Assembly: GCA_041664925.1 (NCBI GenBank) | Contig: JBAYJV010000001.1 | Location: 293,262 to 357,261, forward strand | Direction: 5' to 3' | Length of the DNA stretch: 64,000 bases | DNA from: Minisyncoccota bacterium | GTDB taxonomy: Bacteria; Patescibacteriota; Minisyncoccia; JBAYJV01 | Part shown: one piece after another, positions 1 to 64,000 of the stretch | Position numbering within the stretch: the stretch's first letter is position 1 | Layout: every line of letters starts with the position of its first letter | The notes under the pieces: generated by a model | Told to the model about the DNA's origin: nothing | The model's database searches: none | Seen by the model: the letters and a program-made list of their open reading frames with translations, nothing else | Translations under genes and position numbers: made by a program

Positions 1-13
1 AAAGGAGAGGTAA

Positions 14-244
14 ATGAAAAAGAAAATTAACAAAGGATTGTTTTGGTGTTCTTTGGGAGTTATTGGATTATTTGGCATAATTTTTCTTCTAATATCAACA
101 AATAGACCATCTTTTAGTGGATTATCTAACATTAATCTTGGTCTGATTTTGTTTATTGTGCTTCCGACTGCGTTTCTCGTTGGATATGATATAATTCCTA
201 CACTCTCTAAGTATGTTCGGAAACAACCAAGCAAGTTCTTGTAA
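14..244 (+). CDS. small hydrophobic membrane protein (2 predicted TM helices), unknown function
   Basis: ORF with AGGAGAGG RBS 5 nt upstream of ATG; hydrophobic stretches; followed by hairpin + T-run. Confidence 0.4.
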   Translation: MKKKINKGLFWCSLGVIGLFGIIFLLISTNRPSFSGLSNINLGLILFIVLPTAFLVGYDIIPTLSKYVRKQPSKFL

Positions 245-252
245 TAAACAAA

Positions 253-280
253 AGCTCGTCTAGAAAGACGGGCTTTTTTT
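253..280 (+). terminator. rho-independent terminator (GCTCGTCT-agaa-AGACGGGC + T7)
   Basis: GC hairpin followed by TTTTTTT immediately after stop of 14..244. Confidence 0.55.
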
Positions 281-467
281 ACTAAATTTATTCTGAATTT
301 TAAAGTCTAAAGTCCCGTACCAGAATCGCTATGTCGTGGTTTTTGTATTTAAACAGATTTGGTACATAAACGAGAAGATTCGGTACGGGATATAAGAAAC
401 TCTAGATTCGTAAACTCACTAAGAATTTCTAATATCTAAAGTTTATAGTTTATGGTCTAAAGTTTTT

Positions 468-2114
468 CTAGGTAACTCTTTCGACCTCGTCTATACTCGT
501 AATGCCTTCCAATATTTTCAGATAACCATCTTGTTTCATTGTTATAAATCCCTGTTTTTTAAGAAGTGCCAAGATGTCGCTATTAGTTGCCCTGCTGAGC
601 ACAAGAGCTTCTATTTCTGAATTAATTGTAAAGATTTCAAAAATACCAATACGGCCACTATATCCCAACCCAAAACATTCTTCGCATCCCTTGGCTTGGT
701 ATATCTTTCCTATTGATGGGTATTTTTCTCTGTCTTTAATATCTTCTAAGTTTTTTTCGATACTCTTCCTTTCGTCGTCTGTTGGTATGTGTTCTTCTTT
801 ACAATGATCGCAAAGTTTGCGAACCAGTCTTTGGGCAATCACAAGTTTAAGCGCAGAAGTTACTGATTTTTCATCAGTGCCTAAATCGCGAAGTCGGGGA
901 ATCGCACCCGCCGCATCATTGGTATGAAGTGTCGAAAAAACTAAGTGTCCTGTTAGAGATGCTTGAATTGCCATATCTGCCGTTTCCCTGTCTCTAATTT
1001 CTCCGACCAAGATTATATCAGGATCTTGACGAACAATTGCTCTAAGAGCGTGGGAAAAATCATATCCTTCTTCGGCATTGATTTGAGATTGGGTTACGCC
1101 TTTAATTTGGTATTCTATCGGGTCTTCGGCTGTAATAATTTTTACTTCCGGATTGTTAATATGTTTTATAAAAGAATAAAGAGTTGTGGTTTTCCCTGAT
1201 CCAGTTGGTCCAGTTGTTAAAATCAATCCATTCGGTTCCTTCAATGCCTTTTTCACACTGCCAAACATAACATCTCGGATACCGAGACTTTCAATAGAAA
1301 GCCCGACAGCGCCTGTTCCTAAAATTCTCATCACAATTGTTTCGCCATCGGCTTCGGGAAGGATAGAAACACGAACATCTATTTTTCTTGTTTCGCCATT
1401 TTCTTCAGGAATATCAAAGCTAAAACGTCCATCTTGATTCGTATCGTGAATATTGATTTTAAGTCCCGATAAAATTTTAATGCGACTTAAAATGTGTTCA
1501 TAGTCGTTTCTTTTTATCTCAACAACATCGTGAAGAACGCCATCAACGCGGTATCTTAGTTTTACTTCATCAGCCTGCGGCTCAAAGTGAATATCTGATG
1601 CTTTTCCAAAATAAGCGCCAGCAATAATGATATTTAAAACTTCTGAAGTCAACGGGCTTAATATTTTTTCTTTAAGATTTCCTATATCTTTTATGCCTTG
1701 TTTCAAATCCTTAATCATCGCAGGGTCTAGCTTAAATGTCCCCTTGAGGCTTTGTTTCGGAGTAACATAGGTTGCGTAAATTTGCCAGGCTTTTTTCAGA
1801 CTTGAATCAGAAACAATAAAAATATCAAGATCATAGCCCTGCTCTCTTAATTTATCTAAAAATGTTGCTGTCGCTGGCAGTTCTGTGCTATAGACTACAA
1901 CTTCCAATCGGCGACCGACTTTTTGCACAATAGCAATCTTTGCTTGTTTCGATTCGTCTTCGGTTATAAGAGTAATCGCTTCTCTGTCTATCGGCGTAGA
2001 AGTAAGGTTTACATAGGGAAATCCTTCTTGTTGCGACCGCTCCTCGGCTCTTTTTTCTTCTTGTTCCCTCCTAATAATATTAAGCGGTAATTTCTTGTTT
2101 TCGTCGTAAAGCAT
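468..2114 (-). CDS. pilB: type II secretion / type IV pilus assembly ATPase (GspE/PilB family)
   Basis: Walker A GPTGSGKTTTLYS, Asp/His boxes, tetracysteine CDHC...C motif typical of GspE/PilB C-terminal domain; 548 aa. Confidence 0.8.
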   Translation of the reverse strand: MLYDENKKLPLNIIRREQEEKRAEERSQQEGFPYVNLTSTPIDREAITLITEDESKQAKIAIVQKVGRRLEVVVYSTELPATATFLDKLREQGYDLDIFIVSDSSLKKAWQIYATYVTPKQSLKGTFKLDPAMIKDLKQGIKDIGNLKEKILSPLTSEVLNIIIAGAYFGKASDIHFEPQADEVKLRYRVDGVLHDVVEIKRNDYEHILSRIKILSGLKINIHDTNQDGRFSFDIPEENGETRKIDVRVSILPEADGETIVMRILGTGAVGLSIESLGIRDVMFGSVKKALKEPNGLILTTGPTGSGKTTTLYSFIKHINNPEVKIITAEDPIEYQIKGVTQSQINAEEGYDFSHALRAIVRQDPDIILVGEIRDRETADMAIQASLTGHLVFSTLHTNDAAGAIPRLRDLGTDEKSVTSALKLVIAQRLVRKLCDHCKEEHIPTDDERKSIEKNLEDIKDREKYPSIGKIYQAKGCEECFGLGYSGRIGIFEIFTINSEIEALVLSRATNSDILALLKKQGFITMKQDGYLKILEGITSIDEVERVT

Positions 2115-2163
2115 ATTTTAATCTAAAAAATAAGGTAAAAATTGAAATAGCAATAAATATTTT

Positions 2164-2589
2164 TTATAACAAATCCTTGGGTTCTTTTCTTAAAATTTTC
2201 AATTTGTCAAAATCTTTATCGAAAGAAATAACTGTCATTTTTTTATTAAGAATGTCTGGGCAAGAAGCAATAAGCGCATCAATAAATTTTACATTATGTT
2301 TCTCGTATAGCTCAAGCATCACAGTAGCGTTGTGTTTGTCTCTTATTTTTAAATACTTCATTTCTGATATGCTTTTTAAGATTGTTGTTATCTGTTGTTT
2401 TTCCAGTCCATAAAAACTTTTTAGCGTCCACTGGATTTCTGCTAAAATTAAGGTCGAAATTGTTGCGCTAATTTCCCCTTGTTTAATTTTATTAAACAAA
2501 AGCTCGCAGTCCTTGGCGGATTGTTTATCGTCCTTGACGATCATTCGCAAAAAAATATTCGTATCAATAAAATAATTACCCTCTTTCAT
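2164..2589 (-). CDS. vapC: PIN-domain ribonuclease toxin (VapC-like)
   Basis: N-terminal YFIDTNIFL, conserved acidic residues (LAEI, FIDALIA, SFDKDF); 14-nt overlap with upstream antitoxin gene. Confidence 0.7.
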   Translation of the reverse strand: MKEGNYFIDTNIFLRMIVKDDKQSAKDCELLFNKIKQGEISATISTLILAEIQWTLKSFYGLEKQQITTILKSISEMKYLKIRDKHNATVMLELYEKHNVKFIDALIASCPDILNKKMTVISFDKDFDKLKILRKEPKDLL

Positions 2590-2815
2590 ATTTTTTTTCC
2601 ATCATTTCTCTAGCCAATAGAGGATCGGTTTTCTTTTTTATTATAATTTGTTCGGCAACTTTTATAAAATCTTTGACAGGCTTCACTTTAATAACTTTCT
2701 CGCCACGAGAAAAACTAACAGAAACTTTGTCTGTTCTTGTTAATCCAAAAATATCTCTGATTTTTTTAGGAATAGTGATTTGACCTTTTTGAGTCATTGC
2801 AGTAAAGTAAGTCAT
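2576..2815 (-). CDS. vapB: AbrB/MazE/SpoVT-type antitoxin (VapB-like)
   Basis: 79 aa, swapped-hairpin motif TQKGQITIPKKIRDIFGL; overlaps PIN gene start. Confidence 0.6.
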   Translation of the reverse strand: MTYFTAMTQKGQITIPKKIRDIFGLTRTDKVSVSFSRGEKVIKVKPVKDFIKVAEQIIIKKKTDPLLAREMMEKKYERG

Positions 2816-2891
2816 ATTATTAAATTCTTACTTAAAAATTAATTCTTACTTCTATTATAATCCTTACTTTGTATTATGTCAATGTCTAGCT

Positions 2892-3410
2892 TTACTCAGT
2901 GAATCTAAAAGTAGAAAGAATCTGATTATAAATATTCATGTATTTCTCGTGTGTTGCTTCGTGGGCATAGGCAACATAACTTATTGAATAAAACTTACTA
3001 TTCTTGCCTACTTTTGTAATAGTAGCTGGTCCAGAGCTTGGCGCAGCTCCTTCCTGCCATTGTCTTCCTTCTAGTCCTCCAAGTGTTACAATCTTATAGT
3101 TATCTTCTGGCAAGTAAGAGTCCGTGCTCACATCTATTCTTATAATATAATAAGAATTTTCATAAGAGTCCTCTATTCCCGTTATCAAAACCTTTTCTTG
3201 TGATGGATCTTCTTTTGTCAGCCCGATTTGATTTAGACCCTCACTGTTCAACTCCCACTCCCTTGGATACCACACTTCATATCCTAGTTCTCGATTTGTG
3301 TATTTTCCCCAATTCAGACTTTCTCCCTTTGGCCAAAAGAACCACGCAATGAAGACACCGACCGTAATGATTAACAAAGTCAGGGCAATGATGAAATTTT
3401 TTTTCTTCAT
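2892..3410 (-). CDS. hypothetical membrane-anchored/secreted protein
   Basis: N-terminal KKK + hydrophobic helix (signal anchor), no recognizable catalytic motif. Confidence 0.4.
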   Translation of the reverse strand: MKKKNFIIALTLLIITVGVFIAWFFWPKGESLNWGKYTNRELGYEVWYPREWELNSEGLNQIGLTKEDPSQEKVLITGIEDSYENSYYIIRIDVSTDSYLPEDNYKIVTLGGLEGRQWQEGAAPSSGPATITKVGKNSKFYSISYVAYAHEATHEKYMNIYNQILSTFRFTE

Positions 3411-3497
3411 ATGATTTTAATCTTATTGCTCTATTTTACTTTACTTTTTTATATTTTCCAAGTTAAGATATAAGGAATAATCTGATATAATGAAAAT

Positions 3498-3989
3498 ATG
3501 GAATTCAAAACAAACAATTTCGAAGAAACAGTGAACTTGGGTAAAAAATTGGTCCTAGATTTTTTAGAATCGGAGCAGCACAGAAAATCAGCGCTTGTTA
3601 TTGTGCTTGAAGGCGATCTGGGAGCAGGAAAAACTACTATTACCCAAGGATTCGCTCAAGCATTGGGCGTCGAGAGCTGGATTAAAAGCCCAACCTTTGT
3701 TCTTATGAGAGAGCACAAGATTAGTCCGGAATACGAAGTACGAAGTTCGAAGTACGAAGAAAAAAACAGTAAACCAAATCGCTTAACTACCCTAATTCAT
3801 ATTGATTGCTACAGAGTTGATAATCCAGACGCCTTAATTGAAATCGGGATTAAAGATATATTAGCTGATCCTCAAAATATTGTTTTTATTGAATGGGGAG
3901 AAAAAATCGCAAAATTACTGCCAAAAAATATCATAAGAATAAAAATTAAACATTTAAAAGAAGATCAAAGAAAAATTACAATAAATTAA
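3498..3989 (+). CDS. tsaE: tRNA threonylcarbamoyladenosine biosynthesis ATPase TsaE (YjeE), with in-frame low-complexity insertion
   Basis: P-loop LEGDLGAGKTTITQGF, SPTF...HIDCYRV motifs of TsaE; contains 4x heptamer TACGAAG array (3732..3759) encoding extra EYEVRSSKYEE segment. Confidence 0.75.
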   Translation: MEFKTNNFEETVNLGKKLVLDFLESEQHRKSALVIVLEGDLGAGKTTITQGFAQALGVESWIKSPTFVLMREHKISPEYEVRSSKYEEKNSKPNRLTTLIHIDCYRVDNPDALIEIGIKDILADPQNIVFIEWGEKIAKLLPKNIIRIKIKHLKEDQRKITIN

Positions 3990-4118
3990 ATCCGAAAATC
4001 GAAACAATATTTAATCTCGAAATCATAAATTCTAAACGGTTTAAAACATTAAATATTAGAATTTTGAATTTGTTTCGAATTTCGTGCTTCGAATTTCAAA
4101 TTTGTTATAAGGTTTAGT

Positions 4119-5111
4119 ATGAAACGTTTGCTCATTATCGACTCTCACGCTCTTCTTCACCGCGCTTATCATGCGCTTCCTCCTTTAACTAATTCAAAAG
4201 GAGAACCCATAGGCGCAATCTACGGTTTCGCCTCAATCCTTGTTAGCAATATTGCCCAGCTAAAACCAGATTACCTTGTTGCCTGTTTTGATTTGCCTAA
4301 GCCAACTTTAAGGCATCAAAAATTTGCTGATTACAAAGCAAAAAGACCGAAAGCGCCAGATGATTTGATTGTTCAGTTTAAGCTTGTAAAGCGTTTCTTA
4401 AAAAATCTCGATATTCCTATTCTTGAAAAAGAAGGTTATGAGGCTGATGATGCGATTGGAACTGTTATCGCTCAAGTTACTCAAAAATATCCTGATATGG
4501 AAAATATTGTTTTAACAGGAGACTTAGATACGCTCCAGCTTATTAATAAAAATACCAAAATTCTCACTCCTAAACGCGGTATATCTGATCCGATTCTTTA
4601 TGACGAGAAAGAACTTGATAAAAAATACCCTGGACTTGAACCAAAGCACATTGTTGAATTTAAAGGATTAAAGGGAGATCAGTCTGATAATATTCCTGGC
4701 GTTCCCGGTATAGGAGAAAAAACTGCCCTAACGCTCATAAGGCGGTTTGGCAATCTTGAAAAACTTTATGAAACCGTAGAAAACGAAAAAGAAATTGAAC
4801 AATTGAAGAAAGAAAAAATTCTATCGGTTTCTGTTGTTAAAAAACTTAAGGAAAACAAAGACTTGGCCTTCTTTAGTCGAGAACTGGCAACAATTTATCG
4901 AGATGTACCCATTGAGTTCAACCTTAAAAACGCTTCCTGGGAACCAAATCCCGTTAGAGTTGAAAATGCCTTAATGGATTTTGGTCTTCGTTCTTTAGTA
5001 AGAAGATACCAAGCGATATCACAGGGAATTGAACTACCAAAATTTGAAAAAAAACCAGAAGAAAAAAAGGAAGAAAAAAAAGAACCCGTAAGGCAGCATT
5101 CTTTATTTTAA
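4119..5111 (+). CDS. stand-alone 5'-3' exonuclease (Pol I N-terminal/FEN-like domain)
   Basis: LIIDSHALLHRAYHALP start, acidic metal sites (EADD, TGDLD), helix-hairpin-helix GVPGIGEKTA; 330 aa without polymerase domain. Confidence 0.8.
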   Translation: MKRLLIIDSHALLHRAYHALPPLTNSKGEPIGAIYGFASILVSNIAQLKPDYLVACFDLPKPTLRHQKFADYKAKRPKAPDDLIVQFKLVKRFLKNLDIPILEKEGYEADDAIGTVIAQVTQKYPDMENIVLTGDLDTLQLINKNTKILTPKRGISDPILYDEKELDKKYPGLEPKHIVEFKGLKGDQSDNIPGVPGIGEKTALTLIRRFGNLEKLYETVENEKEIEQLKKEKILSVSVVKKLKENKDLAFFSRELATIYRDVPIEFNLKNASWEPNPVRVENALMDFGLRSLVRRYQAISQGIELPKFEKKPEEKKEEKKEPVRQHSLF

Positions 5112-5139
5112 GATTTATTAAACTCATTAAACAAATCTA

Positions 5140-6036
5140 ATGCCCGAACTTCCGGAAGTACAAACAACTGTCGATGAATTAAAAAAAGAAATTTTAGGTA
5201 TTGGTTTCTTGGACTTTTGGTGTGATTGGAAAAAGTCAGTAAAGAATCTGTCTCCCGATGAGTTTAAGAAGAAAATCAAGGGAGAAAAGATTTTAAATAT
5301 TTCACGCCGTGCCAAATTACTCGTTTTTAAATTAACGAATAACAAATTATTATTGGCTCATCAGAAAATGACTGGTCATTTTTTGGTTGGAACCTGGAAT
5401 TACCATCCCCGCGCCAAAAGAAAATGGCAGTCAACTGATATTGGCCATTTGCAAGATAAGGTTAATGACTATATTCATTTAATGTTTTGGCTGGACGATG
5501 GCCGACAACTTGCCTTCTCTGATTTGAGAAAATTCGGCTGGATCGCTTTTTATGAAAATATTGCGCTAGAAGATATTCCTGAAATTTCATTTTTGGGACC
5601 TGAGCCGCTAGATAAAAATTTTACGCCCAATATTTTTGAAAAACGACTAAAGAAAACTTCTCGTCCAATTAAACAGGCGATTATGGATCCAAAAATAGTT
5701 GTTGGTATTGGCAATATTTACGCTGACGAATCTCTTTTTTTAGCCCAGATTCACCCCCTAGCACCTGCAAATAGAATTCCTAAACAGAACATAAGGAAGC
5801 TTCTTTATGCAATCCAAAAAACTTTAAAAACTGCTATAAAACATAAAGGCACAACGATTCTTTCAGGAGCTGAGGAATACAGATTGCCCAGCGGAGAAAG
5901 AGGAAATTATCAGGATCAAACCCAAGTTTATCATCGGGAAAATCAACCCTGCCCAAGATGTGGTTCTAAAATTAAACGAATAAAAATCGGTCAGCGCAGC
6001 GCCCATTTTTGTCCAAAGTGCCAAAAAAGCGTATAA
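5140..6036 (+). CDS. mutM: formamidopyrimidine-DNA glycosylase (Fpg/MutM)
   Basis: N-terminal MPELPEVQ (catalytic Pro2/Glu3), H2TH region, C-terminal zinc finger CPRCGSKI...CPKCQ. Confidence 0.85.
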   Translation: MPELPEVQTTVDELKKEILGIGFLDFWCDWKKSVKNLSPDEFKKKIKGEKILNISRRAKLLVFKLTNNKLLLAHQKMTGHFLVGTWNYHPRAKRKWQSTDIGHLQDKVNDYIHLMFWLDDGRQLAFSDLRKFGWIAFYENIALEDIPEISFLGPEPLDKNFTPNIFEKRLKKTSRPIKQAIMDPKIVVGIGNIYADESLFLAQIHPLAPANRIPKQNIRKLLYAIQKTLKTAIKHKGTTILSGAEEYRLPSGERGNYQDQTQVYHRENQPCPRCGSKIKRIKIGQRSAHFCPKCQKSV

Positions 6037-6085
6037 AAAAAGATCCTCATTGGGTTTAACCCTCAAAGGATCTCTATCTCTGTTT

Positions 6086-6382
6086 CTAGCTGTCGCTGCT
6101 TGTTGCCTTGAGCGTGAGCGCCTCCGCTAGGCTTTCTACGCTCAATCCCCGTTTCAGTGCCTTCGGAAGCCACTCTCCAATCCACTTTCTCGGAGTTGTT
6201 GTAACCCTGCCTTCTCCTTTGCACCGATTGCAATCCGAGGAGCGATGGGAGGCACCGCAATCTCCACAGAGAAATTCTTCCGATTCGACTTCCGGACACT
6301 GACCCGTACCGTCACAGTGTGGACAAGACATGGTAAATTCCTCGTCCAGTAAAGCAGCAAGAACTGCTGTTCCTTTCTCCAC
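6086..6382 (-). CDS. small Cys-rich zinc-ribbon protein with DnaJ-type CxxCxGxG motifs (GTG start), GC-rich island
   Basis: AGGAGGT RBS 5 nt upstream of GTG; motifs CPHCDGTG, CGDCG, CNRCKGEG; local GC roughly 50% or more vs about one-third in flanks; other overlapping ORFs in this islet are frame artefacts of GC-richness. Confidence 0.45.
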   Translation of the reverse strand: MEKGTAVLAALLDEEFTMSCPHCDGTGQCPEVESEEFLCGDCGASHRSSDCNRCKGEGRVTTTPRKWIGEWLPKALKRGLSVESLAEALTLKATSSDS

Positions 6383-6434
6383 GAGATACCTCCTTATATT
6401 AATGCTATCTCCATTATAGCAAATTTAAATACAA

Positions 6435-7475
6435 ATGTCAAGAAAAAAGACTAAAAAAATTAAGGCCATTGGATTTTTAATAATATTATTGCCTTTGATT
6501 TTGTTTTTTGTATTGAGCAATAAAAATACAGAAATTAAAAAAGAATCATCGGAAACTCCTCCAACTCAAACACTAAATACAGATTTAAGTCCTATCTCGG
6601 GCTTGCCATGCAAAAATTACAATCGCCGACCTTTTGCCATTATGCTTGCCGGAGATGAAGTCGCTAGGCCTTTGTCCGGTCTTCAATCTGCTGACTTAGT
6701 TGTTGAAATGCCCGTTTTAATATCAGGCATGAATCGCTTAATGGCTGTGTATGTTTGTGGCAACCCAGAGGAAATTGGTAGTGTCCGATCAGCCAGACAT
6801 GATTTTATTCCTCTTGCTATGGGCCTTGATGCCATTTTTGCTCACTGGGGCGGATCTTCGTTTGCACTAGATAAGTTGAATGCCGGTATTATGGATAATA
6901 TCGACGCTCTTTTATACTCTCAAACGGCATTTTGGCGCCAATCTGGTATCCCAGCTCCTCACAATGGCTTTACTAGTATTGAAAAATTAACCAATCAGGC
7001 TAATAAACTTAATTATCGCATGGAGAACAAATTTGAAGGATACCCACACAAAAATGTCAAAATTCAAAGCTCAAATGTCAAAAGCAGGTTGATTATTGGT
7101 TATCCTGATATTAATAAAGTTTGGTGGGATTATAATCCCGAAACCAACGAATATGCAAGGTGGCGCGGATCAAAAGAAGAAAAAGACTATAATTCTAATC
7201 TTCAGGTTAAATCAAAAAATATTGTAGTCATGAGAGCTAATTCTCGTTTTATGGAAGATCAGTACATTGATGTTGATATTGAAGGAGAAGGAACTGCAGA
7301 ATTTTATTTAAATGGCCAAAAGATTGAAGGCACTTGGAAAAAAGAAGGTTCGTATCAGCCAACCAAACTTTATTTTTATGATAATCTTGGTAAAGAAATT
7401 GAGTTTGTGCCGGGACAAATTTGGATCGAGGTTATTGAGCCAGACAAAATTGTAACTTACGAAGAAATAAAATGA
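6435..7475 (+). CDS. hypothetical membrane-anchored extracytoplasmic protein (possibly DUF3048-like)
   Basis: N-terminal basic stretch + TM helix, no catalytic motif recognised; ATGA overlap with downstream holA. Confidence 0.35.
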   Translation: MSRKKTKKIKAIGFLIILLPLILFFVLSNKNTEIKKESSETPPTQTLNTDLSPISGLPCKNYNRRPFAIMLAGDEVARPLSGLQSADLVVEMPVLISGMNRLMAVYVCGNPEEIGSVRSARHDFIPLAMGLDAIFAHWGGSSFALDKLNAGIMDNIDALLYSQTAFWRQSGIPAPHNGFTSIEKLTNQANKLNYRMENKFEGYPHKNVKIQSSNVKSRLIIGYPDINKVWWDYNPETNEYARWRGSKEEKDYNSNLQVKSKNIVVMRANSRFMEDQYIDVDIEGEGTAEFYLNGQKIEGTWKKEGSYQPTKLYFYDNLGKEIEFVPGQIWIEVIEPDKIVTYEEIK

Positions 7476-8443
7476 TTGTTTTTTTGTACGGAAAAGATAA
7501 TTTCCGAAGTTATCAAAAATTAAGAGAAATTGTAGAAAAATATCAGGAAAAATTTCCTGAATCATTAAGTTTTAAAAGCTTTAACGCGGCAAAACTTGAT
7601 TTCAATGAATTCAAGGTTACTACTCAAGTTTCGGCTCTCTTCTCAGAAAAAAAATTAATTGTTTTGCACGCAACCTTTTCTTTGAAGGCAGAATTACAAA
7701 AAAAATTAATTGAGCTTTTTAAAGAAAAGCATCTAGATAAAGACGAAAATAATATTATTATTTTCTGGGAACAAGGAGAAGCCGATAAGCGCACTTCTCT
7801 TTTTAAGTATTTAGAGAAATATTCAAAATCCCAAAACTTTGGACTTTTAAATAAACATCAAACCGAAATCTGGATTAATAAAATAGTTGATAGTCAATTT
7901 CCCGACCTAAAAATACATTCTTCGGCAATAACCTTTCTTTCGGAAAATCTCGGATCTAATTTATGGAGAATTTATAATGAACTCGTGAAAATTCACAATT
8001 ATTTCAATGGATCCAATAAAGTATTAATTACCAAGAGAGATGTTCTAGAATTAGTAAATTTTCCAACTGAAGCTGATATTTTTAAAACGATTGATGCTTT
8101 AGCGTTTAAACAAAAAAAACAAGCCCTTAAAGCATTGGCCGGTCATTTTAAAAACCTGGAGCCTGAATTAAAAATCTTAGCGATGTTTGAATATCAGTTC
8201 AGGGGATTAATCAGAATAAGATCGCTGATTGAAGAAGGTAGAGATTATCAATTTATCCAGCGGGAAACAAAAATCCATCCCTACGCTTTTAGAAAAATGT
8301 ATGGATTAGCCAAGAATTTTTCTATGAAAGAATTAGAAAAAATTTATGATAGGCTTTTTGATTTAGACATAGGATTTAAAACCGGATATATTCAAAATAA
8401 ACAAATCGCCCTTGAAATGTTTATTATAGAAGTATGTCAGTAA
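7472..8443 (+). CDS. holA: DNA polymerase III delta subunit (HolA)
   Basis: MIVFLYGKDNF start typical of HolA, length 323 aa, clamp-loader delta fold pattern; ATGA overlap with upstream gene. Confidence 0.6.
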   Translation: MIVFLYGKDNFRSYQKLREIVEKYQEKFPESLSFKSFNAAKLDFNEFKVTTQVSALFSEKKLIVLHATFSLKAELQKKLIELFKEKHLDKDENNIIIFWEQGEADKRTSLFKYLEKYSKSQNFGLLNKHQTEIWINKIVDSQFPDLKIHSSAITFLSENLGSNLWRIYNELVKIHNYFNGSNKVLITKRDVLELVNFPTEADIFKTIDALAFKQKKQALKALAGHFKNLEPELKILAMFEYQFRGLIRIRSLIEEGRDYQFIQRETKIHPYAFRKMYGLAKNFSMKELEKIYDRLFDLDIGFKTGYIQNKQIALEMFIIEVCQ

Positions 8444-8510
8444 AAGTTTAAATCTAGATTCCTTGCATTGTTGATTTCAAACTGTATAATAATGGTTGCG
8501 TTGATTTTTC

Positions 8511-9875
8511 TTGTTTATAATAAATACCGTGCAGAAAAATATTAAAACAGATGTTGCTATTATCGGAGCCGGCCCAGCCGGTCTTTTTGCGGCTCACGAA
8601 TTAATCTCAAGTGGACTAAAAATAACCGTTATTGATAGAGGCAAAGCCCCATCTGAAAGAGACGGCGACAGAGATATTGTTTACGGTGTTGGCGGAGCTG
8701 GTACTTTCTCCGACGGCAAACTTAATTTAATTGCTGAAAAAATTGGCGGAGATTTGACGGTTACCGGAAGAAGCAAATCTTCTATTCAACAAATCATAGA
8801 AAAAGTTGATAAAATTTTTACCTTTTTTGGCGCGCCCCTAAACTACTCTGGAGAAAATCAAGAAAAACTTTTTGAGTTAAGACAAAGAGCAATGCAACAT
8901 GGCATAGAACTTGTCGCTGCCAAACAAAGACACATAGGAACAACTCATGTTCGAAAAGTAATCGAAAATTTTTATAAATATCTCTTAGATAATGGTGTTG
9001 TCTTCTCTCTGGGAAATCATATTAAACACATTGCTAAGATAAAAAGTGGTTTTGTTTTAGAGGGAAAAAACAATATTCAAGCAAAGTACCTAATCATTGC
9101 TCCTGGCCGAGCCCAGTCTCATTGGTTGAGACCAGAAATGCAAAAACTTGACATTTCTCCTCAGTACGGACCGATTGATATTGGAGTAAGAGTAGAAATT
9201 CCCTATGAGATTTACGAACCAATCGGTAAATTAATGTATGATGCGAAACTTCGAATTGTTTCTTCTACTGATAATCTTGTGAGAACATTTTGCACCAACC
9301 CAAAAGGATTCGTTGCCCGAGAAGATCATGGTGATTTTTTTCTGGTCAACGGTCACGCAGATTCCGAAAGAAAAACTGAATTAACTAATTTCGCGCTATT
9401 GTGCAGAGAGCCACTAACTTGGCCATTATCTGACACAGCACATTACGGAAGGCTTAAGGCGATGGATTGCAATAATCTGGGCGGAGGGAAGCCTATCGCT
9501 CAGCGCCTTATTGATCTTGAAAGTGGACATCGATCAACGCCAGAAAGAATAGGAAAGCTTATGTTTGAACCGACCCTCAAAGACATTACTCCTGGAGACA
9601 TAGGGCTGGGATTGCCTTACAAAACCGTTCGCAATCTCCTTGAGGGCATTGAAAGACTAGATAAAATTATGCCAGGATTACGAAGTCCCCATACGTTGCT
9701 TTATGCTCCAGAAATTAAGTTTTATAGCGATCGTTATCCAATAGGTAAATATATGAATACAAGCATCCCGGGATTATTTATTGCTGGTGATGGATCGGGT
9801 CATTGTGAGGGTATTCCACAGTCTGCTGCCTCCGGGATTATTGCCGCTCAGGGAATTATAGCTAGTGAAAAATAG
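8511..9875 (+). CDS. FAD-dependent oxidoreductase (COG2509-type uncharacterised FAD dehydrogenase)
   Basis: Rossmann dinucleotide motif VAIIGAGPAGLFAAHEL, second GG motif near C-terminus (FIAGDGSGH). Confidence 0.6.
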   Translation: MFIINTVQKNIKTDVAIIGAGPAGLFAAHELISSGLKITVIDRGKAPSERDGDRDIVYGVGGAGTFSDGKLNLIAEKIGGDLTVTGRSKSSIQQIIEKVDKIFTFFGAPLNYSGENQEKLFELRQRAMQHGIELVAAKQRHIGTTHVRKVIENFYKYLLDNGVVFSLGNHIKHIAKIKSGFVLEGKNNIQAKYLIIAPGRAQSHWLRPEMQKLDISPQYGPIDIGVRVEIPYEIYEPIGKLMYDAKLRIVSSTDNLVRTFCTNPKGFVAREDHGDFFLVNGHADSERKTELTNFALLCREPLTWPLSDTAHYGRLKAMDCNNLGGGKPIAQRLIDLESGHRSTPERIGKLMFEPTLKDITPGDIGLGLPYKTVRNLLEGIERLDKIMPGLRSPHTLLYAPEIKFYSDRYPIGKYMNTSIPGLFIAGDGSGHCEGIPQSAASGIIAAQGIIASEK

Positions 9876-9888
9876 GATAACAAGAAAT

Positions 9889-9915
9889 CTTCCTTTTTAA
9901 GGAAGACTTTTGTTT
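9889..9915 (+). terminator. rho-independent terminator after FAD oxidoreductase
   Basis: TCTTCC-ttttta-GGAAGA hairpin + T-run. Confidence 0.5.
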
Positions 9916-9921
9916 GATTCA

Positions 9922-9950
9922 AAAAATCCCCTATCCGGGGGATTTTTTAG
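9922..9950. terminator. bidirectional terminator (AATCCCC-tatcc-GGGGATT flanked by A-run and T-run), serves rpsT on minus strand
   Basis: perfect 7-bp GC stem with A6 upstream and T6 downstream. Confidence 0.55.
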
Positions 9951-9952
9951 TT

Positions 9953-10270
9953 TTATTTTTTTTCTTTCTTTGGTTTTTCCGTTTCTTTTTTTGTTTCAAC
10001 CTTTTCTTTCGAGATTTTATTGATCGCTACTGTTAGTCGAGATTTCTTTCTTGAAGCATTGCCTTTCTTTATAATGTCCTTCTTAGCTGCCTTGTCTATC
10101 GCTTTATAAACATCGGGGAGGATTTTTTCCGCCTGGTCTTTCTTTCCATCTTTAATTAAAACTCTGAGATTTTTAACAAGATCTCTCATTTTCTTTTTAT
10201 ATTGATAATTTATTGCTCTCTTTTTTTCTGACTGACGTAATGCTTTTTTTGCTGATTGTGTTTGTGGCAT
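9953..10270 (-). CDS. rpsT: 30S ribosomal protein S20 with Lys-rich C-terminal extension
   Basis: N-terminal SAKKALRQSEKKRAIN matches S20 signature; highly basic. Confidence 0.7.
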   Translation of the reverse strand: MPQTQSAKKALRQSEKKRAINYQYKKKMRDLVKNLRVLIKDGKKDQAEKILPDVYKAIDKAAKKDIIKKGNASRKKSRLTVAINKISKEKVETKKETEKPKKEKK

Positions 10271-10323
10271 ATTAAATTTAATTTAGATTTAGTTGACTAT
10301 TAGTAACTAAGAATATCACAAAA

Positions 10324-11013
10324 TTATTTTTTTTCAAGATCTATGAGACATTTTGTCCAATTTTTGCTTGTTAGCTTGTCTATATCTAGGGCTTTTTCCA
10401 GTTTAAATTTACCTATTTTTGTCCTTGTAAGTTTTTCCAAATAAGCTCCATTGCTAAGCTTTTGGCCAATATCGTGGGCTAATGATCTAATGTATGTACC
10501 GGCAGAACATAAAATCTCCAATTGAAGAAGTGGGGCATCATAATTCAAAAGCGCTATTTTCTTTATTAATATTTCAACTGGCTCAAGGTCTATTTTTTTT
10601 CCTTCTCTTGCTAATTTATACGCCCTTCTGCCTTGAATTTTCTTTGCTGAAAAAGATGGGGGAATCTGATTAATTTTTCCAATAAAACTTTTTAAAATGA
10701 TCCTTATTTCTTTTTCAGAAGGGAGCGTCTTCTTATAAACATTCATTATACTGCCTGTTTTATCGTAGGTATCAGTTTCTGCGCCTATTTTCATAGTTGC
10801 AATATATTCTTTGTCGCTATTTAGGAATTTTCTTTGTTCTTTTGTTGCATCCCGCCCAATTAAAATAATTAGCAATCCTTCGGCAAAAGGATCTAGCGTG
10901 CCCGCGTGGCCAACTTTTTTAGCACCGGTCGTTCTTCTTACATAATTTACAATATCATGAGAACTTGGTCCTGCGGGTTTATTTATTAAAATAATCCCTG
11001 ATGTTTCAGTCAT
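10324..11013 (-). CDS. truB: tRNA pseudouridine(55) synthase TruB
   Basis: GIILINKPAGPSSHD...KKVGHAGTLDPFAEGLL (catalytic Asp in GTLDP), 8-bp overlap with uvrB. Confidence 0.85.
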   Translation of the reverse strand: MTETSGIILINKPAGPSSHDIVNYVRRTTGAKKVGHAGTLDPFAEGLLIILIGRDATKEQRKFLNSDKEYIATMKIGAETDTYDKTGSIMNVYKKTLPSEKEIRIILKSFIGKINQIPPSFSAKKIQGRRAYKLAREGKKIDLEPVEILIKKIALLNYDAPLLQLEILCSAGTYIRSLAHDIGQKLSNGAYLEKLTRTKIGKFKLEKALDIDKLTSKNWTKCLIDLEKK

Positions 11014-13108
11014 TTTTTTCTAATTCTTTGTATTTATCTCTAAATTTGGCCGCTTTTTCAAAATCGTAATTTTCGGCAGCTTGTCTCATTTCTTCTTTAA
11101 AATATTTAATTATTTCTCTTTTGTTCTTAATCTCAGGGGGTAGTGTGGTATCAATTTCCTTTTTTTTACGATTAATAATGTCTTCCCTAATCGCTTTCTT
11201 TATTTGACTAGGACTAATGTTGTGTTTTTCATTGTAATCTTGCTGAATTTTTCTTCTACGATTTGTTTCGTTAATCGCTCTCTTAATAGAACCTGTTACA
11301 ACATCAGCATAAAGAATAACTCGTCCGTCGGGATGGCGTGCCGCCCGCCCCATTGTTTGAATTAAGCTTGTCTCGTTTCTTAAAAAACCTTCTTTGTCTG
11401 CATCCAAAATGGCCACCAAAGTTACTTCCGGAAGATCTAATCCTTCTCTTAAAAGATTGATACCGACAATTATGTCTATTTTTCCTTGTCTTAAGCTTTT
11501 CAAAACGTCTGTTCTGTCAAAAGTATCAACTTCGGAGTGAAGATAACAAACCCTAAACCCATCGTTTTTTAGAAAATCTGTGATATCTTCAGCTAATCTC
11601 TTCGTGAGAGTTGTTACAAGAATTCTGCCGCCATTTTTTATTTCTTTTTTAAGCTCTTTTAGAAGATCTTGGATTTGATTGTCTTTTTTGCTGTTTTTGT
11701 AAGTGGCATACTTAGGATCTATTGGCCTGATCTCTATTTTTGGATCTAAAAGACCGGTCGGTCTAATAAGCTGTTCAATAATTCCGCCAATATTTAAATA
11801 ATCGCCAACTGTTTTCTTCCCGCTATAATTTATATGAGAATAGTTTCCATGAGTCGCTTTGATTGTTTCGTAATAACCAGGAGTAGCGGATACATAAATA
11901 GCATTAGGAATTCTTGTCTCAAATTCTTTAAAATCGAGAGGGCGATTGTCTAGGGCTGATGGCAATCTAAAACCATACTTGATTAAAACTTTTTTTCTTG
12001 CCTGATCGCCCATATACATACCGCCAATTTGAGGAATTGTCATGTGGGATTCATCTATAACTAAAAGCCAGCCATCTTTTCCGTAGGCAAAATTAAAATA
12101 ATCGACAAGAGTTGCTGGTGGCTGTCCCTTTTCCCTAAAATCAAGTTGCCTAGAATAGTTTTCAATACCATGGCAATAGCCGGTCATTTCAATCATTTCT
12201 AGGTCATGATTTGTTCGTTCTTCAATTCTTTGCGCTTCAAGAAATTTGTCTTTTTGTTTGAAGTATTTAATTCTTTCTGAAAGTTCTGCCCGAATATTCG
12301 CTACAACAAGATTTAGTTTGTCGTGGGGAGCAACGAAATGTTTGGCAGGAAACACTCTAAGGACATCTTTTTTTATGCGCTCGCTAGCGCCTAGAAGATA
12401 GCCCGAAAATTCATCGCGTTTAAACTCGTGAGGTTCAATTTCAATAGAAATAATCTTTCCTTTTTCCCATTCGATTTTATAGGTTTCGTTAGCCGAGACT
12501 GGATAGATATACAAAACGTCGCCTAAAACTTTAAACTTTCCTCTTTCTCCTGAAATCCTTGTTCTTTCATACTGAAGATCGGTAAGCGCTCGAATAACTT
12601 CTTTTTGAGAGATTGTCTCATCTTTTTTTAAGACAAGCGCCACGTCACCGTAGTTCTGAGGGGAACCAAGCCCATAAATACACGAAACTGACGCCACTAC
12701 AACTACATCTTTCCTAGTCATGATCGATTGGGTCGAAGCATGGCGCAATTTATCTATTTCGTCATTAATTTTTGCATCTTTGTCTATATAAGTATCCGTA
12801 ACAGGCATATAGGCTTCGGGTTGATAATAATCGTAATAAGAAACGAAATAATGAACCGCATTCTGGGGAAAAAATTCACGAAACTCTTGAAAAAGCTGAC
12901 CGGCTAAAGTTTTGTTATGCGAAATAATTAAAGTTGGTTTCTGGAACTTTTCAATAATATTAGCAATTGTGAAAGTTTTGCCAGATCCGGTCACGCCCAA
13001 AAGAACCTGATCGCGAAGACCAGATTTGAGATTTTTAAATAATTTCTCAATGGCTTGAGGCTGGTCGCCGGTTGGCGAATAGTCAGATTTTAGGTTAAAA
13101 ATTGACAT
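11006..13108 (-). CDS. uvrB: excinuclease ABC subunit B (UvrB)
   Basis: GVTGSGKTFT Walker A, helicase motifs, beta-hairpin region, DKEGFLR, C-terminal UVR domain; 700 aa. Confidence 0.95.
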   Translation of the reverse strand: MSIFNLKSDYSPTGDQPQAIEKLFKNLKSGLRDQVLLGVTGSGKTFTIANIIEKFQKPTLIISHNKTLAGQLFQEFREFFPQNAVHYFVSYYDYYQPEAYMPVTDTYIDKDAKINDEIDKLRHASTQSIMTRKDVVVVASVSCIYGLGSPQNYGDVALVLKKDETISQKEVIRALTDLQYERTRISGERGKFKVLGDVLYIYPVSANETYKIEWEKGKIISIEIEPHEFKRDEFSGYLLGASERIKKDVLRVFPAKHFVAPHDKLNLVVANIRAELSERIKYFKQKDKFLEAQRIEERTNHDLEMIEMTGYCHGIENYSRQLDFREKGQPPATLVDYFNFAYGKDGWLLVIDESHMTIPQIGGMYMGDQARKKVLIKYGFRLPSALDNRPLDFKEFETRIPNAIYVSATPGYYETIKATHGNYSHINYSGKKTVGDYLNIGGIIEQLIRPTGLLDPKIEIRPIDPKYATYKNSKKDNQIQDLLKELKKEIKNGGRILVTTLTKRLAEDITDFLKNDGFRVCYLHSEVDTFDRTDVLKSLRQGKIDIIVGINLLREGLDLPEVTLVAILDADKEGFLRNETSLIQTMGRAARHPDGRVILYADVVTGSIKRAINETNRRRKIQQDYNEKHNISPSQIKKAIREDIINRKKKEIDTTLPPEIKNKREIIKYFKEEMRQAAENYDFEKAAKFRDKYKELEKND

Positions 13109-13198
13109 GAAACTTAAAATATTGCTTTAAATATTGACACCTGATTTATCTTCTGATAAGATTTTCGTAGGCTTACTAGTTCCCTAAAGGAGGGGAAG

Positions 13199-13804
13199 AT
13201 GGTTAACAAAAGAGCGGAGATAAATATTCAGTGGGATAAAGGAATTGCTCCTTTGAGAAATCTACATTTCGACAGACAGCACTCCGGTCACATTGTTTAT
13301 ACTCCCGATGACCTTATTCAAGAGATTTCTATTGGTTTTCCTGTATTCCCGAATAAATGGTTTGGACAGATTATTATCAAAGGAAAGCCTTGCTTACGAG
13401 AAATTCTTGAAAAAATAGAAAAGCTTGGACAGGAATTTCATTGTTTCAGAGAGACAAGAATTGATCCTGTAGGAGACTTTAAAAGAGATGGCGACCAATC
13501 AGAATGTAGTTATGTTTATGAGATAGGAGTAGAATGCAATCCTTTTGTATATTGGAATGTGTGTGCATATATTTTTGTTCGTTATCTTTCGCCTGAATTT
13601 TGTACTATTGAAATCATCTTGGGTATCGATAGAATAACAGAAGATAATCACCCTTCTTTTATGGATACGATAAAGTTCGAAGAGTTTGACGCTAATACAA
13701 TCCGGATGATTTTAAGGGCTTTTGATCGTTGCATGAGTCAATTGCTTTCTAAAATCCACGAAGTTCATGCTGCTAGTAAACAGCAGCCATGGGATCAACT
13801 ATAG
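13199..13804 (+). CDS. hypothetical Cys-rich protein
   Basis: strong RBS AAAGGAGGGG 4 nt before ATG; no recognisable family; followed by terminator. Confidence 0.4.
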   Translation: MVNKRAEINIQWDKGIAPLRNLHFDRQHSGHIVYTPDDLIQEISIGFPVFPNKWFGQIIIKGKPCLREILEKIEKLGQEFHCFRETRIDPVGDFKRDGDQSECSYVYEIGVECNPFVYWNVCAYIFVRYLSPEFCTIEIILGIDRITEDNHPSFMDTIKFEEFDANTIRMILRAFDRCMSQLLSKIHEVHAASKQQPWDQL

Positions 13805-13805
13805 A

Positions 13806-13832
13806 GCCTCTAAAGGGAGGCTCTTTTCTTTT
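13806..13832 (+). terminator. rho-independent terminator (GAGCCTC-taaaggg-GAGGCTC + T-run)
   Basis: hairpin directly after stop codon. Confidence 0.55.
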
Positions 13833-13926
13833 AAAAGTGCTTAAATGAGATATAATGAAAATACACAGAAAATAATGATTTCTATTGTATTCTATTTATA
13901 TTCCTTTTTTATCACAGATTCAATAA

Positions 13927-14976
13927 ATGCCTACAGAATTTATTAAAGATAAAAAAATTTGGGACAAGCTTATCACAAACCAAGACTCAGGCTTTATGCA
14001 GTCTTGGGATTGGGGAGAATTTAAAGAAAAATTGGGCCATAAGATTTGGCGCATGGCCATTAAGGGAAACGGTCAATGCCAGTATGCTCAAATTATTAAA
14101 CATCGATTGCCTTTGAAAAAATCATACTTTTATATTCCCCAAAGCCCAATTTTTAACTCTCAACTTTCAACTATCAACCATCAACCAATGGAATTATTGA
14201 TTAAGGACATCTGTAAATTAGCAAAGAAAGAAAAGGCGGTATTTATAAAGTGGGAACCGCTTGCCGAATCAAGCGCCGATATTAAAAGATTGAAAAAAGC
14301 TGGATTTGTTGAATCAAAAAACATTCAACCGAAAGATACCTTAGTTTTAGATCTTTCACAAACAGAAGAAGAAATTTTCCAAAACTTCCATAGCAAACAT
14401 AGATACAATATAAAACTGGCTCAAAAAAAAGGCATTCAAATAAAAATCCTTGATTCTGATGGTGAATTTGAAGAATTTTACGGACTGGTAAAGAAAACTG
14501 ACGAAAGAAAGCATATAAAATCATTTCCCAAACAATATTACAAAGAGTTATTCGAGCTTGCTAAAAAATCTGCAAAAACCAAGACATCGCCTGATCTTGA
14601 AATTAGGTTTTTTGGAGCCTATTTTGGCAAAAACATCGCTGCTGGGCTAGTTTTGGTTGTTTGGAATGATAAGGCCATGTATCTTATTGGGGCAAACGAC
14701 TATGAGTATCGACAATGCATGGCTCCCCACCTGCTCCAGTGGGAAACCATTAAAGAGTCTCGAAAGATTGGAGCAAAAGAATATGATTTTTGGGGTATAA
14801 TTAGAAAAGAGGATTTTGAGTCAGATAAAGAATTTGAAAAACACCCGTGGGCAGGCATCACAAGGTTTAAAATAGGTTTTGGTGGGAAAACTGTACAGTT
14901 TGAAAAAACTTTTGACTATATTGTCTCGCCTTTTTGGTATAAAATCTATAAACTAGCGATAAAGCTTAAAATGTAA
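13927..14976 (+). CDS. FemAB-family peptidyltransferase (peptidoglycan interpeptide bridge formation, FemX/MurM-like)
   Basis: FMQSWDWGEFK start and overall FemAB (COG2348) pattern; adjacent to murE; contains in-frame heptamer-like array 14148..14176. Confidence 0.65.
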   Translation: MPTEFIKDKKIWDKLITNQDSGFMQSWDWGEFKEKLGHKIWRMAIKGNGQCQYAQIIKHRLPLKKSYFYIPQSPIFNSQLSTINHQPMELLIKDICKLAKKEKAVFIKWEPLAESSADIKRLKKAGFVESKNIQPKDTLVLDLSQTEEEIFQNFHSKHRYNIKLAQKKGIQIKILDSDGEFEEFYGLVKKTDERKHIKSFPKQYYKELFELAKKSAKTKTSPDLEIRFFGAYFGKNIAAGLVLVVWNDKAMYLIGANDYEYRQCMAPHLLQWETIKESRKIGAKEYDFWGIIRKEDFESDKEFEKHPWAGITRFKIGFGGKTVQFEKTFDYIVSPFWYKIYKLAIKLKM

Positions 14977-15044
14977 AGCGTAAAACGCAAAACAACAACT
15001 TAAAACTCAAAACTGTTTTGCATTTTCCTGCTTATTGTGGGCAA

Positions 15045-16403
15045 ATGCTTATCTCTTGGACTCCTATGAAATCTTTAATTCGCAGAGTTGTACCTAAGCT
15101 AATAGTCAAAATTTATCATTTTTTGATGGCTTTTTGTGTTGCTTATTTCTATGGTTTTCCTTCTAACAAAATGGTCATTGTCGGTGTTACGGGAACAGGA
15201 GGAAAGTCGACCACAGTTAAAATGATTGGTTCCATTTTAGAAGAATACGGCTCCCGTGTTGGCTGGCTCTCGTCTTTGACCCTTAAAATTCTCGATAAAG
15301 AGTGGGTAAATCCATACCACATGACTATGCTTGGAGGGTTCAAGCTGCAAAAATACTTAAGAGATATGGTCAAGGAGGGCATTCATTATGCAGTTGTTGA
15401 GGTAACTTCTGAAGGAATAAAGCAATTTAGACACATTGGGATTAATTTTGATGTTTTGGTTTTCACTAACCTAACTCGAGAACACATTGAGGCTCACGGC
15501 TCATTTGAAAATTATCGCAACGCAAAACTAACGGTCTTTAAAAAATTATCATCTAAGAAAAGAAAAAAGCTTTCATGGATGAAAGAAGTACAACCAAAAA
15601 TCATCATTGCTAATTTAGATGATGAAAATGCGAGTTATTTTATAGAAAACCAGGCCGATAAGAAATTTGGTTATTCTTTAAAAGAAATTGAAGCTCTAAG
15701 TAAAGATATTAAGCTTTTTCAGGTAGCGTCTTCAAAAGTTGATGAACATGGAGTAAGTTTTAAACTTGATAGCACCGAATTTAATGTTTCTCTTCTTGGA
15801 GAATTTAATATTTATAATGCTCTTGCTGCTGTGACTACTACCAGAGCTTTAGGTATAGATTTTATAACCGCCAAACATGCCCTTTTGAAAATAAAAACAG
15901 TTCCTGGTCGAATGGAAAAGATTGAAAACAATAAAAATATTAATGTTGTTATTGACTTGGCTCATACACCGGACTCGCTAAAGCAAGCTTATGAAACTCT
16001 TAGAAAAGCCTATTTCCTCGTACCGGGATTTAAGAATATGATTTGCGTTTTTGGTTCCGCTGGCGGAGGTAGAGATAAGTGGAAACGACCAGTTATGGGA
16101 GAAATCGCTGGCGAATATTGCGATAAAATCTTTTTAACCAATGAGGATCCGTATAGCGAAAATCCTCAGGAAATTATTAAAAGCATTGAAGATGGCGTTA
16201 AAAAAAGCAAAAAAGCTGAAAATCAGGACTATTTCAAAATCGAAGACAGGACAGAAGCAATCAGACAAGCGCTAAAATCGGCTAAAAAAGATGATTTGGT
16301 TGTTATTACTGGCAAAGGAACAGAAGCAACAATGGTTATCGGGGAAGAAAAAATTCCTTGGAATGAAAAAGAAGTCGTTAAAAAGGAACTAGATAATCTA
16401 TAG
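15045..16403 (+). CDS. murE: UDP-N-acetylmuramoyl-tripeptide ligase MurE (start uncertain; track ORF begins at TTG 15018)
   Basis: Mur ligase P-loop GVTGTGGKSTT, central and C-terminal Mur domains, C-terminal ITGKGTE...IPWNEKE typical of MurE. Confidence 0.75.
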   Translation: MLISWTPMKSLIRRVVPKLIVKIYHFLMAFCVAYFYGFPSNKMVIVGVTGTGGKSTTVKMIGSILEEYGSRVGWLSSLTLKILDKEWVNPYHMTMLGGFKLQKYLRDMVKEGIHYAVVEVTSEGIKQFRHIGINFDVLVFTNLTREHIEAHGSFENYRNAKLTVFKKLSSKKRKKLSWMKEVQPKIIIANLDDENASYFIENQADKKFGYSLKEIEALSKDIKLFQVASSKVDEHGVSFKLDSTEFNVSLLGEFNIYNALAAVTTTRALGIDFITAKHALLKIKTVPGRMEKIENNKNINVVIDLAHTPDSLKQAYETLRKAYFLVPGFKNMICVFGSAGGGRDKWKRPVMGEIAGEYCDKIFLTNEDPYSENPQEIIKSIEDGVKKSKKAENQDYFKIEDRTEAIRQALKSAKKDDLVVITGKGTEATMVIGEEKIPWNEKEVVKKELDNL

Positions 16404-16422
16404 ATTATAAATTAAAATAAAA

Positions 16423-16460
16423 AAATACTCGCCTATTTCTTTAGGCGAGTGTTTTGTTTA
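16423..16460. terminator. bidirectional rho-independent terminator (CTCGCCTA-tttctt-TAGGCGAG)
   Basis: 8-bp perfect stem, A-run upstream, T-rich downstream. Confidence 0.55.
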
Positions 16461-16736
16461 GGAGCGATTTGTACTATTTTGTATTCGCCGACCAAGCCAA
16501 TCTTTAAACTCCCATTTTCTCCAGCGATGATAGGCAATTACCACCATAGGCATGCCCGTGATAGCTATCAATATCGTTCTTACAAGATTATTTGGACAGA
16601 ACAGAAAGCCAAGAACTGTAGTGGCTACAAATACGGCTAAAAATATTATAAACACTTTTGCTATCTTTACATCTCTGGCAACTAGCTCATGCAGTCCTTT
16701 TGCTTCTGCGGGAGCAACTGTTTTTCCTTTTTTCAT
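16458..16736 (-). CDS. small membrane protein (2 TM), unknown; likely start at internal ATG with GAGGAGGG RBS
   Basis: RBS CCGAGGAGGGAAA-ATG at 16736; hydrophobic core; track ORF extends to 16760. Confidence 0.4.
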   Translation of the reverse strand: MKKGKTVAPAEAKGLHELVARDVKIAKVFIIFLAVFVATTVLGFLFCPNNLVRTILIAITGMPMVVIAYHRWRKWEFKDWLGRRIQNSTNRS

Positions 16737-16844
16737 TTTCCCTCCTCGGTTTTTGTCCAAGCTAATTTATAAAGAACTCTACAAGACAATGCTATCATGA
16801 TTAATCTTAAAAAGAAAGACGCAAGTAATATTTAGCTAATAAAA

Positions 16845-16882
16845 AAGCGGCGCGATTTCTTTCGCAGCCGCTGTTTGTTTCA
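16845..16882. terminator. bidirectional terminator (GCGGC-gcgatttctttcgca-GCCGC)
   Basis: hairpin with A-run/T-run flanks between convergent small genes. Confidence 0.45.
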
Positions 16883-17278
16883 AAACGATTTATTCTCATT
16901 AACCTTTAAATGCCCATTCTCTAAGTAAAGAGAATGATGATATCCGCAAGAACAAATCATCGAGTCTATTGGCATGTGAGTTAGCTCATATTCGTCTATT
17001 GGATGAATATATCCGCAAGAACATACTATTCCCCATTCCCAGAGTATTTGGCGATAACCAGCGTCAATGGCTGTATGTCGATTTGTCTTTGTTAAAACAA
17101 ATTCTTTTGACTGATGTACAATACCATCTTTAACAATGCTTTCTGGCAAAATACTAAGTGGGTTTTTGTGTTCTATTTGAGGTGCCTTTTCGCCAAGAAA
17201 AGCAATGCTCAAAAATAATCCCATAAGCATTACAATTAAGACAGATGGCCAGATCCAATCTTTTTTGGATGTTTTCAT
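16880..17278 (-). CDS. secreted/membrane-anchored hypothetical protein with duplicated CSCGY(I/H)H motif
   Basis: N-terminal signal anchor; two CSCGY repeats plus His residues suggest metal binding. Confidence 0.4.
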   Translation of the reverse strand: MKTSKKDWIWPSVLIVMLMGLFLSIAFLGEKAPQIEHKNPLSILPESIVKDGIVHQSKEFVLTKTNRHTAIDAGYRQILWEWGIVCSCGYIHPIDEYELTHMPIDSMICSCGYHHSLYLENGHLKVNENKSF

Positions 17279-17375
17279 TTTTTCTCCCTTTTCTTTTTAC
17301 GCCTTGTTTGTCTGCCTTGCGACAATATTGGGTGTTTTTTTACCTCCTTTTTTAAAGAACTAGGCAAATAAAAAA

Positions 17376-17402
17376 ACTAGCCCCTTGATTTGGGGCTAGT
17401 TA
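17376..17402 (-). terminator. terminator downstream of tyrS (CTAGCCCC-ttgattt-GGGGCTAG)
   Basis: perfect 8-bp stem with flanking A/T runs. Confidence 0.5.
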
Positions 17403-17603
17403 TGTTTATTAGAATTAATTACTGCTATATTTTACCAAACACAAACTTCCCAGACCAAGGTCGGCTAATTAATAAGTAGTAATAGGCAAAAATGCTTTTT
17501 AAATTGTCTAGAAAGTTATTCATTACGATTTATATTATTACCAAAGAGGCGCTTTGTCAAACTTAATTTGTTTTTATTCGTCAACAATTCGCGGTTATTA
17601 GCA

Positions 17604-18779
17604 TTAAACTACCTTTACAAAAAACCTCTTCCCTTTACGAATTATGGCAGGGCAATCAGCTTTCTTTATTCTCATCATTGGATCATCAATAATCTGATCA
17701 TTAACCTTAATGCCTCCTTGTTCCACTAATCTGCGCGCTTCTGTGCGAGAAGGGGCAAGTTTAGTTTTTACGAGTAAATCAATAATAAAATCGTCTTTTT
17801 CAAGCTTATAGGTTCCGATTTCATCGGGAATTTCCTTTTTTTGAAAAACTGATTTAAAATATTCTTCGGCTTTACTAGCTTCGCTTTCCGAATAAAGCAT
17901 TTTGACTATTTCCCTGGCTAACTGCATTTTAACATCTCTGGGATTTCTTACCTGAGAAACCATTTCCGTTTTCATCGTCAGCAAGTCATCATACTTAATA
18001 TCAGTTAAAAGTCCAAAATAGGTGAGAATATTTTTGTCTGGCATCGACATAATCTTACCGTAGATTTCCTCTGGCGCCTCATCTATTGCAATAATATTTC
18101 CTAAAGATTGACTCATTTTTTCTTCACCATCAATTCCAGGAAGAATTGGCATCAATACAAGAGCTTGGGGAACCTGACCAGCTTCCTTTTGAAGTTCGCG
18201 AGCTAAAAGTTCGTTAAATTTTTGATCTGAGCCAATAACGGTTAAGTCTGAATCAAGCTCAACCGAATCTTGGGCCTGAAGAATTGGATATAAGAATTCA
18301 TGGGTCCAGACCGGCTTGCCTTGTTTCGTGCGTTTTTCAAACATGTCGCGTTCCCAAAGACGAGTAGCGCTCACTTTTTTAGCAATCTTAAGAAAATCAT
18401 CTAGATTGGTTTTGTCCCACCATTCGCTGTTATAACGAATTTCTAGCCTATCTTTATTTAAAATCTTTGTAACCAGACCCACCATTGCTTCAGCATTTTT
18501 ACGAAGCACTTCTTTCGACTGTCCTTGGCGGGCTTCAAGTTTGTCAGTTGGATCACCAATGCGGCCAGTAAAATCACCCAAAAGAAAGATCACTGTGTGT
18601 CCTGCGTCCTGAAAACGCCTCATAACACGATAATTAACGACATAACCTAAGTGAATCTTTGTGGTTGTTGGATCAGCTCCATGTTTTACGCGAAGTTTTT
18701 TGCCAGACTTTATCTTTTTTTCAAGTTCTGCCTGACCAATCACCTCAGTAGAGCCCCTAATTATATCATCAAGGTTCAT
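17604..18779 (-). CDS. tyrS: tyrosyl-tRNA synthetase
   Basis: class I HIGH-like KIHLGY, GDFTGRIGDP, KMSQS (KMSKS) loop, C-terminal S4 RNA-binding domain. Confidence 0.85.
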   Translation of the reverse strand: MNLDDIIRGSTEVIGQAELEKKIKSGKKLRVKHGADPTTTKIHLGYVVNYRVMRRFQDAGHTVIFLLGDFTGRIGDPTDKLEARQGQSKEVLRKNAEAMVGLVTKILNKDRLEIRYNSEWWDKTNLDDFLKIAKKVSATRLWERDMFEKRTKQGKPVWTHEFLYPILQAQDSVELDSDLTVIGSDQKFNELLARELQKEAGQVPQALVLMPILPGIDGEEKMSQSLGNIIAIDEAPEEIYGKIMSMPDKNILTYFGLLTDIKYDDLLTMKTEMVSQVRNPRDVKMQLAREIVKMLYSESEASKAEEYFKSVFQKKEIPDEIGTYKLEKDDFIIDLLVKTKLAPSRTEARRLVEQGGIKVNDQIIDDPMMRIKKADCPAIIRKGKRFFVKVV

Positions 18780-18850
18780 ATTTTTATAACTAAAATGATT
18801 ACATTTTTAGTTTAAGACAAAAAAATCACTAAGTAAAGGATAAAGAATTG

Positions 18851-18989
18851 TTATCCCCATCCCAAAACTTATCCCCAGTCATCCACACCTTTAAAAAGAT
18901 GTTGTTTTCATCGTGTTTGTTCGGTTAATTTATTGTCTATTATTCATATTTTATGGGGATTTTCTTAAAAACACCCTAAGTTATCCACA
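18851..18989 (+). promoter_or_regulatory. cluster of four same-orientation DnaA boxes (TTATCCCCA x2, TCATCCACA, perfect TTATCCACA) in tyrS-lexA divergent intergenic region
   Basis: boxes at 18851-18859, 18869-18877, 18879-18887, 18981-18989. Confidence 0.5.
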
Positions 18990-19104
18990 ATTGCTTTTCG
19001 GTTTTTGTTCGGTTAAAATTATTTGTGTTCGGCCTTCGTTGTCTTTTTTGACATAACTTCGGCCGACAAGTCGGCCTTTTAGCTGTTTTGATGTCTACTT
19101 TACT

Positions 19105-19722
19105 ATGCCAACAAAAAAATTTATTATTACAAGACGCCAAAAAGAGATTCTAGACTTTATCTTGGATTTCATGGATGAAAACGGTTACAGCCCAAGCCTA
19201 CGCGTTATTGGAAAGGCCATGGGGCTTTCGTCGCCTTCTTCTGTCCATGAACAAATAAAGAAGCTTCAGGAAGCTGGCTTTCTTGAAAGAGAAGATGATT
19301 CCAGATCATTTCTCCCATCAGGAAAAGCCTTAAATTTAACCGAGAAGTTTTCTGTGCCAGTTCTGGGAACTATTGCTGCCGGCTCACCAATTCAGGTCTT
19401 TGAATACCAAGAAAACTTGATGATTCCTAAAACATTAATTTCAAACGGCCACACTGATCTTTTCGCTCTTGAAGTTAAGGGAAATTCGATGATTGAAGAA
19501 GGTATTATGGATGGCGACTATGTTATTTGCGAACCGTCACAAAATGTTAAAAATGGCGATGTCGTAGTCGCTCTAGTTAATGGCACGGAAGTAACTTTAA
19601 AGAAATTCTATAAAGAGAAACGCTGGATTCGCCTTATGCCGGCAAATTCAAAAATGCGTCCTATTTTATCGCGAAATGTCTTGGTTCAAGGGGTTGTGAA
19701 AGCCGTGTTTAGAAAATACTAA
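19105..19722 (+). CDS. lexA: LexA repressor (S24 self-cleaving peptidase)
   Basis: N-terminal winged HTH (TRRQKEILDFI), Ala-Gly cleavage region, Ser (GNSM) / Lys (LKKF) dyad. Confidence 0.85.
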   Translation: MPTKKFIITRRQKEILDFILDFMDENGYSPSLRVIGKAMGLSSPSSVHEQIKKLQEAGFLEREDDSRSFLPSGKALNLTEKFSVPVLGTIAAGSPIQVFEYQENLMIPKTLISNGHTDLFALEVKGNSMIEEGIMDGDYVICEPSQNVKNGDVVVALVNGTEVTLKKFYKEKRWIRLMPANSKMRPILSRNVLVQGVVKAVFRKY

Positions 19723-19840
19723 ATTTTAATTTTCAACTATCAATCTTCAATTATCGACCAATTGTAGGATTGATTTTTTTAATTCAATTTTATCTAGATT
19801 TGTGCTAATCTATAAATAAGATTTTGTAAAATTACGAAAA

Positions 19841-21142
19841 ATGGCGAAAAAAAAGCAACCCAATTTATTCACTGAACCGCCTCAAGTTCTGTCGGTTTTT
19901 GATTATATTTCCCTTGTTAATTCTAATTTAGAAGTCCTTTCTGATATTGCTATAGAAGGCGAGGTTAGTGAGTTTAAGGTTTCTCAAGAAAAATGGGTAA
20001 CTTTCCGCCTCAAAGACGAAAAAGAAGAAGCTAGCATTGAATGTTTCACGGTTATTTTCAAATTAAATCAGCCTGTTGAGGATGGCATGAAAATAAGGGT
20101 TATTGGTCGTCCTCGTATCTATCCCCGCTATGGAAAATTTAGTATTAGTGTTGAAAATATTGAATTAACTGGCGAAGGATCGCTTAAGCGTGCCTTTGAA
20201 TTAACAAAACAAAAACTTCAAGTTGAAGGACTTTTCGACGAAGAAAGAAAGCGTCCCATCCCAGAATTTCCCAAGACAATCGGTCTGATCACTTCTCCAG
20301 ACGCTGCTGCTTACACAGATTTTCTTAAGGTTTTAAAACATCGTTTCGGTGGAATTAAGATTTATTTCTTCTCTGCTCGTGTTCAAGGAAAAGGCGCTGT
20401 CGAAGATATTGTCGAAGGCTTTGACTGGTTTAATCAAAATTATAAAAAGCTTGATATTCAGCTCGTTGTTTTAACTCGCGGCGGCGGAGCCTTGGAAGAT
20501 CTTCAGGCATTTAATTCTGAAGGTGTTGCTCGGGCTGTCTTTTCAAGTAAGATTCCCGTTGTCTGCGGCGTTGGTCATGAAAGAGATGAATCTCTTGTTG
20601 ATTTCGTTGCTGATCTTCGAGCGTCAACTCCTTCTAATGCCGCCGAATTAATCACCAGAGGAAGAGACGAGGTTGGCGCAGAAATAGAGGGAATTATTCA
20701 AAATATTGAATACTTATTAAAACATTCACTGGAAGAAAAACAGAGTTTTTTGAATCACTTTTTATCAAATTGTTCCCACTTTATCAGCGAAAAAACCTAC
20801 GAGACCAAGCAAATTCTTGTTACCTTTTTTCATCGGATTGAAACTATCGGCAGTGTTATTTTCCAAAAGAAACAAGAAATCGGTTTTATTTTAACAAATG
20901 TTGAAAAAAGCATTAAAAATCACCTAGGTACTTTTAATCGCACTGTTAGCCAACAAGAATCATTGTTAAAAAGTTATAATCCTTTAGGGGTTTTGAAGCG
21001 TGGCTATGGTATTGTTCGAAATAAAAATGGTAAAATTATAAAAAGTACCAAAGACATATTAATTGGAGACGACGTTGAAACGGTTATTCGCGACGGCAAC
21101 TTTATTTCTAAAGTTCAAACAATTAAACCAACTAATTCGTAA
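19841..21142 (+). CDS. xseA: exodeoxyribonuclease VII large subunit
   Basis: N-terminal OB-fold, central catalytic domain, 433 aa, followed by xseB. Confidence 0.85.
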   Translation: MAKKKQPNLFTEPPQVLSVFDYISLVNSNLEVLSDIAIEGEVSEFKVSQEKWVTFRLKDEKEEASIECFTVIFKLNQPVEDGMKIRVIGRPRIYPRYGKFSISVENIELTGEGSLKRAFELTKQKLQVEGLFDEERKRPIPEFPKTIGLITSPDAAAYTDFLKVLKHRFGGIKIYFFSARVQGKGAVEDIVEGFDWFNQNYKKLDIQLVVLTRGGGALEDLQAFNSEGVARAVFSSKIPVVCGVGHERDESLVDFVADLRASTPSNAAELITRGRDEVGAEIEGIIQNIEYLLKHSLEEKQSFLNHFLSNCSHFISEKTYETKQILVTFFHRIETIGSVIFQKKQEIGFILTNVEKSIKNHLGTFNRTVSQQESLLKSYNPLGVLKRGYGIVRNKNGKIIKSTKDILIGDDVETVIRDGNFISKVQTIKPTNS

Positions 21143-21150
21143 TCAAAAAT

Positions 21151-21375
21151 ATGCCCGAAAAAGAATTTAATTTCAAAGAAGCATTAGAAGAGCTCAAGAA
21201 AATCAATGAAGAATTTGATTCAGAAGAAATTGATTTAGATATCGCCCTGGAAAAATTCAAGCGTGGCCTTGAACTTGCTAAAAAATGCAAGGAAAAGCTA
21301 TTAGAAGTCGAAAATGAAGTAATTAAAATCAAGGAAAAATTTTCTGCTTCTACCAAAACCCAAGAAGACAATTAA
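21151..21375 (+). CDS. xseB: exodeoxyribonuclease VII small subunit
   Basis: 74 aa, FEEALEELEKI-type helical signature (NFKEALEELKKINEE). Confidence 0.8.
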   Translation: MPEKEFNFKEALEELKKINEEFDSEEIDLDIALEKFKRGLELAKKCKEKLLEVENEVIKIKEKFSASTKTQEDN

Positions 21376-21570
21376 ATCACAAAATTAATCCGTAGTTTTA
21401 TTTAAGTCCATGGGTCAAATACCAGAAAAAAGACAACATTACGAAGCAAAGGCTAAAAGATCTTTTGATTTTATCGCTAAAAAACTTAAGGGGATTAGCA
21501 GGGGACGATTTAGTATCCCTGGTCGCCATCCATCAAGACAAGAGGGGCACGGGAGGACAAAATAAATTAA

Positions 21571-22419
21571 ATGAATTTAAAAGAATTTAAAATAAGTCTT
21601 TTTTTAAAACAGGCTTTCTTTTTTATTTTTACTCAATTTCTAGGATTTCTAGCGCTTCTTCGCATTCAAAACCAGCCAATCATTAAAGAAATTGTTGAAA
21701 ATGAAACTCGAGGAGTTAGTGTTTGGGGATTTTTAGTTCAGTTTATTGTTGTGACCGCGGTATTTCTGGTTTTATTGCCTTTATTTAAGAAGAAGCCAGT
21801 TTTTCTTAAAATTCTTTTTTATTTTAGTATTTTCATTGGTATTAGTTTTCTCTTTGAATTGTTCCTAGGAGAACCATTGGCCGCAATTATATCAATCGGA
21901 TTAATCGTTCTTCTAATTATTAAACCATTTGTTATTTTTCATAATCTTATCTTTTCTGCTGCTTTTTCTAGTGTCGGATTGATCCTAGGGATAACGTTTC
22001 AGCCATTTTCAGTGGCTTTGATTTTAGCAATCTTGTCGCTGTATGATTTTATTGCTGTCTATTTTACGCGCCATATGGTGAAAATAGCCCAGGTGCCAGC
22101 CTCAGAAGGAATATTTTTTGGTTTATTGATTCCTCAGAAAAATAAATTTTTCTCCCAAACAAAAAATCTTAACAAAATCGGCAGTGGTACGGATTTTTCC
22201 TTTTTGGGTGGTGGCGACATGGTTTTTCCATTAATTCTTTCTTTGAGTATAGCAAGAAGTAGTTTTCTTGATGGCATTATTGTGTCTTTATTTTCTCTTT
22301 TCGGTCTATTTGCGCTTCATTTGATGTTTCATTTAAGAACAGATACCAAACCAATGCCAGGACTTCCTCCTTTGGTTTTTATGACTCTTTTGGGATATCT
22401 CGTTGTAACGATTTTTTAA
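21571..22419 (+). CDS. polytopic membrane protein with YD ... GxGD motifs (presenilin/signal-peptide-peptidase-like intramembrane aspartyl protease candidate)
   Basis: LSLYDFIAVY and FLGGGDMVFPL about 55 aa apart in TM segments, PGLP near C-terminus (PAL-like). Confidence 0.45.
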   Translation: MNLKEFKISLFLKQAFFFIFTQFLGFLALLRIQNQPIIKEIVENETRGVSVWGFLVQFIVVTAVFLVLLPLFKKKPVFLKILFYFSIFIGISFLFELFLGEPLAAIISIGLIVLLIIKPFVIFHNLIFSAAFSSVGLILGITFQPFSVALILAILSLYDFIAVYFTRHMVKIAQVPASEGIFFGLLIPQKNKFFSQTKNLNKIGSGTDFSFLGGGDMVFPLILSLSIARSSFLDGIIVSLFSLFGLFALHLMFHLRTDTKPMPGLPPLVFMTLLGYLVVTIF

Positions 22420-22465
22420 AAATGTTAAAATTGAGTAGAATTTCCCTTAATTTCTAGTTTTAATT

Positions 22466-23053
22466 ATGGCTGAAACAAAACAGTATTTAAAATATAAAAT
22501 CTGCGTTTCTGGAGCAGCTAATACAATTAATTGTCCTGAAAATGCCCTAGAAATGGCGGAGAAACTTGGGCAAGAAATTATTTGGCACAACGGTATCGTA
22601 GTAACCGGCGCAACAACTGGTATGCCTTACTGGGCGGCTAAAGGAGCTAAAATGGCTGGTGGAATCAGTATTGGTCTTTCTCCTGCTGCCAGCGAAATTG
22701 CTCATGTCAAAAAATATCGTCTTCCTGTTGATTATTTCGATGTCATTATTTACACAGGATTTAATTACGCCGGCAGAAACCTACTTCTAACCAGAGCTGC
22801 AGACGCTGTGGTTGTAACTTGTGGTCGCATGGGAACACTAAACGAGTTCACGATCGCTTTTGAAGATGATAAACCCATCGGCATTCTCGATCTTGAAGGA
22901 AATGACGGAACAACAGATATGATTAGAGACATTATAAAGGCTGCGCGCCGTGGGCAAGGAAAAATTGTTTATGATAGCGACCCTAAAAAACTTATTGAAA
23001 AATTAATTCCTCTTATTGACAAAGAGCGGGGAATTGAAACACCTAAACTTTAA
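22466..23053 (+). CDS. LOG/TIGR00725-family Rossmann-fold protein
   Basis: KICVSGAANT...GIVVTGATTGMPYWAAKGA pattern of COG1611/TIGR00725. Confidence 0.55.
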   Translation: MAETKQYLKYKICVSGAANTINCPENALEMAEKLGQEIIWHNGIVVTGATTGMPYWAAKGAKMAGGISIGLSPAASEIAHVKKYRLPVDYFDVIIYTGFNYAGRNLLLTRAADAVVVTCGRMGTLNEFTIAFEDDKPIGILDLEGNDGTTDMIRDIIKAARRGQGKIVYDSDPKKLIEKLIPLIDKERGIETPKL

Positions 23054-23063
23054 TTAAAAAAAT

Positions 23064-23558
23064 ATGGAAAATCTCATTGTTCATTATTCTTGGTCAGTGT
23101 TTCTTCTTCAGCTTGTTTTAGCGGCATTACTGGGAGGTTTTTTAGGACTTGAAAGAAATTATGTCGGAAAAGATGCCGGCACAAGAACTTTTGCTTTAAT
23201 TTCTCTTGGTTCTTGTCTTTTTACGATCATTTCTGTTGGCGCTTTCCAAAAATTCATAACAACGACTGGCGGTTCTTTTGATCCAGGCCGTGTTGCTTCT
23301 CAAATTGTTGCCGGTATTGGTTTTATCGGTATGGCTGTAATTTTTCGTCACGGAACTAATCTTGAAGGTGTAACAACTGCTGCAAGTATCTGGGTTGCCG
23401 CTGCTATCGGTATGGCTGTCGGCGTAGAGCTTTATGTCCTAGCTGCTATTGCAACAGTAATTGCCTTTTGTATCCAAGGTGTTTTAAGAATGGCGAATCT
23501 CGAAATGAGACTTGAAGAATGGCATAAACAAAGACAGAAAAATGTTAAAAAATCTTAG
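23064..23558 (+). CDS. mgtC: MgtC/SapB-family membrane protein
   Basis: LLGGFLGLERNYVGKDAGTRTFALISLG signature. Confidence 0.75.
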   Translation: MENLIVHYSWSVFLLQLVLAALLGGFLGLERNYVGKDAGTRTFALISLGSCLFTIISVGAFQKFITTTGGSFDPGRVASQIVAGIGFIGMAVIFRHGTNLEGVTTAASIWVAAAIGMAVGVELYVLAAIATVIAFCIQGVLRMANLEMRLEEWHKQRQKNVKKS

Positions 23559-24696
23559 AGTTTCTCTTAAAGCCATCTCTGTTATTGTCGGCACAATTAT
23601 TGGTGTCGGTATTTTTGGTTTACCTCAAGCAGTTGCCCGAATCGGATTTTTCCCTGGAATTGTCATGCTTGCTTTATTATCCTTGGCTACTCTTTACCTT
23701 CATTATCTTTACGGAGAAATTGTTCTGCGCACTAAATCAAAAAAAAGATTGGTCGGATATGCTGAAAAATATCTTGGCTCTAGGGGAAAAACAATTGCTG
23801 CTGCGTCGGCTCTTTTTGGTCTTGTCGGCTCTCAGTTAGCATATCTTATTGTTGGCGGTGACTTTCTTAAAATAATTTCGCGTAATATTTTGGGAAGTAA
23901 TCCGCTTTTTTATATTGCCATCTTTCTTATTGTTGGATCTCTTGTTGTTTTAAAAGGCACTTCAGCTATTGCAAGTGTGGATTTTTTGATGAGTGTCTTT
24001 TTAATAACAGTTATTGTTGTTATCTTCTGTATTGCTTTTCCTCAGATTGATACTGATCATTTCTCAGGAATAAATATGAAAAATACTTTCCCGGCTTATG
24101 GGGTAATGTTGTTTTCCCTGTCAGGCGCGATCGCTATCCCTGAGACAATTGAATATCTAAGAAAAAAGAAAAACAAAAATTACAAAACAGTTATTACTGT
24201 CGGCACGATTCTTCCCCATCTTTTATATGTTCTTTTTATTGTGGCAACGGTCGGTTTAGTTGGACGCACAATTGGCGAATCGGCAATTGCTGATCTAGAA
24301 ACCTACCTTGGAAGCAATATCGTTATTATTGGAGCCTTGTTTGGCATAATCGCTATTTTCACATCATTTATTGTTACGGGAGCAACGTTAATGAAAATTC
24401 TCTGGTATGACTACAAGATTCCTAAATTGCTCTCTTGGTTGATCATAAGCATCCTGCCCTTAGTTTTGTTTATTGGGGGCATACAAAGTTTTATTCTTAT
24501 TATTGGTGTTGTTGGAGCAGTTATGGGTGGAATTGATGGTATTCTTGTTATTCTAATTTTTCAAAAACTTAAAAAATCGTCAAACAGTAAGCCTGTGATA
24601 GTTTCTGAATTTTCTCAGCTTCTTAAGTGGTTATTGTTAACAATCTTTATTGTCGGTATCTTGTACGAGATTTATTATTTTGCCTCAACAAGATGA
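23512..24696 (+). CDS. amino-acid permease of the aromatic amino acid (Trp/Tyr, HAAAP) transporter family (start possibly 23542)
   Basis: 11 or more TM helices, N-terminal GTIIGVGIFGLPQAVARIGF motif. Confidence 0.5.
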   Translation: MKNGINKDRKMLKNLRVSLKAISVIVGTIIGVGIFGLPQAVARIGFFPGIVMLALLSLATLYLHYLYGEIVLRTKSKKRLVGYAEKYLGSRGKTIAAASALFGLVGSQLAYLIVGGDFLKIISRNILGSNPLFYIAIFLIVGSLVVLKGTSAIASVDFLMSVFLITVIVVIFCIAFPQIDTDHFSGINMKNTFPAYGVMLFSLSGAIAIPETIEYLRKKKNKNYKTVITVGTILPHLLYVLFIVATVGLVGRTIGESAIADLETYLGSNIVIIGALFGIIAIFTSFIVTGATLMKILWYDYKIPKLLSWLIISILPLVLFIGGIQSFILIIGVVGAVMGGIDGILVILIFQKLKKSSNSKPVIVSEFSQLLKWLLLTIFIVGILYEIYYFASTR

Positions 24697-25985
24697 GTTT
24701 ATTTGAAAAAGTAATTTTCTACGCTACGATTTTTCTTGTCCCGTTTAATATCAAAAAATTCGTAGCTAATCCTTTATCTATTGAGCCCTTAACTGAATTT
24801 GGCGCTCTTTTTTTATACCTATCAGACATATTAATCTTGATTCTTTTGGTGTTATGGCTCCATAAGAGTATTTCTCAAAAGAGACTGAAAATAAAAAAAC
24901 TGACTGCCATGATTGTTCCATTTCTATTTTTTGGTCTTTTTTTGACTTTATCTTTATTTTCTAGTAAAAATTTAACTATTAGTTTTTATTTCTTGGTTAA
25001 AATTTTACTTCTAATTAGTTTTTTTTATTATATTAGGTTAAAAATTAAAAAAGAAGAACTAGTAAATATTTATAAAATAATCTTTATCGGTGGTATTGTT
25101 CAGTCGTTAATTGCGCTAGGACAATACATTAAACAGGGTAGTTTGGGCTTAAGGTATTTGGGGGAAAGTGTTATTGCGCCAAATCTTTATGGCGTTGCCA
25201 AAGTTGATTTTCTTGGTCAGAAAATTGTCAGAAGTTACGGAACTTTTTCTCATCCTAATATTCTTGCTGTCTTTCTTTTGATTTCTATCTGTTGCATCCT
25301 GTGGCTCGTTTTAAAACACGGGAAACCCATTTGCCTTATCGGATTACCTATTATTGTTTTAGGTCTTACCTTGACCTTCTCACGCACTACAATTTTTTTG
25401 GGATTAATCTTTGTTCTGTTTTTTCTTTTTTATTCATGGTTAAAAGCTAAGCAATTAAAATTATCTCAAAAAATGGTTATTGAAACAGCTTCTGTTTTCT
25501 TTGTATTTACTGTAGCTTTTGTTATTATTTTTGCTCCCTTAATGATTCAGCGGTTTAATATTCAAAAAGAAGAACAAGCCGTTTCTTTGAGGGTTTTTTA
25601 CAATAATGCTGCTTTTAATATAATAAAAAAATCGCCATTAACGGGCGTAGGTTTAGGTAATTTCATTATTAAACTCAAAGAATCTTATCCTGGTCTTTCC
25701 TCCTGGCAATATCAGCCAGTTCACAATATTTATCTTTTGGTATTTTCTGAAATTGGTATTTTTGGGATTGTCGCCTTTTTATCTGTTTTATTTCTGATTT
25801 TTAAAAATTGTTTAAAGTCTAAAATTTATGGTTTAGATTTAGTAGTTTTTAGTGGCTTAGGAGTTGTTTTTTTGGCCATTGGTCTTGTTGATCACTTTTT
25901 CTTCACTATCAATCAAGGAATATTGTTGTTCTGGTTGATTTTGGGAATAATTAGTAATAAAATTATATCAGTTCCTGAAAAGTAA
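24693..25985 (+). CDS. O-antigen ligase / Wzy-type polymerase-like membrane protein (ATGA overlap with upstream stop; track ORF starts 24627)
   Basis: polytopic, Wzy_C-like loop with GTFSHPNILAVFL. Confidence 0.55.
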   Translation: MSLFEKVIFYATIFLVPFNIKKFVANPLSIEPLTEFGALFLYLSDILILILLVLWLHKSISQKRLKIKKLTAMIVPFLFFGLFLTLSLFSSKNLTISFYFLVKILLLISFFYYIRLKIKKEELVNIYKIIFIGGIVQSLIALGQYIKQGSLGLRYLGESVIAPNLYGVAKVDFLGQKIVRSYGTFSHPNILAVFLLISICCILWLVLKHGKPICLIGLPIIVLGLTLTFSRTTIFLGLIFVLFFLFYSWLKAKQLKLSQKMVIETASVFFVFTVAFVIIFAPLMIQRFNIQKEEQAVSLRVFYNNAAFNIIKKSPLTGVGLGNFIIKLKESYPGLSSWQYQPVHNIYLLVFSEIGIFGIVAFLSVLFLIFKNCLKSKIYGLDLVVFSGLGVVFLAIGLVDHFFFTINQGILLFWLILGIISNKIISVPEK

Positions 25986-26091
25986 GGAGGGTGCCATGGC
26001 GGTAGTAATGGGATGCGGTCCGATTCCTATAATTCGCAGGGTTCCGACGAACAAAAAGAAACACAAGTAGTTCCTAAAAAAAACAAAGACA

Positions 26092-26125
26092 GCGCCTAAA
26101 AGCGCTGCTTTTTTTATTCTATATT
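26092..26125. terminator. bidirectional terminator (CAGCGC-ctaaaa-GCGCTG + T7)
   Basis: hairpin flanked by A8 and T7. Confidence 0.55.
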
Positions 26126-26157
26126 CTAACTTCCAACTTCTAGCTTCTAGCTTCTAA
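26118..26157. repeat. heptanucleotide tandem array (CTTCTAG/CTTCTAA/CTTCCAA, about 5 units) in 3' UTR of dciA-like gene
   Basis: period-7 repeats directly visible. Confidence 0.6.
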
Positions 26158-26462
26158 CGCGCCACCTTTACTTTTATTTCCTTAATTAAAGAACCAATCA
26201 ATACTCGGTTGGTTTTGTCTTTTATTTCATCCTGATAAAATCTCAGTTCTTGCGCCAGATAACTATTGGCACATTTAACATACAGTACCGATCCTCTGAA
26301 TTCAAACTTCATATCCTGATCTAAGACGCATTTCTCAAAACCTAACAACTTCTCAATAACTTTTCTTGCTTCCTTAAAAACTTCAATTCTTTCAAGTCCT
26401 CTTTTAAACCTCGGATCTTTTTTTACTTTATTAATAGCATAATTTATACTGCTGAAAGCCAT
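26154..26462 (-). CDS. DUF721-family protein (DciA-like candidate replicative-helicase operator/loader), adjacent to dnaN
   Basis: 102 aa, position immediately downstream of dnaA-dnaN, C-terminal pattern LYVKCANSYLAQEL...RVLIGSLIKEIKVKV resembling DUF721. Confidence 0.45.
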   Translation of the reverse strand: MAFSSINYAINKVKKDPRFKRGLERIEVFKEARKVIEKLLGFEKCVLDQDMKFEFRGSVLYVKCANSYLAQELRFYQDEIKDKTNRVLIGSLIKEIKVKVAR

Positions 26463-26463
26463 A

Positions 26464-27573
26464 TTATTCAGTATCGCGAACTGGCATAGCGATATAAGTA
26501 TACGAATTATCGGTTGCCGATTTCATTAATAATGGCCTTTCTTTGCCGTTTGCTCGTAAAATCACCTTATTTTTATCAGTATTATTAAGTCCGTCTATGA
26601 GATAGCGATAATTAAAGACTAGTTTTACATCTTCGCCCTTAACTTCCGCTTTAATGCTTGAATTATGTTCTCCTAATTCTTGAGATTTAGAAGATATTTC
26701 AATCAGTCCTTTATTAGAAAAAGAAAGATTAATGTCATTAACTTTTGTAACAAAAAAACTAGCAATCTTAATCGCTTCAATTAGTTTGTCTTTTTCAACC
26801 ACAACCTCTGTTTGGAATTCTTGAGGAATAATTCTTTCGTAATCGGGAAAATGACCTTCTATTAATCTTGATATCAGTTGAATGTCTTCAATGTCAAACA
26901 AAATCTGATTTTCTTTAATTGTAATTTTAATATCCTTATCAATATCACTTAAAATTCTTGTAAGTTCAATAATGGTTTTTAGTGGGATAATCAAGGATAT
27001 TTCTTGGTTTTGTTGAGGAAGAGCTTTTTTCATTACCTTTTCTGCTAAACGAAAACTATCAGTCGCTACTAATTTAAGATCGCCTTGTTGGGTGATTTTA
27101 AACAAGACACCAGAAATCTCTGGTCTAGTATCGGAAAAAGAAGCTGCTTGGTGAACTTGAGACAAAGCTTTGTGAAAATCTCTTGATTTAATAATAAAGA
27201 GTGGATTCTCTTCTATTTTGGGAATAATCGGAAAATCCTCAGCGCTCATTCCTTTAATATTTGCGTTGAAATTATTGCATTTAACCATTAGGTCGTGCTT
27301 TTCCGATTCGAGACTGACTTTGTCTTGAGGAAGAGAAGAAACAAAATTACTCAAAACCCCGACTGGAACAGTAATTTTTCCATCTTCATCAACCTTTGCT
27401 GATACCCAAGTAGTTAATCCGATCTCAAGATCAGTCGCCGAAACCTTGAGTCTGCCTTTATCTGTTTCAATTAAAATATTACTCAAAATAGGCAGGTTGA
27501 TATTTTTTCCAGTAACTCGTTCAACGATACTAATGGCTTTTTTTAATTTTTCTTGAAGACAAATAATTTTCAT
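26464..27573 (-). CDS. dnaN: DNA polymerase III beta sliding clamp
   Basis: 369 aa three-domain clamp pattern, position after dnaA. Confidence 0.9.
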   Translation of the reverse strand: MKIICLQEKLKKAISIVERVTGKNINLPILSNILIETDKGRLKVSATDLEIGLTTWVSAKVDEDGKITVPVGVLSNFVSSLPQDKVSLESEKHDLMVKCNNFNANIKGMSAEDFPIIPKIEENPLFIIKSRDFHKALSQVHQAASFSDTRPEISGVLFKITQQGDLKLVATDSFRLAEKVMKKALPQQNQEISLIIPLKTIIELTRILSDIDKDIKITIKENQILFDIEDIQLISRLIEGHFPDYERIIPQEFQTEVVVEKDKLIEAIKIASFFVTKVNDINLSFSNKGLIEISSKSQELGEHNSSIKAEVKGEDVKLVFNYRYLIDGLNNTDKNKVILRANGKERPLLMKSATDNSYTYIAMPVRDTE

Positions 27574-27864
27574 AATTATTATTAATATTTTATATATTTA
27601 AAGAACTAATTATTACTAAGAATTTTTATTTTGGGGATAAGTTCTAGAAAATTGTTATTTGGCGCGGGTAAATCACTAAAGCTCATACGGATTATCTGTG
27701 AATATCTCGGGATTTTTTCTCTAAACACGAGGATAAGTTTTTCAATTTTAATTTTCTGAAAAATATATCCATCGAATTGTACGCGTGATTAACCAATGGT
27801 TATCCTCAGCTTTTCCCCAGAAATTAGTAAGTCTATAAAACTTCTTTGACAGAAAAAGCAAACC
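27574..27864. promoter_or_regulatory. candidate oriC: AT-rich unwinding stretch plus DnaA-box-like 9-mers in dnaA-dnaN intergenic region
   Basis: one-mismatch boxes TGGGGATAA (27632-27640), TTATCCTCA (27800-27808), plus weaker ones; AT-rich tract 27574-27640. Confidence 0.55.
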
Positions 27865-29232
27865 TTAGGTGTTGTAAAGTCGCTCCTTTATTAGGTTTAA
27901 CTCCATTACGAGACCTTCATCTAATTGGCGATTGTGTTCGACTTTATCGCAAGCATGTATAACTGTCGTGTGATCGCGGCCACCGAGTTTTTTTCCGATA
28001 GAAGGATAAGATTCGTGAAGCTCTTCCCTGAGAAGATACATCGATATCTGACGCGGTTTGACTAATTCTTTTTTTCGGCCTCCCTCAATAATGTCTTCTA
28101 GAGGTATTTCATAAAACTCCGCAACTGTCTCTAATATCTTTGAAGAAGAAACACGCTTGGGTGGTCTCACAATTAAATTTTTCAAAAGCTCTTTAGCTTT
28201 TTCTAAATCAGGAATACTGTTATTAGATTTATAGTAAGCATGAATTTTATTTAAAGAACCTTCAAGTTCGCGAACGTTTTTTTGAACTTTACTGGCAATA
28301 AAATGAATAATATCGTCAGAAAGATTGTATTCTAAGGTTTCAAGTTTAGATTTAAGAATAGCAATGCGGGATTCGAAATCTGGATAAGAAATATCAACCG
28401 TCATACCTCCCTCAAAACGGGAACAGAGGCGTTCTTCTAGGGTAGGAATTGCCTTAGGCGGGCGATCAGAGCTGATAATAATTTGCTTATTGGCTTCATA
28501 TAAAGCATTAAAAGTGTGGAAAAATTCAATCTGGGTTTTCTCCTTTCCGGCCAAGAATTGAATATCGTCAATAATCAAAACATCAATCTTGCGATATTTC
28601 TTTTTAAAATCTTCCATTCTTTGGGTGCGGATAGCGTCAATTAACTCACTCGTAAAAGCTTCGGAAGAAATATATTTAACCTTAATTTGTCCGGGATACT
28701 GTTTAACTAATTCGTTGCCGATTGCCTGTAAGAGATGAGTTTTTCCTAAACCAACACCGCCATAAATAAAAAAGGGATTATATTCCCTTCCAATGTTTTC
28801 TGGTTTTACCAAAGAGAGAGCAGCAGCGTGAGCAAGTTCATTGAACGAACCGACAATAAAAGTCGAAAAATCGTATTTAGGATTTAAATTGGTTTCCTCA
28901 TCGATGATTCGATTATTAAGCAATCCCAACTGAGGTTCTTGAGCTGATTCTTCAGGGCGACGATTAATAATAACATCAACAACTCTTCTGGAAGCAACAA
29001 TATATTCCAATTTCTTTACTTCGGGAGAAACATTGCGCAAAGCGCGCAGGATTAAAGTGTTACATCTATTTTCAAGCCACTCGCGAGTGAACTGATTGGG
29101 AACTTCAAGTGTACAAATACCTTCATTTCTGGAAACAAGTCGAGCGTTTTTAATCCAAGTAACAAAATTGGCCTTAGAAACAGATAATTCTATTTCACCG
29201 ACAGCAGCTTGCCAAAGTTCTTCAATGTTCAT
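27865..29232 (-). CDS. dnaA: chromosomal replication initiator DnaA
   Basis: AAA+ Walker A GGVGLGKTHLL, Walker B LIIDDIQF, C-terminal DNA-binding domain. Confidence 0.95.
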   Translation of the reverse strand: MNIEELWQAAVGEIELSVSKANFVTWIKNARLVSRNEGICTLEVPNQFTREWLENRCNTLILRALRNVSPEVKKLEYIVASRRVVDVIINRRPEESAQEPQLGLLNNRIIDEETNLNPKYDFSTFIVGSFNELAHAAALSLVKPENIGREYNPFFIYGGVGLGKTHLLQAIGNELVKQYPGQIKVKYISSEAFTSELIDAIRTQRMEDFKKKYRKIDVLIIDDIQFLAGKEKTQIEFFHTFNALYEANKQIIISSDRPPKAIPTLEERLCSRFEGGMTVDISYPDFESRIAILKSKLETLEYNLSDDIIHFIASKVQKNVRELEGSLNKIHAYYKSNNSIPDLEKAKELLKNLIVRPPKRVSSSKILETVAEFYEIPLEDIIEGGRKKELVKPRQISMYLLREELHESYPSIGKKLGGRDHTTVIHACDKVEHNRQLDEGLVMELNLIKERLYNT

Positions 29233-29523
29233 AAACGAAGGATAACATCTTTAAGGTTATTTTAGCACGGAATCTTTAAATGCAATCTTTATCAACAAAT
29301 GCGTGAATAATGCTGTTTTAGGGGATTAACCTGCATTTTTTGTTGATAACCTGTGTAAAACTCCTTAATAACATCATTATTCTATATCTAACCCACCTCC
29401 AATTGCAATAGATACGCAAAATCAGAAATTCTTACCTAATCTAAAAAACACTTGAGTGTTTTGGGTGGTGACATCAAAACTAAAATGATAAAATAAGAAC
29501 ATGCTTAATTAATAATTTTTAAA
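29233..29523. promoter_or_regulatory. dnaA upstream region with two inverted one-mismatch DnaA boxes (TTATCAACA)
   Basis: 29289-29297 TTATCAACA and 29341-29349 TGTTGATAA. Confidence 0.45.
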
Positions 29524-30792
29524 ATGACAGAGCCAAATTTAGAAAAACAAGAAGCACTAGAAGATAAAAAACCACAAATCGACAAAGAATCATCTGATAA
29601 TGAGTGGACAGACATGGAAATTAAACAAAAAGAATTTATAAACAAAGTTACTGCCGCTAATCTGGACTTATCGGCAGATCAGGCGTCTGAAAAATTGGTA
29701 GCGCTTGAGAAAAAATATGACTGTCAACTTTTCAGAGTTATTTATGGAGAGGGACCACATAAAGAGCTAACAGTTAGGCGCAAAAAATTATCAATTTACA
29801 GAGAATTAAATATTATTTCCGATGAAGAAATAACAATATTAGAAAAGCTGGAAGCGGATTTTTCAAAAATAACCAAAGAAATTTGCACAGCAACAGGCGA
29901 TGATCCAGAAGAAACTCTCAAAAACATTGATTCTATTCTTGAATACCAAATGGCCAAGGATTTATCTGAGGCCAAAGAAATTTTGATTAACGGACCAATT
30001 ATTGAAGGATTTGAAGAAACCAAGGACCATCAAATGCCCGATGAATCAGTGCGCCAATTTTTAAAAGATGCTTTCGGTTTGGAGGCCTTAAAAAAAGCTA
30101 AGGTTGCTCGAGTGACCAAGGATGATCAATACATGATTTTTCTTGGTTATAATTTTCAATACGGAGACAAGGGGGCTAAGTTGGTTAAACAAGGCATTGC
30201 AGATTGGGATGGTTATGATCACACAAGATTAATTCTTAAAAGCAAAGAAGATTATCTTAAGGCAGCTATGTTTTTAGAAGAAACTGACAATCCAGATCGG
30301 CTTGAACACGCATTTAAAGTTCGAGCATCATCGGGAAACCCTGGGGGTTTTAGTATTATTCGGCTGCGAAGTTTTGGTGTTGAGAAATCTTCAGAGCTTG
30401 ATTTTTTGACAGACACAACAGAATTTGACAATGAAGACGATAGAATGCGAGCGTTTATGTTGGGGGTAATAGCGCATGAGATAGCACACGGTTATGAAAA
30501 ACAAGAGAAGGAAGGAATTTTTGACGAATACAAGAGAATTATTGAAGAGGAAAATAGTTATATTAGGTCGCAATATGTCAGCGATTATGTGCTTAAACAT
30601 AAAGAAAGATACGGAAGTGATCCGCAGGCAATTTTTCGCGAAGACTTTGCAGAAGCAGTGAGAATTTATATTACTAATCCAGAATACCTTCAGCAAAATT
30701 ATCCAAGAAGGTTCGCTTTTATTAACCAGAAATTTCCTTTTATCAAGGCAGGTGCAATTGGTGTGGCGATAAAGAATATGAGAAAGAAGTAG
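29524..30792 (+). CDS. hypothetical acidic protein with HExxH (VIAHEIAHGYE) putative zinc-metallopeptidase motif
   Basis: single HEIAH motif, no family recognised; divergent from dnaA. Confidence 0.4.
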   Translation: MTEPNLEKQEALEDKKPQIDKESSDNEWTDMEIKQKEFINKVTAANLDLSADQASEKLVALEKKYDCQLFRVIYGEGPHKELTVRRKKLSIYRELNIISDEEITILEKLEADFSKITKEICTATGDDPEETLKNIDSILEYQMAKDLSEAKEILINGPIIEGFEETKDHQMPDESVRQFLKDAFGLEALKKAKVARVTKDDQYMIFLGYNFQYGDKGAKLVKQGIADWDGYDHTRLILKSKEDYLKAAMFLEETDNPDRLEHAFKVRASSGNPGGFSIIRLRSFGVEKSSELDFLTDTTEFDNEDDRMRAFMLGVIAHEIAHGYEKQEKEGIFDEYKRIIEEENSYIRSQYVSDYVLKHKERYGSDPQAIFREDFAEAVRIYITNPEYLQQNYPRRFAFINQKFPFIKAGAIGVAIKNMRKK

Positions 30793-30878
30793 AAGTTTAT
30801 ACAATATTCAATCTTAATAAATCAAATAAAACAAAAAAACACACTGATTAATAGCGTGTTTTTTTTGTTTCTATGTTT

Positions 30879-31706
30879 TTAGTTTAATTTGAAAAGCGTT
30901 TTTGCATTTTGGGTGGTGACTTGAGCAACTTCTTGAAAACCAATGCCTTTTATTTCCGCAATCCTTTCCGCGACATATTTTACATACAGTGGCAGATTTT
31001 TTTTGCCTCTGAATGGTACAGGCGCAACATAAGGACAATCAGTTTCCACCATCAATTTTTCTAGCGGGGTTTCTTTTATAATTTCATCGTATGCCTTAGT
31101 AAAAGTGATGACGCCTGTAAAAGAAATTAAAAATCCTAGCTCAATCATTTCTCTGGCATCTTCTTTCGTTCCAGAAAAGAAATGAGCAGTGCCGCGAAGC
31201 GGTATTTCGAATTTCGAATTTCGAATTTCGAATTTAAGGATCTTTACAAGATCCTTCCATGCTTCTCGGCAGTGGATAATAATCGGAAGATTGAGTTTTT
31301 GAGCAAACAAAACCTGTTGTTTAAAAGACTTCTTTTGAGCTTCTTTGTCTTCTTCTGTTTTTGCGTAAGTATAGTCTAGTCCGATTTCGCCAATCGCAAC
31401 GACTTTTTTGCTTTTTGCGAGTATCTCATATTTTTTGGCATCAAATTCTTCGGGACGAGATTTAAAACTTGGTTCGACTTCATTGACATCGACTTGGTTG
31501 GGAATAGCGTGGATGGGGTGAAGGCCGATGGCGGCCCAAACGCCAGTTTTGTATCTTTCGGCAATTTCAACGGCGCGCTTGCTGGTTTCATATTGCGAGC
31601 CGACATTGATTAATTGAATATCATTTTTAAAACATTGATCAATAACCTGGTTATGATCATCTTTAAAGGCGTTGAAATTGAGATGGGCGTGGGTGTCGAT
31701 TAACAT
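30879..31706 (-). CDS. tatD: TatD-family metal-dependent DNase/hydrolase (ATG start at 31706; track used upstream TTG at 31721) with in-frame heptamer-repeat insertion
   Basis: MLIDTHAHLNF start, TIM-barrel His/Asp/Glu metal ligands (IGEIGLDY, IIHCREA); 4.5x ATTTCGA array 31204..31236. Confidence 0.85.
   Translation of the reverse strand: MLIDTHAHLNFNAFKDDHNQVIDQCFKNDIQLINVGSQYETSKRAVEIAERYKTGVWAAIGLHPIHAIPNQVDVNEVEPSFKSRPEEFDAKKYEILAKSKKVVAIGEIGLDYTYAKTEEDKEAQKKSFKQQVLFAQKLNLPIIIHCREAWKDLVKILKFEIRNSKFEIPLRGTAHFFSGTKEDAREMIELGFLISFTGVITFTKAYDEIIKETPLEKLMVETDCPYVAPVPFRGKKNLPLYVKYVAERIAEIKGIGFQEVAQVTTQNAKTLFKLN
31204..31236. repeat. 4.5-unit tandem heptanucleotide repeat (ATTTCGA) inside tatD coding sequence
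   Basis: directly visible; encodes KFEIRNSKFEIP. Confidence 0.7.
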
Positions 31707-31953
31707 AAACTTAAAGCGCAAAGCTTAAAGCGAAAAACAACAACTTAAAACTTAAAATTGAGAATAGTAGCAACAAACATCTTTTAGTCATTCTGAGTGC
31801 AACGAAGAATCCTGGGATCTTTCGGTCGCCTTGGGCGACCTCAAGATGACATTACTTTTATTTTAAAGGTTTTTAGGGAAAAAGAAAGCCGTGAGCTTGT
31901 ATTTTTTCAATAAAAATATAAAATGAAAATATGCAAAAAGGAGGAATAAAAAT

Positions 31954-32325
31954 ATGAACCTAGAACAAGAATCAATCTCGCCAGAACAGTCACAAGAAAA
32001 AAAAGAACCGATTTTTGATCAAGAAAAATTTAGGTCACTATGTGCAATATGGAAAGAAGAAGAGACAAAAATGCACAGTTGTATGAAGGCCTCTTTCATA
32101 AAAGGAGCAAAAGAACATGAAGGGAAAGCAAAAGAAGCATATGACCAATTATTGGAAATAGCAGAAGCAGCCCTAAAGGAAAGCAATGGAGATAGAAAAA
32201 TTTTTAACGAAATAACAAGAGCAATTTTAAAAATAGAATCCTATGGGGGGGGATCAGAAACCATTGATCTTACAGATTTTCTTGAAGATTTGGTTTTGAA
32301 GATTGTTTCAGAAAGGAGCGAATAA
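31954..32325 (+). CDS. hypothetical acidic protein (123 aa)
   Basis: strong RBS AAAGGAGGAATAAAAAT-ATG; followed by terminator; immediately upstream of radical SAM gene. Confidence 0.45.
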   Translation: MNLEQESISPEQSQEKKEPIFDQEKFRSLCAIWKEEETKMHSCMKASFIKGAKEHEGKAKEAYDQLLEIAEAALKESNGDRKIFNEITRAILKIESYGGGSETIDLTDFLEDLVLKIVSERSE

Positions 32326-32345
32326 TTAGCTTTATTTTGAGAAAC

Positions 32346-32376
32346 AAAACGGCGATAGATGTCGCCGTTTTTTAAT
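32346..32376 (+). terminator. rho-independent terminator (ACGGCGA-tagatg-TCGCCGT + T6)
   Basis: perfect 7-bp GC-rich stem + T-run. Confidence 0.6.
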
Positions 32377-32456
32377 TTATTATGAATAAATTATTTATAG
32401 CACTCCATTTATATTTAATAGAGGGTATAATAAGATAAGAATAATTATTTTTAGCG

Positions 32457-33476
32457 GTGTTGTCGCAAATGAATAAATTAATCAATAAAATTCTTAAAGA
32501 ATTAAGCTATCAGACAGGGCGATATATGGTTTCGCCTGAATATGTGAGCTTAATGATTACAGGAAAGTGCAATTTTCGTTGCCAAACCTGTTCTATTTGG
32601 CAAAAAAAGGAAAAAAAGGAATTAAACGAAGCGGACTGGCTTAGAATAGCCCATGAATTAAGCGACGCCTTGAAGCCAGACACTTTTATAGAAATAAATG
32701 GTGGAGAGCCATTAATGAGACCTTCTTTAACTATTTCTCTTGTAAAAGAACTAAAGAGGTATTTTAAAAAAGTAACCCTTAATTCGAATGGATCACTGAT
32801 TAATGAAGAAATCCTTGATCAGCTTAAAAAGGCAGGGCTGGGTACTATAAAAATGTCATTTTATAGCCTAGACGAGAAAATCCATAATCAATTGCGTGGA
32901 AATTCCCTGGCTTATGATCAGGCGATGAAGACCATAAGCCTCATAACAAAGAAGCAAATTGAACTTGAAATTGGCTTGCTCATTACTTCCAAAAACATAA
33001 AAAATGCGGTAGAATTGGTTATGTACCTTCAAACACTTCCCAAAACATCAATTATCCTTCAGCCGCTTGACGAGAAGATTGGTTTGCCCCAATCTTTGAA
33101 TAGATCCGACAATAAATTAATTACCAGTCTTTGGCCAAAAAGAGACGACATTGACACTTTCTTTTCTTGGATAGAAAAAAACAGGCAAAAAATAAAAAAC
33201 TCGTCTGCCAATTTGGAAGCAATTAGGCAATATTATTTAGATCCAAAAAGTACCTTAAGTTTTCGTTGCTTTGCTGGTCAGAGAAGTCTAATTATTCAAC
33301 CCGACGGCGACGTCTTATTGTGTTTTAAAGGAAAAAGCATTGGAAATATAAAAAATCAGAGCGTGAAAAAAATCCTTAAGAACGCCATAAGCGAACGAAA
33401 GAAAATAAAAAATTGCCAGAAATATTGCCGTATTATTGGTTGTAATTTTTCCCGTGGCCTGAAAGAAATGTTATAG
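32457..33476 (+). CDS. radical SAM enzyme with C-terminal SPASM/twitch-like Cys-rich domain
   Basis: CNFRCQTC (CxxxCxxC) near N-terminus; C-terminal C-x17-(Gx4C) then CQKYCRIIGC cluster. Confidence 0.75.
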   Translation: MLSQMNKLINKILKELSYQTGRYMVSPEYVSLMITGKCNFRCQTCSIWQKKEKKELNEADWLRIAHELSDALKPDTFIEINGGEPLMRPSLTISLVKELKRYFKKVTLNSNGSLINEEILDQLKKAGLGTIKMSFYSLDEKIHNQLRGNSLAYDQAMKTISLITKKQIELEIGLLITSKNIKNAVELVMYLQTLPKTSIILQPLDEKIGLPQSLNRSDNKLITSLWPKRDDIDTFFSWIEKNRQKIKNSSANLEAIRQYYLDPKSTLSFRCFAGQRSLIIQPDGDVLLCFKGKSIGNIKNQSVKKILKNAISERKKIKNCQKYCRIIGCNFSRGLKEML

Positions 33477-33513
33477 GAGAACAAAGGGAAGACTTTAATT
33501 ATGAGAAATTTTT

Positions 33514-34341
33514 ATGAATCCGACTACATCAATTGTTATTAGAACAAAAAACGAAGAAAAATATCTAGAAAAAGTTCTTCAAATCCTGAAGCAACAAACC
33601 TATCAGGATTTTGAGATTGTTATTGTTGACGATCATTCAACTGATCGAACTTTAGAAATTGCGCAAAATTATGGATGCAAGATTGTGTCTGTTCCCAAGG
33701 GGAAATTCACTTATCCTTATGCTTGTAACGTCGGTGTTAAAAATAGTGTTGGTCGCTATATTGTCTTTTTGAGCGGACACTCTATACCTATCAATAATGA
33801 TTGGCTTAGAAATGGATTATCTAATTTTCGGAATGAGGACGTCTCTGGCGTGTATAGCGTAGTCTCGGCTTTACCCAATGCAAATCTACTAGAAAGATTT
33901 TTGTATGGCACGAATGTTATTTTTAATAAAAAAAGGACCATCATTGATAGGCCTGAAAAAGTTGGCATGGGTGTTTTGGGTTTTACAAATGCGATTATAG
34001 ATAAGCATCTTTGGGAAAGATATAATATTGACGAAAAATTTGCCAGGGGTGGTGAAGATACAGCCTGGGCTAGGTATTGGGTAGAAAGAGGGTTTGTCGT
34101 GATTCATGACAAAAGATTTAGAGTTTATCACTCTCACAACATGGGTCCAATCGGTCAAGTAAAGCAATTTGCCAATTGGGTGACATTGAGCAAGCCAAGG
34201 AAATTTAAAGCACAAGACAGGAATTTTGAGGTTGACTTAGAAGTTCAGAAAAGTTGCTCAACTCCGTCTTGTTATTTTCGTAAGGCGAAAGTCAGTATTT
34301 TTTCTTTTGCTAAAAAGATTTTTGAGGAAGAGAATAGTTAA
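33514..34341 (+). CDS. family-2 glycosyltransferase
   Basis: IVIRTKNEEKYL...FEIVIVDDHSTDRT GT-A fold DxD region. Confidence 0.7.
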   Translation: MNPTTSIVIRTKNEEKYLEKVLQILKQQTYQDFEIVIVDDHSTDRTLEIAQNYGCKIVSVPKGKFTYPYACNVGVKNSVGRYIVFLSGHSIPINNDWLRNGLSNFRNEDVSGVYSVVSALPNANLLERFLYGTNVIFNKKRTIIDRPEKVGMGVLGFTNAIIDKHLWERYNIDEKFARGGEDTAWARYWVERGFVVIHDKRFRVYHSHNMGPIGQVKQFANWVTLSKPRKFKAQDRNFEVDLEVQKSCSTPSCYFRKAKVSIFSFAKKIFEEENS

Positions 34342-34408
34342 TAGAGTAATATCATATATTAACACTTGACAATATTATCGCGAGGCGTTATCATAGATTA
34401 ATATAAGC

Positions 34409-34690
34409 ATGATTGAGAGTTTTCATTGCAAAGAAACACAGAAGATTTTTAAAAGAGAAACCTCTTCTAAGCTTCCTCATTTAATTCAACGATCAGCCGT
34501 AAGAAAACTTTTAATAATAGATGCGGCTGTGTCCTTAAAAGATCTTCGTATTCCCCCAGCTAATCATTTAGAGAAATTAAGGGGGAAAAGAAAAGGACAG
34601 CATAGTATTCGCATCAATGGTCAATGGCGCATATGTTTTGAATGGAAACAAGGCAATGCTTATAGGGTAGAGATTTGCGATTATCATTAA
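34409..34690 (+). CDS. higB: HigB-type toxin (plasmid maintenance system killer protein, RelE superfamily)
   Basis: MIESFHCKETQKIF...RKGQHSIRINGQWRICFEW...ICDYH matches HigB (COG3549) pattern. Confidence 0.8.
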   Translation: MIESFHCKETQKIFKRETSSKLPHLIQRSAVRKLLIIDAAVSLKDLRIPPANHLEKLRGKRKGQHSIRINGQWRICFEWKQGNAYRVEICDYH

Positions 34691-34699
34691 TAAAAAAAC

Positions 34700-35005
34700 A
34701 TGACCACAAAAAAAATGAAACCAATTTATCCGGGAGAAGTCCTTAAAGAAGAATTTTTAAAACCCCTTGAAATCTCGGAATATCGCCTAGCGAAGGATAT
34801 TGCCGTATCTCCCAGACGCATCAATGAAATTACACATGGAACAAGGGCGATTACTGTTGATACGGCGCTTCGTTTTGCCAAATATTTTGGCAATTCACCT
34901 CAGTTTTGGCTAAATTTACAATCGCATTACGAATTGGAGATACAAGAAGAAAGCATGAAAGATATCTTGAAATATAAGGTAAAAACCCTTAATTATGCGA
35001 TGTAA
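34700..35005 (+). CDS. higA: HigA antitoxin (XRE-family HTH)
   Basis: MKPIYPGEVLKEEFLKPL...SPQFWLNLQ matches HigA (COG3093). Confidence 0.8.
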   Translation: MTTKKMKPIYPGEVLKEEFLKPLEISEYRLAKDIAVSPRRINEITHGTRAITVDTALRFAKYFGNSPQFWLNLQSHYELEIQEESMKDILKYKVKTLNYAM

Positions 35006-35031
35006 AAAGTACTAATAGAATTAAAAAACAA

Positions 35032-35066
35032 AAAAACAGCTCTTGATAAGCTGTCTTTTTTTTTAT
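35032..35066. terminator. bidirectional terminator (ACAGCT-cttgata-AGCTGT + T9), part of duplicated ~65-bp repeat
   Basis: hairpin with A-run/T-run. Confidence 0.6.
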
Positions 35067-35072
35067 GTTCAT

Positions 35073-35819
35073 TTACTTAATCAATTCTTGGGAAAAGGGA
35101 TTAGTGCGTCTAGTTTTATATAATACCTTAAGATAATTTTTAAGAATTATTGGCAATGTTTTTGCAAATTTTATCGGGTGACGATATTTTCTTAAACTTG
35201 TATCAATATTCATCAATGGGTCGTGTAAAATTGGAGCTTTGTTTTTATAGTGATATTGTCTTTTAACGGTGATTGAAATATATAAATCTTCCAAGCGCTT
35301 GTAAGTTAAATCGAAACCACCGATATCTAAAAAAGCTTTTTTCCGAATAGCCATGTTGTTGCCGAAAAGAAAAGTCAGTCCAAGCTTAAAATGAGCTTTT
35401 TGAAAATTGTTCGATATAAAAGTAGGGAATCGTTTTTTTTCATAGAAATTTTTTCCGCCACATGCTATTACTTTTTTATTGCGCATATTCTTTTCAATTC
35501 TTTCTAACCACTCGGCTGATACGATGGAATCAGCATCAGTAGTCGCTATTATTGGATAGTGCGCATACAAAAATCCTTTCTGGCGAGCAAACACAATACC
35601 CTGACACTTTTCTTCCAGTAATTTAACATCCAAGAAACCATTTTTAATAAATTGTTTTACTACGGCAACGGATCTGTCGGTCGAGTTATTGTTAACTACA
35701 ATAATCTCAAATGGCCCCGGAAAAATTTGTTTTTCAAAGGCTTTTAGACATTTAAGTATAGTGTTTTCCTCGTTATATAACGGTATTACAACAGAAATCA
35801 TAATATTAAATTTTAACAC
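35073..35819 (-). CDS. family-2 glycosyltransferase
   Basis: MISVVIPLYNEENTI...IIVVNNNSTDRS GT-A N-terminal signature. Confidence 0.7.
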   Translation of the reverse strand: MLKFNIMISVVIPLYNEENTILKCLKAFEKQIFPGPFEIIVVNNNSTDRSVAVVKQFIKNGFLDVKLLEEKCQGIVFARQKGFLYAHYPIIATTDADSIVSAEWLERIEKNMRNKKVIACGGKNFYEKKRFPTFISNNFQKAHFKLGLTFLFGNNMAIRKKAFLDIGGFDLTYKRLEDLYISITVKRQYHYKNKAPILHDPLMNIDTSLRKYRHPIKFAKTLPIILKNYLKVLYKTRRTNPFSQELIK

Positions 35820-35837
35820 ACTTTATTTTCTACCACT

Positions 35838-36530
35838 ATGTTTGTCTTTATTGATGTTCATGTTATTATAGTAATCAACATGAAAAGCATTTTTGACAGG
35901 AATTATTTCACAAAAGAATATTATTACAAAAGAAAAAGATCTAATTATTCGAATTATAGTCGTTTTGATAACAATGCGTTCTGGAGACCGGTCATAAAAG
36001 TTATAAAGAAATATAAAATGAGTGGAAATTTTTTAGATCTAGGATGTGCTTTTGGATTTCTTTCTAAAAGGGTTATTCCATATTTTACGAATGTGTATGG
36101 TCTGGACATATCAGAATACGCAATTAGTCGTGCGCAAAATCAAACAGATTCAGTTAGATTTGTCAGTGCAGATCTTAATAAAAAAACACTTCCTTACAAT
36201 GATAATTATTTTAACTGCGTAGCCGCTCTTGATATTATAGAGCATACCGAATCAACAGAAAACACTCTTAAAATAATAACAAAAAAATTAGCTCCTAATG
36301 GATATTTAATTATAGGTTTTCCCGTCAGAGATACGGTTATGGGGAAAATTGTAGGAATTTTTGATAAAGACCCAACACACATTAGTATTGTTAACAGAAA
36401 AACACTTAAAGAACAGATATTAAAAGCAGGGCTAAGCGTAGTAGAACAACACTATTTCACAAAAGTTTTAGGTGTTCATGTGCGGGGCTTATCAGGAAAT
36501 ATTTTTATAGTCGCTCGGAAACAAAAATAA
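35838..36530 (+). CDS. class I SAM-dependent methyltransferase (start possibly at internal Met 35880)
   Basis: motif I FLDLGCAFGFL, motif post-II ALDIIEH. Confidence 0.7.
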   Translation: MFVFIDVHVIIVINMKSIFDRNYFTKEYYYKRKRSNYSNYSRFDNNAFWRPVIKVIKKYKMSGNFLDLGCAFGFLSKRVIPYFTNVYGLDISEYAISRAQNQTDSVRFVSADLNKKTLPYNDNYFNCVAALDIIEHTESTENTLKIITKKLAPNGYLIIGFPVRDTVMGKIVGIFDKDPTHISIVNRKTLKEQILKAGLSVVEQHYFTKVLGVHVRGLSGNIFIVARKQK

Positions 36531-36543
36531 AAGGCAAAACAAA

Positions 36544-36576
36544 AGAACAGCTTCTTGTTAGCTGTTTTTTTTTGTG
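36544..36576. terminator. bidirectional terminator (ACAGCT-tcttgtt-AGCTGT + T9), paralogous copy of 35032..35066
   Basis: hairpin + T-run. Confidence 0.6.
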
Positions 36577-36585
36577 CCTATTTAC

Positions 36586-38133
36586 TTAATCAAATCTTGG
36601 AAAAAGGATGTCGAGTGGCCTTAGGGTCGTGCCTGGCTTAATGTTTGTCCAGCTATCTTTATATTTCGGATTTTTGGCTAGTAATTTCTTTATATCTAAA
36701 ACAGCTGCAATTTTTAGCGCAGTTTCGGGCATGAAAACATAAATTTGCCAAGCGATCTGATGAATTGCATCCAAAAGACCATAAAGCGCCCAATTCAGCT
36801 CCTCAGTTTTTCTTCGCCTCGCTAGTGCCCAGGGCTCTGTTTTGTCAATGTATTTATTTGCTTCGGCAATAAATTGCCAGATTGAAAAGAGCGCTTCATT
36901 AAATTTGAAATCTGCAACATTTTTATCGATGTCTTGCCAGGCTTTTTTCCAGTTATGAATTTTATCATCAACTCTTAGAGGATGGGTGTCAGGATCTTTA
37001 CTGATCTGCGGTACTTTGTTGTCACAATATTTATCAATCATTTTTACTACTCGAGAAACTAAATTCCCCAGTCCTGAAGCTAGATCAGCATTGTAGGTTT
37101 CATTAAATCTTTCATAAGTGAAATCGCCATCACCGGTTGTCGGTATTTCTTTTAAGAGATAATATCTTAATGCGTCTGTTCCGTATTTTCCAATGATTTC
37201 AAACGGACTGACAACATTACCTAGGGTTTTTGACATCTTTTGTCCATCAGATGAGATAAAGCCATGAACAAGAAGAGTGTTGGGGAGCGACAATCCAGCC
37301 GAAAGAAGGATGCCCGGCCAAATAAGGGCATGAAAACGCAAAATGTCCTTTCCGATTATTTGGATGTCAGCGGGCCAATATTTATTAAAATTGGCCTCAT
37401 CGGCGCTTCCAAAGCCCAAAGACGAGATATAATTAGTCAAAGCATCAGCCCAAACATAAATTGTTTGGGTATTGTCGCTTGGAACGGGAATTCCCCAATC
37501 AAGAGACGAGGCGGGACGAGAAAAACTTACATCTTGGACACCATCTTTTATTAGGGAAAATAGTTCATTAGTTCTAATTTCTGGAATGATTTTTAGTTTT
37601 CCAGATTCAATTAACTTCTTAATTTCATCGCCATACTTTGAAAGTTTGAAAAAATAATTTTTTTCTTTAATTTCTTCTGGTTTGGCATTATGAAGATGGC
37701 ATTTTCCGTCTTTATCTAAATCCTTTTTAGTAATAAAGGCCTCACAGCCAGCGCAATAGAGACCGTCGTAAGTTTTTTTATAAATATCACCCTTTTCTTC
37801 TAATGTTTTCCAAATTTTTTCAACACCTGGCCAGTGGCGTTTTTTGTCAGTTGTTCGTATAAAGTCATCATTTGAAATGTTCAATGTTTTTGTCAGCTCC
37901 AAAACCTTGGCAGAATTTTCGTTTACCAATTCGCTTGTGGTTATGCCAAGTTTTTCAGCAGTTTTTTTATTTTTAACACCATTTTCGTCAGTCCCTGTTA
38001 AAAAGCGAACATCTTCTTTCTGAAGTCGATGGTAGCGCGCTAAAACATCTGCCTGTGCTAGTTCTAAAGCAAAACCAATATGTGGACAGGCATTTGTATA
38101 GACGATAGATGTTGTTATATAGTATCTTTTCAT
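36586..38133 (-). CDS. metG: methionyl-tRNA synthetase (minimal form without C-terminal tRNA-binding extension)
   Basis: class I HIGH (CPHIGF), KMSKTLGN, CP-domain zinc knuckle CAGCE...C..H, anticodon-binding helical domain. Confidence 0.8.
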   Translation of the reverse strand: MKRYYITTSIVYTNACPHIGFALELAQADVLARYHRLQKEDVRFLTGTDENGVKNKKTAEKLGITTSELVNENSAKVLELTKTLNISNDDFIRTTDKKRHWPGVEKIWKTLEEKGDIYKKTYDGLYCAGCEAFITKKDLDKDGKCHLHNAKPEEIKEKNYFFKLSKYGDEIKKLIESGKLKIIPEIRTNELFSLIKDGVQDVSFSRPASSLDWGIPVPSDNTQTIYVWADALTNYISSLGFGSADEANFNKYWPADIQIIGKDILRFHALIWPGILLSAGLSLPNTLLVHGFISSDGQKMSKTLGNVVSPFEIIGKYGTDALRYYLLKEIPTTGDGDFTYERFNETYNADLASGLGNLVSRVVKMIDKYCDNKVPQISKDPDTHPLRVDDKIHNWKKAWQDIDKNVADFKFNEALFSIWQFIAEANKYIDKTEPWALARRRKTEELNWALYGLLDAIHQIAWQIYVFMPETALKIAAVLDIKKLLAKNPKYKDSWTNIKPGTTLRPLDILFPRFD

Positions 38134-38798
38134 CTGTTTATCAAAACAACGAATTCTCCTTTATTTTTATCCTGATCTAATTTTTCTAACACCTGCTTGG
38201 GTGTTCCTCGATAGATTGTTTCAAATTTTTTAGTCAACTCTCTTCCCAAAACAATTTCTTCTATTTCCAAATCAATAATCTCTGACAAGAACTTCTTGAT
38301 TCGATAAACTGATTCATAAACCACTACGGGAAATCTCGAATCCTTGATAATGCCTAGGAAAGTTTTGCGTCCTTTCTTTTTTGGCATAAAACCTAAAAAC
38401 AAAAAGCGATTTACATTAAAATCGGCGACAGACAATAACGCAGTTAAAGCAGATGATCCTGGTATGGGAATAATCTTTGCGCTTTCACCAAATATTTCTA
38501 TAACTTTTTGAACTAGCTTACCCCCTGGATCAGCGATGTTTGGGGTGCCCGCCTCAGAAACTAGCGCAATTTTTTTACCAGATTTCAATAATTCAATAAT
38601 ACCATCATAAACACTACCTTCTGAATGTTCATGAAACGATTGAAGGCGGGTTTTGATTTCATATCTATCAAAAAGCCTTTTTGTCACGAGCGGTTTTTCT
38701 GACAATACAAGATCTGTCTCTTTTAGTATTCGCACTGCTCTTACGGTTATATCTTCTAAATTACCAATTGGCGTGGCGACCAAATAAAGTTCTCCCAT
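38130..38798 (-). CDS. rsmI: 16S rRNA (cytidine1402-2'-O)-methyltransferase RsmI
   Basis: LYLVATPIGNLEDIT start, tetrapyrrole-methylase fold motifs. Confidence 0.85.
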   Translation of the reverse strand: MGELYLVATPIGNLEDITVRAVRILKETDLVLSEKPLVTKRLFDRYEIKTRLQSFHEHSEGSVYDGIIELLKSGKKIALVSEAGTPNIADPGGKLVQKVIEIFGESAKIIPIPGSSALTALLSVADFNVNRFLFLGFMPKKKGRKTFLGIIKDSRFPVVVYESVYRIKKFLSEIIDLEIEEIVLGRELTKKFETIYRGTPKQVLEKLDQDKNKGEFVVLINR

Positions 38799-38799
38799 A

Positions 38800-39840
38800 T
38801 TACTTTGGTTTAGATTTTTGAAACTTAGTTAATCCAAAAATATCACTGGAAAATTCAGAAATCAGCATAGTAATGGGAATTGCTAAGATCATACCAAGAA
38901 TACCACCCAACTTAACGCCTACCAAGATTGCCAAAATCGTTATAACTGGATTAAGTCCCGTAGTTTTTTGCATAATCTTGGGAACTAATAGGTGATTTTC
39001 TAGTTGTTGGATAATAATATATAACCCAAGCGTTATGAGCGCCAGAATCGGGGATTCGATAAAAGCAATCGCAATGGCTGGAATTGCTGAAAGGATTGGA
39101 CCAACGGTAGGCACTAATTCAAAAATTCCTGCTAAAACAGAAAGCGCTAAAGCATAAGGGATCTGTAAAATTGTTAGGCCGATGAAAGTCATTAGACCAA
39201 CAACTAATCCTAGTAATAGTTGAGAACCAAACCAGCGGCTCATCTTTTTTTGAGCTCGTTCCCAGATATTGATTGCGTAATCTCTTTTCCCTTCTGGTAT
39301 AAATGTTCGGATAATCTTTCGCACACCTTCTTGCTCTATTGTTAAATAAAAAGACAGAATAAAAACAACAATAAATGAAGCAACGCGACCCACGATGTCT
39401 TCAGTTACAGAAAAAATATTAAAACTAAATTGACTAATCTTTTCACTCAGACTAACGAAGAATTCTTGAAACTGACTCTGGTCGTGAATAATATTCTTAA
39501 GCAAAACGATACTAGAACTTAGTTTGTCTGCTATATTGGGCATGAAATTTGACAACTGTTTTAGTTCACCTGCCAGAGGAGTAATAATGATTGTGAGTAA
39601 AAATCCGATAAATGCGATAGCTAGAAAATAAACAATAATTGTGCCGATCGTTTTTGGAATACGGTGTTTTTTTAGCCAGTTTACGGGAAGGCTAGCGGTC
39701 GATGCAATGATTAGGGCAAAAAAGAGGATAACCAAGACGTTCCTAATTAAAAAAGCAAAGAAAATTAAAGCAATAACCGCCAGAGTCTTAAAAATTGTGA
39801 CTGACGATATTTCTATAGTTTGTCTTTGATTCTTTTCCAT
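38800..39840 (-). CDS. AI-2E family (UPF0118/PerM) membrane transporter
   Basis: 8-TM protein with C-terminal LELVPTVGPILSAIP motif region. Confidence 0.7.
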   Translation of the reverse strand: MEKNQRQTIEISSVTIFKTLAVIALIFFAFLIRNVLVILFFALIIASTASLPVNWLKKHRIPKTIGTIIVYFLAIAFIGFLLTIIITPLAGELKQLSNFMPNIADKLSSSIVLLKNIIHDQSQFQEFFVSLSEKISQFSFNIFSVTEDIVGRVASFIVVFILSFYLTIEQEGVRKIIRTFIPEGKRDYAINIWERAQKKMSRWFGSQLLLGLVVGLMTFIGLTILQIPYALALSVLAGIFELVPTVGPILSAIPAIAIAFIESPILALITLGLYIIIQQLENHLLVPKIMQKTTGLNPVITILAILVGVKLGGILGMILAIPITMLISEFSSDIFGLTKFQKSKPK

Positions 39841-39848
39841 AGATGTTT

Positions 39849-41114
39849 TTAAAAAATTAAAGTGTTTTTCAAAGATTGGTTTTTGTTGGGAGTAATAAGA
39901 GCAAGGTTAAGATTTTTAGGCATAAATATTTCCTGAGCAACATTGCGGATATCTTCGCTTGTAATCATGTCTATTTTCTGGAAAATTTTCTCTGGTGAAC
40001 TAATTTTGTTTCTCAAAAGTTTTTGTCTTCCCAAGAAAAAGGCAATATCGCTAGAGGTTTCGAGAGCAAGTAAAGTCGTGCCCTTAATGTGTTCTTTAGC
40101 TTTTTTGAGTTCTTGCTCTGAAACAATATCTTGTTTTATTTTTTCGAACTCATCTTTAATCAATTTTATCACTTTTTGAATATTTTCATGATGAATCCCG
40201 GCTTGAACCACGAAATAACCGCTATCAGTATAACTTTCTTGAGAACTTTTGATGTAATAACACAACCCTTGTCTTTCTCTAATATTAATGAATAATCGGG
40301 AGCTCATACCTCCTCCCAGAACAGTATCGAGAAGCGCTAAGGCATGGCGTTTTTTACTAAACATATCAAAAGATCTTACTCCAAGACAGAGATGGGTTTG
40401 ATCTGTTTCTTTGGGAAAAATAACAATTTCTGATTTTTCCTGTTTCTCAACAACTTTAATTTTGTCTTTGGTTTCTTGGGTTGGGTATGAACCGAAAAAC
40501 TTCTCTGTCAATTTAAGGGTGTCATCGGGATCAATCTTGCCAGCAATAACTAAAACAGAATTTTTACTACTATAATGATTTTTAAGATAATTAATGAAAT
40601 TTTCTCGCTTAAATTGAGTAATATTTTTTTCTGTTCCTATAATATGCCATCCTGCTGGGGTGTCACCATAAAGAAGTTTTTCAAAAACTTCGTCAACATA
40701 GGCGATAGGCGTATCTTGGTACAATTTTATTTCTTCGGCAATCACTCCCTTTTCTCTTTCAATTTCTTCTTCTTTAAAAAGTGAATTTGTCAGCATATCA
40801 GAAAGAACATCTAATGCTAAAGGAAGATGAAGATGGGCAAGTTTTACATAAAAACCAGTAAATTCCTTTCCCGTAAAAGCGTTATAAATTCCGCCAACAT
40901 TATCGAGAGTTTCAGAAATAGCGAGAGTGTCAGGACGTTTCAAAGTACCCTTGAAGAATATATGCTCTAAAAAATGAGAGATGCCATTTTCTTCTTTTGT
41001 TTCGTATTTTGATCCGGCTGCAACCAAAAATAGCACTGTCACGGTTTCAGTGCTCTTTAAGGGAGCCAGCACAACCTTAAGACCATTACTTAGTTGGTGC
41101 GATTTGTAATTCAT
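39849..41114 (-). CDS. M16-family zinc peptidase (insulinase-like)
   Basis: inverted zinc motif HFLEH (HxxEH) near N-terminus, 421 aa. Confidence 0.75.
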   Translation of the reverse strand: MNYKSHQLSNGLKVVLAPLKSTETVTVLFLVAAGSKYETKEENGISHFLEHIFFKGTLKRPDTLAISETLDNVGGIYNAFTGKEFTGFYVKLAHLHLPLALDVLSDMLTNSLFKEEEIEREKGVIAEEIKLYQDTPIAYVDEVFEKLLYGDTPAGWHIIGTEKNITQFKRENFINYLKNHYSSKNSVLVIAGKIDPDDTLKLTEKFFGSYPTQETKDKIKVVEKQEKSEIVIFPKETDQTHLCLGVRSFDMFSKKRHALALLDTVLGGGMSSRLFINIRERQGLCYYIKSSQESYTDSGYFVVQAGIHHENIQKVIKLIKDEFEKIKQDIVSEQELKKAKEHIKGTTLLALETSSDIAFFLGRQKLLRNKISSPEKIFQKIDMITSEDIRNVAQEIFMPKNLNLALITPNKNQSLKNTLIF

Positions 41115-41704
41115 TAAAGTTTCAAAAAATTCATTTTATAGTAGATTTTTCTGGTTAATTCAACGTCTTTCTTGCAATATTTATAGATTTCATCATATTC
41201 TTTATTAAGATATTTTCCGTAAACTTCCGAACCGCACATTTCGTCTTTTGAAGTGGCAAAGCCGAAAATTTTTGCAAGCGTATCTAAAGAGGTATTACTA
41301 ATCATAGACCATTTTTCCCACTCTCTCATTGTGTCATAAATCGGTTCTGATCGATAACGCGCAAAACTTAGTTCTCTTGATGGTTTAATACCATGAACAA
41401 TTGATCTTTTGTAGAGAAATCTAAGGTCAAAATCCATAATATTGTGTCCGATAAAAACATCGACGTCTTCGGCGATTTTCCAGAATTCAGTTAAAATTTC
41501 TCGTTCATTACCCTTAATAATACTTGCGCCCTCTGATTTTGGCGGCTCCTTTATATAAGCAATACAAAAAACACGACCGAAATTACCATCCAAAGCAGTT
41601 CTTTCAAAAGAATCACCTTTTCTTCTCTTAATAATTTCTTCAACCATTTCCTTTTTTTCTCTTTCAGCAGGAATTGTTTCGATATCAAATATTAAACGGT
41701 TCAT
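41114..41704 (-). CDS. RNase H-like 3'-5' exonuclease (PolB-exonuclease-like/YprB-type, COG3298)
   Basis: Exo I FDIET, Exo II GHNIMDFDLRFL motifs. Confidence 0.55.
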   Translation of the reverse strand: MNRLIFDIETIPAEREKKEMVEEIIKRRKGDSFERTALDGNFGRVFCIAYIKEPPKSEGASIIKGNEREILTEFWKIAEDVDVFIGHNIMDFDLRFLYKRSIVHGIKPSRELSFARYRSEPIYDTMREWEKWSMISNTSLDTLAKIFGFATSKDEMCGSEVYGKYLNKEYDEIYKYCKKDVELTRKIYYKMNFLKL

Positions 41705-41904
41705 AAAATAAGGGATATAATGAATAAATGAGACACAAGAAATAAGCAGGATGGATAAATTTTTTTCTTTTATCCTCTTAACCCCTTTATATCCTGTATT
41801 TCTTATTGTATAACAAATAAAAAATAAGGCAACAAAACAATTTTAAAAACAAAAGTCAACTTTTCAGGTGAAAAATTGACTTAGAATAATAAAAACCTAA
41901 AAAC

Positions 41905-43467
41905 CTAATCCAAGTCACACAACATATAGGCTATTGCCTTTGCTGCCAAGTCCATCGCTTCTTCGTCAAAGTTTGCTTCTGGAGTATGTAATTTGTAACC
42001 GCTGTCACCCTTTTTTCTTGCTCCCAAAGTTAATCTTGTTGATGGAATTTCTTTGCTAAAATAATTAGCATCATCTGGAACAAGCACAGGTTCAGTCTGA
42101 TAGGTGATGTTTTTATCGAATTTATCAATGGATGACTTCAGGACATTAGTTAGTCGGGGATCTCCTCTGAATGATGATATGCCCATTTTGTGGTGAAATT
42201 CGTATTGTAGTCCCGGATAATCTTTTGCAACTTCAGAAACTTTTCTTATTAGTGCTTCTTTAATGATTTTTCGCAAAGTTTTTCCTTTAACATCCGGTTC
42301 AAGAGACCACACCTTGCCAAAATTAACCGGGTTGGGCTTTGTATCTGACTTGGTCGGTTTTTCTCTTTTCCAGAAAGGAATTTTTTCTGCCGACACTGTC
42401 TCGCCCGTCCAATCATCACCAAAAAGATGTCCACTAATTTTTAATCCTTGAACATTTTGGGGGCGGTGTTGTTCGTCTTGTTCTTCTAAACGGAGAAGTT
42501 CTAAGATTCTCCCAACCTGTTCATTTATATAAGCATTTTTATCTTTAATTGACCAATCCTGTCCTTCTTTTGACGATATAGTTTCGCTAATTTCACCATA
42601 AATTTTATCAACTGCAATCAATATTTTTTTGATCTCTTGGTCAACTTTTTCAAAAAACATTTTTTGGACAGCAGGATCAGTATCTGGATCGGTAATTTCA
42701 ACAGCCCACCTATCTGAAGCGGCTAACACAGGCCTTCCTTTTTCAAATTCTCCTTCGGCTAAAACAGTTCCTGTTTCAGAAAAATCATTATAATGCCAAC
42801 TAACGAGACCATCTGCGCTAAGCATGTTTCTTATTTCTTCAGGGAGTTCTTTATTTCTGTTAGCTTCGTGAATAATTTTCGCCGCGCCTGTTTCTACGGC
42901 AGTTGATGATTCCTCGTTACCTCTAGCAACGCAGATAACATCGAAACCAAGGCCGACTTCATCATTAATTTTTGTTAAATACCTTGTTATACCTTCTCCG
43001 GTTGCTGAATTTAAGTCATGACCACAACCATGAAATGCGTCAGTGTTTTCAGATGAATATGGTAGACCAGTTTTTTCTTGCATCGGAAGAGCGTCCATGT
43101 CCCATGTTAGAACATATTTTTTTCTAGGTTGTCCTTCTGTTGATTTTTTGCCGCGCAAAATACCAACAACGCCAGCAATGCCTTTCTTTTTTTCATCTTC
43201 GCTGATTTTATAATCTGTTTCAAGAATCCAAGCTTCTAAGCCCAAGTTTTTTAGATTTTCAAGAGTTGTTTCGGCTGTCCTTTTAATCTCAAAACCGGTT
43301 TCTGGATATTGATGAATATCTCGTCTTCTTTCAACCATTTTCTGATAAGTTTCGGGCGCTTCGCTTTCTATTAAACTAGCAATTTTTTCTAACTCTGCCT
43401 GTCTTTCCGGAGTTAATTCTTTTTCTGTTTTTTCAGAAGGACTAAATTGTTCATTTTTGATACCCAT
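41905..43467 (-). CDS. M20-family amidohydrolase/peptidase-like protein
   Basis: HGCGHD motif (M20D HACGHD-like), 520 aa. Confidence 0.45.
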   Translation of the reverse strand: MGIKNEQFSPSEKTEKELTPERQAELEKIASLIESEAPETYQKMVERRRDIHQYPETGFEIKRTAETTLENLKNLGLEAWILETDYKISEDEKKKGIAGVVGILRGKKSTEGQPRKKYVLTWDMDALPMQEKTGLPYSSENTDAFHGCGHDLNSATGEGITRYLTKINDEVGLGFDVICVARGNEESSTAVETGAAKIIHEANRNKELPEEIRNMLSADGLVSWHYNDFSETGTVLAEGEFEKGRPVLAASDRWAVEITDPDTDPAVQKMFFEKVDQEIKKILIAVDKIYGEISETISSKEGQDWSIKDKNAYINEQVGRILELLRLEEQDEQHRPQNVQGLKISGHLFGDDWTGETVSAEKIPFWKREKPTKSDTKPNPVNFGKVWSLEPDVKGKTLRKIIKEALIRKVSEVAKDYPGLQYEFHHKMGISSFRGDPRLTNVLKSSIDKFDKNITYQTEPVLVPDDANYFSKEIPSTRLTLGARKKGDSGYKLHTPEANFDEEAMDLAAKAIAYMLCDLD

Positions 43468-43475
43468 AAATTTAA

Positions 43476-44420
43476 TTAATCAACTTTTACATTTAAAAGG
43501 TAAGTATAGAGGCCCATTGATGCGTAGACCCATTCTCTTAAAAAGTCTTTTACAATAACCCGAGAATCTTTATCGACTTCTTTTTCAACGGTTAGGCGAC
43601 CATCTGTCAGAATTCTTGGAGTTACATATTGAATAAAAGCATCTGGTTTCACGAGTTCTAGATCTTTTTCCGTAAAGATTTTAACCAATTTGTTGTATTT
43701 TTCCACTAATCCTGGATCTTCTCCTGGTTGGGGTAATCCTTCCATGATGATTAAAGAGTCTACTTTGGATATAAAATCTTCAAGCTTTCCTCTGATTAAT
43801 TGGCCGCCGGTTTTTTTAACAAAATCTTTAATATGAGGAGGCGTTTCGAACTCGTCAATCACAGGATCTTCATACATCGTTACGCCCATAATGCTTAACA
43901 TTTTAATCATTGCCTTAATGGGGCGCGAAGACTTAGTCATGCCGTAAAATCCTACAGTTGATTTTTTGAAATCAAAATTTCTACGAGAAAGAGAATAAAT
44001 CATAGTTAAAGAACCGTTTGTGTGTTCATCGCTACCGCACATAGCATTCACTAAAGGAATAGGGAAATCAGCAGAAAAGTCGTCTAAATTCAAGCTTTTG
44101 TGCCTAACAGCCATAATGTCACAAGCAGGAGCATACGATCTCATAAAATCCTCTATATCTTCTTCTCCTGATGCAACATAGGTTCCAGCGGTTCCACTAA
44201 TTCCAACAAAGCCGCCGCCCAATCTGATTATCGCTGACTGTAAAATTGTTGATGTGCGTGTGCTTTCTTGAAAAAATAATGTAGCGAGAACTTTTCCCGG
44301 GCAGAGATGGGTAAAATCTTTACCTTTTTCAATACCTTCTTGAAAAATCTTAGCGCGCCTACAGACCTCTAAATAATCTTCTTTAGTAAAATCTTCCGCT
44401 TTGATTAAATGTTTGGGCAT
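43476..44420 (-). CDS. divergent aspartate/ornithine carbamoyltransferase-fold protein
   Basis: FFQESTRTS (STRTR-like), DIMAVRH, PLVNAMCGSDEHTNG (HPxQ region altered); 314 aa. Confidence 0.4.
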   Translation of the reverse strand: MPKHLIKAEDFTKEDYLEVCRRAKIFQEGIEKGKDFTHLCPGKVLATLFFQESTRTSTILQSAIIRLGGGFVGISGTAGTYVASGEEDIEDFMRSYAPACDIMAVRHKSLNLDDFSADFPIPLVNAMCGSDEHTNGSLTMIYSLSRRNFDFKKSTVGFYGMTKSSRPIKAMIKMLSIMGVTMYEDPVIDEFETPPHIKDFVKKTGGQLIRGKLEDFISKVDSLIIMEGLPQPGEDPGLVEKYNKLVKIFTEKDLELVKPDAFIQYVTPRILTDGRLTVEKEVDKDSRVIVKDFLREWVYASMGLYTYLLNVKVD

Positions 44421-44462
44421 ATTTTTTATTAAAAATTAAATTTCTAAACTTAAAATTAAGTC

Positions 44463-45401
44463 TTATAAAGTTGTAATTGGTCGAGCTTGGAGAATATAAA
44501 GCGTATTATTTTCAAGCGCCCATTCAATATCTTGCGGCTTTCCGTAATGATTTTCAATATTGATAGCGATTTTCGCCAATTCCTTGATTTTTTCATTTGA
44601 TAATTTCTGTTTATCTTTTTTATCGTCAGGTACTGCTCTTTCTTCTGTGTCAAAATCAGGTTTTCTGACAATCATTTTTGTTTGTTCAGATGTGCTGACA
44701 TCAATAAAATTGAGAGTGCTTTTTTCAATAACATAACTATCGGGCGTAATACTTCCCTGAACTAAAGCTTCTCCCAATCCCCAACAAGCCTCCGCAATCA
44801 TTTGATCTTTATCTCGAGTGACTGGATGGACCGTAAAACAAACGCCGGCAACTTCAGAATCAATCATTTTTTGGACTACTACTGCCACAGAAACCAATTT
44901 TCCTTTATAACCACGCTCGAATCTGTAACATAGTGCTCTTGGAGAAAACAGCGAAGCCCAACATTTTTTTACGCTTTCTAAAACATTATTTTTGTTTATA
45001 AAAAGATAGCTTTCAAGTTGGCCTGCCCAAGCGTCAATAGCGGAATCTTCGGCAGTAGCTGACGACCTGATGGCAACATATTCTGTGTCAAGATTATCAA
45101 AATTAATTAAAATTTCTTCTTTAATATTCTCAGGAATGCTTCCATTAGAAACGATATTATGAATTTCTTCTGAACAGGATTCTATGGCTGAAGAATCCTG
45201 AGTATCAACCTTGTCCAATAATTTATCAATTTTTGTTTTAATATCGTTATCTTTTAAAAATTTATCAAAAGCAGAAGCAAGGACAACAAAACCCGGAGGA
45301 ACAGGGATGCCCGCCTGAGTCATTTCGCCCAGAGACGCTCCTTTTCCACCGGCAATTCCTACATCATTTTTTGAAATTTCTCTAAAATTCTTGATATACA
45401 T
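44463..45401 (-). CDS. stand-alone PPDK_N / PEP-synthase N-terminal ATP-grasp nucleotide-binding domain protein
   Basis: VGIAGGKGASLGEM, GIPVPPGFVV, VAIRSSATAEDS, GVCFTVHP, DIEWA...LQARPITTL; no swivel or TIM-barrel domain. Confidence 0.8.
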   Translation of the reverse strand: MYIKNFREISKNDVGIAGGKGASLGEMTQAGIPVPPGFVVLASAFDKFLKDNDIKTKIDKLLDKVDTQDSSAIESCSEEIHNIVSNGSIPENIKEEILINFDNLDTEYVAIRSSATAEDSAIDAWAGQLESYLFINKNNVLESVKKCWASLFSPRALCYRFERGYKGKLVSVAVVVQKMIDSEVAGVCFTVHPVTRDKDQMIAEACWGLGEALVQGSITPDSYVIEKSTLNFIDVSTSEQTKMIVRKPDFDTEERAVPDDKKDKQKLSNEKIKELAKIAINIENHYGKPQDIEWALENNTLYILQARPITTL

Positions 45402-45422
45402 ATTATTTTAATTATTTTTTAA

Positions 45423-46298
45423 CTATACACTCCATCTTTTCTTTCTTTCTTCTGTCTCTTTCTCGAGTTCTTCAATTATTTTTTTAAGATCCTCTTCGTC
45501 AAATTCTCTTTCCTGATCTCTATAGCTAATTTTAACCCTTCCATTTTCAATATCAATTTTATGTCCCTCTAGATAATTTCTGGCACCTCCTATTTCATCA
45601 AGACCGGCAGCATTAATCGGCATGCCCAAAAGTTTCATTACCAAAAAATCAGTATTTGCATTATGGGATATGCCAAACAATTTTATTTCGTTATTAGGAA
45701 AATGACCCTGGTTGATTTCCATCATGCTCATGAGCCACCTTATCTGTTTAATGGTAACTTGTTCAGGGGAACCGAAGAAAGTAGTATCAAATTCGGCCAC
45801 TGGTGCCTCGGGATTTTCTTTTAGCATTTCCTGCCTAAGTTGGGCTAATTCTTCAGGAGACCAGGCGGCCCATGTTTTTACGGCAAAACCTTCGTTTCCA
45901 AATATCTGCCGACTTTTTTCAAATAATTTTGCTCCTCTTGGATCACCGGTCTTTGGTATTCCTATAAGCGAAGAATAAGATAATCCTTTAATTAAAACTT
46001 TTTCTTTCGTGCTTGAATCAATTTTTTGTATTTCTCCAATATCATGAACATCTAAAATTCTATATCCTTGACCGGCCTCATTGAACAAGCTAATTAATGT
46101 TTCTTCAAAAATATCCCTTGTTTTCTGGGTTCTTTCTATATTTGATGGCATAAAAGCAATGACTGTGCCCTCAGGATAGGTTTTTATTTCTTCAAAAAGT
46201 TCTTTGGCACGGTCTCTAATTTTTTCTCTACCATCTTCTGAAATATGGCCGGTTTCATCTTTTTCCCCATGGCGCAAAACCTCAAATGATTGTTTCAT
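45423..46298 (-). CDS. histidine phosphatase superfamily (PGAM/SixA branch) protein
   Basis: VLRHGEK (RHG), SNIERTQKT (second Arg), ISHNANTDF (second His). Confidence 0.6.
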   Translation of the reverse strand: MKQSFEVLRHGEKDETGHISEDGREKIRDRAKELFEEIKTYPEGTVIAFMPSNIERTQKTRDIFEETLISLFNEAGQGYRILDVHDIGEIQKIDSSTKEKVLIKGLSYSSLIGIPKTGDPRGAKLFEKSRQIFGNEGFAVKTWAAWSPEELAQLRQEMLKENPEAPVAEFDTTFFGSPEQVTIKQIRWLMSMMEINQGHFPNNEIKLFGISHNANTDFLVMKLLGMPINAAGLDEIGGARNYLEGHKIDIENGRVKISYRDQEREFDEEDLKKIIEELEKETEERKKRWSV

Positions 46299-46321
46299 GA
46301 TATTTGTAAAATTAATTAAAA

Positions 46322-47734
46322 TTATGTTTTCTCTAATATTTTAATCATACCCTTATTCGCATCGACTTCAACCAAATCACCATCTTTAAGTATTTGAGTT
46401 GCAATTTTTGTACCAATAATACAGGGGATTCCTAATTCTCTACTAACTATAGCTGCATGACACAATATTCCACCTTCATCTGTGATAATGGCACCGGATC
46501 GCTTAATCACTCCTATAAGATTAGGCGTTGTCATGGTTGTAACCAAAATTTCTCCATTCTGTAATTCTTTAGCCATTTCTGTGCTTAGGATTATTCTGAC
46601 TCGTCCTTTGTATGTGCCAGAATTAGCTACTGTTCCCTTGATTTCTTCAAAATAGGTTTTTTCTTCTTCAAACGGAAGTTCACTATACGAAACAATTCCA
46701 CCTATAAGGATATTTGTGAAGTATTGTTTTCGTTTTATTATATCAATTTCAGTTTTGTTTTTAAAAAGATTATCGATTTCTAATACATTATACCAAACGA
46801 TATCCTCAAATTTAATATTGAATTTATTGGCAATTGCCCTAAGTAACGATCTAATGCGGTATTGTCCTAGTGTAAGCACTGTAATTCTGTTCATTCTGAA
46901 AATCATATAATCTTGGAGTAATTCGGATATCTCTATAATGTCTTTTGGCAGGGAACTTATAGATTCTATGTACTTGGCTTTTTTCTCTTCTTGATTTGCC
47001 GTTAAATTATTTAGTTCTTCGGCAGGATTTTTAATATTTTCTATTGTTTTTAAGAAATAATCATCGTCATATGGTTCGCTCAATAGGTGAGTGGTAAGAC
47101 CCATATATCCAAAATTCGCACTATGTTGTTTTATTTGCTTATCAATATTTACTCCTGATCGTTTAAGGATAGCTATCTCTAGTAAATCTTTTTGTTCTTG
47201 AAAAAAATCACTATTTTCCTGAACAGTAGTTAGAACTCTAAAAATTTTATCTTGTTTTATTTGACTAGCGTCTTTTAAATAAATATTTATTTTATTCTTA
47301 AGCCCTTCCGTTAATATTTGTTCTGGAGCGAAAACGGTATGCATAAAAGGAGAGAAGGAATAAAAATCTTTCTTAAAAAGATCCCAATATTTCAATAACT
47401 TACTACTACTCACACTCATATTTGATTTACTGATGACCTCCGTAGTATTGAGAATCTTTTTTAACCTTTTCTTACCTTCCAGCAAATGTTCTTTCATAAA
47501 TTCTAAGGGGTTTTTGTTTGCCAAAAAAGCCTCTTTGAGATTTCGCTTGCTCTCTAAGTTCTGAAGAATAGAACAAAGCTTCTTTTTGTCTTCTACTCTA
47601 GACACAATATCAAAATTAACACCAACTAATTTTGGTATTTCTTTACTCATTCCTTGGCTAATTATGTCTAAAGTTAGGCCTGTTAGAGGCCTAGAAACTA
47701 CCTTAAACCACTTAGAATCATCGTATTTTTCCAT
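46322..47734 (-). CDS. PEP-utilizing-enzyme mobile (phosphohistidine swivel) domain protein, paralog A (likely start MEKYDD at 47734; track ORF extends to 47827)
   Basis: C-terminal GGILCHAAIVSRELGIPCIIGT...DGDLVEVDA; divergent ~370-aa N-terminal region. Confidence 0.65.
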   Translation of the reverse strand: MEKYDDSKWFKVVSRPLTGLTLDIISQGMSKEIPKLVGVNFDIVSRVEDKKKLCSILQNLESKRNLKEAFLANKNPLEFMKEHLLEGKKRLKKILNTTEVISKSNMSVSSSKLLKYWDLFKKDFYSFSPFMHTVFAPEQILTEGLKNKINIYLKDASQIKQDKIFRVLTTVQENSDFFQEQKDLLEIAILKRSGVNIDKQIKQHSANFGYMGLTTHLLSEPYDDDYFLKTIENIKNPAEELNNLTANQEEKKAKYIESISSLPKDIIEISELLQDYMIFRMNRITVLTLGQYRIRSLLRAIANKFNIKFEDIVWYNVLEIDNLFKNKTEIDIIKRKQYFTNILIGGIVSYSELPFEEEKTYFEEIKGTVANSGTYKGRVRIILSTEMAKELQNGEILVTTMTTPNLIGVIKRSGAIITDEGGILCHAAIVSRELGIPCIIGTKIATQILKDGDLVEVDANKGMIKILEKT

Positions 47735-49157
47735 ATTTTCTATGAATAATTTTAATTTTACCCTTATTTGCATCGACTTCAACCAAATCACCATCTTTAA
47801 GTATTTGAGTTGCAATTTTTGTACCAATAATACAGGGAATATTAAACTCTCTGCTGATTATAGCTGCATGACACAATATTCCACCTTCATCTGTGATAAT
47901 GGCACCAGCCTTTTTAACAGCGCCAATTAAGTTAGCCGTAGTCATTGATGCAACCAAAACCTCTCCTTTTTTGAATGATTTAATCTTATCAAGACCTGTT
48001 ATTATTTTTACGTAACCAGTGTATTTTCCTGTCTTTGCTATTGATCCTGAAAATTCATTTCCGGAGACATTATCAGAAGTTTTTTCAACTTCTTCATAAT
48101 AGATTTTCCCATTTATTAAACTGGATACGAAAGATTTTTTTCTGGCTTCAACATTAGTCTTTTTAGGACGAATAAAAAGATTATCTATTTCTGGTACTGT
48201 GTACCAAATAATATCTTCAAATTTGATATCAAATCTTTTACCTATCTCTCTGGTAAGTTTTTTAACATAGTGTAATCCGACATTCATTCCTTCAGCTCTT
48301 TCCGTTCTAAAGATTGTATATTCCTGAAGAAGCTCAGCGAGTTTTACAATATCTTTTGGTATAGATTTTGCGAAACTATTGTATCCAGAAAGTATTTCTT
48401 TTTTATTTTTTTCTAATTTGATTAGTAAGTCTTTTGGATTTTTTATCTCATTTATGATTTCAAGAAAATGTTTTCTATCATACGGTTCGCTTGAAAGATG
48501 AGCGGTTATCCCCATATTTCCGAATTTTTTAATATGATTCTTTAATCTGTTCTCTATGTTTTTATTTTTTCTTATAAGAATACCTATTTCCAAAAGATCT
48601 TTCTGTTCTAGGTAGAAAATACTATCTTTTTTAATTGTTGTTAACAGCCTAAAGTAGTTTTCTTTATCTTTTGGAGAACTTTTCTTAAAATAAGCATCAA
48701 TCTTACTTTTCAGTCTGTTTGTAAGTATTTCTTCTGGAATAAAAGGGATATGAATAAAAGGACAGAAAGCGCAATAAGTTTTTTTAAACAGAATCCAATA
48801 ATTTTCTAGTTTTTCAATACTAACGTTCAGATTGTAACTATAAATTTTTTTTCCTACCCGTAGAGTTTTTTTTGTTCTTTTTCTTCCGATTTTAAGATGT
48901 TCTCTAAAAAAACTATAACCATTTTCGTGATTTTCAAAGATTTTTACCAATCTTTCTCTGCTTTCTTTCCCTTGATAGAGGGATAGGTCATTATCGTTTA
49001 TTGATTTTTCACATTTTAAATCTAATGTTGTGCCAGTAAGTCTTGGCATCTCTTCGTTTATGCCTTGAGCAACCAAACTAAAAGTTAAAATCGTGGCTGG
49101 TCGCGCAACCACCTTAATCCATTCCATATTTTCTGTAGGATTAATTTTCTTTTTCAC
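47718..49157 (-). CDS. PEP-utilizing-enzyme mobile domain protein, paralog B
   Basis: C-terminal GGILCHAAIISREFNIPCIIGT...DGDLVEVDA; 3' 150 nt about 92% identical to paralog A. Confidence 0.65.
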   Translation of the reverse strand: MKKKINPTENMEWIKVVARPATILTFSLVAQGINEEMPRLTGTTLDLKCEKSINDNDLSLYQGKESRERLVKIFENHENGYSFFREHLKIGRKRTKKTLRVGKKIYSYNLNVSIEKLENYWILFKKTYCAFCPFIHIPFIPEEILTNRLKSKIDAYFKKSSPKDKENYFRLLTTIKKDSIFYLEQKDLLEIGILIRKNKNIENRLKNHIKKFGNMGITAHLSSEPYDRKHFLEIINEIKNPKDLLIKLEKNKKEILSGYNSFAKSIPKDIVKLAELLQEYTIFRTERAEGMNVGLHYVKKLTREIGKRFDIKFEDIIWYTVPEIDNLFIRPKKTNVEARKKSFVSSLINGKIYYEEVEKTSDNVSGNEFSGSIAKTGKYTGYVKIITGLDKIKSFKKGEVLVASMTTANLIGAVKKAGAIITDEGGILCHAAIISREFNIPCIIGTKIATQILKDGDLVEVDANKGKIKIIHRKYGKIR

Positions 49158-50682
49158 TTTTTAATATTTTTACAACACCTCTATCTGCATCAACTTCAAC
49201 AAGATCGCCATCTTTAATGACTTTTGTAGCGTTTTTTGTGCCAATAATGCAGGGTTTTTTGAGCTCTCTGGCAATAATAGCAGCATGGCAAGTCAATCCT
49301 CCTTCATCAGTTACAATTGCTCCGGCCAATCGCATTACAGGCACGAAATCAACTGTAGTTGATTGAGCTATAAGAATTTCTCCTTTTTCCATTTTATTCA
49401 TTTCAGCGGTTGATAAAATTAACCTAGCAATGCCTCGAATTTTTCCTTTAGCGCCGATCTGGCCCGTAATTGTATCTATTTTTTCTGTTTCTTTTTTAAA
49501 TTGATCGAAATTGCTTTTTACATAATCTATTTCTTCTTGAACAAGCTCCCTGATACCATATTCAACGGAAAGGATTAAATTATATCCATTTTTTCTTTGC
49601 TGGTATTTTGTTTTTAACCCTTCTAATGATACTTTGCCCAAAATGCCATCTTTTATTTCTTCTGGCGAAAGACAATAAACCTGTTGCCAATTTTCCAAAT
49701 CAAGAATTTTTGCGATTGTATCAAAAAATGGTCTTACCAAGAAACCAACGTGAGAAAAAATACTCTTTCGATATTCAGCCAAAACAGTCCCCAGGCGCAT
49801 TGCTAAAATTATATTTTTTAATTTTTCAGACATTGGTAAATCACCAAATAATTTATCGCGTTGCGATAATATTTCTTTTCTGTGTGTTTTTTTAGCAGTG
49901 ATTTGTTCTTGGCAATCTCCATTATTGATGTATTTTTTAATGTCTTCGATAAATTTTGGTTCAGGAATAGGTTCGTCGATAAAATTTACCGTTATCCACG
50001 CTGAATCATTCATTAATTGATTGAGTTTTTCTTTAAAAGGAGTACCAGATAAGATGCTATTAAAATTGTTTCTGGTTTTTTTCATTTCTTCTTGTATCCA
50101 AGAAGATAATTCAAGTACGGCAATTTCTTGTTTAAAAGCTGGGGTTTCTTCATCCGGCGTAACCAATATATTAATATTTGCATCAATTTCACTAGGATCA
50201 ATATTTTTTAGTTCTTCTTTGGCAATAATAGGAGCTAACCTAGACAAATCCCAATTTAGCATTGATGTGATCATTAACCCCAAGGACAGAGCAATGTGCG
50301 ATTCGCAATATTGATCTAATTTTTTGATTAAATCATTTTTATCAGAAATCTCTTTGATTTTATTTAATTCATAAGCAATCTTAAGGAATTGCTCGCCTCG
50401 ATCTAAGAATTTTTGCTTGAGATTTTTACCTAAAAAACCATAAGGATCTTTAATAGATTCTGTTATTAAAAAATCAAGAACCTTTTCGTCGGAAATTTTA
50501 GTATCAAAAATAGCGCAACGGGTTCCTTCAGAAATCCATAATTCTTCCAGTGGCGGGACCTTCCAACTGTCAGCTCCATACGTAAAACCAACAGCATCTA
50601 AGTAACGCTGAAAAAATGCAAAATTGCGCGTAAGCTGATAATTCCAATTTTCTGGACTAAAAATTTTTAAATCTATAGGCAT
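49141..50682 (-). CDS. PEP-utilizing-enzyme mobile domain protein, paralog C
   Basis: C-terminal GGLTCHAAIIARELKKPCIIGT...DGDLVEVDA. Confidence 0.65.
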   Translation of the reverse strand: MPIDLKIFSPENWNYQLTRNFAFFQRYLDAVGFTYGADSWKVPPLEELWISEGTRCAIFDTKISDEKVLDFLITESIKDPYGFLGKNLKQKFLDRGEQFLKIAYELNKIKEISDKNDLIKKLDQYCESHIALSLGLMITSMLNWDLSRLAPIIAKEELKNIDPSEIDANINILVTPDEETPAFKQEIAVLELSSWIQEEMKKTRNNFNSILSGTPFKEKLNQLMNDSAWITVNFIDEPIPEPKFIEDIKKYINNGDCQEQITAKKTHRKEILSQRDKLFGDLPMSEKLKNIILAMRLGTVLAEYRKSIFSHVGFLVRPFFDTIAKILDLENWQQVYCLSPEEIKDGILGKVSLEGLKTKYQQRKNGYNLILSVEYGIRELVQEEIDYVKSNFDQFKKETEKIDTITGQIGAKGKIRGIARLILSTAEMNKMEKGEILIAQSTTVDFVPVMRLAGAIVTDEGGLTCHAAIIARELKKPCIIGTKNATKVIKDGDLVEVDADRGVVKILKSEKEN

Positions 50683-50703
50683 AATCTATAAAAAAAACAT
50701 ATT

Positions 50704-51084
50704 TTAAGTGAAAAATTGACTCAAAACCTTGTCTTTTTTAAATTTCTTTATATTGCGATTAACTTGGCGATAAAAAGCGGGGTAGTGAGAACGATTAATA
50801 ATCTTTCTTCGCCACAATTGGCGATAGGGTGGTTTCTGACAATGAGCTAATTCGTGGGCTAGTGTTCGCAGAATAACGCTGGGTTTTTTGGGCCTTCTTT
50901 CTCGAGGTGAATAAAGATCTAGAACTACTTTTTTTGTTTTGAGATTAATATAGGCAATGCGGAAAGATCTTTTTGGATCTTTAATAGGTGATTTTCTTTT
51001 CATTGCCTGAAAATGAAAACCGGCAAGACTTAGAGTCTCACAGGTACGTTCAAAAAGAAACTGTCCCAGCTCTTCTTGCGTCAT
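50704..51084 (-). CDS. small HExxH protein (SprT/DUF45-like putative zinc metallopeptidase)
   Basis: LAHELAHC motif, 126 aa, basic. Confidence 0.4.
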
Positions 51085-52247
51085 GAGCCAAGGATTTTTT
51101 TAAGAGCCTCAACTTTGTCTGTTTTTTCCCAAGGAAGATTTAATTCTGGTCTGCCAAAATGACCATAACAAGCAACTTGGCGATAAAGTGGTCGCCTTAA
51201 TCCCAGGTGATGAATAATGGCTCCTGGTCTTAAGTCAAAAACTTTTTTGACTGCGCCTAAAATCTTTTTATCAGAGATTTTGCCGGTATCAAAAGTGTAA
51301 ACATCAATAGCCAATGGCTTTGCTATGCCGATGGCATAAGCAATTTGAACCTGACACTTATCAGCCAGATTGGCTGCAACAATGTTTTTTGCTACCCAGC
51401 GGGCAGCGTAAGAGCCTGTTCGATCAACTTTTGTCGGATCTTTTCCCGAAAAACAGCCTCCGCCATGAGAACCAACTCCGCCATAGGTATCAACAATAAT
51501 CTTTCTGCCCGTTAAGCCCGTGTCTGCGGCTGGGCCGCCCTTAACAAATCTGCCAGTTGGATTTACAAGAAATTTAGTTTCTTTATCAATAAGTTTTTTT
51601 GGCAAGATTGGTAACATAACTTTACTAATAATGTCTTTTTTTAGATCGGAAAGTTTGAATTCTGGATCATGTTGCGCAGAAACTAAAACAGTCTGAATTC
51701 TTGCTGGCAAACCATTCACATATTCAACTGTTACCTGAGATTTTCCATCTGGCCTCAAATATTTAATTTCTCCTGATTTTCTTACTTCAGATAATTTTTT
51801 GACCAAACGATGAGCTAAAACTATTGGAAGAGGCATTAGTTCTGGCGTTTCTTTCATAGCATAACCATACATCATACCTTGATCGCCTGCGCCGATATTG
51901 AGATCGTTAGGATCATCTACTCCCTGGGCAATATCCCGAGATTGTTCCTGAATAGCACAACTGATACCGCAGGTCTCCCAATCAAAACCAATGGAAGAAT
52001 TATTGTAACCGATATCCTTAATAACAGATCTAGTAATTTTAGGAATATCAACGTAACAATTCGTTGTCATTTCCCCGGCAATCATAACCATGCCATTGGT
52101 TAATAAAGCTTCCATTGCAACTCGCCCCATCGGATCTTGCCTCATAACATTGTCCAATATAGCATCAGAAATTTGATCAGCCATCTTATCGGGATGGCCT
52201 TCGGTAACTGACTCAGAAGTAATCAAATAGTCTCGATTATTTTTCAT
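51081..52247 (-). CDS. metK: S-adenosylmethionine synthetase
   Basis: [28 protein letters not shown], canonical MetK motifs. Confidence 0.95.
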
Positions 52248-53565
52248 CGTTGAGTAATTTAATTAATTTATTATTTAAATCTCCGATATTTATTCTTGTT
52301 TGTTTCATAGAATCTCTTTCTCTGATAGTAACTGATTTATCGTTAATAGTTTCAAAATCAATCGTTATGCAAAACGGCGTACCGATTTCATCTTGTCTGC
52401 GATAGCGCTTGCCAATACTTTGAGTTTCATCATACTCGCAGATGAATTTATTTTTTAGGTCATCAAGAATTTGCTTAGCAATTTCAGTTAATTCCAACTT
52501 TTTAGATAGAGGCAAAATCGCTATTTTTATAGGTGATAACCAATAGGGGAATTTCATAACAATCCTTGTTTCTTCTTTTTCATCTGCCGTTGGGGCTTTT
52601 TCTTCGTGATAATGCTCGCACAAAACAGCCAAGACCGTTCTGTCAACGCCCAAGCTTGGCTCAATCACATGAGGAACTGTTTTTGTGCCGGTTTCAGGAT
52701 CTGTGTAGGAAAATCCATGGTTTTTTAAATCAAAATCTGTTCTATAAGCAAGGCCATAAAGTTCTTTTTTTCCAAAAGGAAACCGATATTCAATATCAAT
52801 GGTTTTTTTGGAGTAATGAGCTAATTCTTTTTTTTCAACAACACATTCATTAATATTTTCTTTACTAAGCCCAAGCAAACTCATCCAGTCCCTTAATTCA
52901 GAAAGCCACTCATCAAAATACTTTTGCCAATCTTTTTCGGAAACAAAATACTCAATTTCCATCTGTTCAAATTCGCGGGTTCTGAAAATAAAATTTCCCG
53001 GCGTAATTTCATTACGAAAAGCCTTACCAACTTGAGCAATTCCAAAAGGTAATCGTTTTCTTGTAGAATCTACAATATTCTTAAAATTAACGAAGATGCC
53101 TTGAGCTGTCTCAGGCCTTAAGTAGGCGATATTACCATCTTCTTCGCCCTTGGGGCCAATAAAAGTCTTAAACATCAAATTAAACTTGGTTGGTTTGGTA
53201 AGCTCATTATTTTTGCAGCTTGGACAAATGGATTTTTCTAATTCATCTTTTTTGAAGCGCATGTGGCATTTCTTGCATTCAACCAATTCATCAGCAAACC
53301 CTGCGCCCAAATGACCAGAAGCTTTCCAAACTTCCGGATTCATAATTAAAGCGGCGTCGATTCCAACCATATCTTGTCTGTCTTGGACAAACTTTTTCCA
53401 CCACATTTGTTTTATATTGTTCTTGATTTCAACTCCAAGCGGTCCATAATCCCAAGTATTTGCCATACCTCCATAAATTTCCGATGACGGAAAAATAAAC
53501 CCTCTTCTTTTTGAAAGTGAAATAATTTTTTCAATTGATTTTTCCATAATTTTAGCGCTCAACAC
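52237..53565 (-). CDS. glyQS: glycyl-tRNA synthetase (alpha2 dimeric type)
   Basis: [17 protein letters not shown]...YGPLG, class II motifs, 442 aa. Confidence 0.85.
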
Positions 53566-55393
53566 TTAAACTGGTCTTTAATTGGTCAATTTTGGCACCA
53601 AGATCTTGTTGGGTAAACATGTCTTTTCCGTGAACTTGGGCTTCTTCGGTCAATATCAAGTTGGATCCTATTTGTGTAGGTGAAGGAATTGAATTTACTT
53701 TGAAAATAATTTGTTTAACTGAACTTGTTTGTCCCGTGCCAGCCTTAATTTCTTTGATTTGCCAAAGCAATTGGCCTGTCAAAGGATCAAAGGTTATATT
53801 ATTTTCTGGGGGCCACCAAGTATTTTCCCAATAAACTCCAACGGGAAGTTGCGAAGAAACGGTTACGTTCTCTAAATCGTTGTAATAATTAAGAAGTTGC
53901 CAGGAAATAAGATAGGTAGTTTTTTCTCCTGACTTTGGTGGATAAGGACCAGAAGCTGTGAATGGCTGCTGAGTATTCTGATCTAAGATAGCTCCCTTAG
54001 CAATTAAAACAGAGTTTAATTTTACTGAAGTCTGCGAGCTATTTTCTAGCTGAATACCGGAAAGTTCTGGAGGAACCATATTAGGCAATATACTTGCTCT
54101 AGCGGTTAATATAAAATTCTTATCATTATAAGATTCTATTGGAACGCTTTTTTTGATGCTTATCTTAAACTTAGTACTACCAGCCTCAAATGGTCCTAAA
54201 ATAGCCAATTGCGAAATGCGGCGACTGTCCCACATAATTTTTTTCTCTCTTTCAATGTATATGCCTTGGTTTTCTGGGATTATACTGGCTGGGTCAGAGT
54301 CAAAAATATTACCGTCTAGAACCACAGATAAAACAAGATCTCTTAGGGTTGAATCAGTAGTGTTATTAAAATTAACAATAAATTCTATATCTGATCCTAG
54401 ATTAACAACATTGAGACTACTTAAGTTAGTTGTTTGAATGCTAATATTGACAGGAGCGGGGGTCAAAGAAATTGCCGAGAACGCTTGAGAATAAACCTGG
54501 TATTGATCATTGGCATCTTTCATTTCAATGACGGCAGTCAGGTTAATGACGTCTAGTCGTTGAGTTAAGACACCAGTAACCTTGAATTCTTTTTCTTCCG
54601 ATGGGTTGATTTGATCAATAATCCATGTGTTGTTAGCAATGTCTGGGTTTGTTGGAGTGTAACTCTTAGGACTAAATCCGTTTGGATAATTAATTTTAAA
54701 ACGAATATCTCTATATGTGTCTTCTGACTTATTCGAAAAATTGATCGTATAAGTAATGTCTTTATTGAGAGTTACAATTTTTGGTTCATCAATAACAATT
54801 TTCAATGGGGAAGATACTATGTCAACAGCAAAATCAGTTTCCTTCTTTAGTTCTGAGCTGATTCTGGAAGGCGTATATTTTAAAGTTACTCTTACCACTC
54901 CTTTGTATTCTTCGGGACCGAAAATTTTAACATAAGAAGAAACAGTTTTTTGTTTATCTCCAGCTAGGCGACCGATTTCTAAAACATCTTGACTGTCCGG
55001 TCTTTGAGGATTTTGTAGCTGTGATCCCTTTGGGTATTCGACAAACAATCGACAATCTTCTATGGCCGAACCATTGCCATTTTTTACTAAGAAATCGTAT
55101 TTAAGAAATGCCCCAGATTGGATTTTTTGAGAACCGTCTACTTGAATAGAAATACGATCCTGACTAAATGAAGTGCGATGACCTAGCCATGAAATAGCAA
55201 TGCCAAGCAATATTATGACTATCAAAGAAGAAGAAATAATTTTTAACCATTTTTTTCTTTTTTGATTAAAAAATGGTTCTTTTGGTGGCAGTTCCTTTCT
55301 TTTTTGATCGATATTATAATCTAGTCGCTTGGTCAATCCACTATCGACCTCTGGTCGGTAAATTCCTTTTTTGAGATCATCCAATGATGACAT
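53552..55393 (-). CDS. large membrane-anchored extracytoplasmic repeat-domain protein, unknown function
   Basis: N-terminal TM helix after basic segment; beta-rich Thr/Ser/Asn-rich body, probable repeated Ig-like/DUF11-type domains. Confidence 0.4.
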   Translation of the reverse strand: MSSLDDLKKGIYRPEVDSGLTKRLDYNIDQKRKELPPKEPFFNQKRKKWLKIISSSLIVIILLGIAISWLGHRTSFSQDRISIQVDGSQKIQSGAFLKYDFLVKNGNGSAIEDCRLFVEYPKGSQLQNPQRPDSQDVLEIGRLAGDKQKTVSSYVKIFGPEEYKGVVRVTLKYTPSRISSELKKETDFAVDIVSSPLKIVIDEPKIVTLNKDITYTINFSNKSEDTYRDIRFKINYPNGFSPKSYTPTNPDIANNTWIIDQINPSEEKEFKVTGVLTQRLDVINLTAVIEMKDANDQYQVYSQAFSAISLTPAPVNISIQTTNLSSLNVVNLGSDIEFIVNFNNTTDSTLRDLVLSVVLDGNIFDSDPASIIPENQGIYIEREKKIMWDSRRISQLAILGPFEAGSTKFKISIKKSVPIESYNDKNFILTARASILPNMVPPELSGIQLENSSQTSVKLNSVLIAKGAILDQNTQQPFTASGPYPPKSGEKTTYLISWQLLNYYNDLENVTVSSQLPVGVYWENTWWPPENNITFDPLTGQLLWQIKEIKAGTGQTSSVKQIIFKVNSIPSPTQIGSNLILTEEAQVHGKDMFTQQDLGAKIDQLKTSLSVER

Positions 55394-55394
55394 A

Positions 55395-56147
55395 TTAGTT
55401 GTTTTTGAGAAGTAATGATTTAACTGGCAAATAACTCTTAGGAAGACTAATTCCCGATGAATATTCCAAATAGTTATTGGAAAATTCGAATATTTTTTTC
55501 AGACCATCTTCTTTAATAGTAGTTTTTTTTAAATAACTAAACGATTTTTTTTGAATCAGACGCAAGAAATTTAATTCTTTTTGATCAATAACGACTGATT
55601 TCTTATTTTTACCACTAACATTTATTAGAGATTGCGACAGTCCCGTTTTAAAATTAAAAGAGAAATTCTTTGTCGTTTCCCTTCCAGAGATACTTAAATT
55701 GGGAAAATAGCCAAGATAAAAAGCTAATTTTAAAGAAAAATAAGTCAAAATCAATAGACAGGTTTTATTATCAGGATGCTTTCTTATTAGCGACAACGCC
55801 GATACCAGAAGAAGCAATATTTTTCTATCAGAGATTCTTTCTTCAATTAGATTATCGATCAAATCCACTAGGTAGAAAGAAACAAATTGTGCCAGAGATG
55901 ATTTTTTTGGGTAAAAATCATTCAAAAGTTCAGCGCCAGTTATTACAGGTTCTCCGCTCGAAGAAACAGCAATAATTTGACTATAAGAGAAAGGAGTAAG
56001 GGCAGATTTCAAACGGGCTTCATTCCTATTTAGTCCTTTAGCAAGATAAATAACTTTTCCAAAATTAAGCGTGTAAGCTGTAATATAAGTATTTTTTCCC
56101 TCTACTGATCTGTTTTTTAAAATAAGAGCTTTTGTTTTAAAGTGCAT
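55395..56147 (-). CDS. recO: DNA repair protein RecO-like
   Basis: N-terminal OB-fold pattern KALILKNRSVEGKNTYITAYT..GKVIYLAKG, 250 aa. Confidence 0.55.
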   Translation of the reverse strand: MHFKTKALILKNRSVEGKNTYITAYTLNFGKVIYLAKGLNRNEARLKSALTPFSYSQIIAVSSSGEPVITGAELLNDFYPKKSSLAQFVSFYLVDLIDNLIEERISDRKILLLLVSALSLIRKHPDNKTCLLILTYFSLKLAFYLGYFPNLSISGRETTKNFSFNFKTGLSQSLINVSGKNKKSVVIDQKELNFLRLIQKKSFSYLKKTTIKEDGLKKIFEFSNNYLEYSSGISLPKSYLPVKSLLLKNN

Positions 56148-56155
56148 TAACTCTA

Positions 56156-64000: not shown

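What the first reader, a model, noticed from the sequence alone, without database searches (positions are those of the whole stretch)
31204..31236. Heptanucleotide tandem repeat (ATTTCGA x4.5) inside tatD coding region
A perfect 4.5-copy 7-mer array lies within the TatD ORF (minus strand), encoding LKFEIRNSKFEIP between conserved TIM-barrel segments. As with tsaE, single-unit slippage would shift the frame: a potential contingency locus, or a tolerated loop insertion created by the same repeat-generating process.
Basis: seen in the sequence. Interest (0 to 1): 0.5.

Follow-up and report, generated by a model that had tools for sequence, protein, structure and literature searches.

The report
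In-frame heptamer microsatellite in TatD loop
A perfect 7-base repeat sits in frame in a dispensable surface loop of a TatD hydrolase gene of a tiny Paceibacteria genome; it looks like a tolerated, fast-evolving microsatellite, one of many 7-base arrays in this lineage, and nothing suggests an on/off switch.

Summary
(ATTTCGA)x4.6 is perfect at 31204-31235, inside tatD (30879-31706, minus strand), and far beyond chance.

It encodes K158-I168: the end of helix alpha5 and the coil before strand beta6. By TIM-barrel topology this is the face opposite the catalytic site. The loop varies widely in length among homologues.

All eight fetched orthologues with at least 68% TatD identity carry a heptamer array at this site. 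Units and copy numbers differ, and every allele is in frame. A syntenic genome at 59% identity has no array.

Arrays built from stop-containing units carry a variant unit exactly where the stop would fall in frame. So array structure is set at the DNA level and filtered by selection.

Two tatD alleles are identical outside the loop but only 70% identical in a ~114-nt patch centred on the array.

Period-7 arrays are over-represented in the window, and units are shared between dispersed loci.

No out-of-frame or copy-number variant was found among roughly 50 contigs of two sister lineages. Variation at this exact array could not be tested.

Verdict: a tolerated, rapidly turning-over coding microsatellite within a clade-specific heptamer-array proliferation resembling cyanobacterial STRR repeats. 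The contingency-locus reading is unsupported.

The parts
31204..31235 (-). Focal array. Sense strand (AAATTCG)x4.6, plus strand (ATTTCGA)x4.6, perfect. Encodes K158-I168 of TatD. Each unit contains the palindrome TTCGAA.
   Evidence: ssDNA hairpin -12.5 kcal/mol, z = -3.3.
30879..31706 (-). tatD CDS (275 aa plus stop), TatD-family metal-dependent hydrolase. Metal ligands H6, H8, E107, H145, H175 and D223 are invariant.
   Evidence: AF2 model pLDDT 89.9. Foldseek TM 0.83-0.90 to 2GZX, 1J6O and 1YIX.
31707..31760 (-). Heptamer-periodic leader directly upstream of the tatD ATG (sense: ...AGTTTTA AGTTGTT GTTTTTC GCTTTAA GCTTTGC GCTTTAA GTTT-ATG). It is 83% identical over 54 nt to 14962-15015. Heptamer-periodic leaders occur at the same place in L001, L004, L006, L007, L008 and L010.
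   Evidence: (D8).
30833..30865 (-). Terminator-like hairpin plus T-run just after the tatD stop codon.
4073..4103 (+). Imperfect array with the same plus-strand unit as the focal array (TTTCGAA x4.4), about 15 nt upstream of the start of the gene at 4119. The orthologous site in L028 carries ATTAGAA units.
   Evidence: (D17).
3732..3759 (+). tsaE in-frame array TACGAAG TACGAAG TTCGAAG TACGAAG (peptide YEVRSSKYE) in a hypervariable loop. It is orthologous to the array in L028 and absent in the close relative P0130.
26115..26158 (-). Array (TTAGAAG/CTAGAAG/TTGGAAG) x6 that starts at the dciA stop codon and ends before a terminator hairpin. Positionally conserved in L004, L007 and L008.
25812..25837 (+). 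In-frame array in the Wzy_C gene (TTTAAAG TCTAAAA TTTATGG TTTAGAT, peptide LKSKIYGLD). It belongs to the same family as the tatD-loop array of L006/L008. The third unit has TAT where TAA would be in frame.
435..465 (+). Non-coding array TCTAAAG TTTATAG TTTATGG TCTAAAG. An 18-nt stretch matches the L006 tatD-loop array and the L007 Wzy array exactly. Orthologous array present in L028.
14962..15015 (+). Heptamer-periodic segment at the FemAB stop codon and following intergenic region. Dispersed partner of the tatD leader.
14154..14187 (+). In-frame array (TCAACTn) in the FemAB-family gene. Partner array at 19720-19755.
   Evidence: (D5).

Best explanation
The array is an in-frame heptanucleotide microsatellite. 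It occupies the solvent-exposed alpha5-beta6 connection of a functional TatD-family hydrolase.

Shown: an array has sat at this codon position in all fetched members of a Paceibacteria clade (TatD identity 68% or more). A syntenic relative outside that clade has a plain loop (KFYKPSTKRAG).

Shown: the array turns over far faster than the rest of the gene. The unit sequence changes in all units together, copy number changes, and whole ~100-nt patches are replaced. Selection lets through only alleles that keep the frame and lack in-frame stops.

Inferred: the window's perfect (AAATTCG)4.6 is the stop-free variant of a TTAGAAA-type unit, recently homogenised by replication slippage or unequal exchange. 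The palindromic TTCGAA core may help by forming slipped hairpins.

Inferred: the peptide has no specific role, and the locus is not used as an on/off switch.

Shown: it is one of many period-7 arrays in coding loops, leaders and 3' UTRs. These mark a clade-specific expansion of heptameric repeats of the kind known from cyanobacteria (STRR), Xanthomonas and Beggiatoaceae.
For: Location: the array codes residues 158-168. These are the end of helix 150-161 and the coil 162-171 before strand 172-175, and the 161-170 block has pLDDT 70. The loop is 5 aa longer than in 1J6O and 2GZX. His145-His175 spacing is 30 here and ranges 22-50 (mode 28) in 118 homologues.

Same-site arrays in all eight clade orthologues: AAATTCG, TTAGAAA/TTCGAAA, TACGAAR, TTTARAG/TCTAAAG, AAATTCA.

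Empty site in syntenic L026, with no period-7 array in 20.8 kb.

Stop patching: in the L001 array TTAGAAA TTAGAAA TTCGAAA TTAGAAA, the C variant sits where TAG would be in frame. The Wzy array keeps TAT in its third unit, while GT->AC changed in all units between lineages.

Patch replacement: L004 and L007 tatD are 100% identical over 425 + 288 nt but 70% identical in the 114-nt loop patch.

Genome-wide signal: 11 period-7 TRF rows against 2.9 expected; 4 against 0 at high stringency; in 175 kb of the clade, period 7, 14 and 21 give 19, 11 and 5 rows.

Literature: heptameric SSRs are over-represented in many bacteria, and polymerase slippage has been proposed as the cause (PMC4692102).
Against: Copy-number stability of this particular perfect array was not measured.

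A perfect 32-nt tract implies recent expansion. Single-unit steps are out of frame, so growth needs 3-unit steps, compensated steps or conversion, and none of these was observed directly.

Unit sharing between dispersed loci and short-patch replacement suggest that something more than local slippage is at work.

A role for the peptide or for the nucleic-acid motif cannot be excluded by sequence analysis alone.
Confidence: 0.7

Rival explanations
1. Dispersed, actively copied repeat element. On this reading the heptamer arrays form an STRR-like family that is copied or converted between loci by a templated mechanism (ectopic gene conversion, template switching or an unknown enzyme). Coding loops such as the TatD one are merely permissive landing sites. 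The arrays may also serve as binding sites or as recombination hotspots.
For: Three identical-unit pairs among 11 window arrays against 0.12 expected, P = 0.003.

The L006/L008 tatD-loop array shares 18-20 nt exactly, including two unit variants in the same order, with the Wzy_C array (L007, L008, window 25812-25837) and with non-coding window 435-465.

There is a 54-nt pair at 83% identity: 14962-15015 and 31707-31760.

L012 has (AAATTCA)4.9 newly present in GlyRS, absent from the window orthologue, and the same unit in its own tatD loop.

Stop-containing units persist in ORFs with only the in-frame copy patched.

Arrays coincide with the only divergent patches between L004 and L007.

The arrays are restricted to one clade.
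Against: Each family has only 2-3 loci in 64 kb, and pattern searches for (TTAGAAR)2 and (TTCGAAW)2 were not enriched over shuffles.

The unit at a given site differs between lineages, so no fixed motif is conserved.

The inserts inside the L001 and L012 arrays are not repeated in the DNA available.

No candidate enzyme or binding protein was identified.

AT-rich composition and amino-acid constraints narrow the set of usable units, which makes some convergence plausible.
Confidence: 0.3
2. Phase-variable contingency locus. On this reading, slippage by +-1 unit switches TatD off and on in a subpopulation, as in NeuO of E. coli K1 or the heptanucleotide loci of Haemophilus influenzae.
For: The tract is perfect and its unit length is not a multiple of three.

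+-1 or +-2 units truncate the protein before His175.

The tract can form a hairpin.

Coding heptanucleotide phase variation is an established mechanism (PMC13001214; PMC2651432).
Against: There are only 4.6 units, against 13-38 for hmw and 3-53 (mode 20) for neuO in those papers.

The array lies mid-gene in a conserved cytoplasmic hydrolase next to dnaA.

All nine orthologous alleles are in frame.

Sister arrays are imperfect and invariant across about 50 contigs and across 1.2% flanking divergence.

Comparable arrays sit in essential genes (tsaE, GlyRS), where on/off switching is implausible.
Confidence: 0.07
3. Diversifying selection on the protein loop. On this reading the loop peptide interacts with a partner, inhibitor or phage factor, and its variability (unit change, patch import) is driven by selection on amino acids. 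The repeat is then only the raw material.
For: The loop is extremely divergent against a 100% identical backbone in L004 versus L007.

The loop is the most variable region across 118 homologues. One subfamily even carries a Cys-rich insert there.
Against: By TIM-barrel topology the loop is on the face opposite the active site.

The same turnover is seen in non-coding arrays such as the tatD leader, the dciA 3' UTR and the region after the T2SSE ATPase gene (window ORF 468-2114).

The parallel GT->AC change in three codon phases of the Wzy array cannot be explained by selection on amino acids.
Confidence: 0.1

Closest known systems
Over-represented heptameric simple sequence repeats in bacteria: cyanobacterial STRR heptamers, Xanthomonas GGGAATC, Nostoc GGGGAYT (Mrazek et al. 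2007 as cited in PMC4692102; Mazel et al. 1990, from my own knowledge)
   Same: Period-7 tandem arrays are specifically enriched over other periods. The same unit recurs at dispersed loci. Position is conserved between related species while length and sequence vary. Distribution is restricted to particular lineages. Polymerase slippage has been proposed as the origin.
   Different: Here the units are AT-rich, not G-rich, so no G-quadruplex is expected. The genome is very small: the longest contig carrying this protein is 433 kb. A large share of the arrays lie in frame inside conserved housekeeping proteins. Several unit families coexist. I found no report for CPR/Patescibacteria (0 papers).
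TAACTGA direct repeats of Beggiatoaceae, Cyanobacteria and Bacteroidetes (PMC4679880)
   Same: Short heptamer arrays of 2-6 copies, often ending within a few nucleotides of a start codon or overlapping a stop codon. A few lie inside ORFs, at the periphery of the protein. Possible mobility has been discussed, with no mechanism known.
   Different: That system has a single conserved unit that gives stops in all frames in one orientation. Here the units vary, the coding arrays are stop-free or stop-patched, and they sit in internal loops.
NeuO poly-heptad VNTR of E. coli K1 phage CUS-3, and the H. influenzae hmw and TonB-receptor heptanucleotide SSRs (PMC13001214, PMC2651432)
   Same: A heptanucleotide unit inside a coding sequence produces a 7-aa periodic peptide. 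The protein is full length only for repeat numbers in one residue class modulo 3.
   Different: Those tracts are long (typically 13-50 units), lie in the 5' end or promoter, sit in surface or host-interaction genes, and are demonstrably polymorphic with many OFF alleles. Here there are 4.6 units in mid-gene of a housekeeping enzyme, and no OFF allele was seen.
Genic tandem repeats that create disordered loops (for example in Borg elements; from my own knowledge, not checked here)
   Same: Perfect nucleotide repeats inside ORFs add low-complexity surface segments. They evolve rapidly at the DNA level.
   Different: Units in those genic repeats are multiples of three. Here the unit is 7 nt, so the frame is kept only through constraints on total length.

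Membership tests
TatD-family metal-dependent hydrolase (PF01026) | Full-length match to the family profile above the curated cut-off | tested here: met
   265.9 bits against a cut-off of 27, covering profile positions 1-253 of 253; 1J6O at E = 1.2e-51.
TatD-family metal-dependent hydrolase (PF01026) | TIM-barrel fold with the conserved metal ligands (HxH, Glu, His, His, Asp) | tested here: met
   pLDDT 89.9; TM 0.83-0.90 to TatD structures. H6, H8, E107, H145, H175 and D223 are invariant in alignment A1.
TatD-family metal-dependent hydrolase (PF01026) | Nuclease or hydrolase activity | not testable with these tools
   Needs biochemistry.
SSR-mediated phase-variable (contingency) locus | Perfect repeat tract whose unit is not a multiple of 3, placed so that unit gain or loss changes expression | tested here: met
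   +-1 or +-2 units give truncated products of 183-191 aa.
SSR-mediated phase-variable (contingency) locus | Repeat-number polymorphism, including OFF alleles, among cells or strains | tested here: inconclusive
   This array has only one sequence available. Orthologous arrays show no copy-number or frameshift variants in about 50 contigs, but those arrays are imperfect.
SSR-mediated phase-variable (contingency) locus | Tract long enough for high slippage rates (known heptanucleotide loci typically have 13-50 units) | tested here: not met
   4.6 units here, against the values in PMC2651432 and PMC13001214.
SSR-mediated phase-variable (contingency) locus | Gene class for which reversible loss is adaptive (surface, restriction-modification, host interaction) | tested here: not met
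   The gene is a conserved cytoplasmic TatD next to dnaA in all relatives. Similar arrays occur in tsaE and GlyRS.
Dispersed heptameric tandem repeats (STRR-like, over-represented heptameric SSRs) | Period-7 arrays enriched relative to other periods and to shuffled sequence | tested here: met
Dispersed heptameric tandem repeats (STRR-like, over-represented heptameric SSRs) | The same unit recurs at unlinked loci in one genome | tested here: met
   (P = 0.003). Copy number per family is low (2-3 in 64 kb), and searches show no wider enrichment.
Dispersed heptameric tandem repeats (STRR-like, over-represented heptameric SSRs) | Lineage-restricted distribution, with positional conservation but sequence and length variation between relatives | tested here: met
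   (conserved positions). (absent in L026, L027 and the outgroups).
Dispersed heptameric tandem repeats (STRR-like, over-represented heptameric SSRs) | Predominantly intergenic location | tested here: inconclusive
   About half of the window arrays are non-coding. I did not measure the window's non-coding fraction, but non-coding DNA is a minority of the sequence (ORF list). The rest are in-frame coding arrays. This coding share looks higher than described for STRR or TAACTGA repeats.

The most novel reading that the evidence does not exclude
In this Paceibacteria clade the heptamer arrays are not passive microsatellites. On this reading they form a self-propagating, inter-locus-copied repeat system. 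It colonises transcribed regions, including the loops of essential proteins. Its unit preference is enforced at the DNA level, so that only in-frame stops get patched. It also creates recombination hotspots that drive ~100-nt allele replacements between strains. This would be a compact CPR counterpart of cyanobacterial STRRs, whose mechanism is still unknown.
Probability: 0.3. Interest if true: 0.65.

Novelty: new member of a known kind. Interest (0 to 1): 0.4.

Why it matters
Taken alone, the array is a harmless loop-coding microsatellite and would only matter for annotation: it is not a pseudogene or switch signal.

The context is more useful. It gives a clean natural series for a question about heptameric repeats that has been open since 1990, namely why period 7 and how one unit comes to occupy many loci. 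The series has four parts:
- an empty site;
- stop-patched arrays;
- a homogenised perfect array;
- patch-replaced alleles in otherwise identical genes.

These very small CPR genomes make a complete census and gene presence/absence comparisons feasible. The series also shows how DNA-level repeat dynamics create and remodel protein surface loops in reduced genomes.

Tried and rejected
1. Strain or read-level copy-number variation of this array.
- The exact protein is not in the contig index.
- Its 90% cluster has a single member.
So this could not be tested.

2. Cluster members of sister proteins differ only by alternative start, truncation at a contig end or a 1-aa indel beside the array. None differs by repeat number.

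3. Indels between strain pairs (L001/L002/L003, L008/L009, L010/L011) do not fall in the heptamer arrays listed by TRF for those loci.

4. The ~40-60-nt inserts that interrupt the L001 and L012 arrays were tested as possible small mobile elements. No second copy exists in any fetched DNA.

5. The restriction-site idea: TTCGAA occurs 20 times against 21.7 expected, so it is neither avoided nor enriched outside the arrays.

6. Known RNA families: no Rfam hit at gathering score anywhere in the window.

7. Wider enrichment of (TTAGAAR)2 or (TTCGAAW)2 dimers: not above shuffles.

8. Assembly artefact: rejected, because same-site arrays occur in independent assemblies from ENA, JGI and NCBI.

9. The plus-strand ORF 31182-31379 (65 aa) across the array is treated as spurious. 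The unit is stop-free in all frames on both strands.

10. Donors of the L004 and L007 loop patches could not be assigned. The best patch identities were 0.79 to the P0006 (L010) lineage and 0.74 to the P0002 (L006) lineage, which is not decisive.

Full report
OBSERVATION

Window 31204-31235 is a perfect (ATTTCGA)x4.6 array with TRF score 64.

The array is well beyond chance. The best period-7 score in 50 Markov-2 shuffles was 37. At a stringent lag-match threshold, period 7 gives 4 segments against 0.0 expected, and periods 4-15 give 0-1.

The array lies in the minus-strand ORF 30879-31721. Orthologues show that the true start is the ATG at 31706 (MLIDTHAHLNF...). This gives a 275-aa protein with a full-length Pfam TatD_DNase match (E = 4.5e-79). 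It matches PDB TatD/YcfH structures at E = 1e-51. It is 100% identical to a protein annotated 'Candidatus Paceibacterota bacterium TatD family hydrolase', whose longest contig is 433 kb.

On the sense strand the array is (AAATTCG)4.6 and encodes K158 F E I R N S K F E I168.

WHERE IT SITS IN THE PROTEIN

An AlphaFold2 model built from 30 orthologues has mean pLDDT 89.9. It superposes on the TatD structures 2GZX, 1J6O and 1YIX with TM 0.83-0.90.

Residues 150-161 form a helix, 162-171 form a coil (the 161-170 block has pLDDT 70) and 172-175 form a strand ending in the metal ligand His175. The array therefore encodes the last turn of alpha5 and the alpha5-to-beta6 connection.

In TIM barrels the alpha-to-beta connections lie at the N-terminal ends of the strands, on the face opposite the catalytic site. 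This step is inferred from the established topology and the model's secondary structure.

The six metal and catalytic residues (H6, H8, E107, H145, H175, D223) are invariant.

The loop is 5 aa longer than in 1J6O and 2GZX. The spacing between His145 and His175 is 30 residues here. Across 118 Patescibacteria homologues it ranges from 22 to 50, with a mode of 28. This is a naturally length-variable site.

ORTHOLOGUES

I fetched the DNA of eight orthologues with 69-85% protein identity. All of them carry a heptamer array at the same place:
- (TACGAAR)x5 in L004 and L010.
- TTTAGAG TCTAAAG TTTATAG TTTAAAG in L006 and L008.
- A degenerate (nCGAAAC)-type array in L007.
- (TTAGAAA/TTCGAAA)x4 after a ~50-nt insert in L001.
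- (AAATTCA)x2, a ~40-nt insert, then x3 in L012.

Every allele is in frame.

L026 has 59% TatD identity and the same gene order (MetRS-tatD-dnaA-dnaN-dciA-Wzy). Its loop is plain (KFYKPSTKRAG) and it has no period-7 array in 20.8 kb.

The array is therefore ancestral to a clade and absent just outside it. The window, L001 and L012 share nearly the same unit and the same reading frame (KFEIRNSKFEI / LEIRNSKLEI / FNSKFKI). This suggests that the AAATTMR type is the older state at this site.

DNA-LEVEL DYNAMICS FILTERED BY SELECTION

Three observations show that array structure is set at the DNA level.

(i) In L001 the unit TTAGAAA contains TAG. The array reads TTAGAAA TTAGAAA TTCGAAA TTAGAAA, and the single C variant sits exactly where TAG would be in frame.

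(ii) The Wzy_C gene carries an in-frame array at a conserved position. Its unit is TTAAAGT in the window, L007 and L008, and TTAAAAC in L012 and L003. The GT->AC difference recurs in all units although they are read in three different codon phases. In both lineages the third unit keeps TAT where TAA would be in frame.

(iii) L004 and L007 tatD are 100% identical over 425 nt upstream and 288 nt downstream of the loop, but only 70% identical in a ~114-nt patch centred on the array. The heptamer-rich leader is the other divergent spot nearby.

My inference is that the window's perfect tract is the stop-free TTCGAAA variant, homogenised recently by slippage or unequal exchange. TTCGAA is palindromic, and the tract can fold into an imperfect hairpin (ssDNA -12.5 kcal/mol, z = -3.3). 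This may favour slippage. Because +-1 and +-2 units truncate the protein at 183-191 aa while +-3 units keep the frame, the viable states are 1.6, 4.6, 7.6 ... units.

GENOME-WIDE CONTEXT

TRF finds 11 period-7 rows in the window against 2.9 expected. It also finds excess period 14 (5 against 0.8) and period 21 (3 against 0.16). In 175 kb of non-redundant clade DNA, periods 7, 14 and 21 give 19, 11 and 5 rows with score 36 or more. L026, L027 and the outgroups give 0-1.

Arrays occur in:
- protein loops: tsaE, the FemAB-family gene, a DUF3048 gene, Wzy_C and tatD, plus GlyRS in L012;
- leaders ending at or near start codons: tatD and the gene at 4119;
- 3' UTRs: dciA and the T2SSE ATPase gene.

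Positions are conserved between species while units differ.

Units are shared between unlinked loci more often than expected. There are three identical-unit pairs among 11 arrays against 0.12 expected (P = 0.003), and one pair is the focal array with 4073-4103. There is also a 54-nt pair at 83% identity, 14962-15015 and 31707-31760.

The tatD-loop array of L006/L008 shares 18-20 nt exactly, including two unit variants in the same order, with the Wzy_C array and with a non-coding array at window 435-465. This points to some copying or conversion between loci. The signal rests on few loci, and dimer-pattern searches were not enriched.

TSAE

The tsaE array (TACGAAG TACGAAG TTCGAAG TACGAAG, peptide YEVRSSKYE) lies in a loop whose length is hypervariable among homologues. 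It is orthologous to a diverged array in L028. It is absent from a close relative, P0130, at 89% identity.

CONTINGENCY-LOCUS TEST

Coding heptanucleotide phase variation is real. Examples are neuO, with 3-53 units and 66% of genomes OFF, and the H. influenzae loci, with 13-38 units.

Here the tract has 4.6 units and lies mid-gene in a conserved cytoplasmic enzyme beside dnaA. All orthologous alleles are in frame. The P0008 and P0009 lineage arrays are identical across about 50 contigs from several sources, and across 1.2% flanking divergence. Those sister arrays are imperfect, so they are weak proxies. The decisive read-level test on this array could not be done.

I rate this reading at about 7%.

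COMPARISON WITH WHAT IS KNOWN

[quoted passage not shown] Polymerase slippage has been suggested as the cause, and the mechanism of dispersal is unknown.

The present case fits that kind. It differs in four ways:
- the units are AT-rich;
- several families coexist;
- a high share of the arrays are in-frame coding arrays in housekeeping genes;
- it occurs in a very small CPR genome, for which I found no report.

VERDICT

The 'tolerated loop insertion from a general repeat process' reading is supported and refined. The 'contingency locus' reading is not supported. The focal feature is ordinary in function. The clade-wide heptamer phenomenon around it is moderately interesting and worth a genome-scale census.

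Noticed in passing
window 29437-29472 and 30885-30920; ORF 29524-30792 (+): A 36-nt direct repeat (75% identity) duplicates the 3' end of tatD on the far side of a 422-aa ORF. That ORF has no Pfam match and contains an HEIAH motif. In L008 and L026, tatD is followed directly by dnaA, so this ORF looks like an insertion at the tatD-dnaA junction. L006 and L010 have a similar ~424-aa Pfam-less ORF there, together with a zeta-toxin gene.
   Followed up: partly
L004 8295-8669 versus L007; L004/L007 downstream of tatD: Two genomes that are near-identical over ~4 kb differ by presence or absence of a 124-aa ORF just upstream of tatD. They also have entirely different cargo downstream: an R-M/Schlafen-like/RadC cluster versus a zeta toxin. 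The tatD-dnaA neighbourhood is a variable island site.
   Followed up: partly
L001 10478-10544 and L012 10479-10533 (inside the tatD-loop arrays): The heptamer arrays of two lineages are interrupted by ~40-60-nt non-repetitive inserts. These inserts are translated as part of the loop. The L012 insert has hairpin potential (TTTCCCG...CGGGAAA). No second copy was found in the fetched DNA. From memory, this is reminiscent of small dispersed repeats that insert into heptamer arrays in Nostoc.
   Followed up: partly
TatD homologues P0058, P0064, P0066, P0069, P0079, P0090, P0093, P0097, P0110: A subfamily of Patescibacteria TatD proteins carries a Cys-rich insert in the same alpha5-beta6 loop (for example GACSSCAFGCPSSGAGG). 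It may be a small metal-binding knuckle.
   Followed up: no
window 31775-31870: The intergenic region between tatD and the divergent gene at 31954 contains an imperfect inverted repeat, GTCATTCTGAG...CTCAAGATGAC, around a GC-rich hairpin (GGTCGCCTTGGGCGACC). There is no Rfam match at gathering score.
   Followed up: partly
L012 1353-1386: A perfect (AAATTCA)x4.9 array lies in frame in the glycyl-tRNA synthetase-like gene of a relative. It adds 8 aa between two Cys pairs and is absent from the window orthologue (52237-53565, minus strand). The unit is the same as in that genome's tatD loop.
   Followed up: yes
L022 record title: The GTDB representative carrying the P0008-type tatD is titled 'uncultured Candidatus Saccharibacteria bacterium'. 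The window protein and its relatives are labelled Paceibacterota or Parcubacteria. This is probably a taxonomic mislabel of the MAG.
   Followed up: no
window 46323-46622 / 47734-48033 (and 49211-49242): Adjacent ~500-aa genes (46322-47827, 47718-49157, 49141-50682, minus strand) share 76-79% identical 300-nt and 67-nt segments at a 1411-nt spacing. This is a tandem paralogue array and is unrelated to the heptamers.
   Followed up: no

Follow-up and report, generated by a model that had tools for sequence, protein, structure and literature searches.

A glycosyltransferase-methyltransferase cassette bracketed by copies of the metG tail and terminator in Patescibacteria

The E. coli element e14 is a roughly 15-kb prophage remnant. 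Like phage 21, it is inserted in the 3' end of icd, a housekeeping protein gene, where a duplicated gene end keeps the gene intact, a pseudo-end stands at the far side, and diverged direct repeats flank the insert (PMC6379469). Genomic islands at the 3' ends of tRNA and tmRNA genes are likewise bounded by direct repeats derived from the end of a target that is restored; these large, integrase-encoding islands insert at RNA genes. In Campbell-type suicide-plasmid merodiploids, the insert likewise ends up between two direct repeats of a homologous segment, and host recombination suffices. Integration of this type, by a circle that cannot replicate, is known from textbooks and from laboratory work. 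Neisseria minimal mobile elements, by comparison, are small recombinase-free cassettes at a fixed site between housekeeping genes, with contents that vary by strain and are moved by natural transformation and homologous recombination (PMC3787668, PMC3082526).

The metG-tatD interval that we analyzed in a Patescibacteria genome resembles the Neisseria sites in being a variable site between conserved genes. To our knowledge, Neisseria minimal mobile elements are exchanged by a double crossover within flanking genes, without making flanking direct repeats, whereas the cassette behind metG is accompanied by a flanking duplication of the metG tail. In the window (the whole 64-kb stretch of DNA that was analyzed), metG (36586..38133, minus strand) encodes a methionyl-tRNA synthetase (MetRS) of 515 aa (PF09334, 2e-100; orthologues), and next to it a ~1.44-kb cassette of two divergent genes is bracketed by direct repeats, copies A and B. 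The first gene, GT2 (35073..35801, minus strand), encodes a family-2 glycosyltransferase of 242 aa in public records (PF00535, 1.5e-27) that is 100% identical to P0001, and its 3' end runs into copy A; a start at the GTG at 35819 would give a longer open reading frame (ORF). The second, MT (35880..36530, plus strand), encodes a Class I SAM-dependent methyltransferase of 216 aa by NCBI annotation (Methyltransf_11/23/31; P0241), and ends with its stop 5 nt short of copy B; this ORF can be extended to 35838. The repeats therefore enclose the GT2 and SAM-methyltransferase pair as an earlier reading made from the sequence only had proposed. The two enzymes probably modify a surface glycan. The GC content of the cassette is 31.3%, compared to 35.0 +/- 2.1% for the window.

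Copy B (36536..36607, minus strand) is the working metG 3' end, comprising the last 7 codons (LFPRFD) and stop at 36586-36607, together with a two-way terminator hairpin, and copy A (35025..35098, minus strand) is a displaced metG tail with terminator. Gapped local alignment of the two gave 63 identical columns out of 75 (84%, three small gaps), in line with the ~85% reported by the sequence-only reading, and a score of 85 compared to 22.2 +/- 2.5 (maximum 35) in 200 shuffles, or ~25 sd above. The repeat reaches 22 nt into the coding 3' ends of both GT2 and metG and is therefore more than a hairpin, the lesser form that the sequence-only reading had named as the one that would undo its claim. 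Within the 64-kb window there are exactly two occurrences of its 29-nt tail motif and two of its hairpin motif, where ~0 and 0.12, respectively, are expected by chance; with only these two copies, we rejected a dispersed REP- or MITE-like repeat. Across both repeats the window agrees at 100% identity with Logan assemblies of two further runs, SRR6484324 and SRR18595301, and the structure is therefore no assembly artefact. Similarity that reflects no common history, through chance, convergent AT-rich terminators or an assembly chimera, could draw on the A/T runs and short hairpin in both copies, which are common at 35% GC. The alignment score, the extension over 22 coding nt and spacer, the restriction of both motifs to these two places, the independent assemblies and an empty site in a relative (L090, below) together effectively refute it.

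Both genes had been described as ending in nearly the same nucleotides, and the shared nucleotides are real, although the two genes read them in different frames. In metG they read ctt ttt cca aga ttt gat taa (LFPRFD*), which includes the LFPR motif that is common to the MetRS C-termini of relatives; in GT2 they read ccc ttt tcc caa gaa ttg att aag taa (PFSQELIK*), such that copy A supplies the last 8 codons and the stop of GT2 in the +1 frame. A check of the GT2 C-terminal residues found that they match the metG tail in this other frame and depart from GT2 orthologues: the protein diverges from orthologue P0002 after ..KVLYK, just before the point where the metG tail begins. Read in the metG frame, copy A still spells LFPRID*, which is the true MetRS ending in L090 and in a second relative, L002. 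The sequence-only reading had allowed borrowing in either direction; on these comparisons the direction is settled as metG to GT2, since copy A retains the MetRS ending and orthologues diverge at this point, and the reverse is dropped.

Both hairpins are predicted to work as two-way terminators, each lying between an A-run and a T-run and between convergent genes. The copy B hairpin (36546-36566) folds at -15.9 kcal/mol (z -3.3) on one strand and at -20.4 kcal/mol (z -5.0) on the other, and the copy A hairpin (35030-35060) at -14.1 kcal/mol (z -4.2); each of the four folds, from both strands of both copies, exceeds its shuffles in stability (z -2.2 to -5.0). A terminator scan returned terminator-like sites on both strands of copy A and on the minus strand of copy B. 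As predicted from sequence, the copy B terminator is common to metG and the convergent MT, and that of copy A is common to GT2 and the convergent higA. The latter belongs to a HigB/HigA toxin-antitoxin module (34361..35018, plus strand; genes 34409-34690 and 34700-35005; PF05015, HTH_3) that is absent from L090 and has 66-68% DNA identity to plasmid HigBA modules. This module is a separate insertion beside copy A, outside the repeat-bounded cassette. A plasmid search returned matches to the HigBA part only and no copy of the cassette, and a scan of viral contigs with the GT2 alignment did not find the cassette.

The closest relative found, L090 (MetRS 87% identical), provides an empty site. 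Its gene order is metG, one tail-and-terminator copy, and then directly genes for a 275-aa GT2 and a radical-SAM protein, with no cassette. By blastn, the extra DNA of the window relative to L090 is 34361-36534; homology across metG continues as far as 36535, exactly at the outer edge of copy B. In L090 the lone copy (1571-1646) can be aligned with copy B and also with copy A (window 35097-35019), and the hairpin stems are identical in all three with different loops. An empty site had been anticipated in the order higA-terminator-metG; it exists, in the form GT2(275 aa)-terminator-metG. With one tail-terminator copy and no GT2-MT pair, L090 supports the earlier proposal of a cassette inserted at a duplicated target. 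The cassette is also absent in six more related lineages (L095; L091 with L092 and L093; L001; L002; L096-L101; L102). A search for the metG side of the L082 cassette (below) by way of the MetRS proteins whose tails come closest (P0123, P0124, P0127, P0129) reached only sites that are empty or differently filled. Alignment of A with B (84%, score 85) outscores alignment of either one with the L090 copy (67 and 71), which dates the duplication, barring gene conversion, to after the L090 split. As far as these comparisons show, this Patescibacteria lineage gained the cassette after its separation from L090. A three-way comparison of A, B and the L090 copy held too few informative sites to place the crossover.

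We found the same MT-GT2 pair in a second carrier lineage, L082/L083, at 77.8% DNA identity (GT2 83%, MT 74% amino-acid identity). Homology of L082 to the window ends at 35111, where a metG-tail copy with terminator follows, and the L082 GT2 is thus also fused to the metG tail at the same point as the window GT2. In L084, whose GT2 is more distant (68%), the protein ends in a C-terminus of its own and lacks a metG tail. The L082 tail matches L002 (score 53 compared to 15.8 +/- 2.6 in shuffles) and L091, resembling the metG tails of its own clade; by eye only, its extra codons (SPI..) resemble L091. The L082 contig ends inside MT, and because the B side of the cassette is off the contig, its adjacency to metG is unproven there. 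In the window, a 13-nt junction segment (35099..35111, minus strand) lies between the end of GT2 homology to L082 and the significant metG-tail repeat. This segment (35098 to 35111) has no significant similarity to the matching metG stretch and may be further metG tail that has decayed. An extension of the window repeat to ~12 metG codons was dropped because shuffles score as well as the additional 13-27 nt do.

A junction common to two clades would follow from one ancient event, in which the cassette stood behind metG in their common ancestor, was precisely lost many times, and had its copies A and B kept alike by gene conversion. Direct repeats permit precise deletion that would recreate an L090-type single-copy site, and concerted evolution predicts that copy A looks local in both lineages. 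However, this explanation needs at least five to seven independent losses, one of them in the closest relative, and gene conversion is inefficient over ~74 bp that is now 16% diverged. The cassette is also low in GC, and its DNA identity between the clades (77.8%) exceeds that of core genes (67-74%), whereas accessory genes usually diverge faster. We consider such an old, vertically inherited cassette unlikely.

A Pfam scan of the 48 larger ORFs in the window for enzymes that could have moved the cassette gave no match to an integrase, transposase or other recombinase family; the cassette boundaries lack inverted repeats, and the 64-kb window has no tRNA gene. We therefore rejected a tRNA target, for lack of any tRNA gene in the window, and a transposon or insertion sequence, given the missing terminal inverted repeats, the lack of a transposase in the window and a duplication of ~74 bp. 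The tRNA/tmRNA islands differ from this locus in the same respects of size, integrase and RNA-gene target.

The layout nevertheless recalls e14 in icd, with a gene 3' end as direct repeats around an insert and the gene intact (PMC6379469), and the repeats could be attL and attR sites produced when an integrase, its gene since lost or located elsewhere, targeted the metG 3' end for an element bringing a replacement gene end. The GT2-metG tail junction at the same position in two lineages fits a defined element end, and the longest perfect block shared by A and B, 14 nt (ATTTACTTAATCAA), spans the metG stop in both copies. Against this, e14 encodes a tyrosine integrase and has a defined att core, whereas the metG cassette, at 1.4 kb, is too small to hold a recombinase and none was found among the 48 ORFs scanned, leaving a trans-acting one outside the window as a possible source. 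The repeat here also includes the terminator, and the displaced tail forms the C-terminus and stop of a cassette gene. The L082 copy differs from the window's 14-nt block at ~4/14 positions; the possible core is TTGATTAAGTAAAT in the window and TTGAGAAGTGAAT in L082, and the terminator parts are of two different sequence types. A GT2 that lacks its own stop further suggests an accidental rather than an evolved boundary. On balance we regard an att site as rather unlikely.

We favor, with moderate confidence, a Campbell-type single-crossover integration, through host recombination, of a circle bearing a metG-tail/terminator segment. In an earlier, single event, an illegitimate join would have fused the GT2 3' end to a metG tail, which would explain why GT2 lacks a native stop and translates the tail in another frame. 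A small circular (or equivalent tandem) intermediate would then have borne MT, GT2 and one metG-tail/terminator segment, and undergone one crossover with the metG tail and terminator in the chromosome through host homologous recombination. The single crossover would leave the homologous segment on both sides of the cassette, in the fashion of a suicide plasmid, and both copies would now act as terminators, B for metG and MT and A for GT2 and higA. The duplicated segment is indeed a stretch of the unoccupied target, and a single-copy empty site exists (L090), as Campbell-type insertion needs. We infer the circular intermediate and the host recombination; with no recombinase linked to the cassette, the mechanism of recombination is likewise a deduction. 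One report describes cultured Patescibacteria as naturally competent and as integrating DNA by homologous recombination (PMC10633639). RecO, LexA and ExoVII are encoded in the window and recA lies outside it.

Several observations weigh against this Campbell-type model. In contrast to laboratory merodiploids, it postulates a natural 1.4-kb circle with ~74-90 bp of homology, a length marginal for RecA-type recombination. A simple single crossover also predicts that the GT2-proximal part of copy A is donor-derived, and in both lineages copy A instead resembles the metG tail of the local clade. A local-looking copy A can arise only if the donors were members of that clade, if the crossover fell at the far end of the homology, or if gene conversion followed. 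The sequence-only reading had the cassette either inserted or poised for excision; insertion is supported, whereas readiness for excision is weak, with easy excision now unlikely because the repeats are 16% diverged and their longest perfect block is 14 nt.

An identical cassette end joined to a locally derived tail copy in two clades would also be explained if a trans-acting enzyme nicked ~75-90 bp apart around the metG tail and terminator and inserted the cassette, with gap repair duplicating the target. We know of no mobile element that makes duplications as long as ~75-90 bp at a defined site, and this lack of precedent, the absence of terminal inverted repeats on the cassette and of a transposase in the window, and the fact that only two occupied sites are known, one of them incomplete, make this cut-and-fill route very improbable. 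A broader proposal, which we hold to be a long shot, is that the GT2-MT pair belongs to a family of recombinase-free hitch-hiking cassettes that use a fossil metG tail and terminator as portable homology, or else that an enzyme of a new kind inserts it with a ~75-90 bp target duplication. Under hitch-hiking, the conserved MetRS C-terminal motif (..PLFPRI..*) and the terminator would guide insertion behind metG in different Patescibacteria clades after DNA uptake. In either case, the identical junction and clade-specific tails would mark a repeatable, targeted mechanism and not a single accident. Finding the same junction in many lineages would point to homology-guided cassette movement, with possible engineering use in Patescibacteria.

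Under the favored Campbell-type model, the locus is a clear and fairly ordinary trace of gene gain by recombination. It is a well-resolved example of the gain of probable surface-glycan genes in ultra-small uncultured Patescibacteria, for which both junctions, the occupied and the empty state of the site, and another lineage with the cassette are available: a small recombinase-free cassette landed behind the essential metG and left it undamaged, and one of the cassette genes takes its stop and its terminator from the displaced end of metG. The DNA behind metG in seven other loci (L090, L091, L095, L096, L102, L001, L002) was checked for a duplicated tail, and none has one; among the loci compared, the metG-tail duplication is specific to the GT2-MT cassette. 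The contents of the metG-tatD interval vary between relatives, making this interval, which lies beside the replication origin, a gene-content hotspot in this clade.

The cassette directly behind metG is a divergent pair, a 242-aa family-2 glycosyltransferase (GT2; 35073-35801, minus strand) and a 216-aa SAM methyltransferase (MT; 35880-36530, plus strand), between two direct repeats, copy A (35025-35098) and copy B (36536-36607). Beyond copy B lie metG (36586-38133) and an rsmI-like methylase gene (38130-38798), both on the minus strand, and beyond copy A lie HigA (34700-35005), HigB (34409-34690), a non-cassette 275-aa GT2 (33514-34341) and a radical-SAM/SPASM gene (32457-33476), all on the plus strand. 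Gapped local alignment of the two copies gave 63 identical columns of 75 (84%) with three small gaps and a score of 85, compared to 22.2 +/- 2.5 (maximum 35) in 200 shuffles, bearing out the duplicated gene end and terminator claimed in the sequence-only reading. On the minus strand each repeat holds 22 coding nt (the final 7 codons of metG plus its stop), a spacer, a hairpin whose stem is ACAGCT/AGCTGT, and flanking A and T runs, so that the similarity reaches 22 coding nt and a spacer beyond the hairpin. The 64-kb window contains exactly two occurrences of the 29-nt tail motif (chance expectation about 0) and exactly two of the hairpin motif (chance expectation 0.12), and we therefore rejected a dispersed repeat. 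An assembly artefact is excluded by Logan assemblies from two other sequencing runs, SRR6484324 (L081) and SRR18595301 (L103), which match the window at 100% identity across both repeats. The further suggestion that the cassette is poised for excision is not well supported, because the copies have by now diverged by 16% and share no perfect block longer than 14 nt.

Each repeat copy lies between the members of a convergent gene pair and forms a hairpin bordered by an A-run and, at the opposite end, a T-run. A terminator scan called sites in both orientations for copy A and in the minus-strand orientation for copy B, and all four terminator folds were more stable than shuffles (z from -2.2 to -5.0). 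Because the stems are identical in both copies and in the closest relative while the loops differ, this arrangement suggests that both copies have been kept as working two-way terminators.

The host is an uncultured Patescibacteria bacterium (NCBI protein label 'Candidatus Paceibacterota bacterium'), and the closest relative found, L090 (JGI 3300048658; MetRS 87% identical, DNA 81-86% identical), has an empty site. There metG is followed by a single tail-and-terminator copy (L090:1571-1646, same ACAGCT hairpin) and directly afterwards by the 275-aa GT2 and radical-SAM genes. By blastn, L090 1-1638 aligns to window 38176-36535, 1571-1646 also aligns to copy A (35097-35019), and 1666-3557 aligns to 34360-32468, leaving 34361-36534 (HigBA, copy A, GT2 and MT) as extra DNA in the window whose cassette side begins precisely at the copy B edge. 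The cassette-free site with one copy anticipated by the sequence-only reading thus exists; its expected higA neighbor does not, as HigBA is also absent and the terminator adjoins the 275-aa GT2. The HigB/HigA module (34361-35018) is a separate insertion of ~658 bp between the copy A terminator and the 275-aa GT2, with 66-68% DNA identity to HigBA modules of Synechocystis and Moraxella plasmids. The copies score higher against each other (85) than either does against the L090 copy (67 and 71), and cassette GC is 31.3% compared to 35.0 +/- 2.1% in same-sized window stretches; these sequence features point to a gain in the window lineage after its split from L090.

The cassette is also absent from six further related lineages (L095; L091 with L092 and L093; L001; L002; L096-L101; L102), which keep the upstream order exonuclease, M16 peptidase, AI-2E permease, rsmI, metG. 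The metG-tatD interval (window 30879-36585), next to the replication-origin genes dnaA (27865-29232) and dnaN (26464-27573), is a gene-content hotspot with different contents in every relative examined, including each of these six: it is empty in L091, has one small ORF in L095, carries glycosyl-transfer genes in L090, and holds methyltransferase, nitroreductase, toxin-antitoxin or NUDIX/HIT genes in L096, L102 and L001. None of these other fillings shows a metG-tail duplication in the relatives checked. In L095 (418-1764; MetRS 78% identical) metG is called at just 448 aa with an opposite-strand gene directly upstream, which may reflect N-terminal truncation, a split gene or a contig problem. 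L091 has an additional ~60-nt hairpin (ggagttctctg..cagagagctcc; L091:3108-3200) between the metG stop and the terminator, absent in L002 and L082.

The two repeats are read in different frames. Copy B in the metG frame is ctt ttt cca aga ttt gat taa (LFPRFD and stop), and copy A in the GT2 frame, shifted by one, is ccc ttt tcc caa gaa ttg att aag taa (PFSQELIK and stop). Translated in the metG frame instead, copy A yields LFPRID and stop, the exact MetRS ending of L090 and L002, and fits the ..PLFPR[IVL].. ending common to most MetRS orthologues among the C-termini listed. The GT2 C-termini of the window (..KVLYKTRRTNPFSQELIK), its closest homologue P0002 (..KVLCKSKPHLATPSKG) and L084 (..RILFLYDFRFKKGET) diverge just ahead of this point. 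The GT2 C-terminus and stop were therefore made from a displaced metG tail; of the two directions of borrowing left open in the sequence-only reading, metG to GT2 stands and the reverse does not. Separately, the working MetRS C-terminus in the window (36586-36625) is atypical, ending ..RPLDILFPRFD where relatives end ..PLFPRI[D/E/K], and displaced copy A retains the more typical ending.

P0002, 83% identical to the cassette GT2, lies in the same divergent MT/GT2 arrangement on two 1.4-kb contigs, L082 and L083, a second carrier lineage. L082 matches window 36361-35111 at 77.8% DNA identity (MT, 74% amino-acid identity), and homology stops at L082:1251, equivalent to window 35111. Directly afterwards comes agccccatctcgccactccttccaagggttgagaagtga, which in the metG frame reads SPISPLLPRVEK and stop, followed by a spacer and a CGGGAA/TTCCCG terminator. 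This stretch does not match window copies A or B; it matches the L002 metG tail and terminator (55/71 positions, score 53 compared to 15.8 +/- 2.6 in shuffles) and also the L091 metG tail (SPIESLFPRVEK and stop). Between the last position of cassette homology and the CCAAG of the Pro-Arg codons lie 19 nt in the window and 21 nt in L082, so the GT2-metG tail junction coincides in the two lineages to within ~2 nt; even so, the tail copy in each carrier looks like its own clade's metG tail. More distant homologues, the L084 GT2 (68% identical) and L094 MT (60% identical), come from one sample with no sign of adjacency, and the L084 GT2 has its own C-terminus without a metG tail.

We favor single-crossover (Campbell-type) integration, which leaves this layout: a segment that occurs once in the empty site flanks the insert at either end. 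A one-time illegitimate join would have attached a metG tail to the 3' end of GT2, giving a unit able to circularize and made up of the tail, the terminator, MT and the truncated GT2; the unit would then integrate behind metG through recombination in the tail-and-terminator homology, and would have been transferred between clades at least once. Cultured Patescibacteria are reported to be naturally competent and to integrate DNA by homologous recombination (PMC10633639), and the window encodes RecO, LexA and ExoVII. An integrase acting in trans, as in e14/icd (PMC6379469), is a possible rival source of such an insertion, but a Pfam scan covering 48 of the larger ORFs in the window, among them every one near the cassette, matched no integrase, transposase or other recombinase family. 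There are no inverted repeats at the cassette ends and no tRNA gene in the window. Alternatively, an ancient cassette could have undergone repeated precise loss and gene conversion; this would take five to seven losses, less parsimonious than two gains, and cassette identity between clades (78%) exceeds that of core genes (67-74%). A mechanism of unknown type that makes long target-site duplications is a third rival. The Campbell-type account is weakest where copy A is concerned: in each lineage this copy resembles the local clade's tail, so the account needs same-clade donors, a far-end crossover or later gene conversion.

The locus belongs to a known type, an insertion with duplicated gene-end repeats at its borders. 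It behaves like e14/icd and like a suicide-plasmid merodiploid, and its variable site is reminiscent of Neisseria minimal mobile elements; it lacks the integrase of a classical integrative element and the hallmarks of a transposon. Less usual here is that the cassette draws its own stop and terminator from a displaced gene tail, and that two clades share the same junction. Pfam assigns the cassette GT2 to PF00535 (1.5e-27) and the MT to class I SAM methyltransferases; genes in the vicinity encode a further GT2, a radical-SAM/SPASM enzyme and a Wzy_C protein, and the corresponding locus of L090 carries a GT1. We infer that the cassette forms a strain-variable module for modifying a surface glycan.

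Elsewhere in the window, a ~9-kb block (41709-50693) is missing from both L001 and L002, in which its flanking genes adjoin. It carries an M20 peptidase, an OTCase-like gene, a PPDK_N gene and two paralogous PEP-utilizer genes, and includes a 1.3-kb stretch (47828-49140) without an ORF of at least 70 aa. Between dnaA and tatD, a 422-aa ORF (29524-30792, plus strand) has no Pfam match, and the matching place in L090 holds a zeta-toxin gene.

Follow-up and report, generated by a model that had tools for sequence, protein, structure and literature searches.

Seven co-directional genes on the minus strand of the 64-kb window (the whole stretch of DNA that we analysed) probably encode an ATP-dependent, two-component dikinase akin to RPH, HpeHI and PpsAB, with a one-to-many layout in which a single ATP-grasp subunit (GRASP) would serve three substrate/phospho-histidine subunits (SwA, SwB and SwC) in trans. 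The one-to-many design is widespread and conserved in ultra-small bacteria and archaea and is apparently undescribed. The split of such enzymes into separate genes is already known; the layout looks new.

The block (41905–50682) comprises GRASP, SwA, SwB, SwC, a histidine phosphatase-like gene (HP), an OTC-like gene and an M20 amidohydrolase gene. All seven open reading frames (ORFs) lie where the initial annotation had placed them, and the tight spacing that it described was borne out: neighbouring ORFs are 8–42 nt apart or overlap by 17 nt. A terminator-like hairpin on the minus strand (41853..41882; a 13-bp stem and then a T-run, a consensus match only) lies just 3′ of the M20 stop codon and probably marks where the transcription unit ends. 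As evidence, operon membership in the window is weak: on the same strand, the run of genes extends past the block into the housekeeping genes MetK and GlyRS, and promoter matches in the window are at chance level only.

GRASP (312 amino acids; 44463..45401, minus strand) is a stand-alone PPDK_N ATP-grasp nucleotide-binding subunit. As initially annotated, it stops at the domain boundary: PPDK_N is its only Pfam match (E = 2e-101; profile positions 3–311 of 328) and the protein ends in ...QARPITTL. The motifs GGKGASLGEM, RSSATAED, DIEWA and QARPITTL are all present. It is the only ATP-grasp gene found in a scan of the 64-kb window, although a second may lie elsewhere in the genome. It is 63% identical to the stand-alone ATP-grasp protein of a related locus (L003), and matches PEP synthase (3e-72), the RPH ATP-grasp (2e-60) and HpeI (9GOJ; 4e-57) in the PDB, in each case over its full length.

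The three modules—SwA (513 amino acids; 49141..50682), SwB (479 amino acids from a GTG start; 47718..49157) and SwC (470 amino acids; 46322..47734), all on the minus strand—have the C-terminal PEP-utilizers swivel as their sole Pfam domain (E = 1e-23 to 2e-25 for the three domains, with individual values of 1.2e-22 for SwB and 1.5e-23 for SwC), as had been proposed. The SwB start relies on the GTG codon, and an alternative ATG lies ten codons downstream. SwA consists of a rifampin-binding-like substrate domain (residues 1–400; 49483–50682) and the phospho-histidine swivel (residues 401–513); SwB and SwC share this architecture. The carrier histidines are H466 in SwA (49285–49287, within GGLTCH), H430 in SwB (47868–47870, within GGILCH) and H426 in SwC (46457–46459). 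The Cys-His dyad was initially considered a departure from the canonical sequence, but is ordinary: the PEP-synthase consensus, GGxT[S/C]HAA, allows Cys (PMC12167813), and both TSH and TCH are seen within the family. An identity of about 30% between the N-terminal regions of all three paralogs had also been noted; this holds for SwA compared with SwB or SwC, over the C-terminal two-thirds only, but not for SwB and SwC, which share 47.5% identity from end to end. Judged from its sequence, SwC is a recent paralog of SwB.

The SwB/SwC and SwA types are full-length homologous (hhalign probability 100, E = 1e-81, 473 columns). Beyond the swivel, RPH is the only solved structure that matches; the family profile aligns to RPH residues 446–866 (E = 3e-32), covering the catalytic R666-E667..K670 segment, on which the conserved family motif N-E-x-R-K falls. 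The corresponding motif in SwA, A-E-Y-R-K (residues 302–306; 49765–49779), aligns to this segment; those in SwB and SwC are F-R-T-E-R-A (residues 283–288; 48294–48311) and F-R-M-N-R-I (residues 279–284; 46883–46900). SwC has no acidic residue at the position equivalent to E667, and that of SwB is one position off.

HP (291 amino acids; 45423..46298, minus strand) had been called a histidine phosphatase. Although HP itself has no Pfam match, 9 of the 44 members of its family match His_Phos_1 (best E = 5.6e-10), alignment of the family profile with PGM-like phosphatases pairs up the RHG and S..R..T motifs, and R9, H10, R56 and H212 vary little or not at all. These features support placing HP as a divergent member of the branch-1 histidine phosphatases. 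Its RHG motif occupies residues 9–11 (within 46260–46274), and S52..R56..T60 and H212 (within 45660–45674) are also present. HP's closest structural matches are small-molecule phosphatases that carry cap insertions; the model of HP is modest in quality (pLDDT 68). The HP family is small and its genes adjoin swivel-module genes in four loci; more broadly, arrays repeatedly contain or adjoin phosphatases of several superfamilies (His_Phos_1, HD and HAD phosphohydrolases). With no intermediate step between them, kinases and phosphatases encoded together would run a futile cycle, which counts against the explanation that we favour.

The OTC-like protein (314 amino acids; 43476..44420, minus strand) has the ATCase fold, matches only OTCace_N in Pfam (E = 3e-22; PF00185 is not matched) and belongs to a family found in Patescibacteria only. 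Its description as a degenerate carbamoyltransferase stands: the phosphate-binding residues STRT 53–56, R106, H133 and R166 are retained, whereas EHTNG takes the place of HPxQ, and both HPLPR and the R-x-Q segment that binds aspartate are lost. In 8 of 8 loci, the OTC-like gene adjoins an amidohydrolase gene, inside or beside a swivel array. Here the neighbour is M20 (520 amino acids; 41905..43467, minus strand), of the aminoacylase/carboxypeptidase type; a Pfam Peptidase_M20 match (E = 3e-17) agrees with the initial family assignment, the metal motif GCGHD spans residues 147–151, and NCBIfam matches (TIGR01891/CpsA) are partial. An Amidohydro_3 enzyme fills this position in six related loci (L031 and L086–L090), and M20 genes flank the OTC-like gene in L018.

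A survey of gene neighbourhoods, suggested in the initial annotation, recovered the same design of one ATP-grasp and many modules across Patescibacteria and DPANN. Tandem modules number from 4 to at least 12 in related loci, and never more than one ATP-grasp gene is seen with them. This gene stands alone in some arrays (L003, with five modules, and L023, L089 and L090), and Rosetta-stone fusions join it to modules in others: a 3768-amino-acid ORF (L007) consists of one ATP-grasp and eight swivel modules, each with an intact GG..[SC]H, and further fusions combine one ATP-grasp with four (L017) or two (L016) modules, or with three modules followed by four separate module genes (L072). Such fusion proteins strongly support the putative sharing of one ATP-grasp in trans. 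Within 10-kb flanks, no ATP-grasp gene was found for arrays L006, L008, L018, L020 and L027 or for the single-module locus L001; such loci, like the missing acidic residue of SwC and the displaced one of SwB, count against the favoured explanation. Among 116 modules, median identity between swivel domains is 51%, whereas similarity between substrate domains is detectable in 15.5% of pairs, with a median identity of 23%. The nearest substrate domain sits in another genome for 108 of the 116. By these sequence comparisons, the substrate-module types are mostly ancient and common to different genomes and domains, rather than recently diversified.

We propose that GRASP binds ATP and would pass the β-phosphate to the swivel histidines of all three modules, SwA (H466), SwB (H430) and SwC (H426), with release of AMP and Pi. 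The charged swivel would swing back onto its own rifampin-binding-like domain, where the Arg/Glu/Lys motif homologous to R666-E667..K670 of RPH—residues that the second phosphotransfer of that enzyme was found to require (PMC4844700)—would help to move the phosphate to a hydroxyl-type acceptor of a bound small molecule. The substrate domains are highly diverged and the swivels conserved; each module is therefore expected to have its own substrate, and each would phosphorylate a different small molecule. The OTC-like protein, in which only the phosphate-binding site is kept, probably binds or converts one phosphorylated product, and the adjacent amidohydrolase may work on the same branch. HP would dephosphorylate a product or, possibly, the phospho-histidine carrier.

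The same components might instead form a reverse or exchange network, in which the modules take phosphate from phosphorylated (for example, host-scavenged) metabolites and pass it, ATP-free, to other acceptors, or to the ATP-grasp, where AMP and Pi would be turned back into ATP. Both PEP synthase and PPDK can run in reverse, energy metabolism is minimal in the CPR/DPANN hosts, an ATP-grasp gene is lacking within 10 kb of some modules, and the OTC-like protein retains the type of site that holds the phosphate of carbamoyl phosphate. Moreover, HpeH alone transfers phosphate from 4-phosphoacetophenone to acetovanillone (PMC12167813). We nevertheless regard such a network as unlikely: AMP and Pi cannot be converted to ATP at the expense of ordinary phosphate esters, co-encoded phosphatases would waste phospho-donors, and the ATP-grasp is integral to the system because it is fused to 2–8 modules in several lineages. 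Resistance or detoxification, with each RPH-like module inactivating a different antibiotic or toxin by phosphorylation, would fit the unique structural match to RPH; antibiotics have been proposed as targets of RPH-family members (PMC12167813, PMC4844700), rph-like matches are listed in a CPR resistome survey (PMC8651080), and an arms race would fit hyper-divergent substrate domains. We find this improbable, given that the module types are ancient and shared (108/116), that identity to RPH is only 16–17% and that PADLOC returned no matches; phosphatases would reverse an inactivation, and arrays located among housekeeping genes and tied to an ATCase-fold protein, amidohydrolases and phosphatases look like metabolism.

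It is very unlikely that the block is a phospho-relay acting on proteins or polymers, either regulatory or directed at a glycan, with HP as a SixA-type phospho-histidine phosphatase. PTS swivel domains do act on protein partners, and glucan water dikinase applies the same chemistry to starch; however, the substrate domain here is RPH-like and retains the RPH phosphate-transfer motif, a search of the array loci for carbohydrate-binding modules and HPr-like partners found none, and HP most resembles small-molecule phosphatases. Decay of a PEP synthase or PPDK into pseudogene pieces without joint function is effectively refuted. GRASP is closest to PEP-synthase N termini and annotation pipelines label these proteins ‘PEP-utilizing enzyme’, but no ORF is interrupted, catalytic motifs are conserved, and the N-terminal regions have an RPH-like fold and are neither TIM-barrel nor ATP-grasp fragments. 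Such fragments, or a lack of swivel matches, had been named in the initial annotation as fatal to its interpretation; neither was found. The TIM barrel that it had reported missing gave no HMM matches in the 64-kb window or in any array locus, and the arrangement is conserved in many Patescibacteria and DPANN genomes, also as long intact fusions.

The favoured one-to-many dikinase shares parts with several known systems. PEP synthase and PPDK have homologous PPDK_N ATP-grasp and PEP-utilizers swivel domains, and both find their best sequence match in PEP synthase; unlike in these enzymes, a TIM barrel is absent from the window and array loci, the swivel is C-terminal rather than central and the substrate domain has a different fold. 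The OTC-like protein shares with aspartate and ornithine carbamoyltransferases the N-terminal carbamoyl-phosphate-binding domain, with STRT and equivalents of R105/H134/R167, but differs from true ATCases in that HPxQ has become EHxxG, the R229/Q231 segment is deleted and HPLPR is gone; it also has a family-specific TDGRL insertion, is no more than 31% identical to true ATCases and scores far below NCBIfam cut-offs. When GRASP and a module are joined, as in the fused homolog P0040 (GRASP match at residues 3–313, 50% identity; SwA match at 319–800, 32%), the three domains and their order are those of RPH-Lm (PDB 5FBS/5FBT/5FBU/5HV1), in keeping with the initial view of an RPH domain inventory split into genes. 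The joined proteins and RPH also agree in fold, in the carrier His and in the Glu and Lys within R666-E667..K670, whereas RPH is a single chain, SwA is only 16–17% identical to it, and the Arg of the SwA-type family is three residues from the R666 position. Nothing points to rifamycins as the substrate. The split architecture, initially thought undescribed, has published precedents in HpeHI (Rhodococcus), CreHI (Corynebacterium) and the PpsAB phenylphosphate synthase (Thauera/Aromatoleum), which are biochemically characterised two-component dikinases (PMC12167813) and include the HpeI that GRASP matches. As here, the ATP-grasp subunit is encoded apart from a subunit with an RPH-like substrate domain and a C-terminal His swivel; our comparison of the modules with HpeH, CreH and PpsA draws on their published descriptions. 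In those systems the two genes are paired 1:1, the enzymes act on phenolic substrates in aromatic catabolism, the partners are carboxylases and the H subunits are about 45% mutually identical. By contrast, the block pairs one ATP-grasp gene with three modules (4 to at least 12 in relatives, or 2–8 when fused), its hosts are Patescibacteria and DPANN, it is accompanied by an ATCase-fold protein, amidohydrolases and phosphatases, and its substrate domains are almost unalignable between module types.

The gene arrangement proposed in the initial annotation was confirmed: seven ORFs occupy 41905–50682 in tandem on the minus strand, with intergenic gaps of 8–42 nt. In reading order, the first three encode swivel proteins (SwA, 49141–50682; SwB, 47718–49157; SwC, 46322–47734), each with a Pfam match only to the C-terminal PEP-utilizers swivel domain (E values of 1e-23 to 2e-25). 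They are followed by a divergent histidine phosphatase (HP, 45423–46298), a stand-alone ATP-grasp protein (GRASP, 44463–45401), an ATCase-fold protein (OTC-like, 43476–44420; OTCace_N only) and an amidohydrolase (M20, 41905–43467; Peptidase_M20). As expected from the earlier reading, PPDK_N was matched by GRASP only (E 2e-101, its single Pfam domain). NCBIfam agrees with Pfam, and none of the seven proteins reaches an equivalog cut-off. Both Sw–Sw junctions overlap by 17 nt (49141–49157 and 47718–47734), given a GTG start for SwB; an alternative in-frame ATG lies ten codons downstream (MEW...). The sole sizeable intergenic gap of the block, 200 nt in length, follows M20 and contains a terminator-like hairpin (41853–41882, minus strand; 13-bp stem and T-run). 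Upstream, the same-strand gene run continues into MetK and GlyRS, so operon structure in the window is by itself weak evidence, and a promoter scan returned matches at chance level only. Immediately upstream of SwA, an ORF of 126 aa (50704–51084, minus strand) has an HExxH motif (LAHELAHCQ) and no match in Pfam, NCBIfam or PADLOC; it may encode a small metalloprotease-like protein.

The Sw proteins resemble rifampin phosphotransferase (RPH) in both profile and fold. With a confident AlphaFold model of SwA (pLDDT 90.9, pTM 0.87), structures of the Listeria enzyme (RPH-Lm) ranked first in Foldseek (E of about 5e-13, TM of about 0.57, ~570 columns), and the Sw family profile matches residues 446–866 of RPH-Lm (E 3e-32). 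Scores for the NCBIfam equivalog RIF_Ptrans_rph fall short (275 bits for GRASP and 44–69 bits for the Sw proteins, against a cut-off of 999). No hidden PEP/pyruvate TIM barrel was found: PEP-utilizers_C has no Pfam match in the block proteins, and a TIM-barrel HMM derived from ordinary PEP synthases, which matched 39 PEP-synthase loci, had 0 matches in the window or any array locus.

In the profile alignment, the conserved N-E-x-R-K of the Sw family falls on Y665-R666-E667-Y668-P669-K670 of RPH, in which R666 and E667 are essential for the second phosphotransfer, as established by mutagenesis (PMC4844700). The Glu and Lys of SwA align with this segment and its Arg falls on P669; in both SwB and SwC an Arg occupies the R666 position, with the Glu shifted in SwB and no acidic residue equivalent to E667 in SwC. 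The carrier His (His825 position of RPH) is conserved, and its motif GG..CH is intact in SwA, SwB and SwC. The Cys–His dyad had been regarded as unusual, but the PEP-synthase consensus is GGxT[S/C]HAA (PMC12167813), and both TSH and TCH occur within the Sw family. SwB/SwC-type and SwA-type modules (substrate domain plus swivel) are homologous almost from end to end (hhalign probability 100, E 1e-81, 473 columns). The identity of about 30% previously given for the paralogs holds for SwA against SwB or SwC (29–32%, over the C-terminal two-thirds of SwA only), whereas SwB and SwC share 47.5% over their full length and are one of the few recent duplications among modules.

A fused homolog links the two kinds of subunit. 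In P0040 (800 aa), residues 3–313 align end to end with GRASP (50% identity) and residues 319–800 align end to end with SwA (32% identity). Full-length hits for GRASP include PEP synthase (E 3e-72), 5HV6, which is the RPH ATP-grasp domain in isolation (E 2e-60), and 9GOJ (E 4e-57); the last is HpeI, the ATP-grasp subunit of the characterized two-component dikinase HpeHI. GRASP and the Sw proteins are thus predicted to form a split RPH-type enzyme.

Local HMM annotation of reference genomes and of gene contexts showed related tandem arrays and fusions among Patescibacteria and DPANN archaea, a widespread layout that the window exemplifies on a small scale. One locus (L003) has 5 modules and one stand-alone ATP-grasp protein of 311 aa that is 63% identical to GRASP, and another (L090) has 9 modules in tandem and one ATP-grasp gene. 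Further tandem arrays include 7 modules in Falkowbacteria (L008), 8 in Woesearchaeota (L020) and at least 12 in Nealsonbacteria (L006). For some arrays, including those reaching at least 12 modules, no ATP-grasp gene was found within the 10-kb flanks. [quoted passage not shown] The largest, in a Woesearchaeota MAG (L007, 629–11932, plus strand), is a 3768-aa ORF of 1+8 organization in which all eight GG..[SC]H motifs are intact. Ratios of ATP-grasp to modules in relatives range from 1:2 up to 1:9, with fusions of 1+2 to 1+8, and it is these 1+N fusions that argue most strongly for one ATP-grasp serving many swivel modules. In L012, a further ORF is cut short by the contig end; it exceeds 2937 aa and carries at least 8 swivel domains.

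Across 116 modules, the swivel domains are ~51% identical and almost all pairs align, whereas BLASTP detects just 15.5% of the substrate-domain pairs, at ~23% identity. Such a pairing of a conserved docking and carrier part with diverged substrate parts would be expected if the modules shared one ATP-grasp but differed in substrate. For 108 of the 116 modules the nearest substrate domain comes from a different genome, which marks the arrays as assemblies of distinct module types of ancient origin. The arrays, the 1+N fusions and the link to OTC-like and amidohydrolase genes had no description in the literature searched, which was incomplete, so that absence is not proof; the one-to-many layout in Patescibacteria and DPANN archaea appears to be new. 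A hint of sugar substrates was discarded. The apparent fusions to Epimerase_2 (PF02350) or AcnX (PF01989) are matches of 40–90 aa below the Pfam cut-off that overlap the swivel fold, and the precomputed PF02350 (UDP-GlcNAc 2-epimerase) labels on the SwA homologs P0012, P0037, P0052, P0061 and P0076 are such sub-threshold local matches; the proteins are fusions of two swivel modules. Small NYN-domain and NTP_transf_2 (nucleotidyltransferase) genes, which may be toxin–antitoxin-like elements, recur in or beside arrays (L015, 8518–9024 and 10714–11259; L018, 2279–2947; L020, 2758–3327).

The accessory genes also recur. The OTC-like family is confined to Patescibacteria (~60 clusters at 42–68% identity, PF02729 only, in a protein search), and is at most 31% identical to true ATCases; the window protein scores under all NCBIfam cut-offs, and a metagenome scan for close relatives returned no matches. 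Of the motif set of aspartate and ornithine carbamoyltransferases (STRT, HPxQ, HPLPR and second-substrate residues), the alignment shows that OTC-like keeps only STRT, R106, H133 and R166, which contact the phosphate group of carbamoyl phosphate. EHxxG replaces HPxQ, the R-x-Q aspartate-binding segment is deleted, HPLPR is lost and a TDGRL insertion is gained, in line with the degenerate carbamoyltransferase first described. An OTC-like gene lies in or beside an Sw array and directly adjoins an amidohydrolase gene in all five further members examined as well as in L018, L031 and the window; six of these neighbours are Amidohydro_3 enzymes and two are M20 enzymes. We infer that OTC-like binds a phosphorylated ligand and that it and the amidohydrolase act together in a single branch of the system. 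In L089 (14533–16868) and L090 (17585–20661), the OTC-like/Amidohydro_3 pair is separated from the stand-alone PPDK_N gene by genes for flavokinase, riboflavin synthase (Lum_binding) and lumazine synthase, an arrangement that could reflect a link to flavin metabolism or coincidence in related lineages.

HP has only ~65 relatives among 1.84 billion representative proteins and no Pfam match on its own, even at E ≤ 10. The family retains R9, H10, R56 and H212, its profile aligns to PGM-like phosphatases and 9 of its 44 members match His_Phos_1. By family alignment and fold (RHG His, two Arg, second His, PGM-like), HP is a branch-1 histidine phosphatase, which bears out its original assignment. 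Genes of the HP family are in or adjoin Sw loci in four cases (window, L085, L016 and L072), and other phosphohydrolases do so at further arrays (canonical His_Phos_1 in L006 and L017, HD in L006 and L016, HAD in L020 and L072); the kinase–phosphatase link is therefore a repeated theme. An isoleucyl-tRNA-synthetase-like product of 1217 aa in L087 (1–920) has a recorded internal His_Phos_1 match.

Domains, folds, motifs, fusions and conserved neighbourhoods are the observations on which we base a mechanism for the block, and we consider a one-to-many two-component dikinase probable. GRASP would bind ATP and phosphorylate the swivel histidines of SwA, SwB and SwC one after another, yielding AMP and Pi; each swivel would return to its own RPH-like domain and phosphorylate a distinct small-molecule acceptor. 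The phospho-products would be handled by OTC-like and the amidohydrolase, and HP would dephosphorylate them. In this scheme, charging in trans and the stoichiometry are inferred, as are the kind of acceptor and what each accessory enzyme does. The arrays with no ATP-grasp gene within 10 kb and the missing E667-equivalent acidic residue of SwC weigh against it, and a kinase and a phosphatase in one block make sense only with an intermediate step. More tentatively, and with less than even confidence, we suggest that Patescibacteria and DPANN archaea possess a modular 'dikinase battery' not described before, in which a single ATP-grasp charges many interchangeable phospho-histidine carrier/substrate modules (3 in the window, 8 in one polypeptide and 12 or more in some arrays) and which, with a dedicated ATCase-fold phospho-ligand protein, amidohydrolase and phosphatases, would form a main route for phosphorylating and processing scavenged metabolites in metabolically minimal symbionts.

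Other readings of the block fare less well. A battery that inactivates antibiotics or toxins would fit with the rph-like hits listed in a survey of the CPR resistome (PMC8651080), and we rate it as unlikely; reverse or exchange operation of the system is equally improbable. A phospho-relay acting on proteins or polymers seems very unlikely. Pseudogene debris is effectively refuted: by profile, fold, Pfam and the TIM-barrel HMM, the Sw N termini are RPH-like rather than TIM-barrel or ATP-grasp fragments, and each protein has its swivel, so that neither outcome named in the initial annotation as refuting a split enzyme was observed. An anti-phage defence system was rejected, with no PADLOC matches, as was a phage-borne system. 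The 80 viral loci (L091–L170) are mostly ordinary PEP synthases with a TIM barrel, many of them from MAGs of giant viruses, and arrays are absent from all 80; in nine viral loci an ATP-grasp ORF precedes a distinct swivel ORF, with no TIM barrel. It is also unsupported that the 'PEP synthase K01007' reported for Nanobdellota in a preprint represents the Sw family in general, as genuine TIM-barrel PEP synthases occur in loci of Nanoarchaeota, Micrarchaeota, Woesebacteria and Saccharimonadales.

In the current understanding of swivelling-domain dikinases, a single ATP site supplies a single substrate site. If the one-to-many dikinase is correct, the supply of many carriers by one ATP-grasp, fixed in chains as long as 3,768 residues, would represent a novel organization of phosphoryl transfer and a natural system for asking how a mobile domain selects its docking partner. 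CPR and DPANN organisms have very few recognizable metabolic enzymes, and the usual annotation of these genes as 'PEP-utilizing enzyme' or 'PEP synthase' can mislead reconstructions of their metabolism. A conserved, expanded and ancient set of predicted small-molecule kinases, together with an ATCase-fold protein, amidohydrolases and phosphatases, would point to uncharted metabolism or host dependence. In our view, the block proteins are soluble and small enough for direct testing.

The initial interpretation was largely right, but it overstated the novelty of the split and was mistaken on the Cys–His dyad. HpeHI, CreHI and phenylphosphate synthase PpsAB each pair an ATP-grasp subunit with a subunit that has an RPH-like substrate domain and swivel (Dexter et al., PMC12167813), so the split itself was already known. 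RPH is a single polypeptide (ATP-grasp, RIF-binding domain and swivel), whereas the window genes are split, although fused homologs exist; PEP synthase and PPDK have a C-terminal TIM barrel, which the window and array loci lack. Like HpeHI, CreHI and PpsAB, the window encodes a separate PPDK_N subunit (GRASP, homologous to HpeI/PpsB) and second subunits with an RPH-type substrate domain and a C-terminal swivel with a carrier His. Those systems act on phenolic substrates in an aromatic-catabolism context with a carboxylase, whereas no carboxylase genes were seen in the window or the neighbourhoods of related loci, in which the neighbours are the ATCase-fold protein, amidohydrolases, phosphatases and housekeeping genes. 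Unlike their 1:1 arrangement, the window combines one GRASP gene with three Sw genes.

Follow-up and report, generated by a model that had tools for sequence, protein, structure and literature searches.

Three adjacent genes on the reverse strand of a 64,000-nt stretch of the genome of an uncultured, ultra-small Minisyncoccota bacterium (contig JBAYJV010000001.1, positions 293,262 to 357,261; hereafter the window) raise the question of how two diverged tandem paralogs, A and B, came to have near-identical 3' ends. A preliminary description of this DNA had proposed gene conversion and concerted evolution of the His swivel domain of these genes. We compared the paralogs with each other, with the third copy (C) and with related loci, and we examined the window in other assemblies.

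Organization of the array and predicted products

The array and its neighbour comprise the following genes:

44463..45401, reverse strand: ATP-grasp (PPDK_N) gene, 312 aa (PF01326, 339.9 bits)
46322..47734, reverse strand: paralog A, open reading frame of 470 aa (PF00391, 82.6 bits)
47718..49157, reverse strand: paralog B, 479 aa from a GTG at 49157 (PF00391, 79.8 bits)
49141..50682, reverse strand: paralog C, 513 aa (PF00391, 89.0 bits)

The start codon of paralog A, picked from the family alignment and the sequence, is the ATG at 47734, which gives a 17-nt overlap with the 3' end of B; an alternative ATG at 49127 would give a paralog B of 469 aa. The three products have a common architecture, in which an N-terminal substrate domain is followed by a PEP-utilizers His swivel domain at the C terminus. 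All three matched PF00391 above the gathering score (cutoff 23.1 bits) and no other Pfam domain was found in them. The swivel motif GGxx[CS]HAAI is present in A, B and C in the forms GGILCHAAI and GGLTCHAAI, and the catalytic histidine is His426 in A (codon 46459..46457) and His430 in B.

An AF2 model of paralog A (pLDDT 88) had as its top PDB fold match the Listeria RPH (5fbu/5fbt, E ~1e-14, TMq 0.57), and the family profile aligned to residues 594-866 of RPH. The fold match and the profile together place a domain that resembles the rifampin-binding part of RPH on the N-terminal side of the swivel domain. We infer that A, B and C are HpeH/PpsA-like alternative substrate-binding/phospho-His-carrier subunits of a predicted two-component small-molecule dikinase resembling RPH. 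The 312-aa ATP-grasp protein, whose sole Pfam match at E<=0.01 was PF01326, is encoded in one strand run with the three paralogs and is their presumed common HpeI/PpsB-like partner; its gene is the only PPDK_N open reading frame of the 64-kb window, which holds three swivel genes. The 291-aa open reading frame located between A and the ATP-grasp gene matched nothing in Pfam at E<=10 and no sequence in the PDB.

Two other identities were considered for A, B and C and rejected. Rifampin phosphotransferase was rejected on scores of 69, 44 and 63 bits against an equivalog cutoff of 999 (NCBIfam NF041857 / NF000283) and on the location of the ATP-grasp domain, which is on a separate gene and not in one chain. 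PEP synthase was rejected because the scores, 110, 103 and 110 bits, are below the TIGR01418 cutoff of 739.75 and because the PEP/pyruvate-binding domain is missing.

A near-identical tract at the 3' ends of A and B

Pairwise nucleotide comparison of A and B delimited the following features:

46340..46495, reverse strand: near-identical, probably converted tract, A copy, ~156 nt, 144/156 identical to the B copy
47751..47906, reverse strand: the same tract, B copy
46448..46495 (A) and 47859..47906 (B), reverse strand: perfect 48-nt block encoding GAIITDEGGILCHAAI, catalytic His included
46359..46426 (A) and 47770..47837 (B), reverse strand: perfect 68-nt block encoding PCIIGTKIATQILKDGDLVEVDA
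46427..46447 (A) and 47838..47858 (B), reverse strand: 21-nt patch, apparently unconverted, 9/21 mismatches
49162..49325, reverse strand: homologous stretch of C, 71% identical to A and to B, taken as the unconverted baseline

Over 150 nt of the tract (46346..46495), A and B were identical at 138/150 positions (92.0%), against 55% upstream, as the preliminary description had stated (about 92%), and its value of about 70% for C was likewise close to the 71% that we obtained. Its 47-nt identical block (46449..46495) is contained in the perfect 48-nt block, while its 77-nt block (46359..46435) had to be shortened to 68 nt, since position 46427 is already mismatched. The protein identity of about 30% that it gave for A and B is that of either paralog with C (28-30%); A and B are 47% identical over their full length and 42% identical upstream of the tract.

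The direct repeat has a constant offset of 1411 nt and its edge is abrupt, identity changing within one codon. In A, the tract codes for G414 to ~K465, a segment made up of the TDEGG loop, the catalytic His426 and the swivel domain's C-terminal half. The patch is a stretch of seven codons just after the catalytic His (VSRELGI in A, ISREFNI in B); its sequences are unlike each other and unlike C, and some of the A-B differences are synonymous (at Ser, Glu and Ile), which indicates that the patch has diverged as far as the remainder of the gene. The homogenisation previously ascribed to the swivel domain applies to its C-terminal half only, and is broken there by this 7-codon patch.

Synonymous divergence and significance of the tract

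The synonymous-divergence profile of A and B showed a drop at the 3' end: pS was ~0.66 for the gene pair, 0.23-0.26 in the last 47 codons and zero inside the blocks. The gene pair as a whole has a dS of ~1.6, saturated in many windows, and pS was between 0.5 and 0.9 in every window upstream of the tract. Residues identical in A and B used the same codon in 44/49 cases in the tail versus 77/168 elsewhere, a level of codon sharing with a binomial probability of 1.4e-10 at p=0.46 and of 2e-6 at p=0.59. The corresponding tail controls were 22/39 for A-C and 23/39 for B-C.

When the A-B differences were permuted 20,000 times, the longest permuted run measured 36 nt across the whole gene and 48 nt within the swivel domain, the real sequences having runs of 68 and 48 nt; none of the 20,000 permutations reached the observed runs at either scale (P<5e-5, in a test that disregards site-to-site constraint). 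The A-C and B-C permutations were not significant, and the longest exact match of C to A or B was 10-12 nt.

Verification of the assembly

Repeats are a classic cause of chimeras in assembly, and a collapsed or chimeric repeat could by itself make two gene ends identical. The source consists of metagenome-assembled genomes, which were compared as assembled contigs. The window matched an ENA megahit contig and a Logan contig at 100% identity and a JGI/NCBI contig at 99.94%, without differences in A, B and C. The same sequence was obtained in the megahit k141 (350 kb), JGI/NCBI (208 kb) and Logan k=31 assemblies, three assemblies that are possibly from related samples. The 68- and 48-nt blocks are below the typical read length and below k=141, and the A and B copies are both in frame, each with its own flanks and its own internal patch. 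The independent Logan contig stops at 47877, exactly 30 nt inside the 48-nt block of B, which is where a k=31 graph must break at a true two-context repeat. The A/B identity is very probably not an assembly artefact; this explanation is largely refuted, and we give it next to no chance of being correct.

Origin of the near-identical 3' ends

The near-identical 3' ends of A and B very probably result from recent intrachromosomal gene conversion between these adjacent tandem paralogs. From a bounded tract in constant register, the collapse of synonymous divergence within it, the Sawyer-type test and the concordance of the assemblies, we infer both a recombination mechanism and its recency. The recent recombination put forward in the preliminary description is strongly supported, as a non-reciprocal event, by the synonymous drop, the sharp edges, the lack of A-C and B-C signal and the three assemblies.

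Two other histories would leave a similar pair of sequences, and we consider both very improbable. Selection at the nucleotide level without recombination, for instance on an RNA or regulatory element within the genes or under extreme codon constraint, might be suspected because the stretch codes for the family's best-conserved motif in an AT-rich genome with biased codons. The comparisons of C with A and B contradict it: C encodes nearly the same peptide with runs of only 10-12 nt at most and 56-59% same-codon use. In addition, no Rfam match was found anywhere in the window, and other arrays carry their own, different identical blocks. The swivel DNA of the window shared at best an exact match of 24 nt with 79 other loci, so the blocks are not a nucleotide element conserved in other genomes. 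The alternative of a recent duplication of the whole gene, after which the N-terminal module would have diverged very fast and the tail not yet, would fit the adjacency of A and B and their mutual proximity (47-48% identity versus 46% for the best outside homolog). It is contradicted by the saturated synonymous sites upstream (pS 0.5-0.9), which positive selection on the protein could not produce, and the identity edge that falls within one codon also speaks against it.

Under gene conversion, misaligned copies A and B would have undergone non-reciprocal homologous recombination. This would have overwritten ~156 nt, which code for the catalytic-His loop and for the swivel domain's C-terminal half, and would have spared the 21-nt patch. 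Conversion would have occurred at this site because purifying selection keeps only this part of the old duplicates similar enough for recombination. One simple tract does not account for everything, since the patch is unconverted. The patch may have been spared by a discontinuous heteroduplex or repair tract, or by the occurrence of two tracts; it may also reflect selection that disfavours conversion of residues specific to each paralog, L434-G435 in A and F-N in B. The window also contains a RecO gene (55395..56147), which was counted in favour of gene conversion.

Searches for relatives that carry the same pair gave negative results. A search of 5.8 billion proteins returned no relative of A closer than 46% identity outside its own genome, and the nearest homologs checked (P0009, P0012 and P0006) are single-copy, with no orthologous A/B pair. 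An exact search of metagenome_contigs with the 32-nt core of a block gave 0 matches. The 90% clusters of A and B contained start-codon variants only and no B::A hybrid.

Recurrence in CPR and DPANN arrays

Unrelated arrays of this family in CPR and DPANN genomes show the same 3'-end pattern. At P<=0.001, 18/297 same-locus pairs were positive versus 0/300 between-locus controls, and at P<=0.01 the counts were 38/297 versus 2/300; these controls were mildly inflated at P<=0.05 (21/300) and showed no inflation at 0.001. Exact runs of 92, 62, 42, 41 and 35 nt were found in other same-locus swivel pairs, the N-terminal parts of which are ~40% identical at the nucleotide level. Related loci never have more than one PPDK_N open reading frame, though their swivel units reach nine; some arrays (L015, L049) are fused to a single PPDK_N, and some are fused into polyproteins of 2000-3250 aa. 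No description of such tandem or fused CPR/DPANN arrays was found in the literature searched.

At the protein level the effect was small. With N-terminal identity matched in bins, swivel identity for same-locus versus between-genome pairs was 57.5% versus 55.4%, 57.6% versus 56.3% and 65.3% versus 57.3%, the larger excess coming from a bin of n=8. The best swivel match was in another genome for 137/150 units. Such weak homogenisation of the amino acid sequence indicates that conversion is sporadic, and concerted evolution, as proposed in the preliminary description, is not supported across the family.

Possible role of a shared partner

The preliminary description also proposed that the swivel domain is homogenised because it docks one shared partner. 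The presence of one PPDK_N gene beside three swivel genes fits the shared partner, but the adaptive reason is not needed, because purifying selection already conserves the swivel domain. In the adaptive reading, selection would favour repeated conversion because all three swivels must dock on one ATP-grasp subunit, and the 7-codon patch would be protected because it sets the match of each paralog to its own substrate domain. Besides the gene content of the window, the limit of one PPDK_N per related locus despite up to nine swivel units, the L015 and L049 fusions, and the slightly greater likeness of same-locus swivels at matched N-terminal identity all point in this direction, as does a patch with synonymous and non-synonymous differences between perfect blocks, which is expected if patch-spanning tracts are purged. 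Against it, the amino acid effect is tiny and larger only in the bin of eight pairs, most units are best matched outside their own genome, C has the same presumed partner and shows no conversion, and swivels are already 55-57% identical between unrelated genomes, a level that gives docking compatibility without conversion. Exact blocks in L005 and L013 also pass straight through the equivalent patch, and protection of the patch throughout the family was rejected on this ground. Adaptive concerted evolution is therefore unlikely, and sporadic gene conversion at a conserved site remains the preferred reading.

A broader version appears more doubtful still. In CPR/DPANN arrays of up to nine subunits with one ATP-grasp "engine", recurrent conversions of the catalytic-His half might be kept by selection for compatibility, and the patch adjacent to the His might be protected as a module-specific determinant. 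If true, recombination would police the interface of a kinase system built from modules, with "one engine, many adaptors".

Consequences for the locus

The suggestion that the repeats could drive copy-number variation of B has to be amended, as a crossover between them would delete or duplicate the N-terminal module of A together with the last codons of B instead. The 68- and 48-nt repeats are potential substrates for deletion of the substrate module of A. They are also breakpoints for short-k assemblies, as seen from the Logan contig that ends there, and the last ~55 codons must be left out when these paralogs are used for phylogenies or dated by dS. The locus illustrates cleanly, and with good controls, gene conversion confined to one domain in the genome of a Paceibacterota organism that has not been cultured. 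Its context, a predicted HpeHI-type dikinase with three substrate subunits and one ATP-grasp subunit, in arrays found across CPR/DPANN, may outweigh the conversion itself.

Comparison with known systems

The A/B tract is a new example of a known process and, as evolutionary events go, an ordinary one. Interlocus gene conversion and concerted evolution are known in bacterial paralogs such as tufA/tufB, mtrA and the rRNA operons (Wang & Chen 2018, PMC6053082), and the bacterial cases are enriched for genes whose products act in one complex (PMC6053082). That study does not mention this gene family, and the terms phosphoenolpyruvate and dikinase are absent from it. In contrast to its cases, the present tract covers ~156 nt of 1.4-kb genes, is interrupted and lies in genes that are otherwise saturated, and the family-wide effect is sporadic rather than a long-lasting concerted evolution of whole genes.

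Among kinases, the closest systems are HpeHI, PpsAB (phenylphosphate synthase) and CreHI, which are two-component small-molecule dikinases (PMC12167813). As in the window, their ATP-grasp subunit (HpeI/PpsB) is encoded on its own gene. Like A, B and C, HpeH and PpsA combine a domain that resembles the rifampin-binding domain of RPH with a C-terminal His swivel domain, and in the HpeHI type, too, the conserved GGxx[CS]HAAI motif lies no more than 50 residues from the C terminus (PMC12167813). The window differs from the HpeHI type in having three HpeH-like subunits for a single ATP-grasp gene (up to nine in related loci), and in the absence of aromatic-catabolism neighbours; its subunits are shorter (~470 aa), come from CPR and DPANN genomes and have a predicted activity. 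RPH (PDB 5FBT, 5FBU, 5HV1) is the best structural match to A over the substrate and swivel domains, but it is one polypeptide of ~865 aa with the ATP-grasp domain built in, and its identity with A in the fold alignment is just 15-16%. PEP synthase and pyruvate phosphate dikinase share with the array the swivel His domain (PF00391) and the PPDK_N domain, the latter being encoded by the neighbouring gene in the window.

Identity of the A and B tails

Alignment of the tails of paralogs A and B at a constant offset of 1411 nt showed two perfect runs.

46322..47734, minus strand: paralog A, 470 aa
47718..49157, minus strand: paralog B, 479 aa
49141..50682, minus strand: paralog C, 513 aa
46359..46426 (A) = 47770..47837 (B), minus strand: 68-nt perfect block
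46448..46495 (A) = 47859..47906 (B), minus strand: 48-nt perfect block

The patch between the blocks starts at 46427 and has 9 mismatches in 21 nt; the first block is therefore 68 nt long and not 77 nt (to 46435), as the preliminary description had it, while the 47-nt block reported there is contained in the 48-nt run. The nucleotide identity between A and B was 138/150 (92.0%) over 46346..46495, matching the earlier estimate of about 92% over about 150 nt, and 144/156 over 46340..46495, and it went down to 55% upstream of this tract. Paralog C was 71% identical to A or B over the homologous stretch (about 70% in the earlier estimate). The protein identity between A and B was 47% overall and 42% upstream of the tract, and the value of about 30% first assigned to this pair is that of A or B versus C (28-30%).

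The 48-nt block codes for residues G414-I429 of A, including the TDEGG loop and His426, and the 68-nt block codes for P437-A459. The patch corresponds to residues 430-436 (VSRELGI in A and ISREFNI in B), with synonymous differences at Ser, Glu and Ile and non-synonymous differences at V/I, L/F and G/N. Conversion does not extend into the N-terminal half of the swivel domain (44% amino-acid and 60% nucleotide identity between A and B), so the domain was not homogenised as a whole, contrary to what had been proposed. A discontinuous heteroduplex or repair tract, two separate tracts, or repeated conversion in which patch-spanning tracts were purged by selection would each fit the patch, which is not generally spared across the other arrays of the family.

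Tests of chance, constraint and assembly

Synonymous divergence was calculated in Nei-Gojobori windows on the codon alignment. The pS between A and B decreased from about 0.66 for the whole gene, where many windows were saturated, to 0.23-0.26 over the last 47 codons, both blocks being without any difference. The same codon was used at 77 of 168 shared degenerate amino acids upstream and at 44 of 49 in the tail, as against 22/39 (A-C) and 23/39 (B-C) in the tail, though the peptide is almost the same. The binomial P for 44/49 was 1.4e-10 with the gene's own rate and 2e-6 with the A-C/B-C tail rate. In a Sawyer-type permutation of the A-B differences, the observed runs were reached in 0 of 20,000 trials, with the same outcome whether the entire gene or only its last 100 codons were permuted; A-C and B-C were unremarkable under the same permutation. 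The drop in pS, the codon choice and the permutation together reject a uniform dS along the gene pair, the pattern named beforehand as speaking against conversion. Conversion between A and B is solidly established at the sequence level.

The window comes from a metagenome-assembled genome of Candidatus Paceibacterota. A collapsed repeat, the other alternative raised, was checked against other assemblies, which have the same sequence in A, B and C. Over 13.4 kb around the array, the window was 100% identical to an ENA megahit contig (L004, 350 kb) and 99.94% identical to a JGI/NCBI contig (L001/L002, 208 kb), the 7 substitutions and 1 indel lying outside the three paralogs. It was also 100% identical to a Logan contig (L003, 5.1 kb), which terminates at 47877, exactly 30 nt into the B copy of the 48-nt block; reads holding the block in two contexts must make a k=31 de Bruijn graph branch there. 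Both repeats (68 and 48 nt) are shorter than ordinary reads and than k=141. An assembly artefact is very unlikely.

Relative to the 99.94%-identical contig, which is from GCA_041671265.1, there were 4 SNPs in 115 nt (44144..44258, OTCase-like gene), 3 SNPs in 10 nt (41773..41782) and a 1-nt indel at 53936, the other ~13 kb being identical. Differences clustered in this way have the appearance of short tracts exchanged between strains by recombination.

Crossing-over at the two direct repeats is predicted to remove 1411 nt, consisting of B's last codons and A's entire N-terminal module, and to leave a hybrid of B body and A tail. Since the deleted segment holds A's N-terminal module, the copy number of that module would vary, and not that of B as previously suggested. 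The 90% clusters that hold A and B contained no B/A hybrid protein, and the full array was present in every assembly compared.

Predicted function and gene neighbourhood

Each paralog has one Pfam domain, PF00391 (PEP-utilizers mobile/swivel), at the C terminus. The AlphaFold2 model of A, made from a 14-sequence family alignment (mean pLDDT 88), gave Listeria rifampin phosphotransferase (RPH) as best PDB matches (5FBU, 5FBT and 5HV1; E ~1e-14, TMq 0.57) over the helical substrate domain and the swivel domain, and the family profile aligned to RPH residues 594-866. Scored against NCBIfam, the three proteins fell far short of the cutoff for RPH (at most 69 bits vs 999) and of that for PEP synthase (at most 110 bits vs 740), and no PEP/pyruvate domain was found in them. 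The GGILCHAAI motif puts the predicted catalytic His at A426 and B430. HpeHI, PpsAB and CreHI are two-component dikinases that were characterised recently; their ATP-grasp is on a separate subunit, and the other subunit combines an RPH rifampin-binding-like domain with a swivel domain that contains the catalytic His (PMC12167813). The window has the same architecture, its substrate/swivel subunits being separate from the ATP-grasp gene, and from homology only we infer that A, B and C would form a two-component dikinase with that gene's product.

47718..47734 (ATG 47734) and 49141..49157 (GTG 49157), minus strand: junction overlaps
45423..46298, minus strand: 291-aa ORF between A and the ATP-grasp gene
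41905..44420, minus strand: OTCase-like and M20 peptidase genes, after the dikinase genes

At both junctions, A/B and B/C, the downstream start codon is 17 nt ahead of the upstream stop, which suggests a conserved overlapping junction with translational coupling of the paralogs. The ATG of A was picked from the family alignment (a longer TTG ORF extends into B), and one gene caller favoured an alternative ATG at 49127 for B. The order 3' of A on the same strand is the 291-aa ORF, a 312-aa protein with solely a PPDK_N ATP-grasp domain (PF01326, 340 bits), the OTCase-like gene, in which a carbamoyl-P-binding domain was the only one detected, and the M20 peptidase gene. The 291-aa ORF matched no Pfam family or PDB sequence; by eye, 'VLRHGEKDETGH' close to its N terminus and 'GISHN' further on recall the RHG/SH motifs found in histidine phosphatases. 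The OTCase-like/M20 peptidase pair is also present within an Uhrbacteria swivel array (L071, 2922..5257), a recurrence that hints at a conserved functional link. A RecO gene (RecO_N + RecO_C, precomputed Pfam; 55395..56147, minus strand) is located ~5 kb away from the three paralogs, and the genome thus encodes a RecFOR-type recombination pathway at least in part.

Conversion in related arrays

Members of the family are numerous among CPR bacteria and DPANN archaea. A scan of the genome collection gave 79 loci, 42 of them with at least two swivel units and the largest with nine in tandem. Exact runs of 92, 62, 42, 41, 35, 32, 32 and 32 nt were found in same-locus swivel DNA, versus never above the 20-24-nt bin in ~1470 between-locus pairs. 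As in the window, these long runs fall in the half of the swivel domain that extends from the His to the C terminus, and the N-terminal parts of the pairs are just ~40% nucleotide-identical. By permutation, 18 and 38 of 297 same-locus pairs reached P<=0.001 and P<=0.01, respectively, compared with 0 and 2 of 300 between-locus controls. The identical sequence differs array by array. A conserved nucleotide element is excluded by these array-specific blocks, by the matches of the window's blocks to other loci (<=24 nt) and by the lack of any Rfam match in the window.

The nine-unit array (L005, CAZAGY010000007.1, 411..13674) extends over 14 kb, with conversion-like exact runs of 92, 35, 26 and 25 nt between pairs and no PPDK_N gene within the stretch examined. 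A Woesearchaeota locus (L013, JAFGGS010000004.1, 2..9755) is one uninterrupted 3251-aa ORF of eight substrate-domain + swivel units, and two fused ORFs (L015, 4925..10916, 1997 aa; L049, 5534..11621, 2029 aa) have one PPDK_N followed by four units each. More than one PPDK_N ORF was found in none of the loci. The nearest outside homologs of A that were checked occur as single copies (L084, 1019..3223; L086, 2144..4373; L085, 4597..7299); two are divergent beside a TrmB-family regulator gene, and one has a 318-aa PPDK_N gene immediately ahead of it and an acylphosphatase gene behind it.

Origin of the conversion

The best amino-acid match of the swivel domain was in another genome for 137 of the 150 units of multi-copy loci. 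At matched N-terminal divergence, same-locus swivel domains were only marginally more alike than between-locus ones (57.5 vs 55.4%, 57.6 vs 56.3% and, in a third bin with n=8, 65.3 vs 57.3%). The homogenisation had been read as consistent with a need of the swivel domain to dock on a single common partner. The gene content of the 64-kb window, with three swivel ORFs and one PPDK_N ORF, is compatible with such a partner, but C would have the same ATP-grasp partner and yet gives no conversion signal, and shared docking is not required to explain conversion; we consider this adaptive reading unlikely. The simplest reading is that purifying selection would hold the C-terminal half of the swivel domain similar between paralogs, that the retained similarity may now and then permit short homologous exchanges, and that these would be sporadic and probably near-neutral.

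Among prokaryotic paralogs, there is ample documentation of gene conversion and concerted evolution (tuf, mtrA, rRNA operons), and such cases are enriched among genes with products in a common complex (PMC6053082). No description of gene conversion in this dikinase-subunit family was found in the literature searched. The A-B conversion is a further example of a known process. Its setting is the more unusual lead: dikinase arrays with several paralogs and a single ATP-grasp, along with fused polyproteins, in ultra-small bacteria and archaea. Unlike the tuf, mtrA and rRNA operon cases, conversion between A and B is partial, domain-restricted and interrupted.
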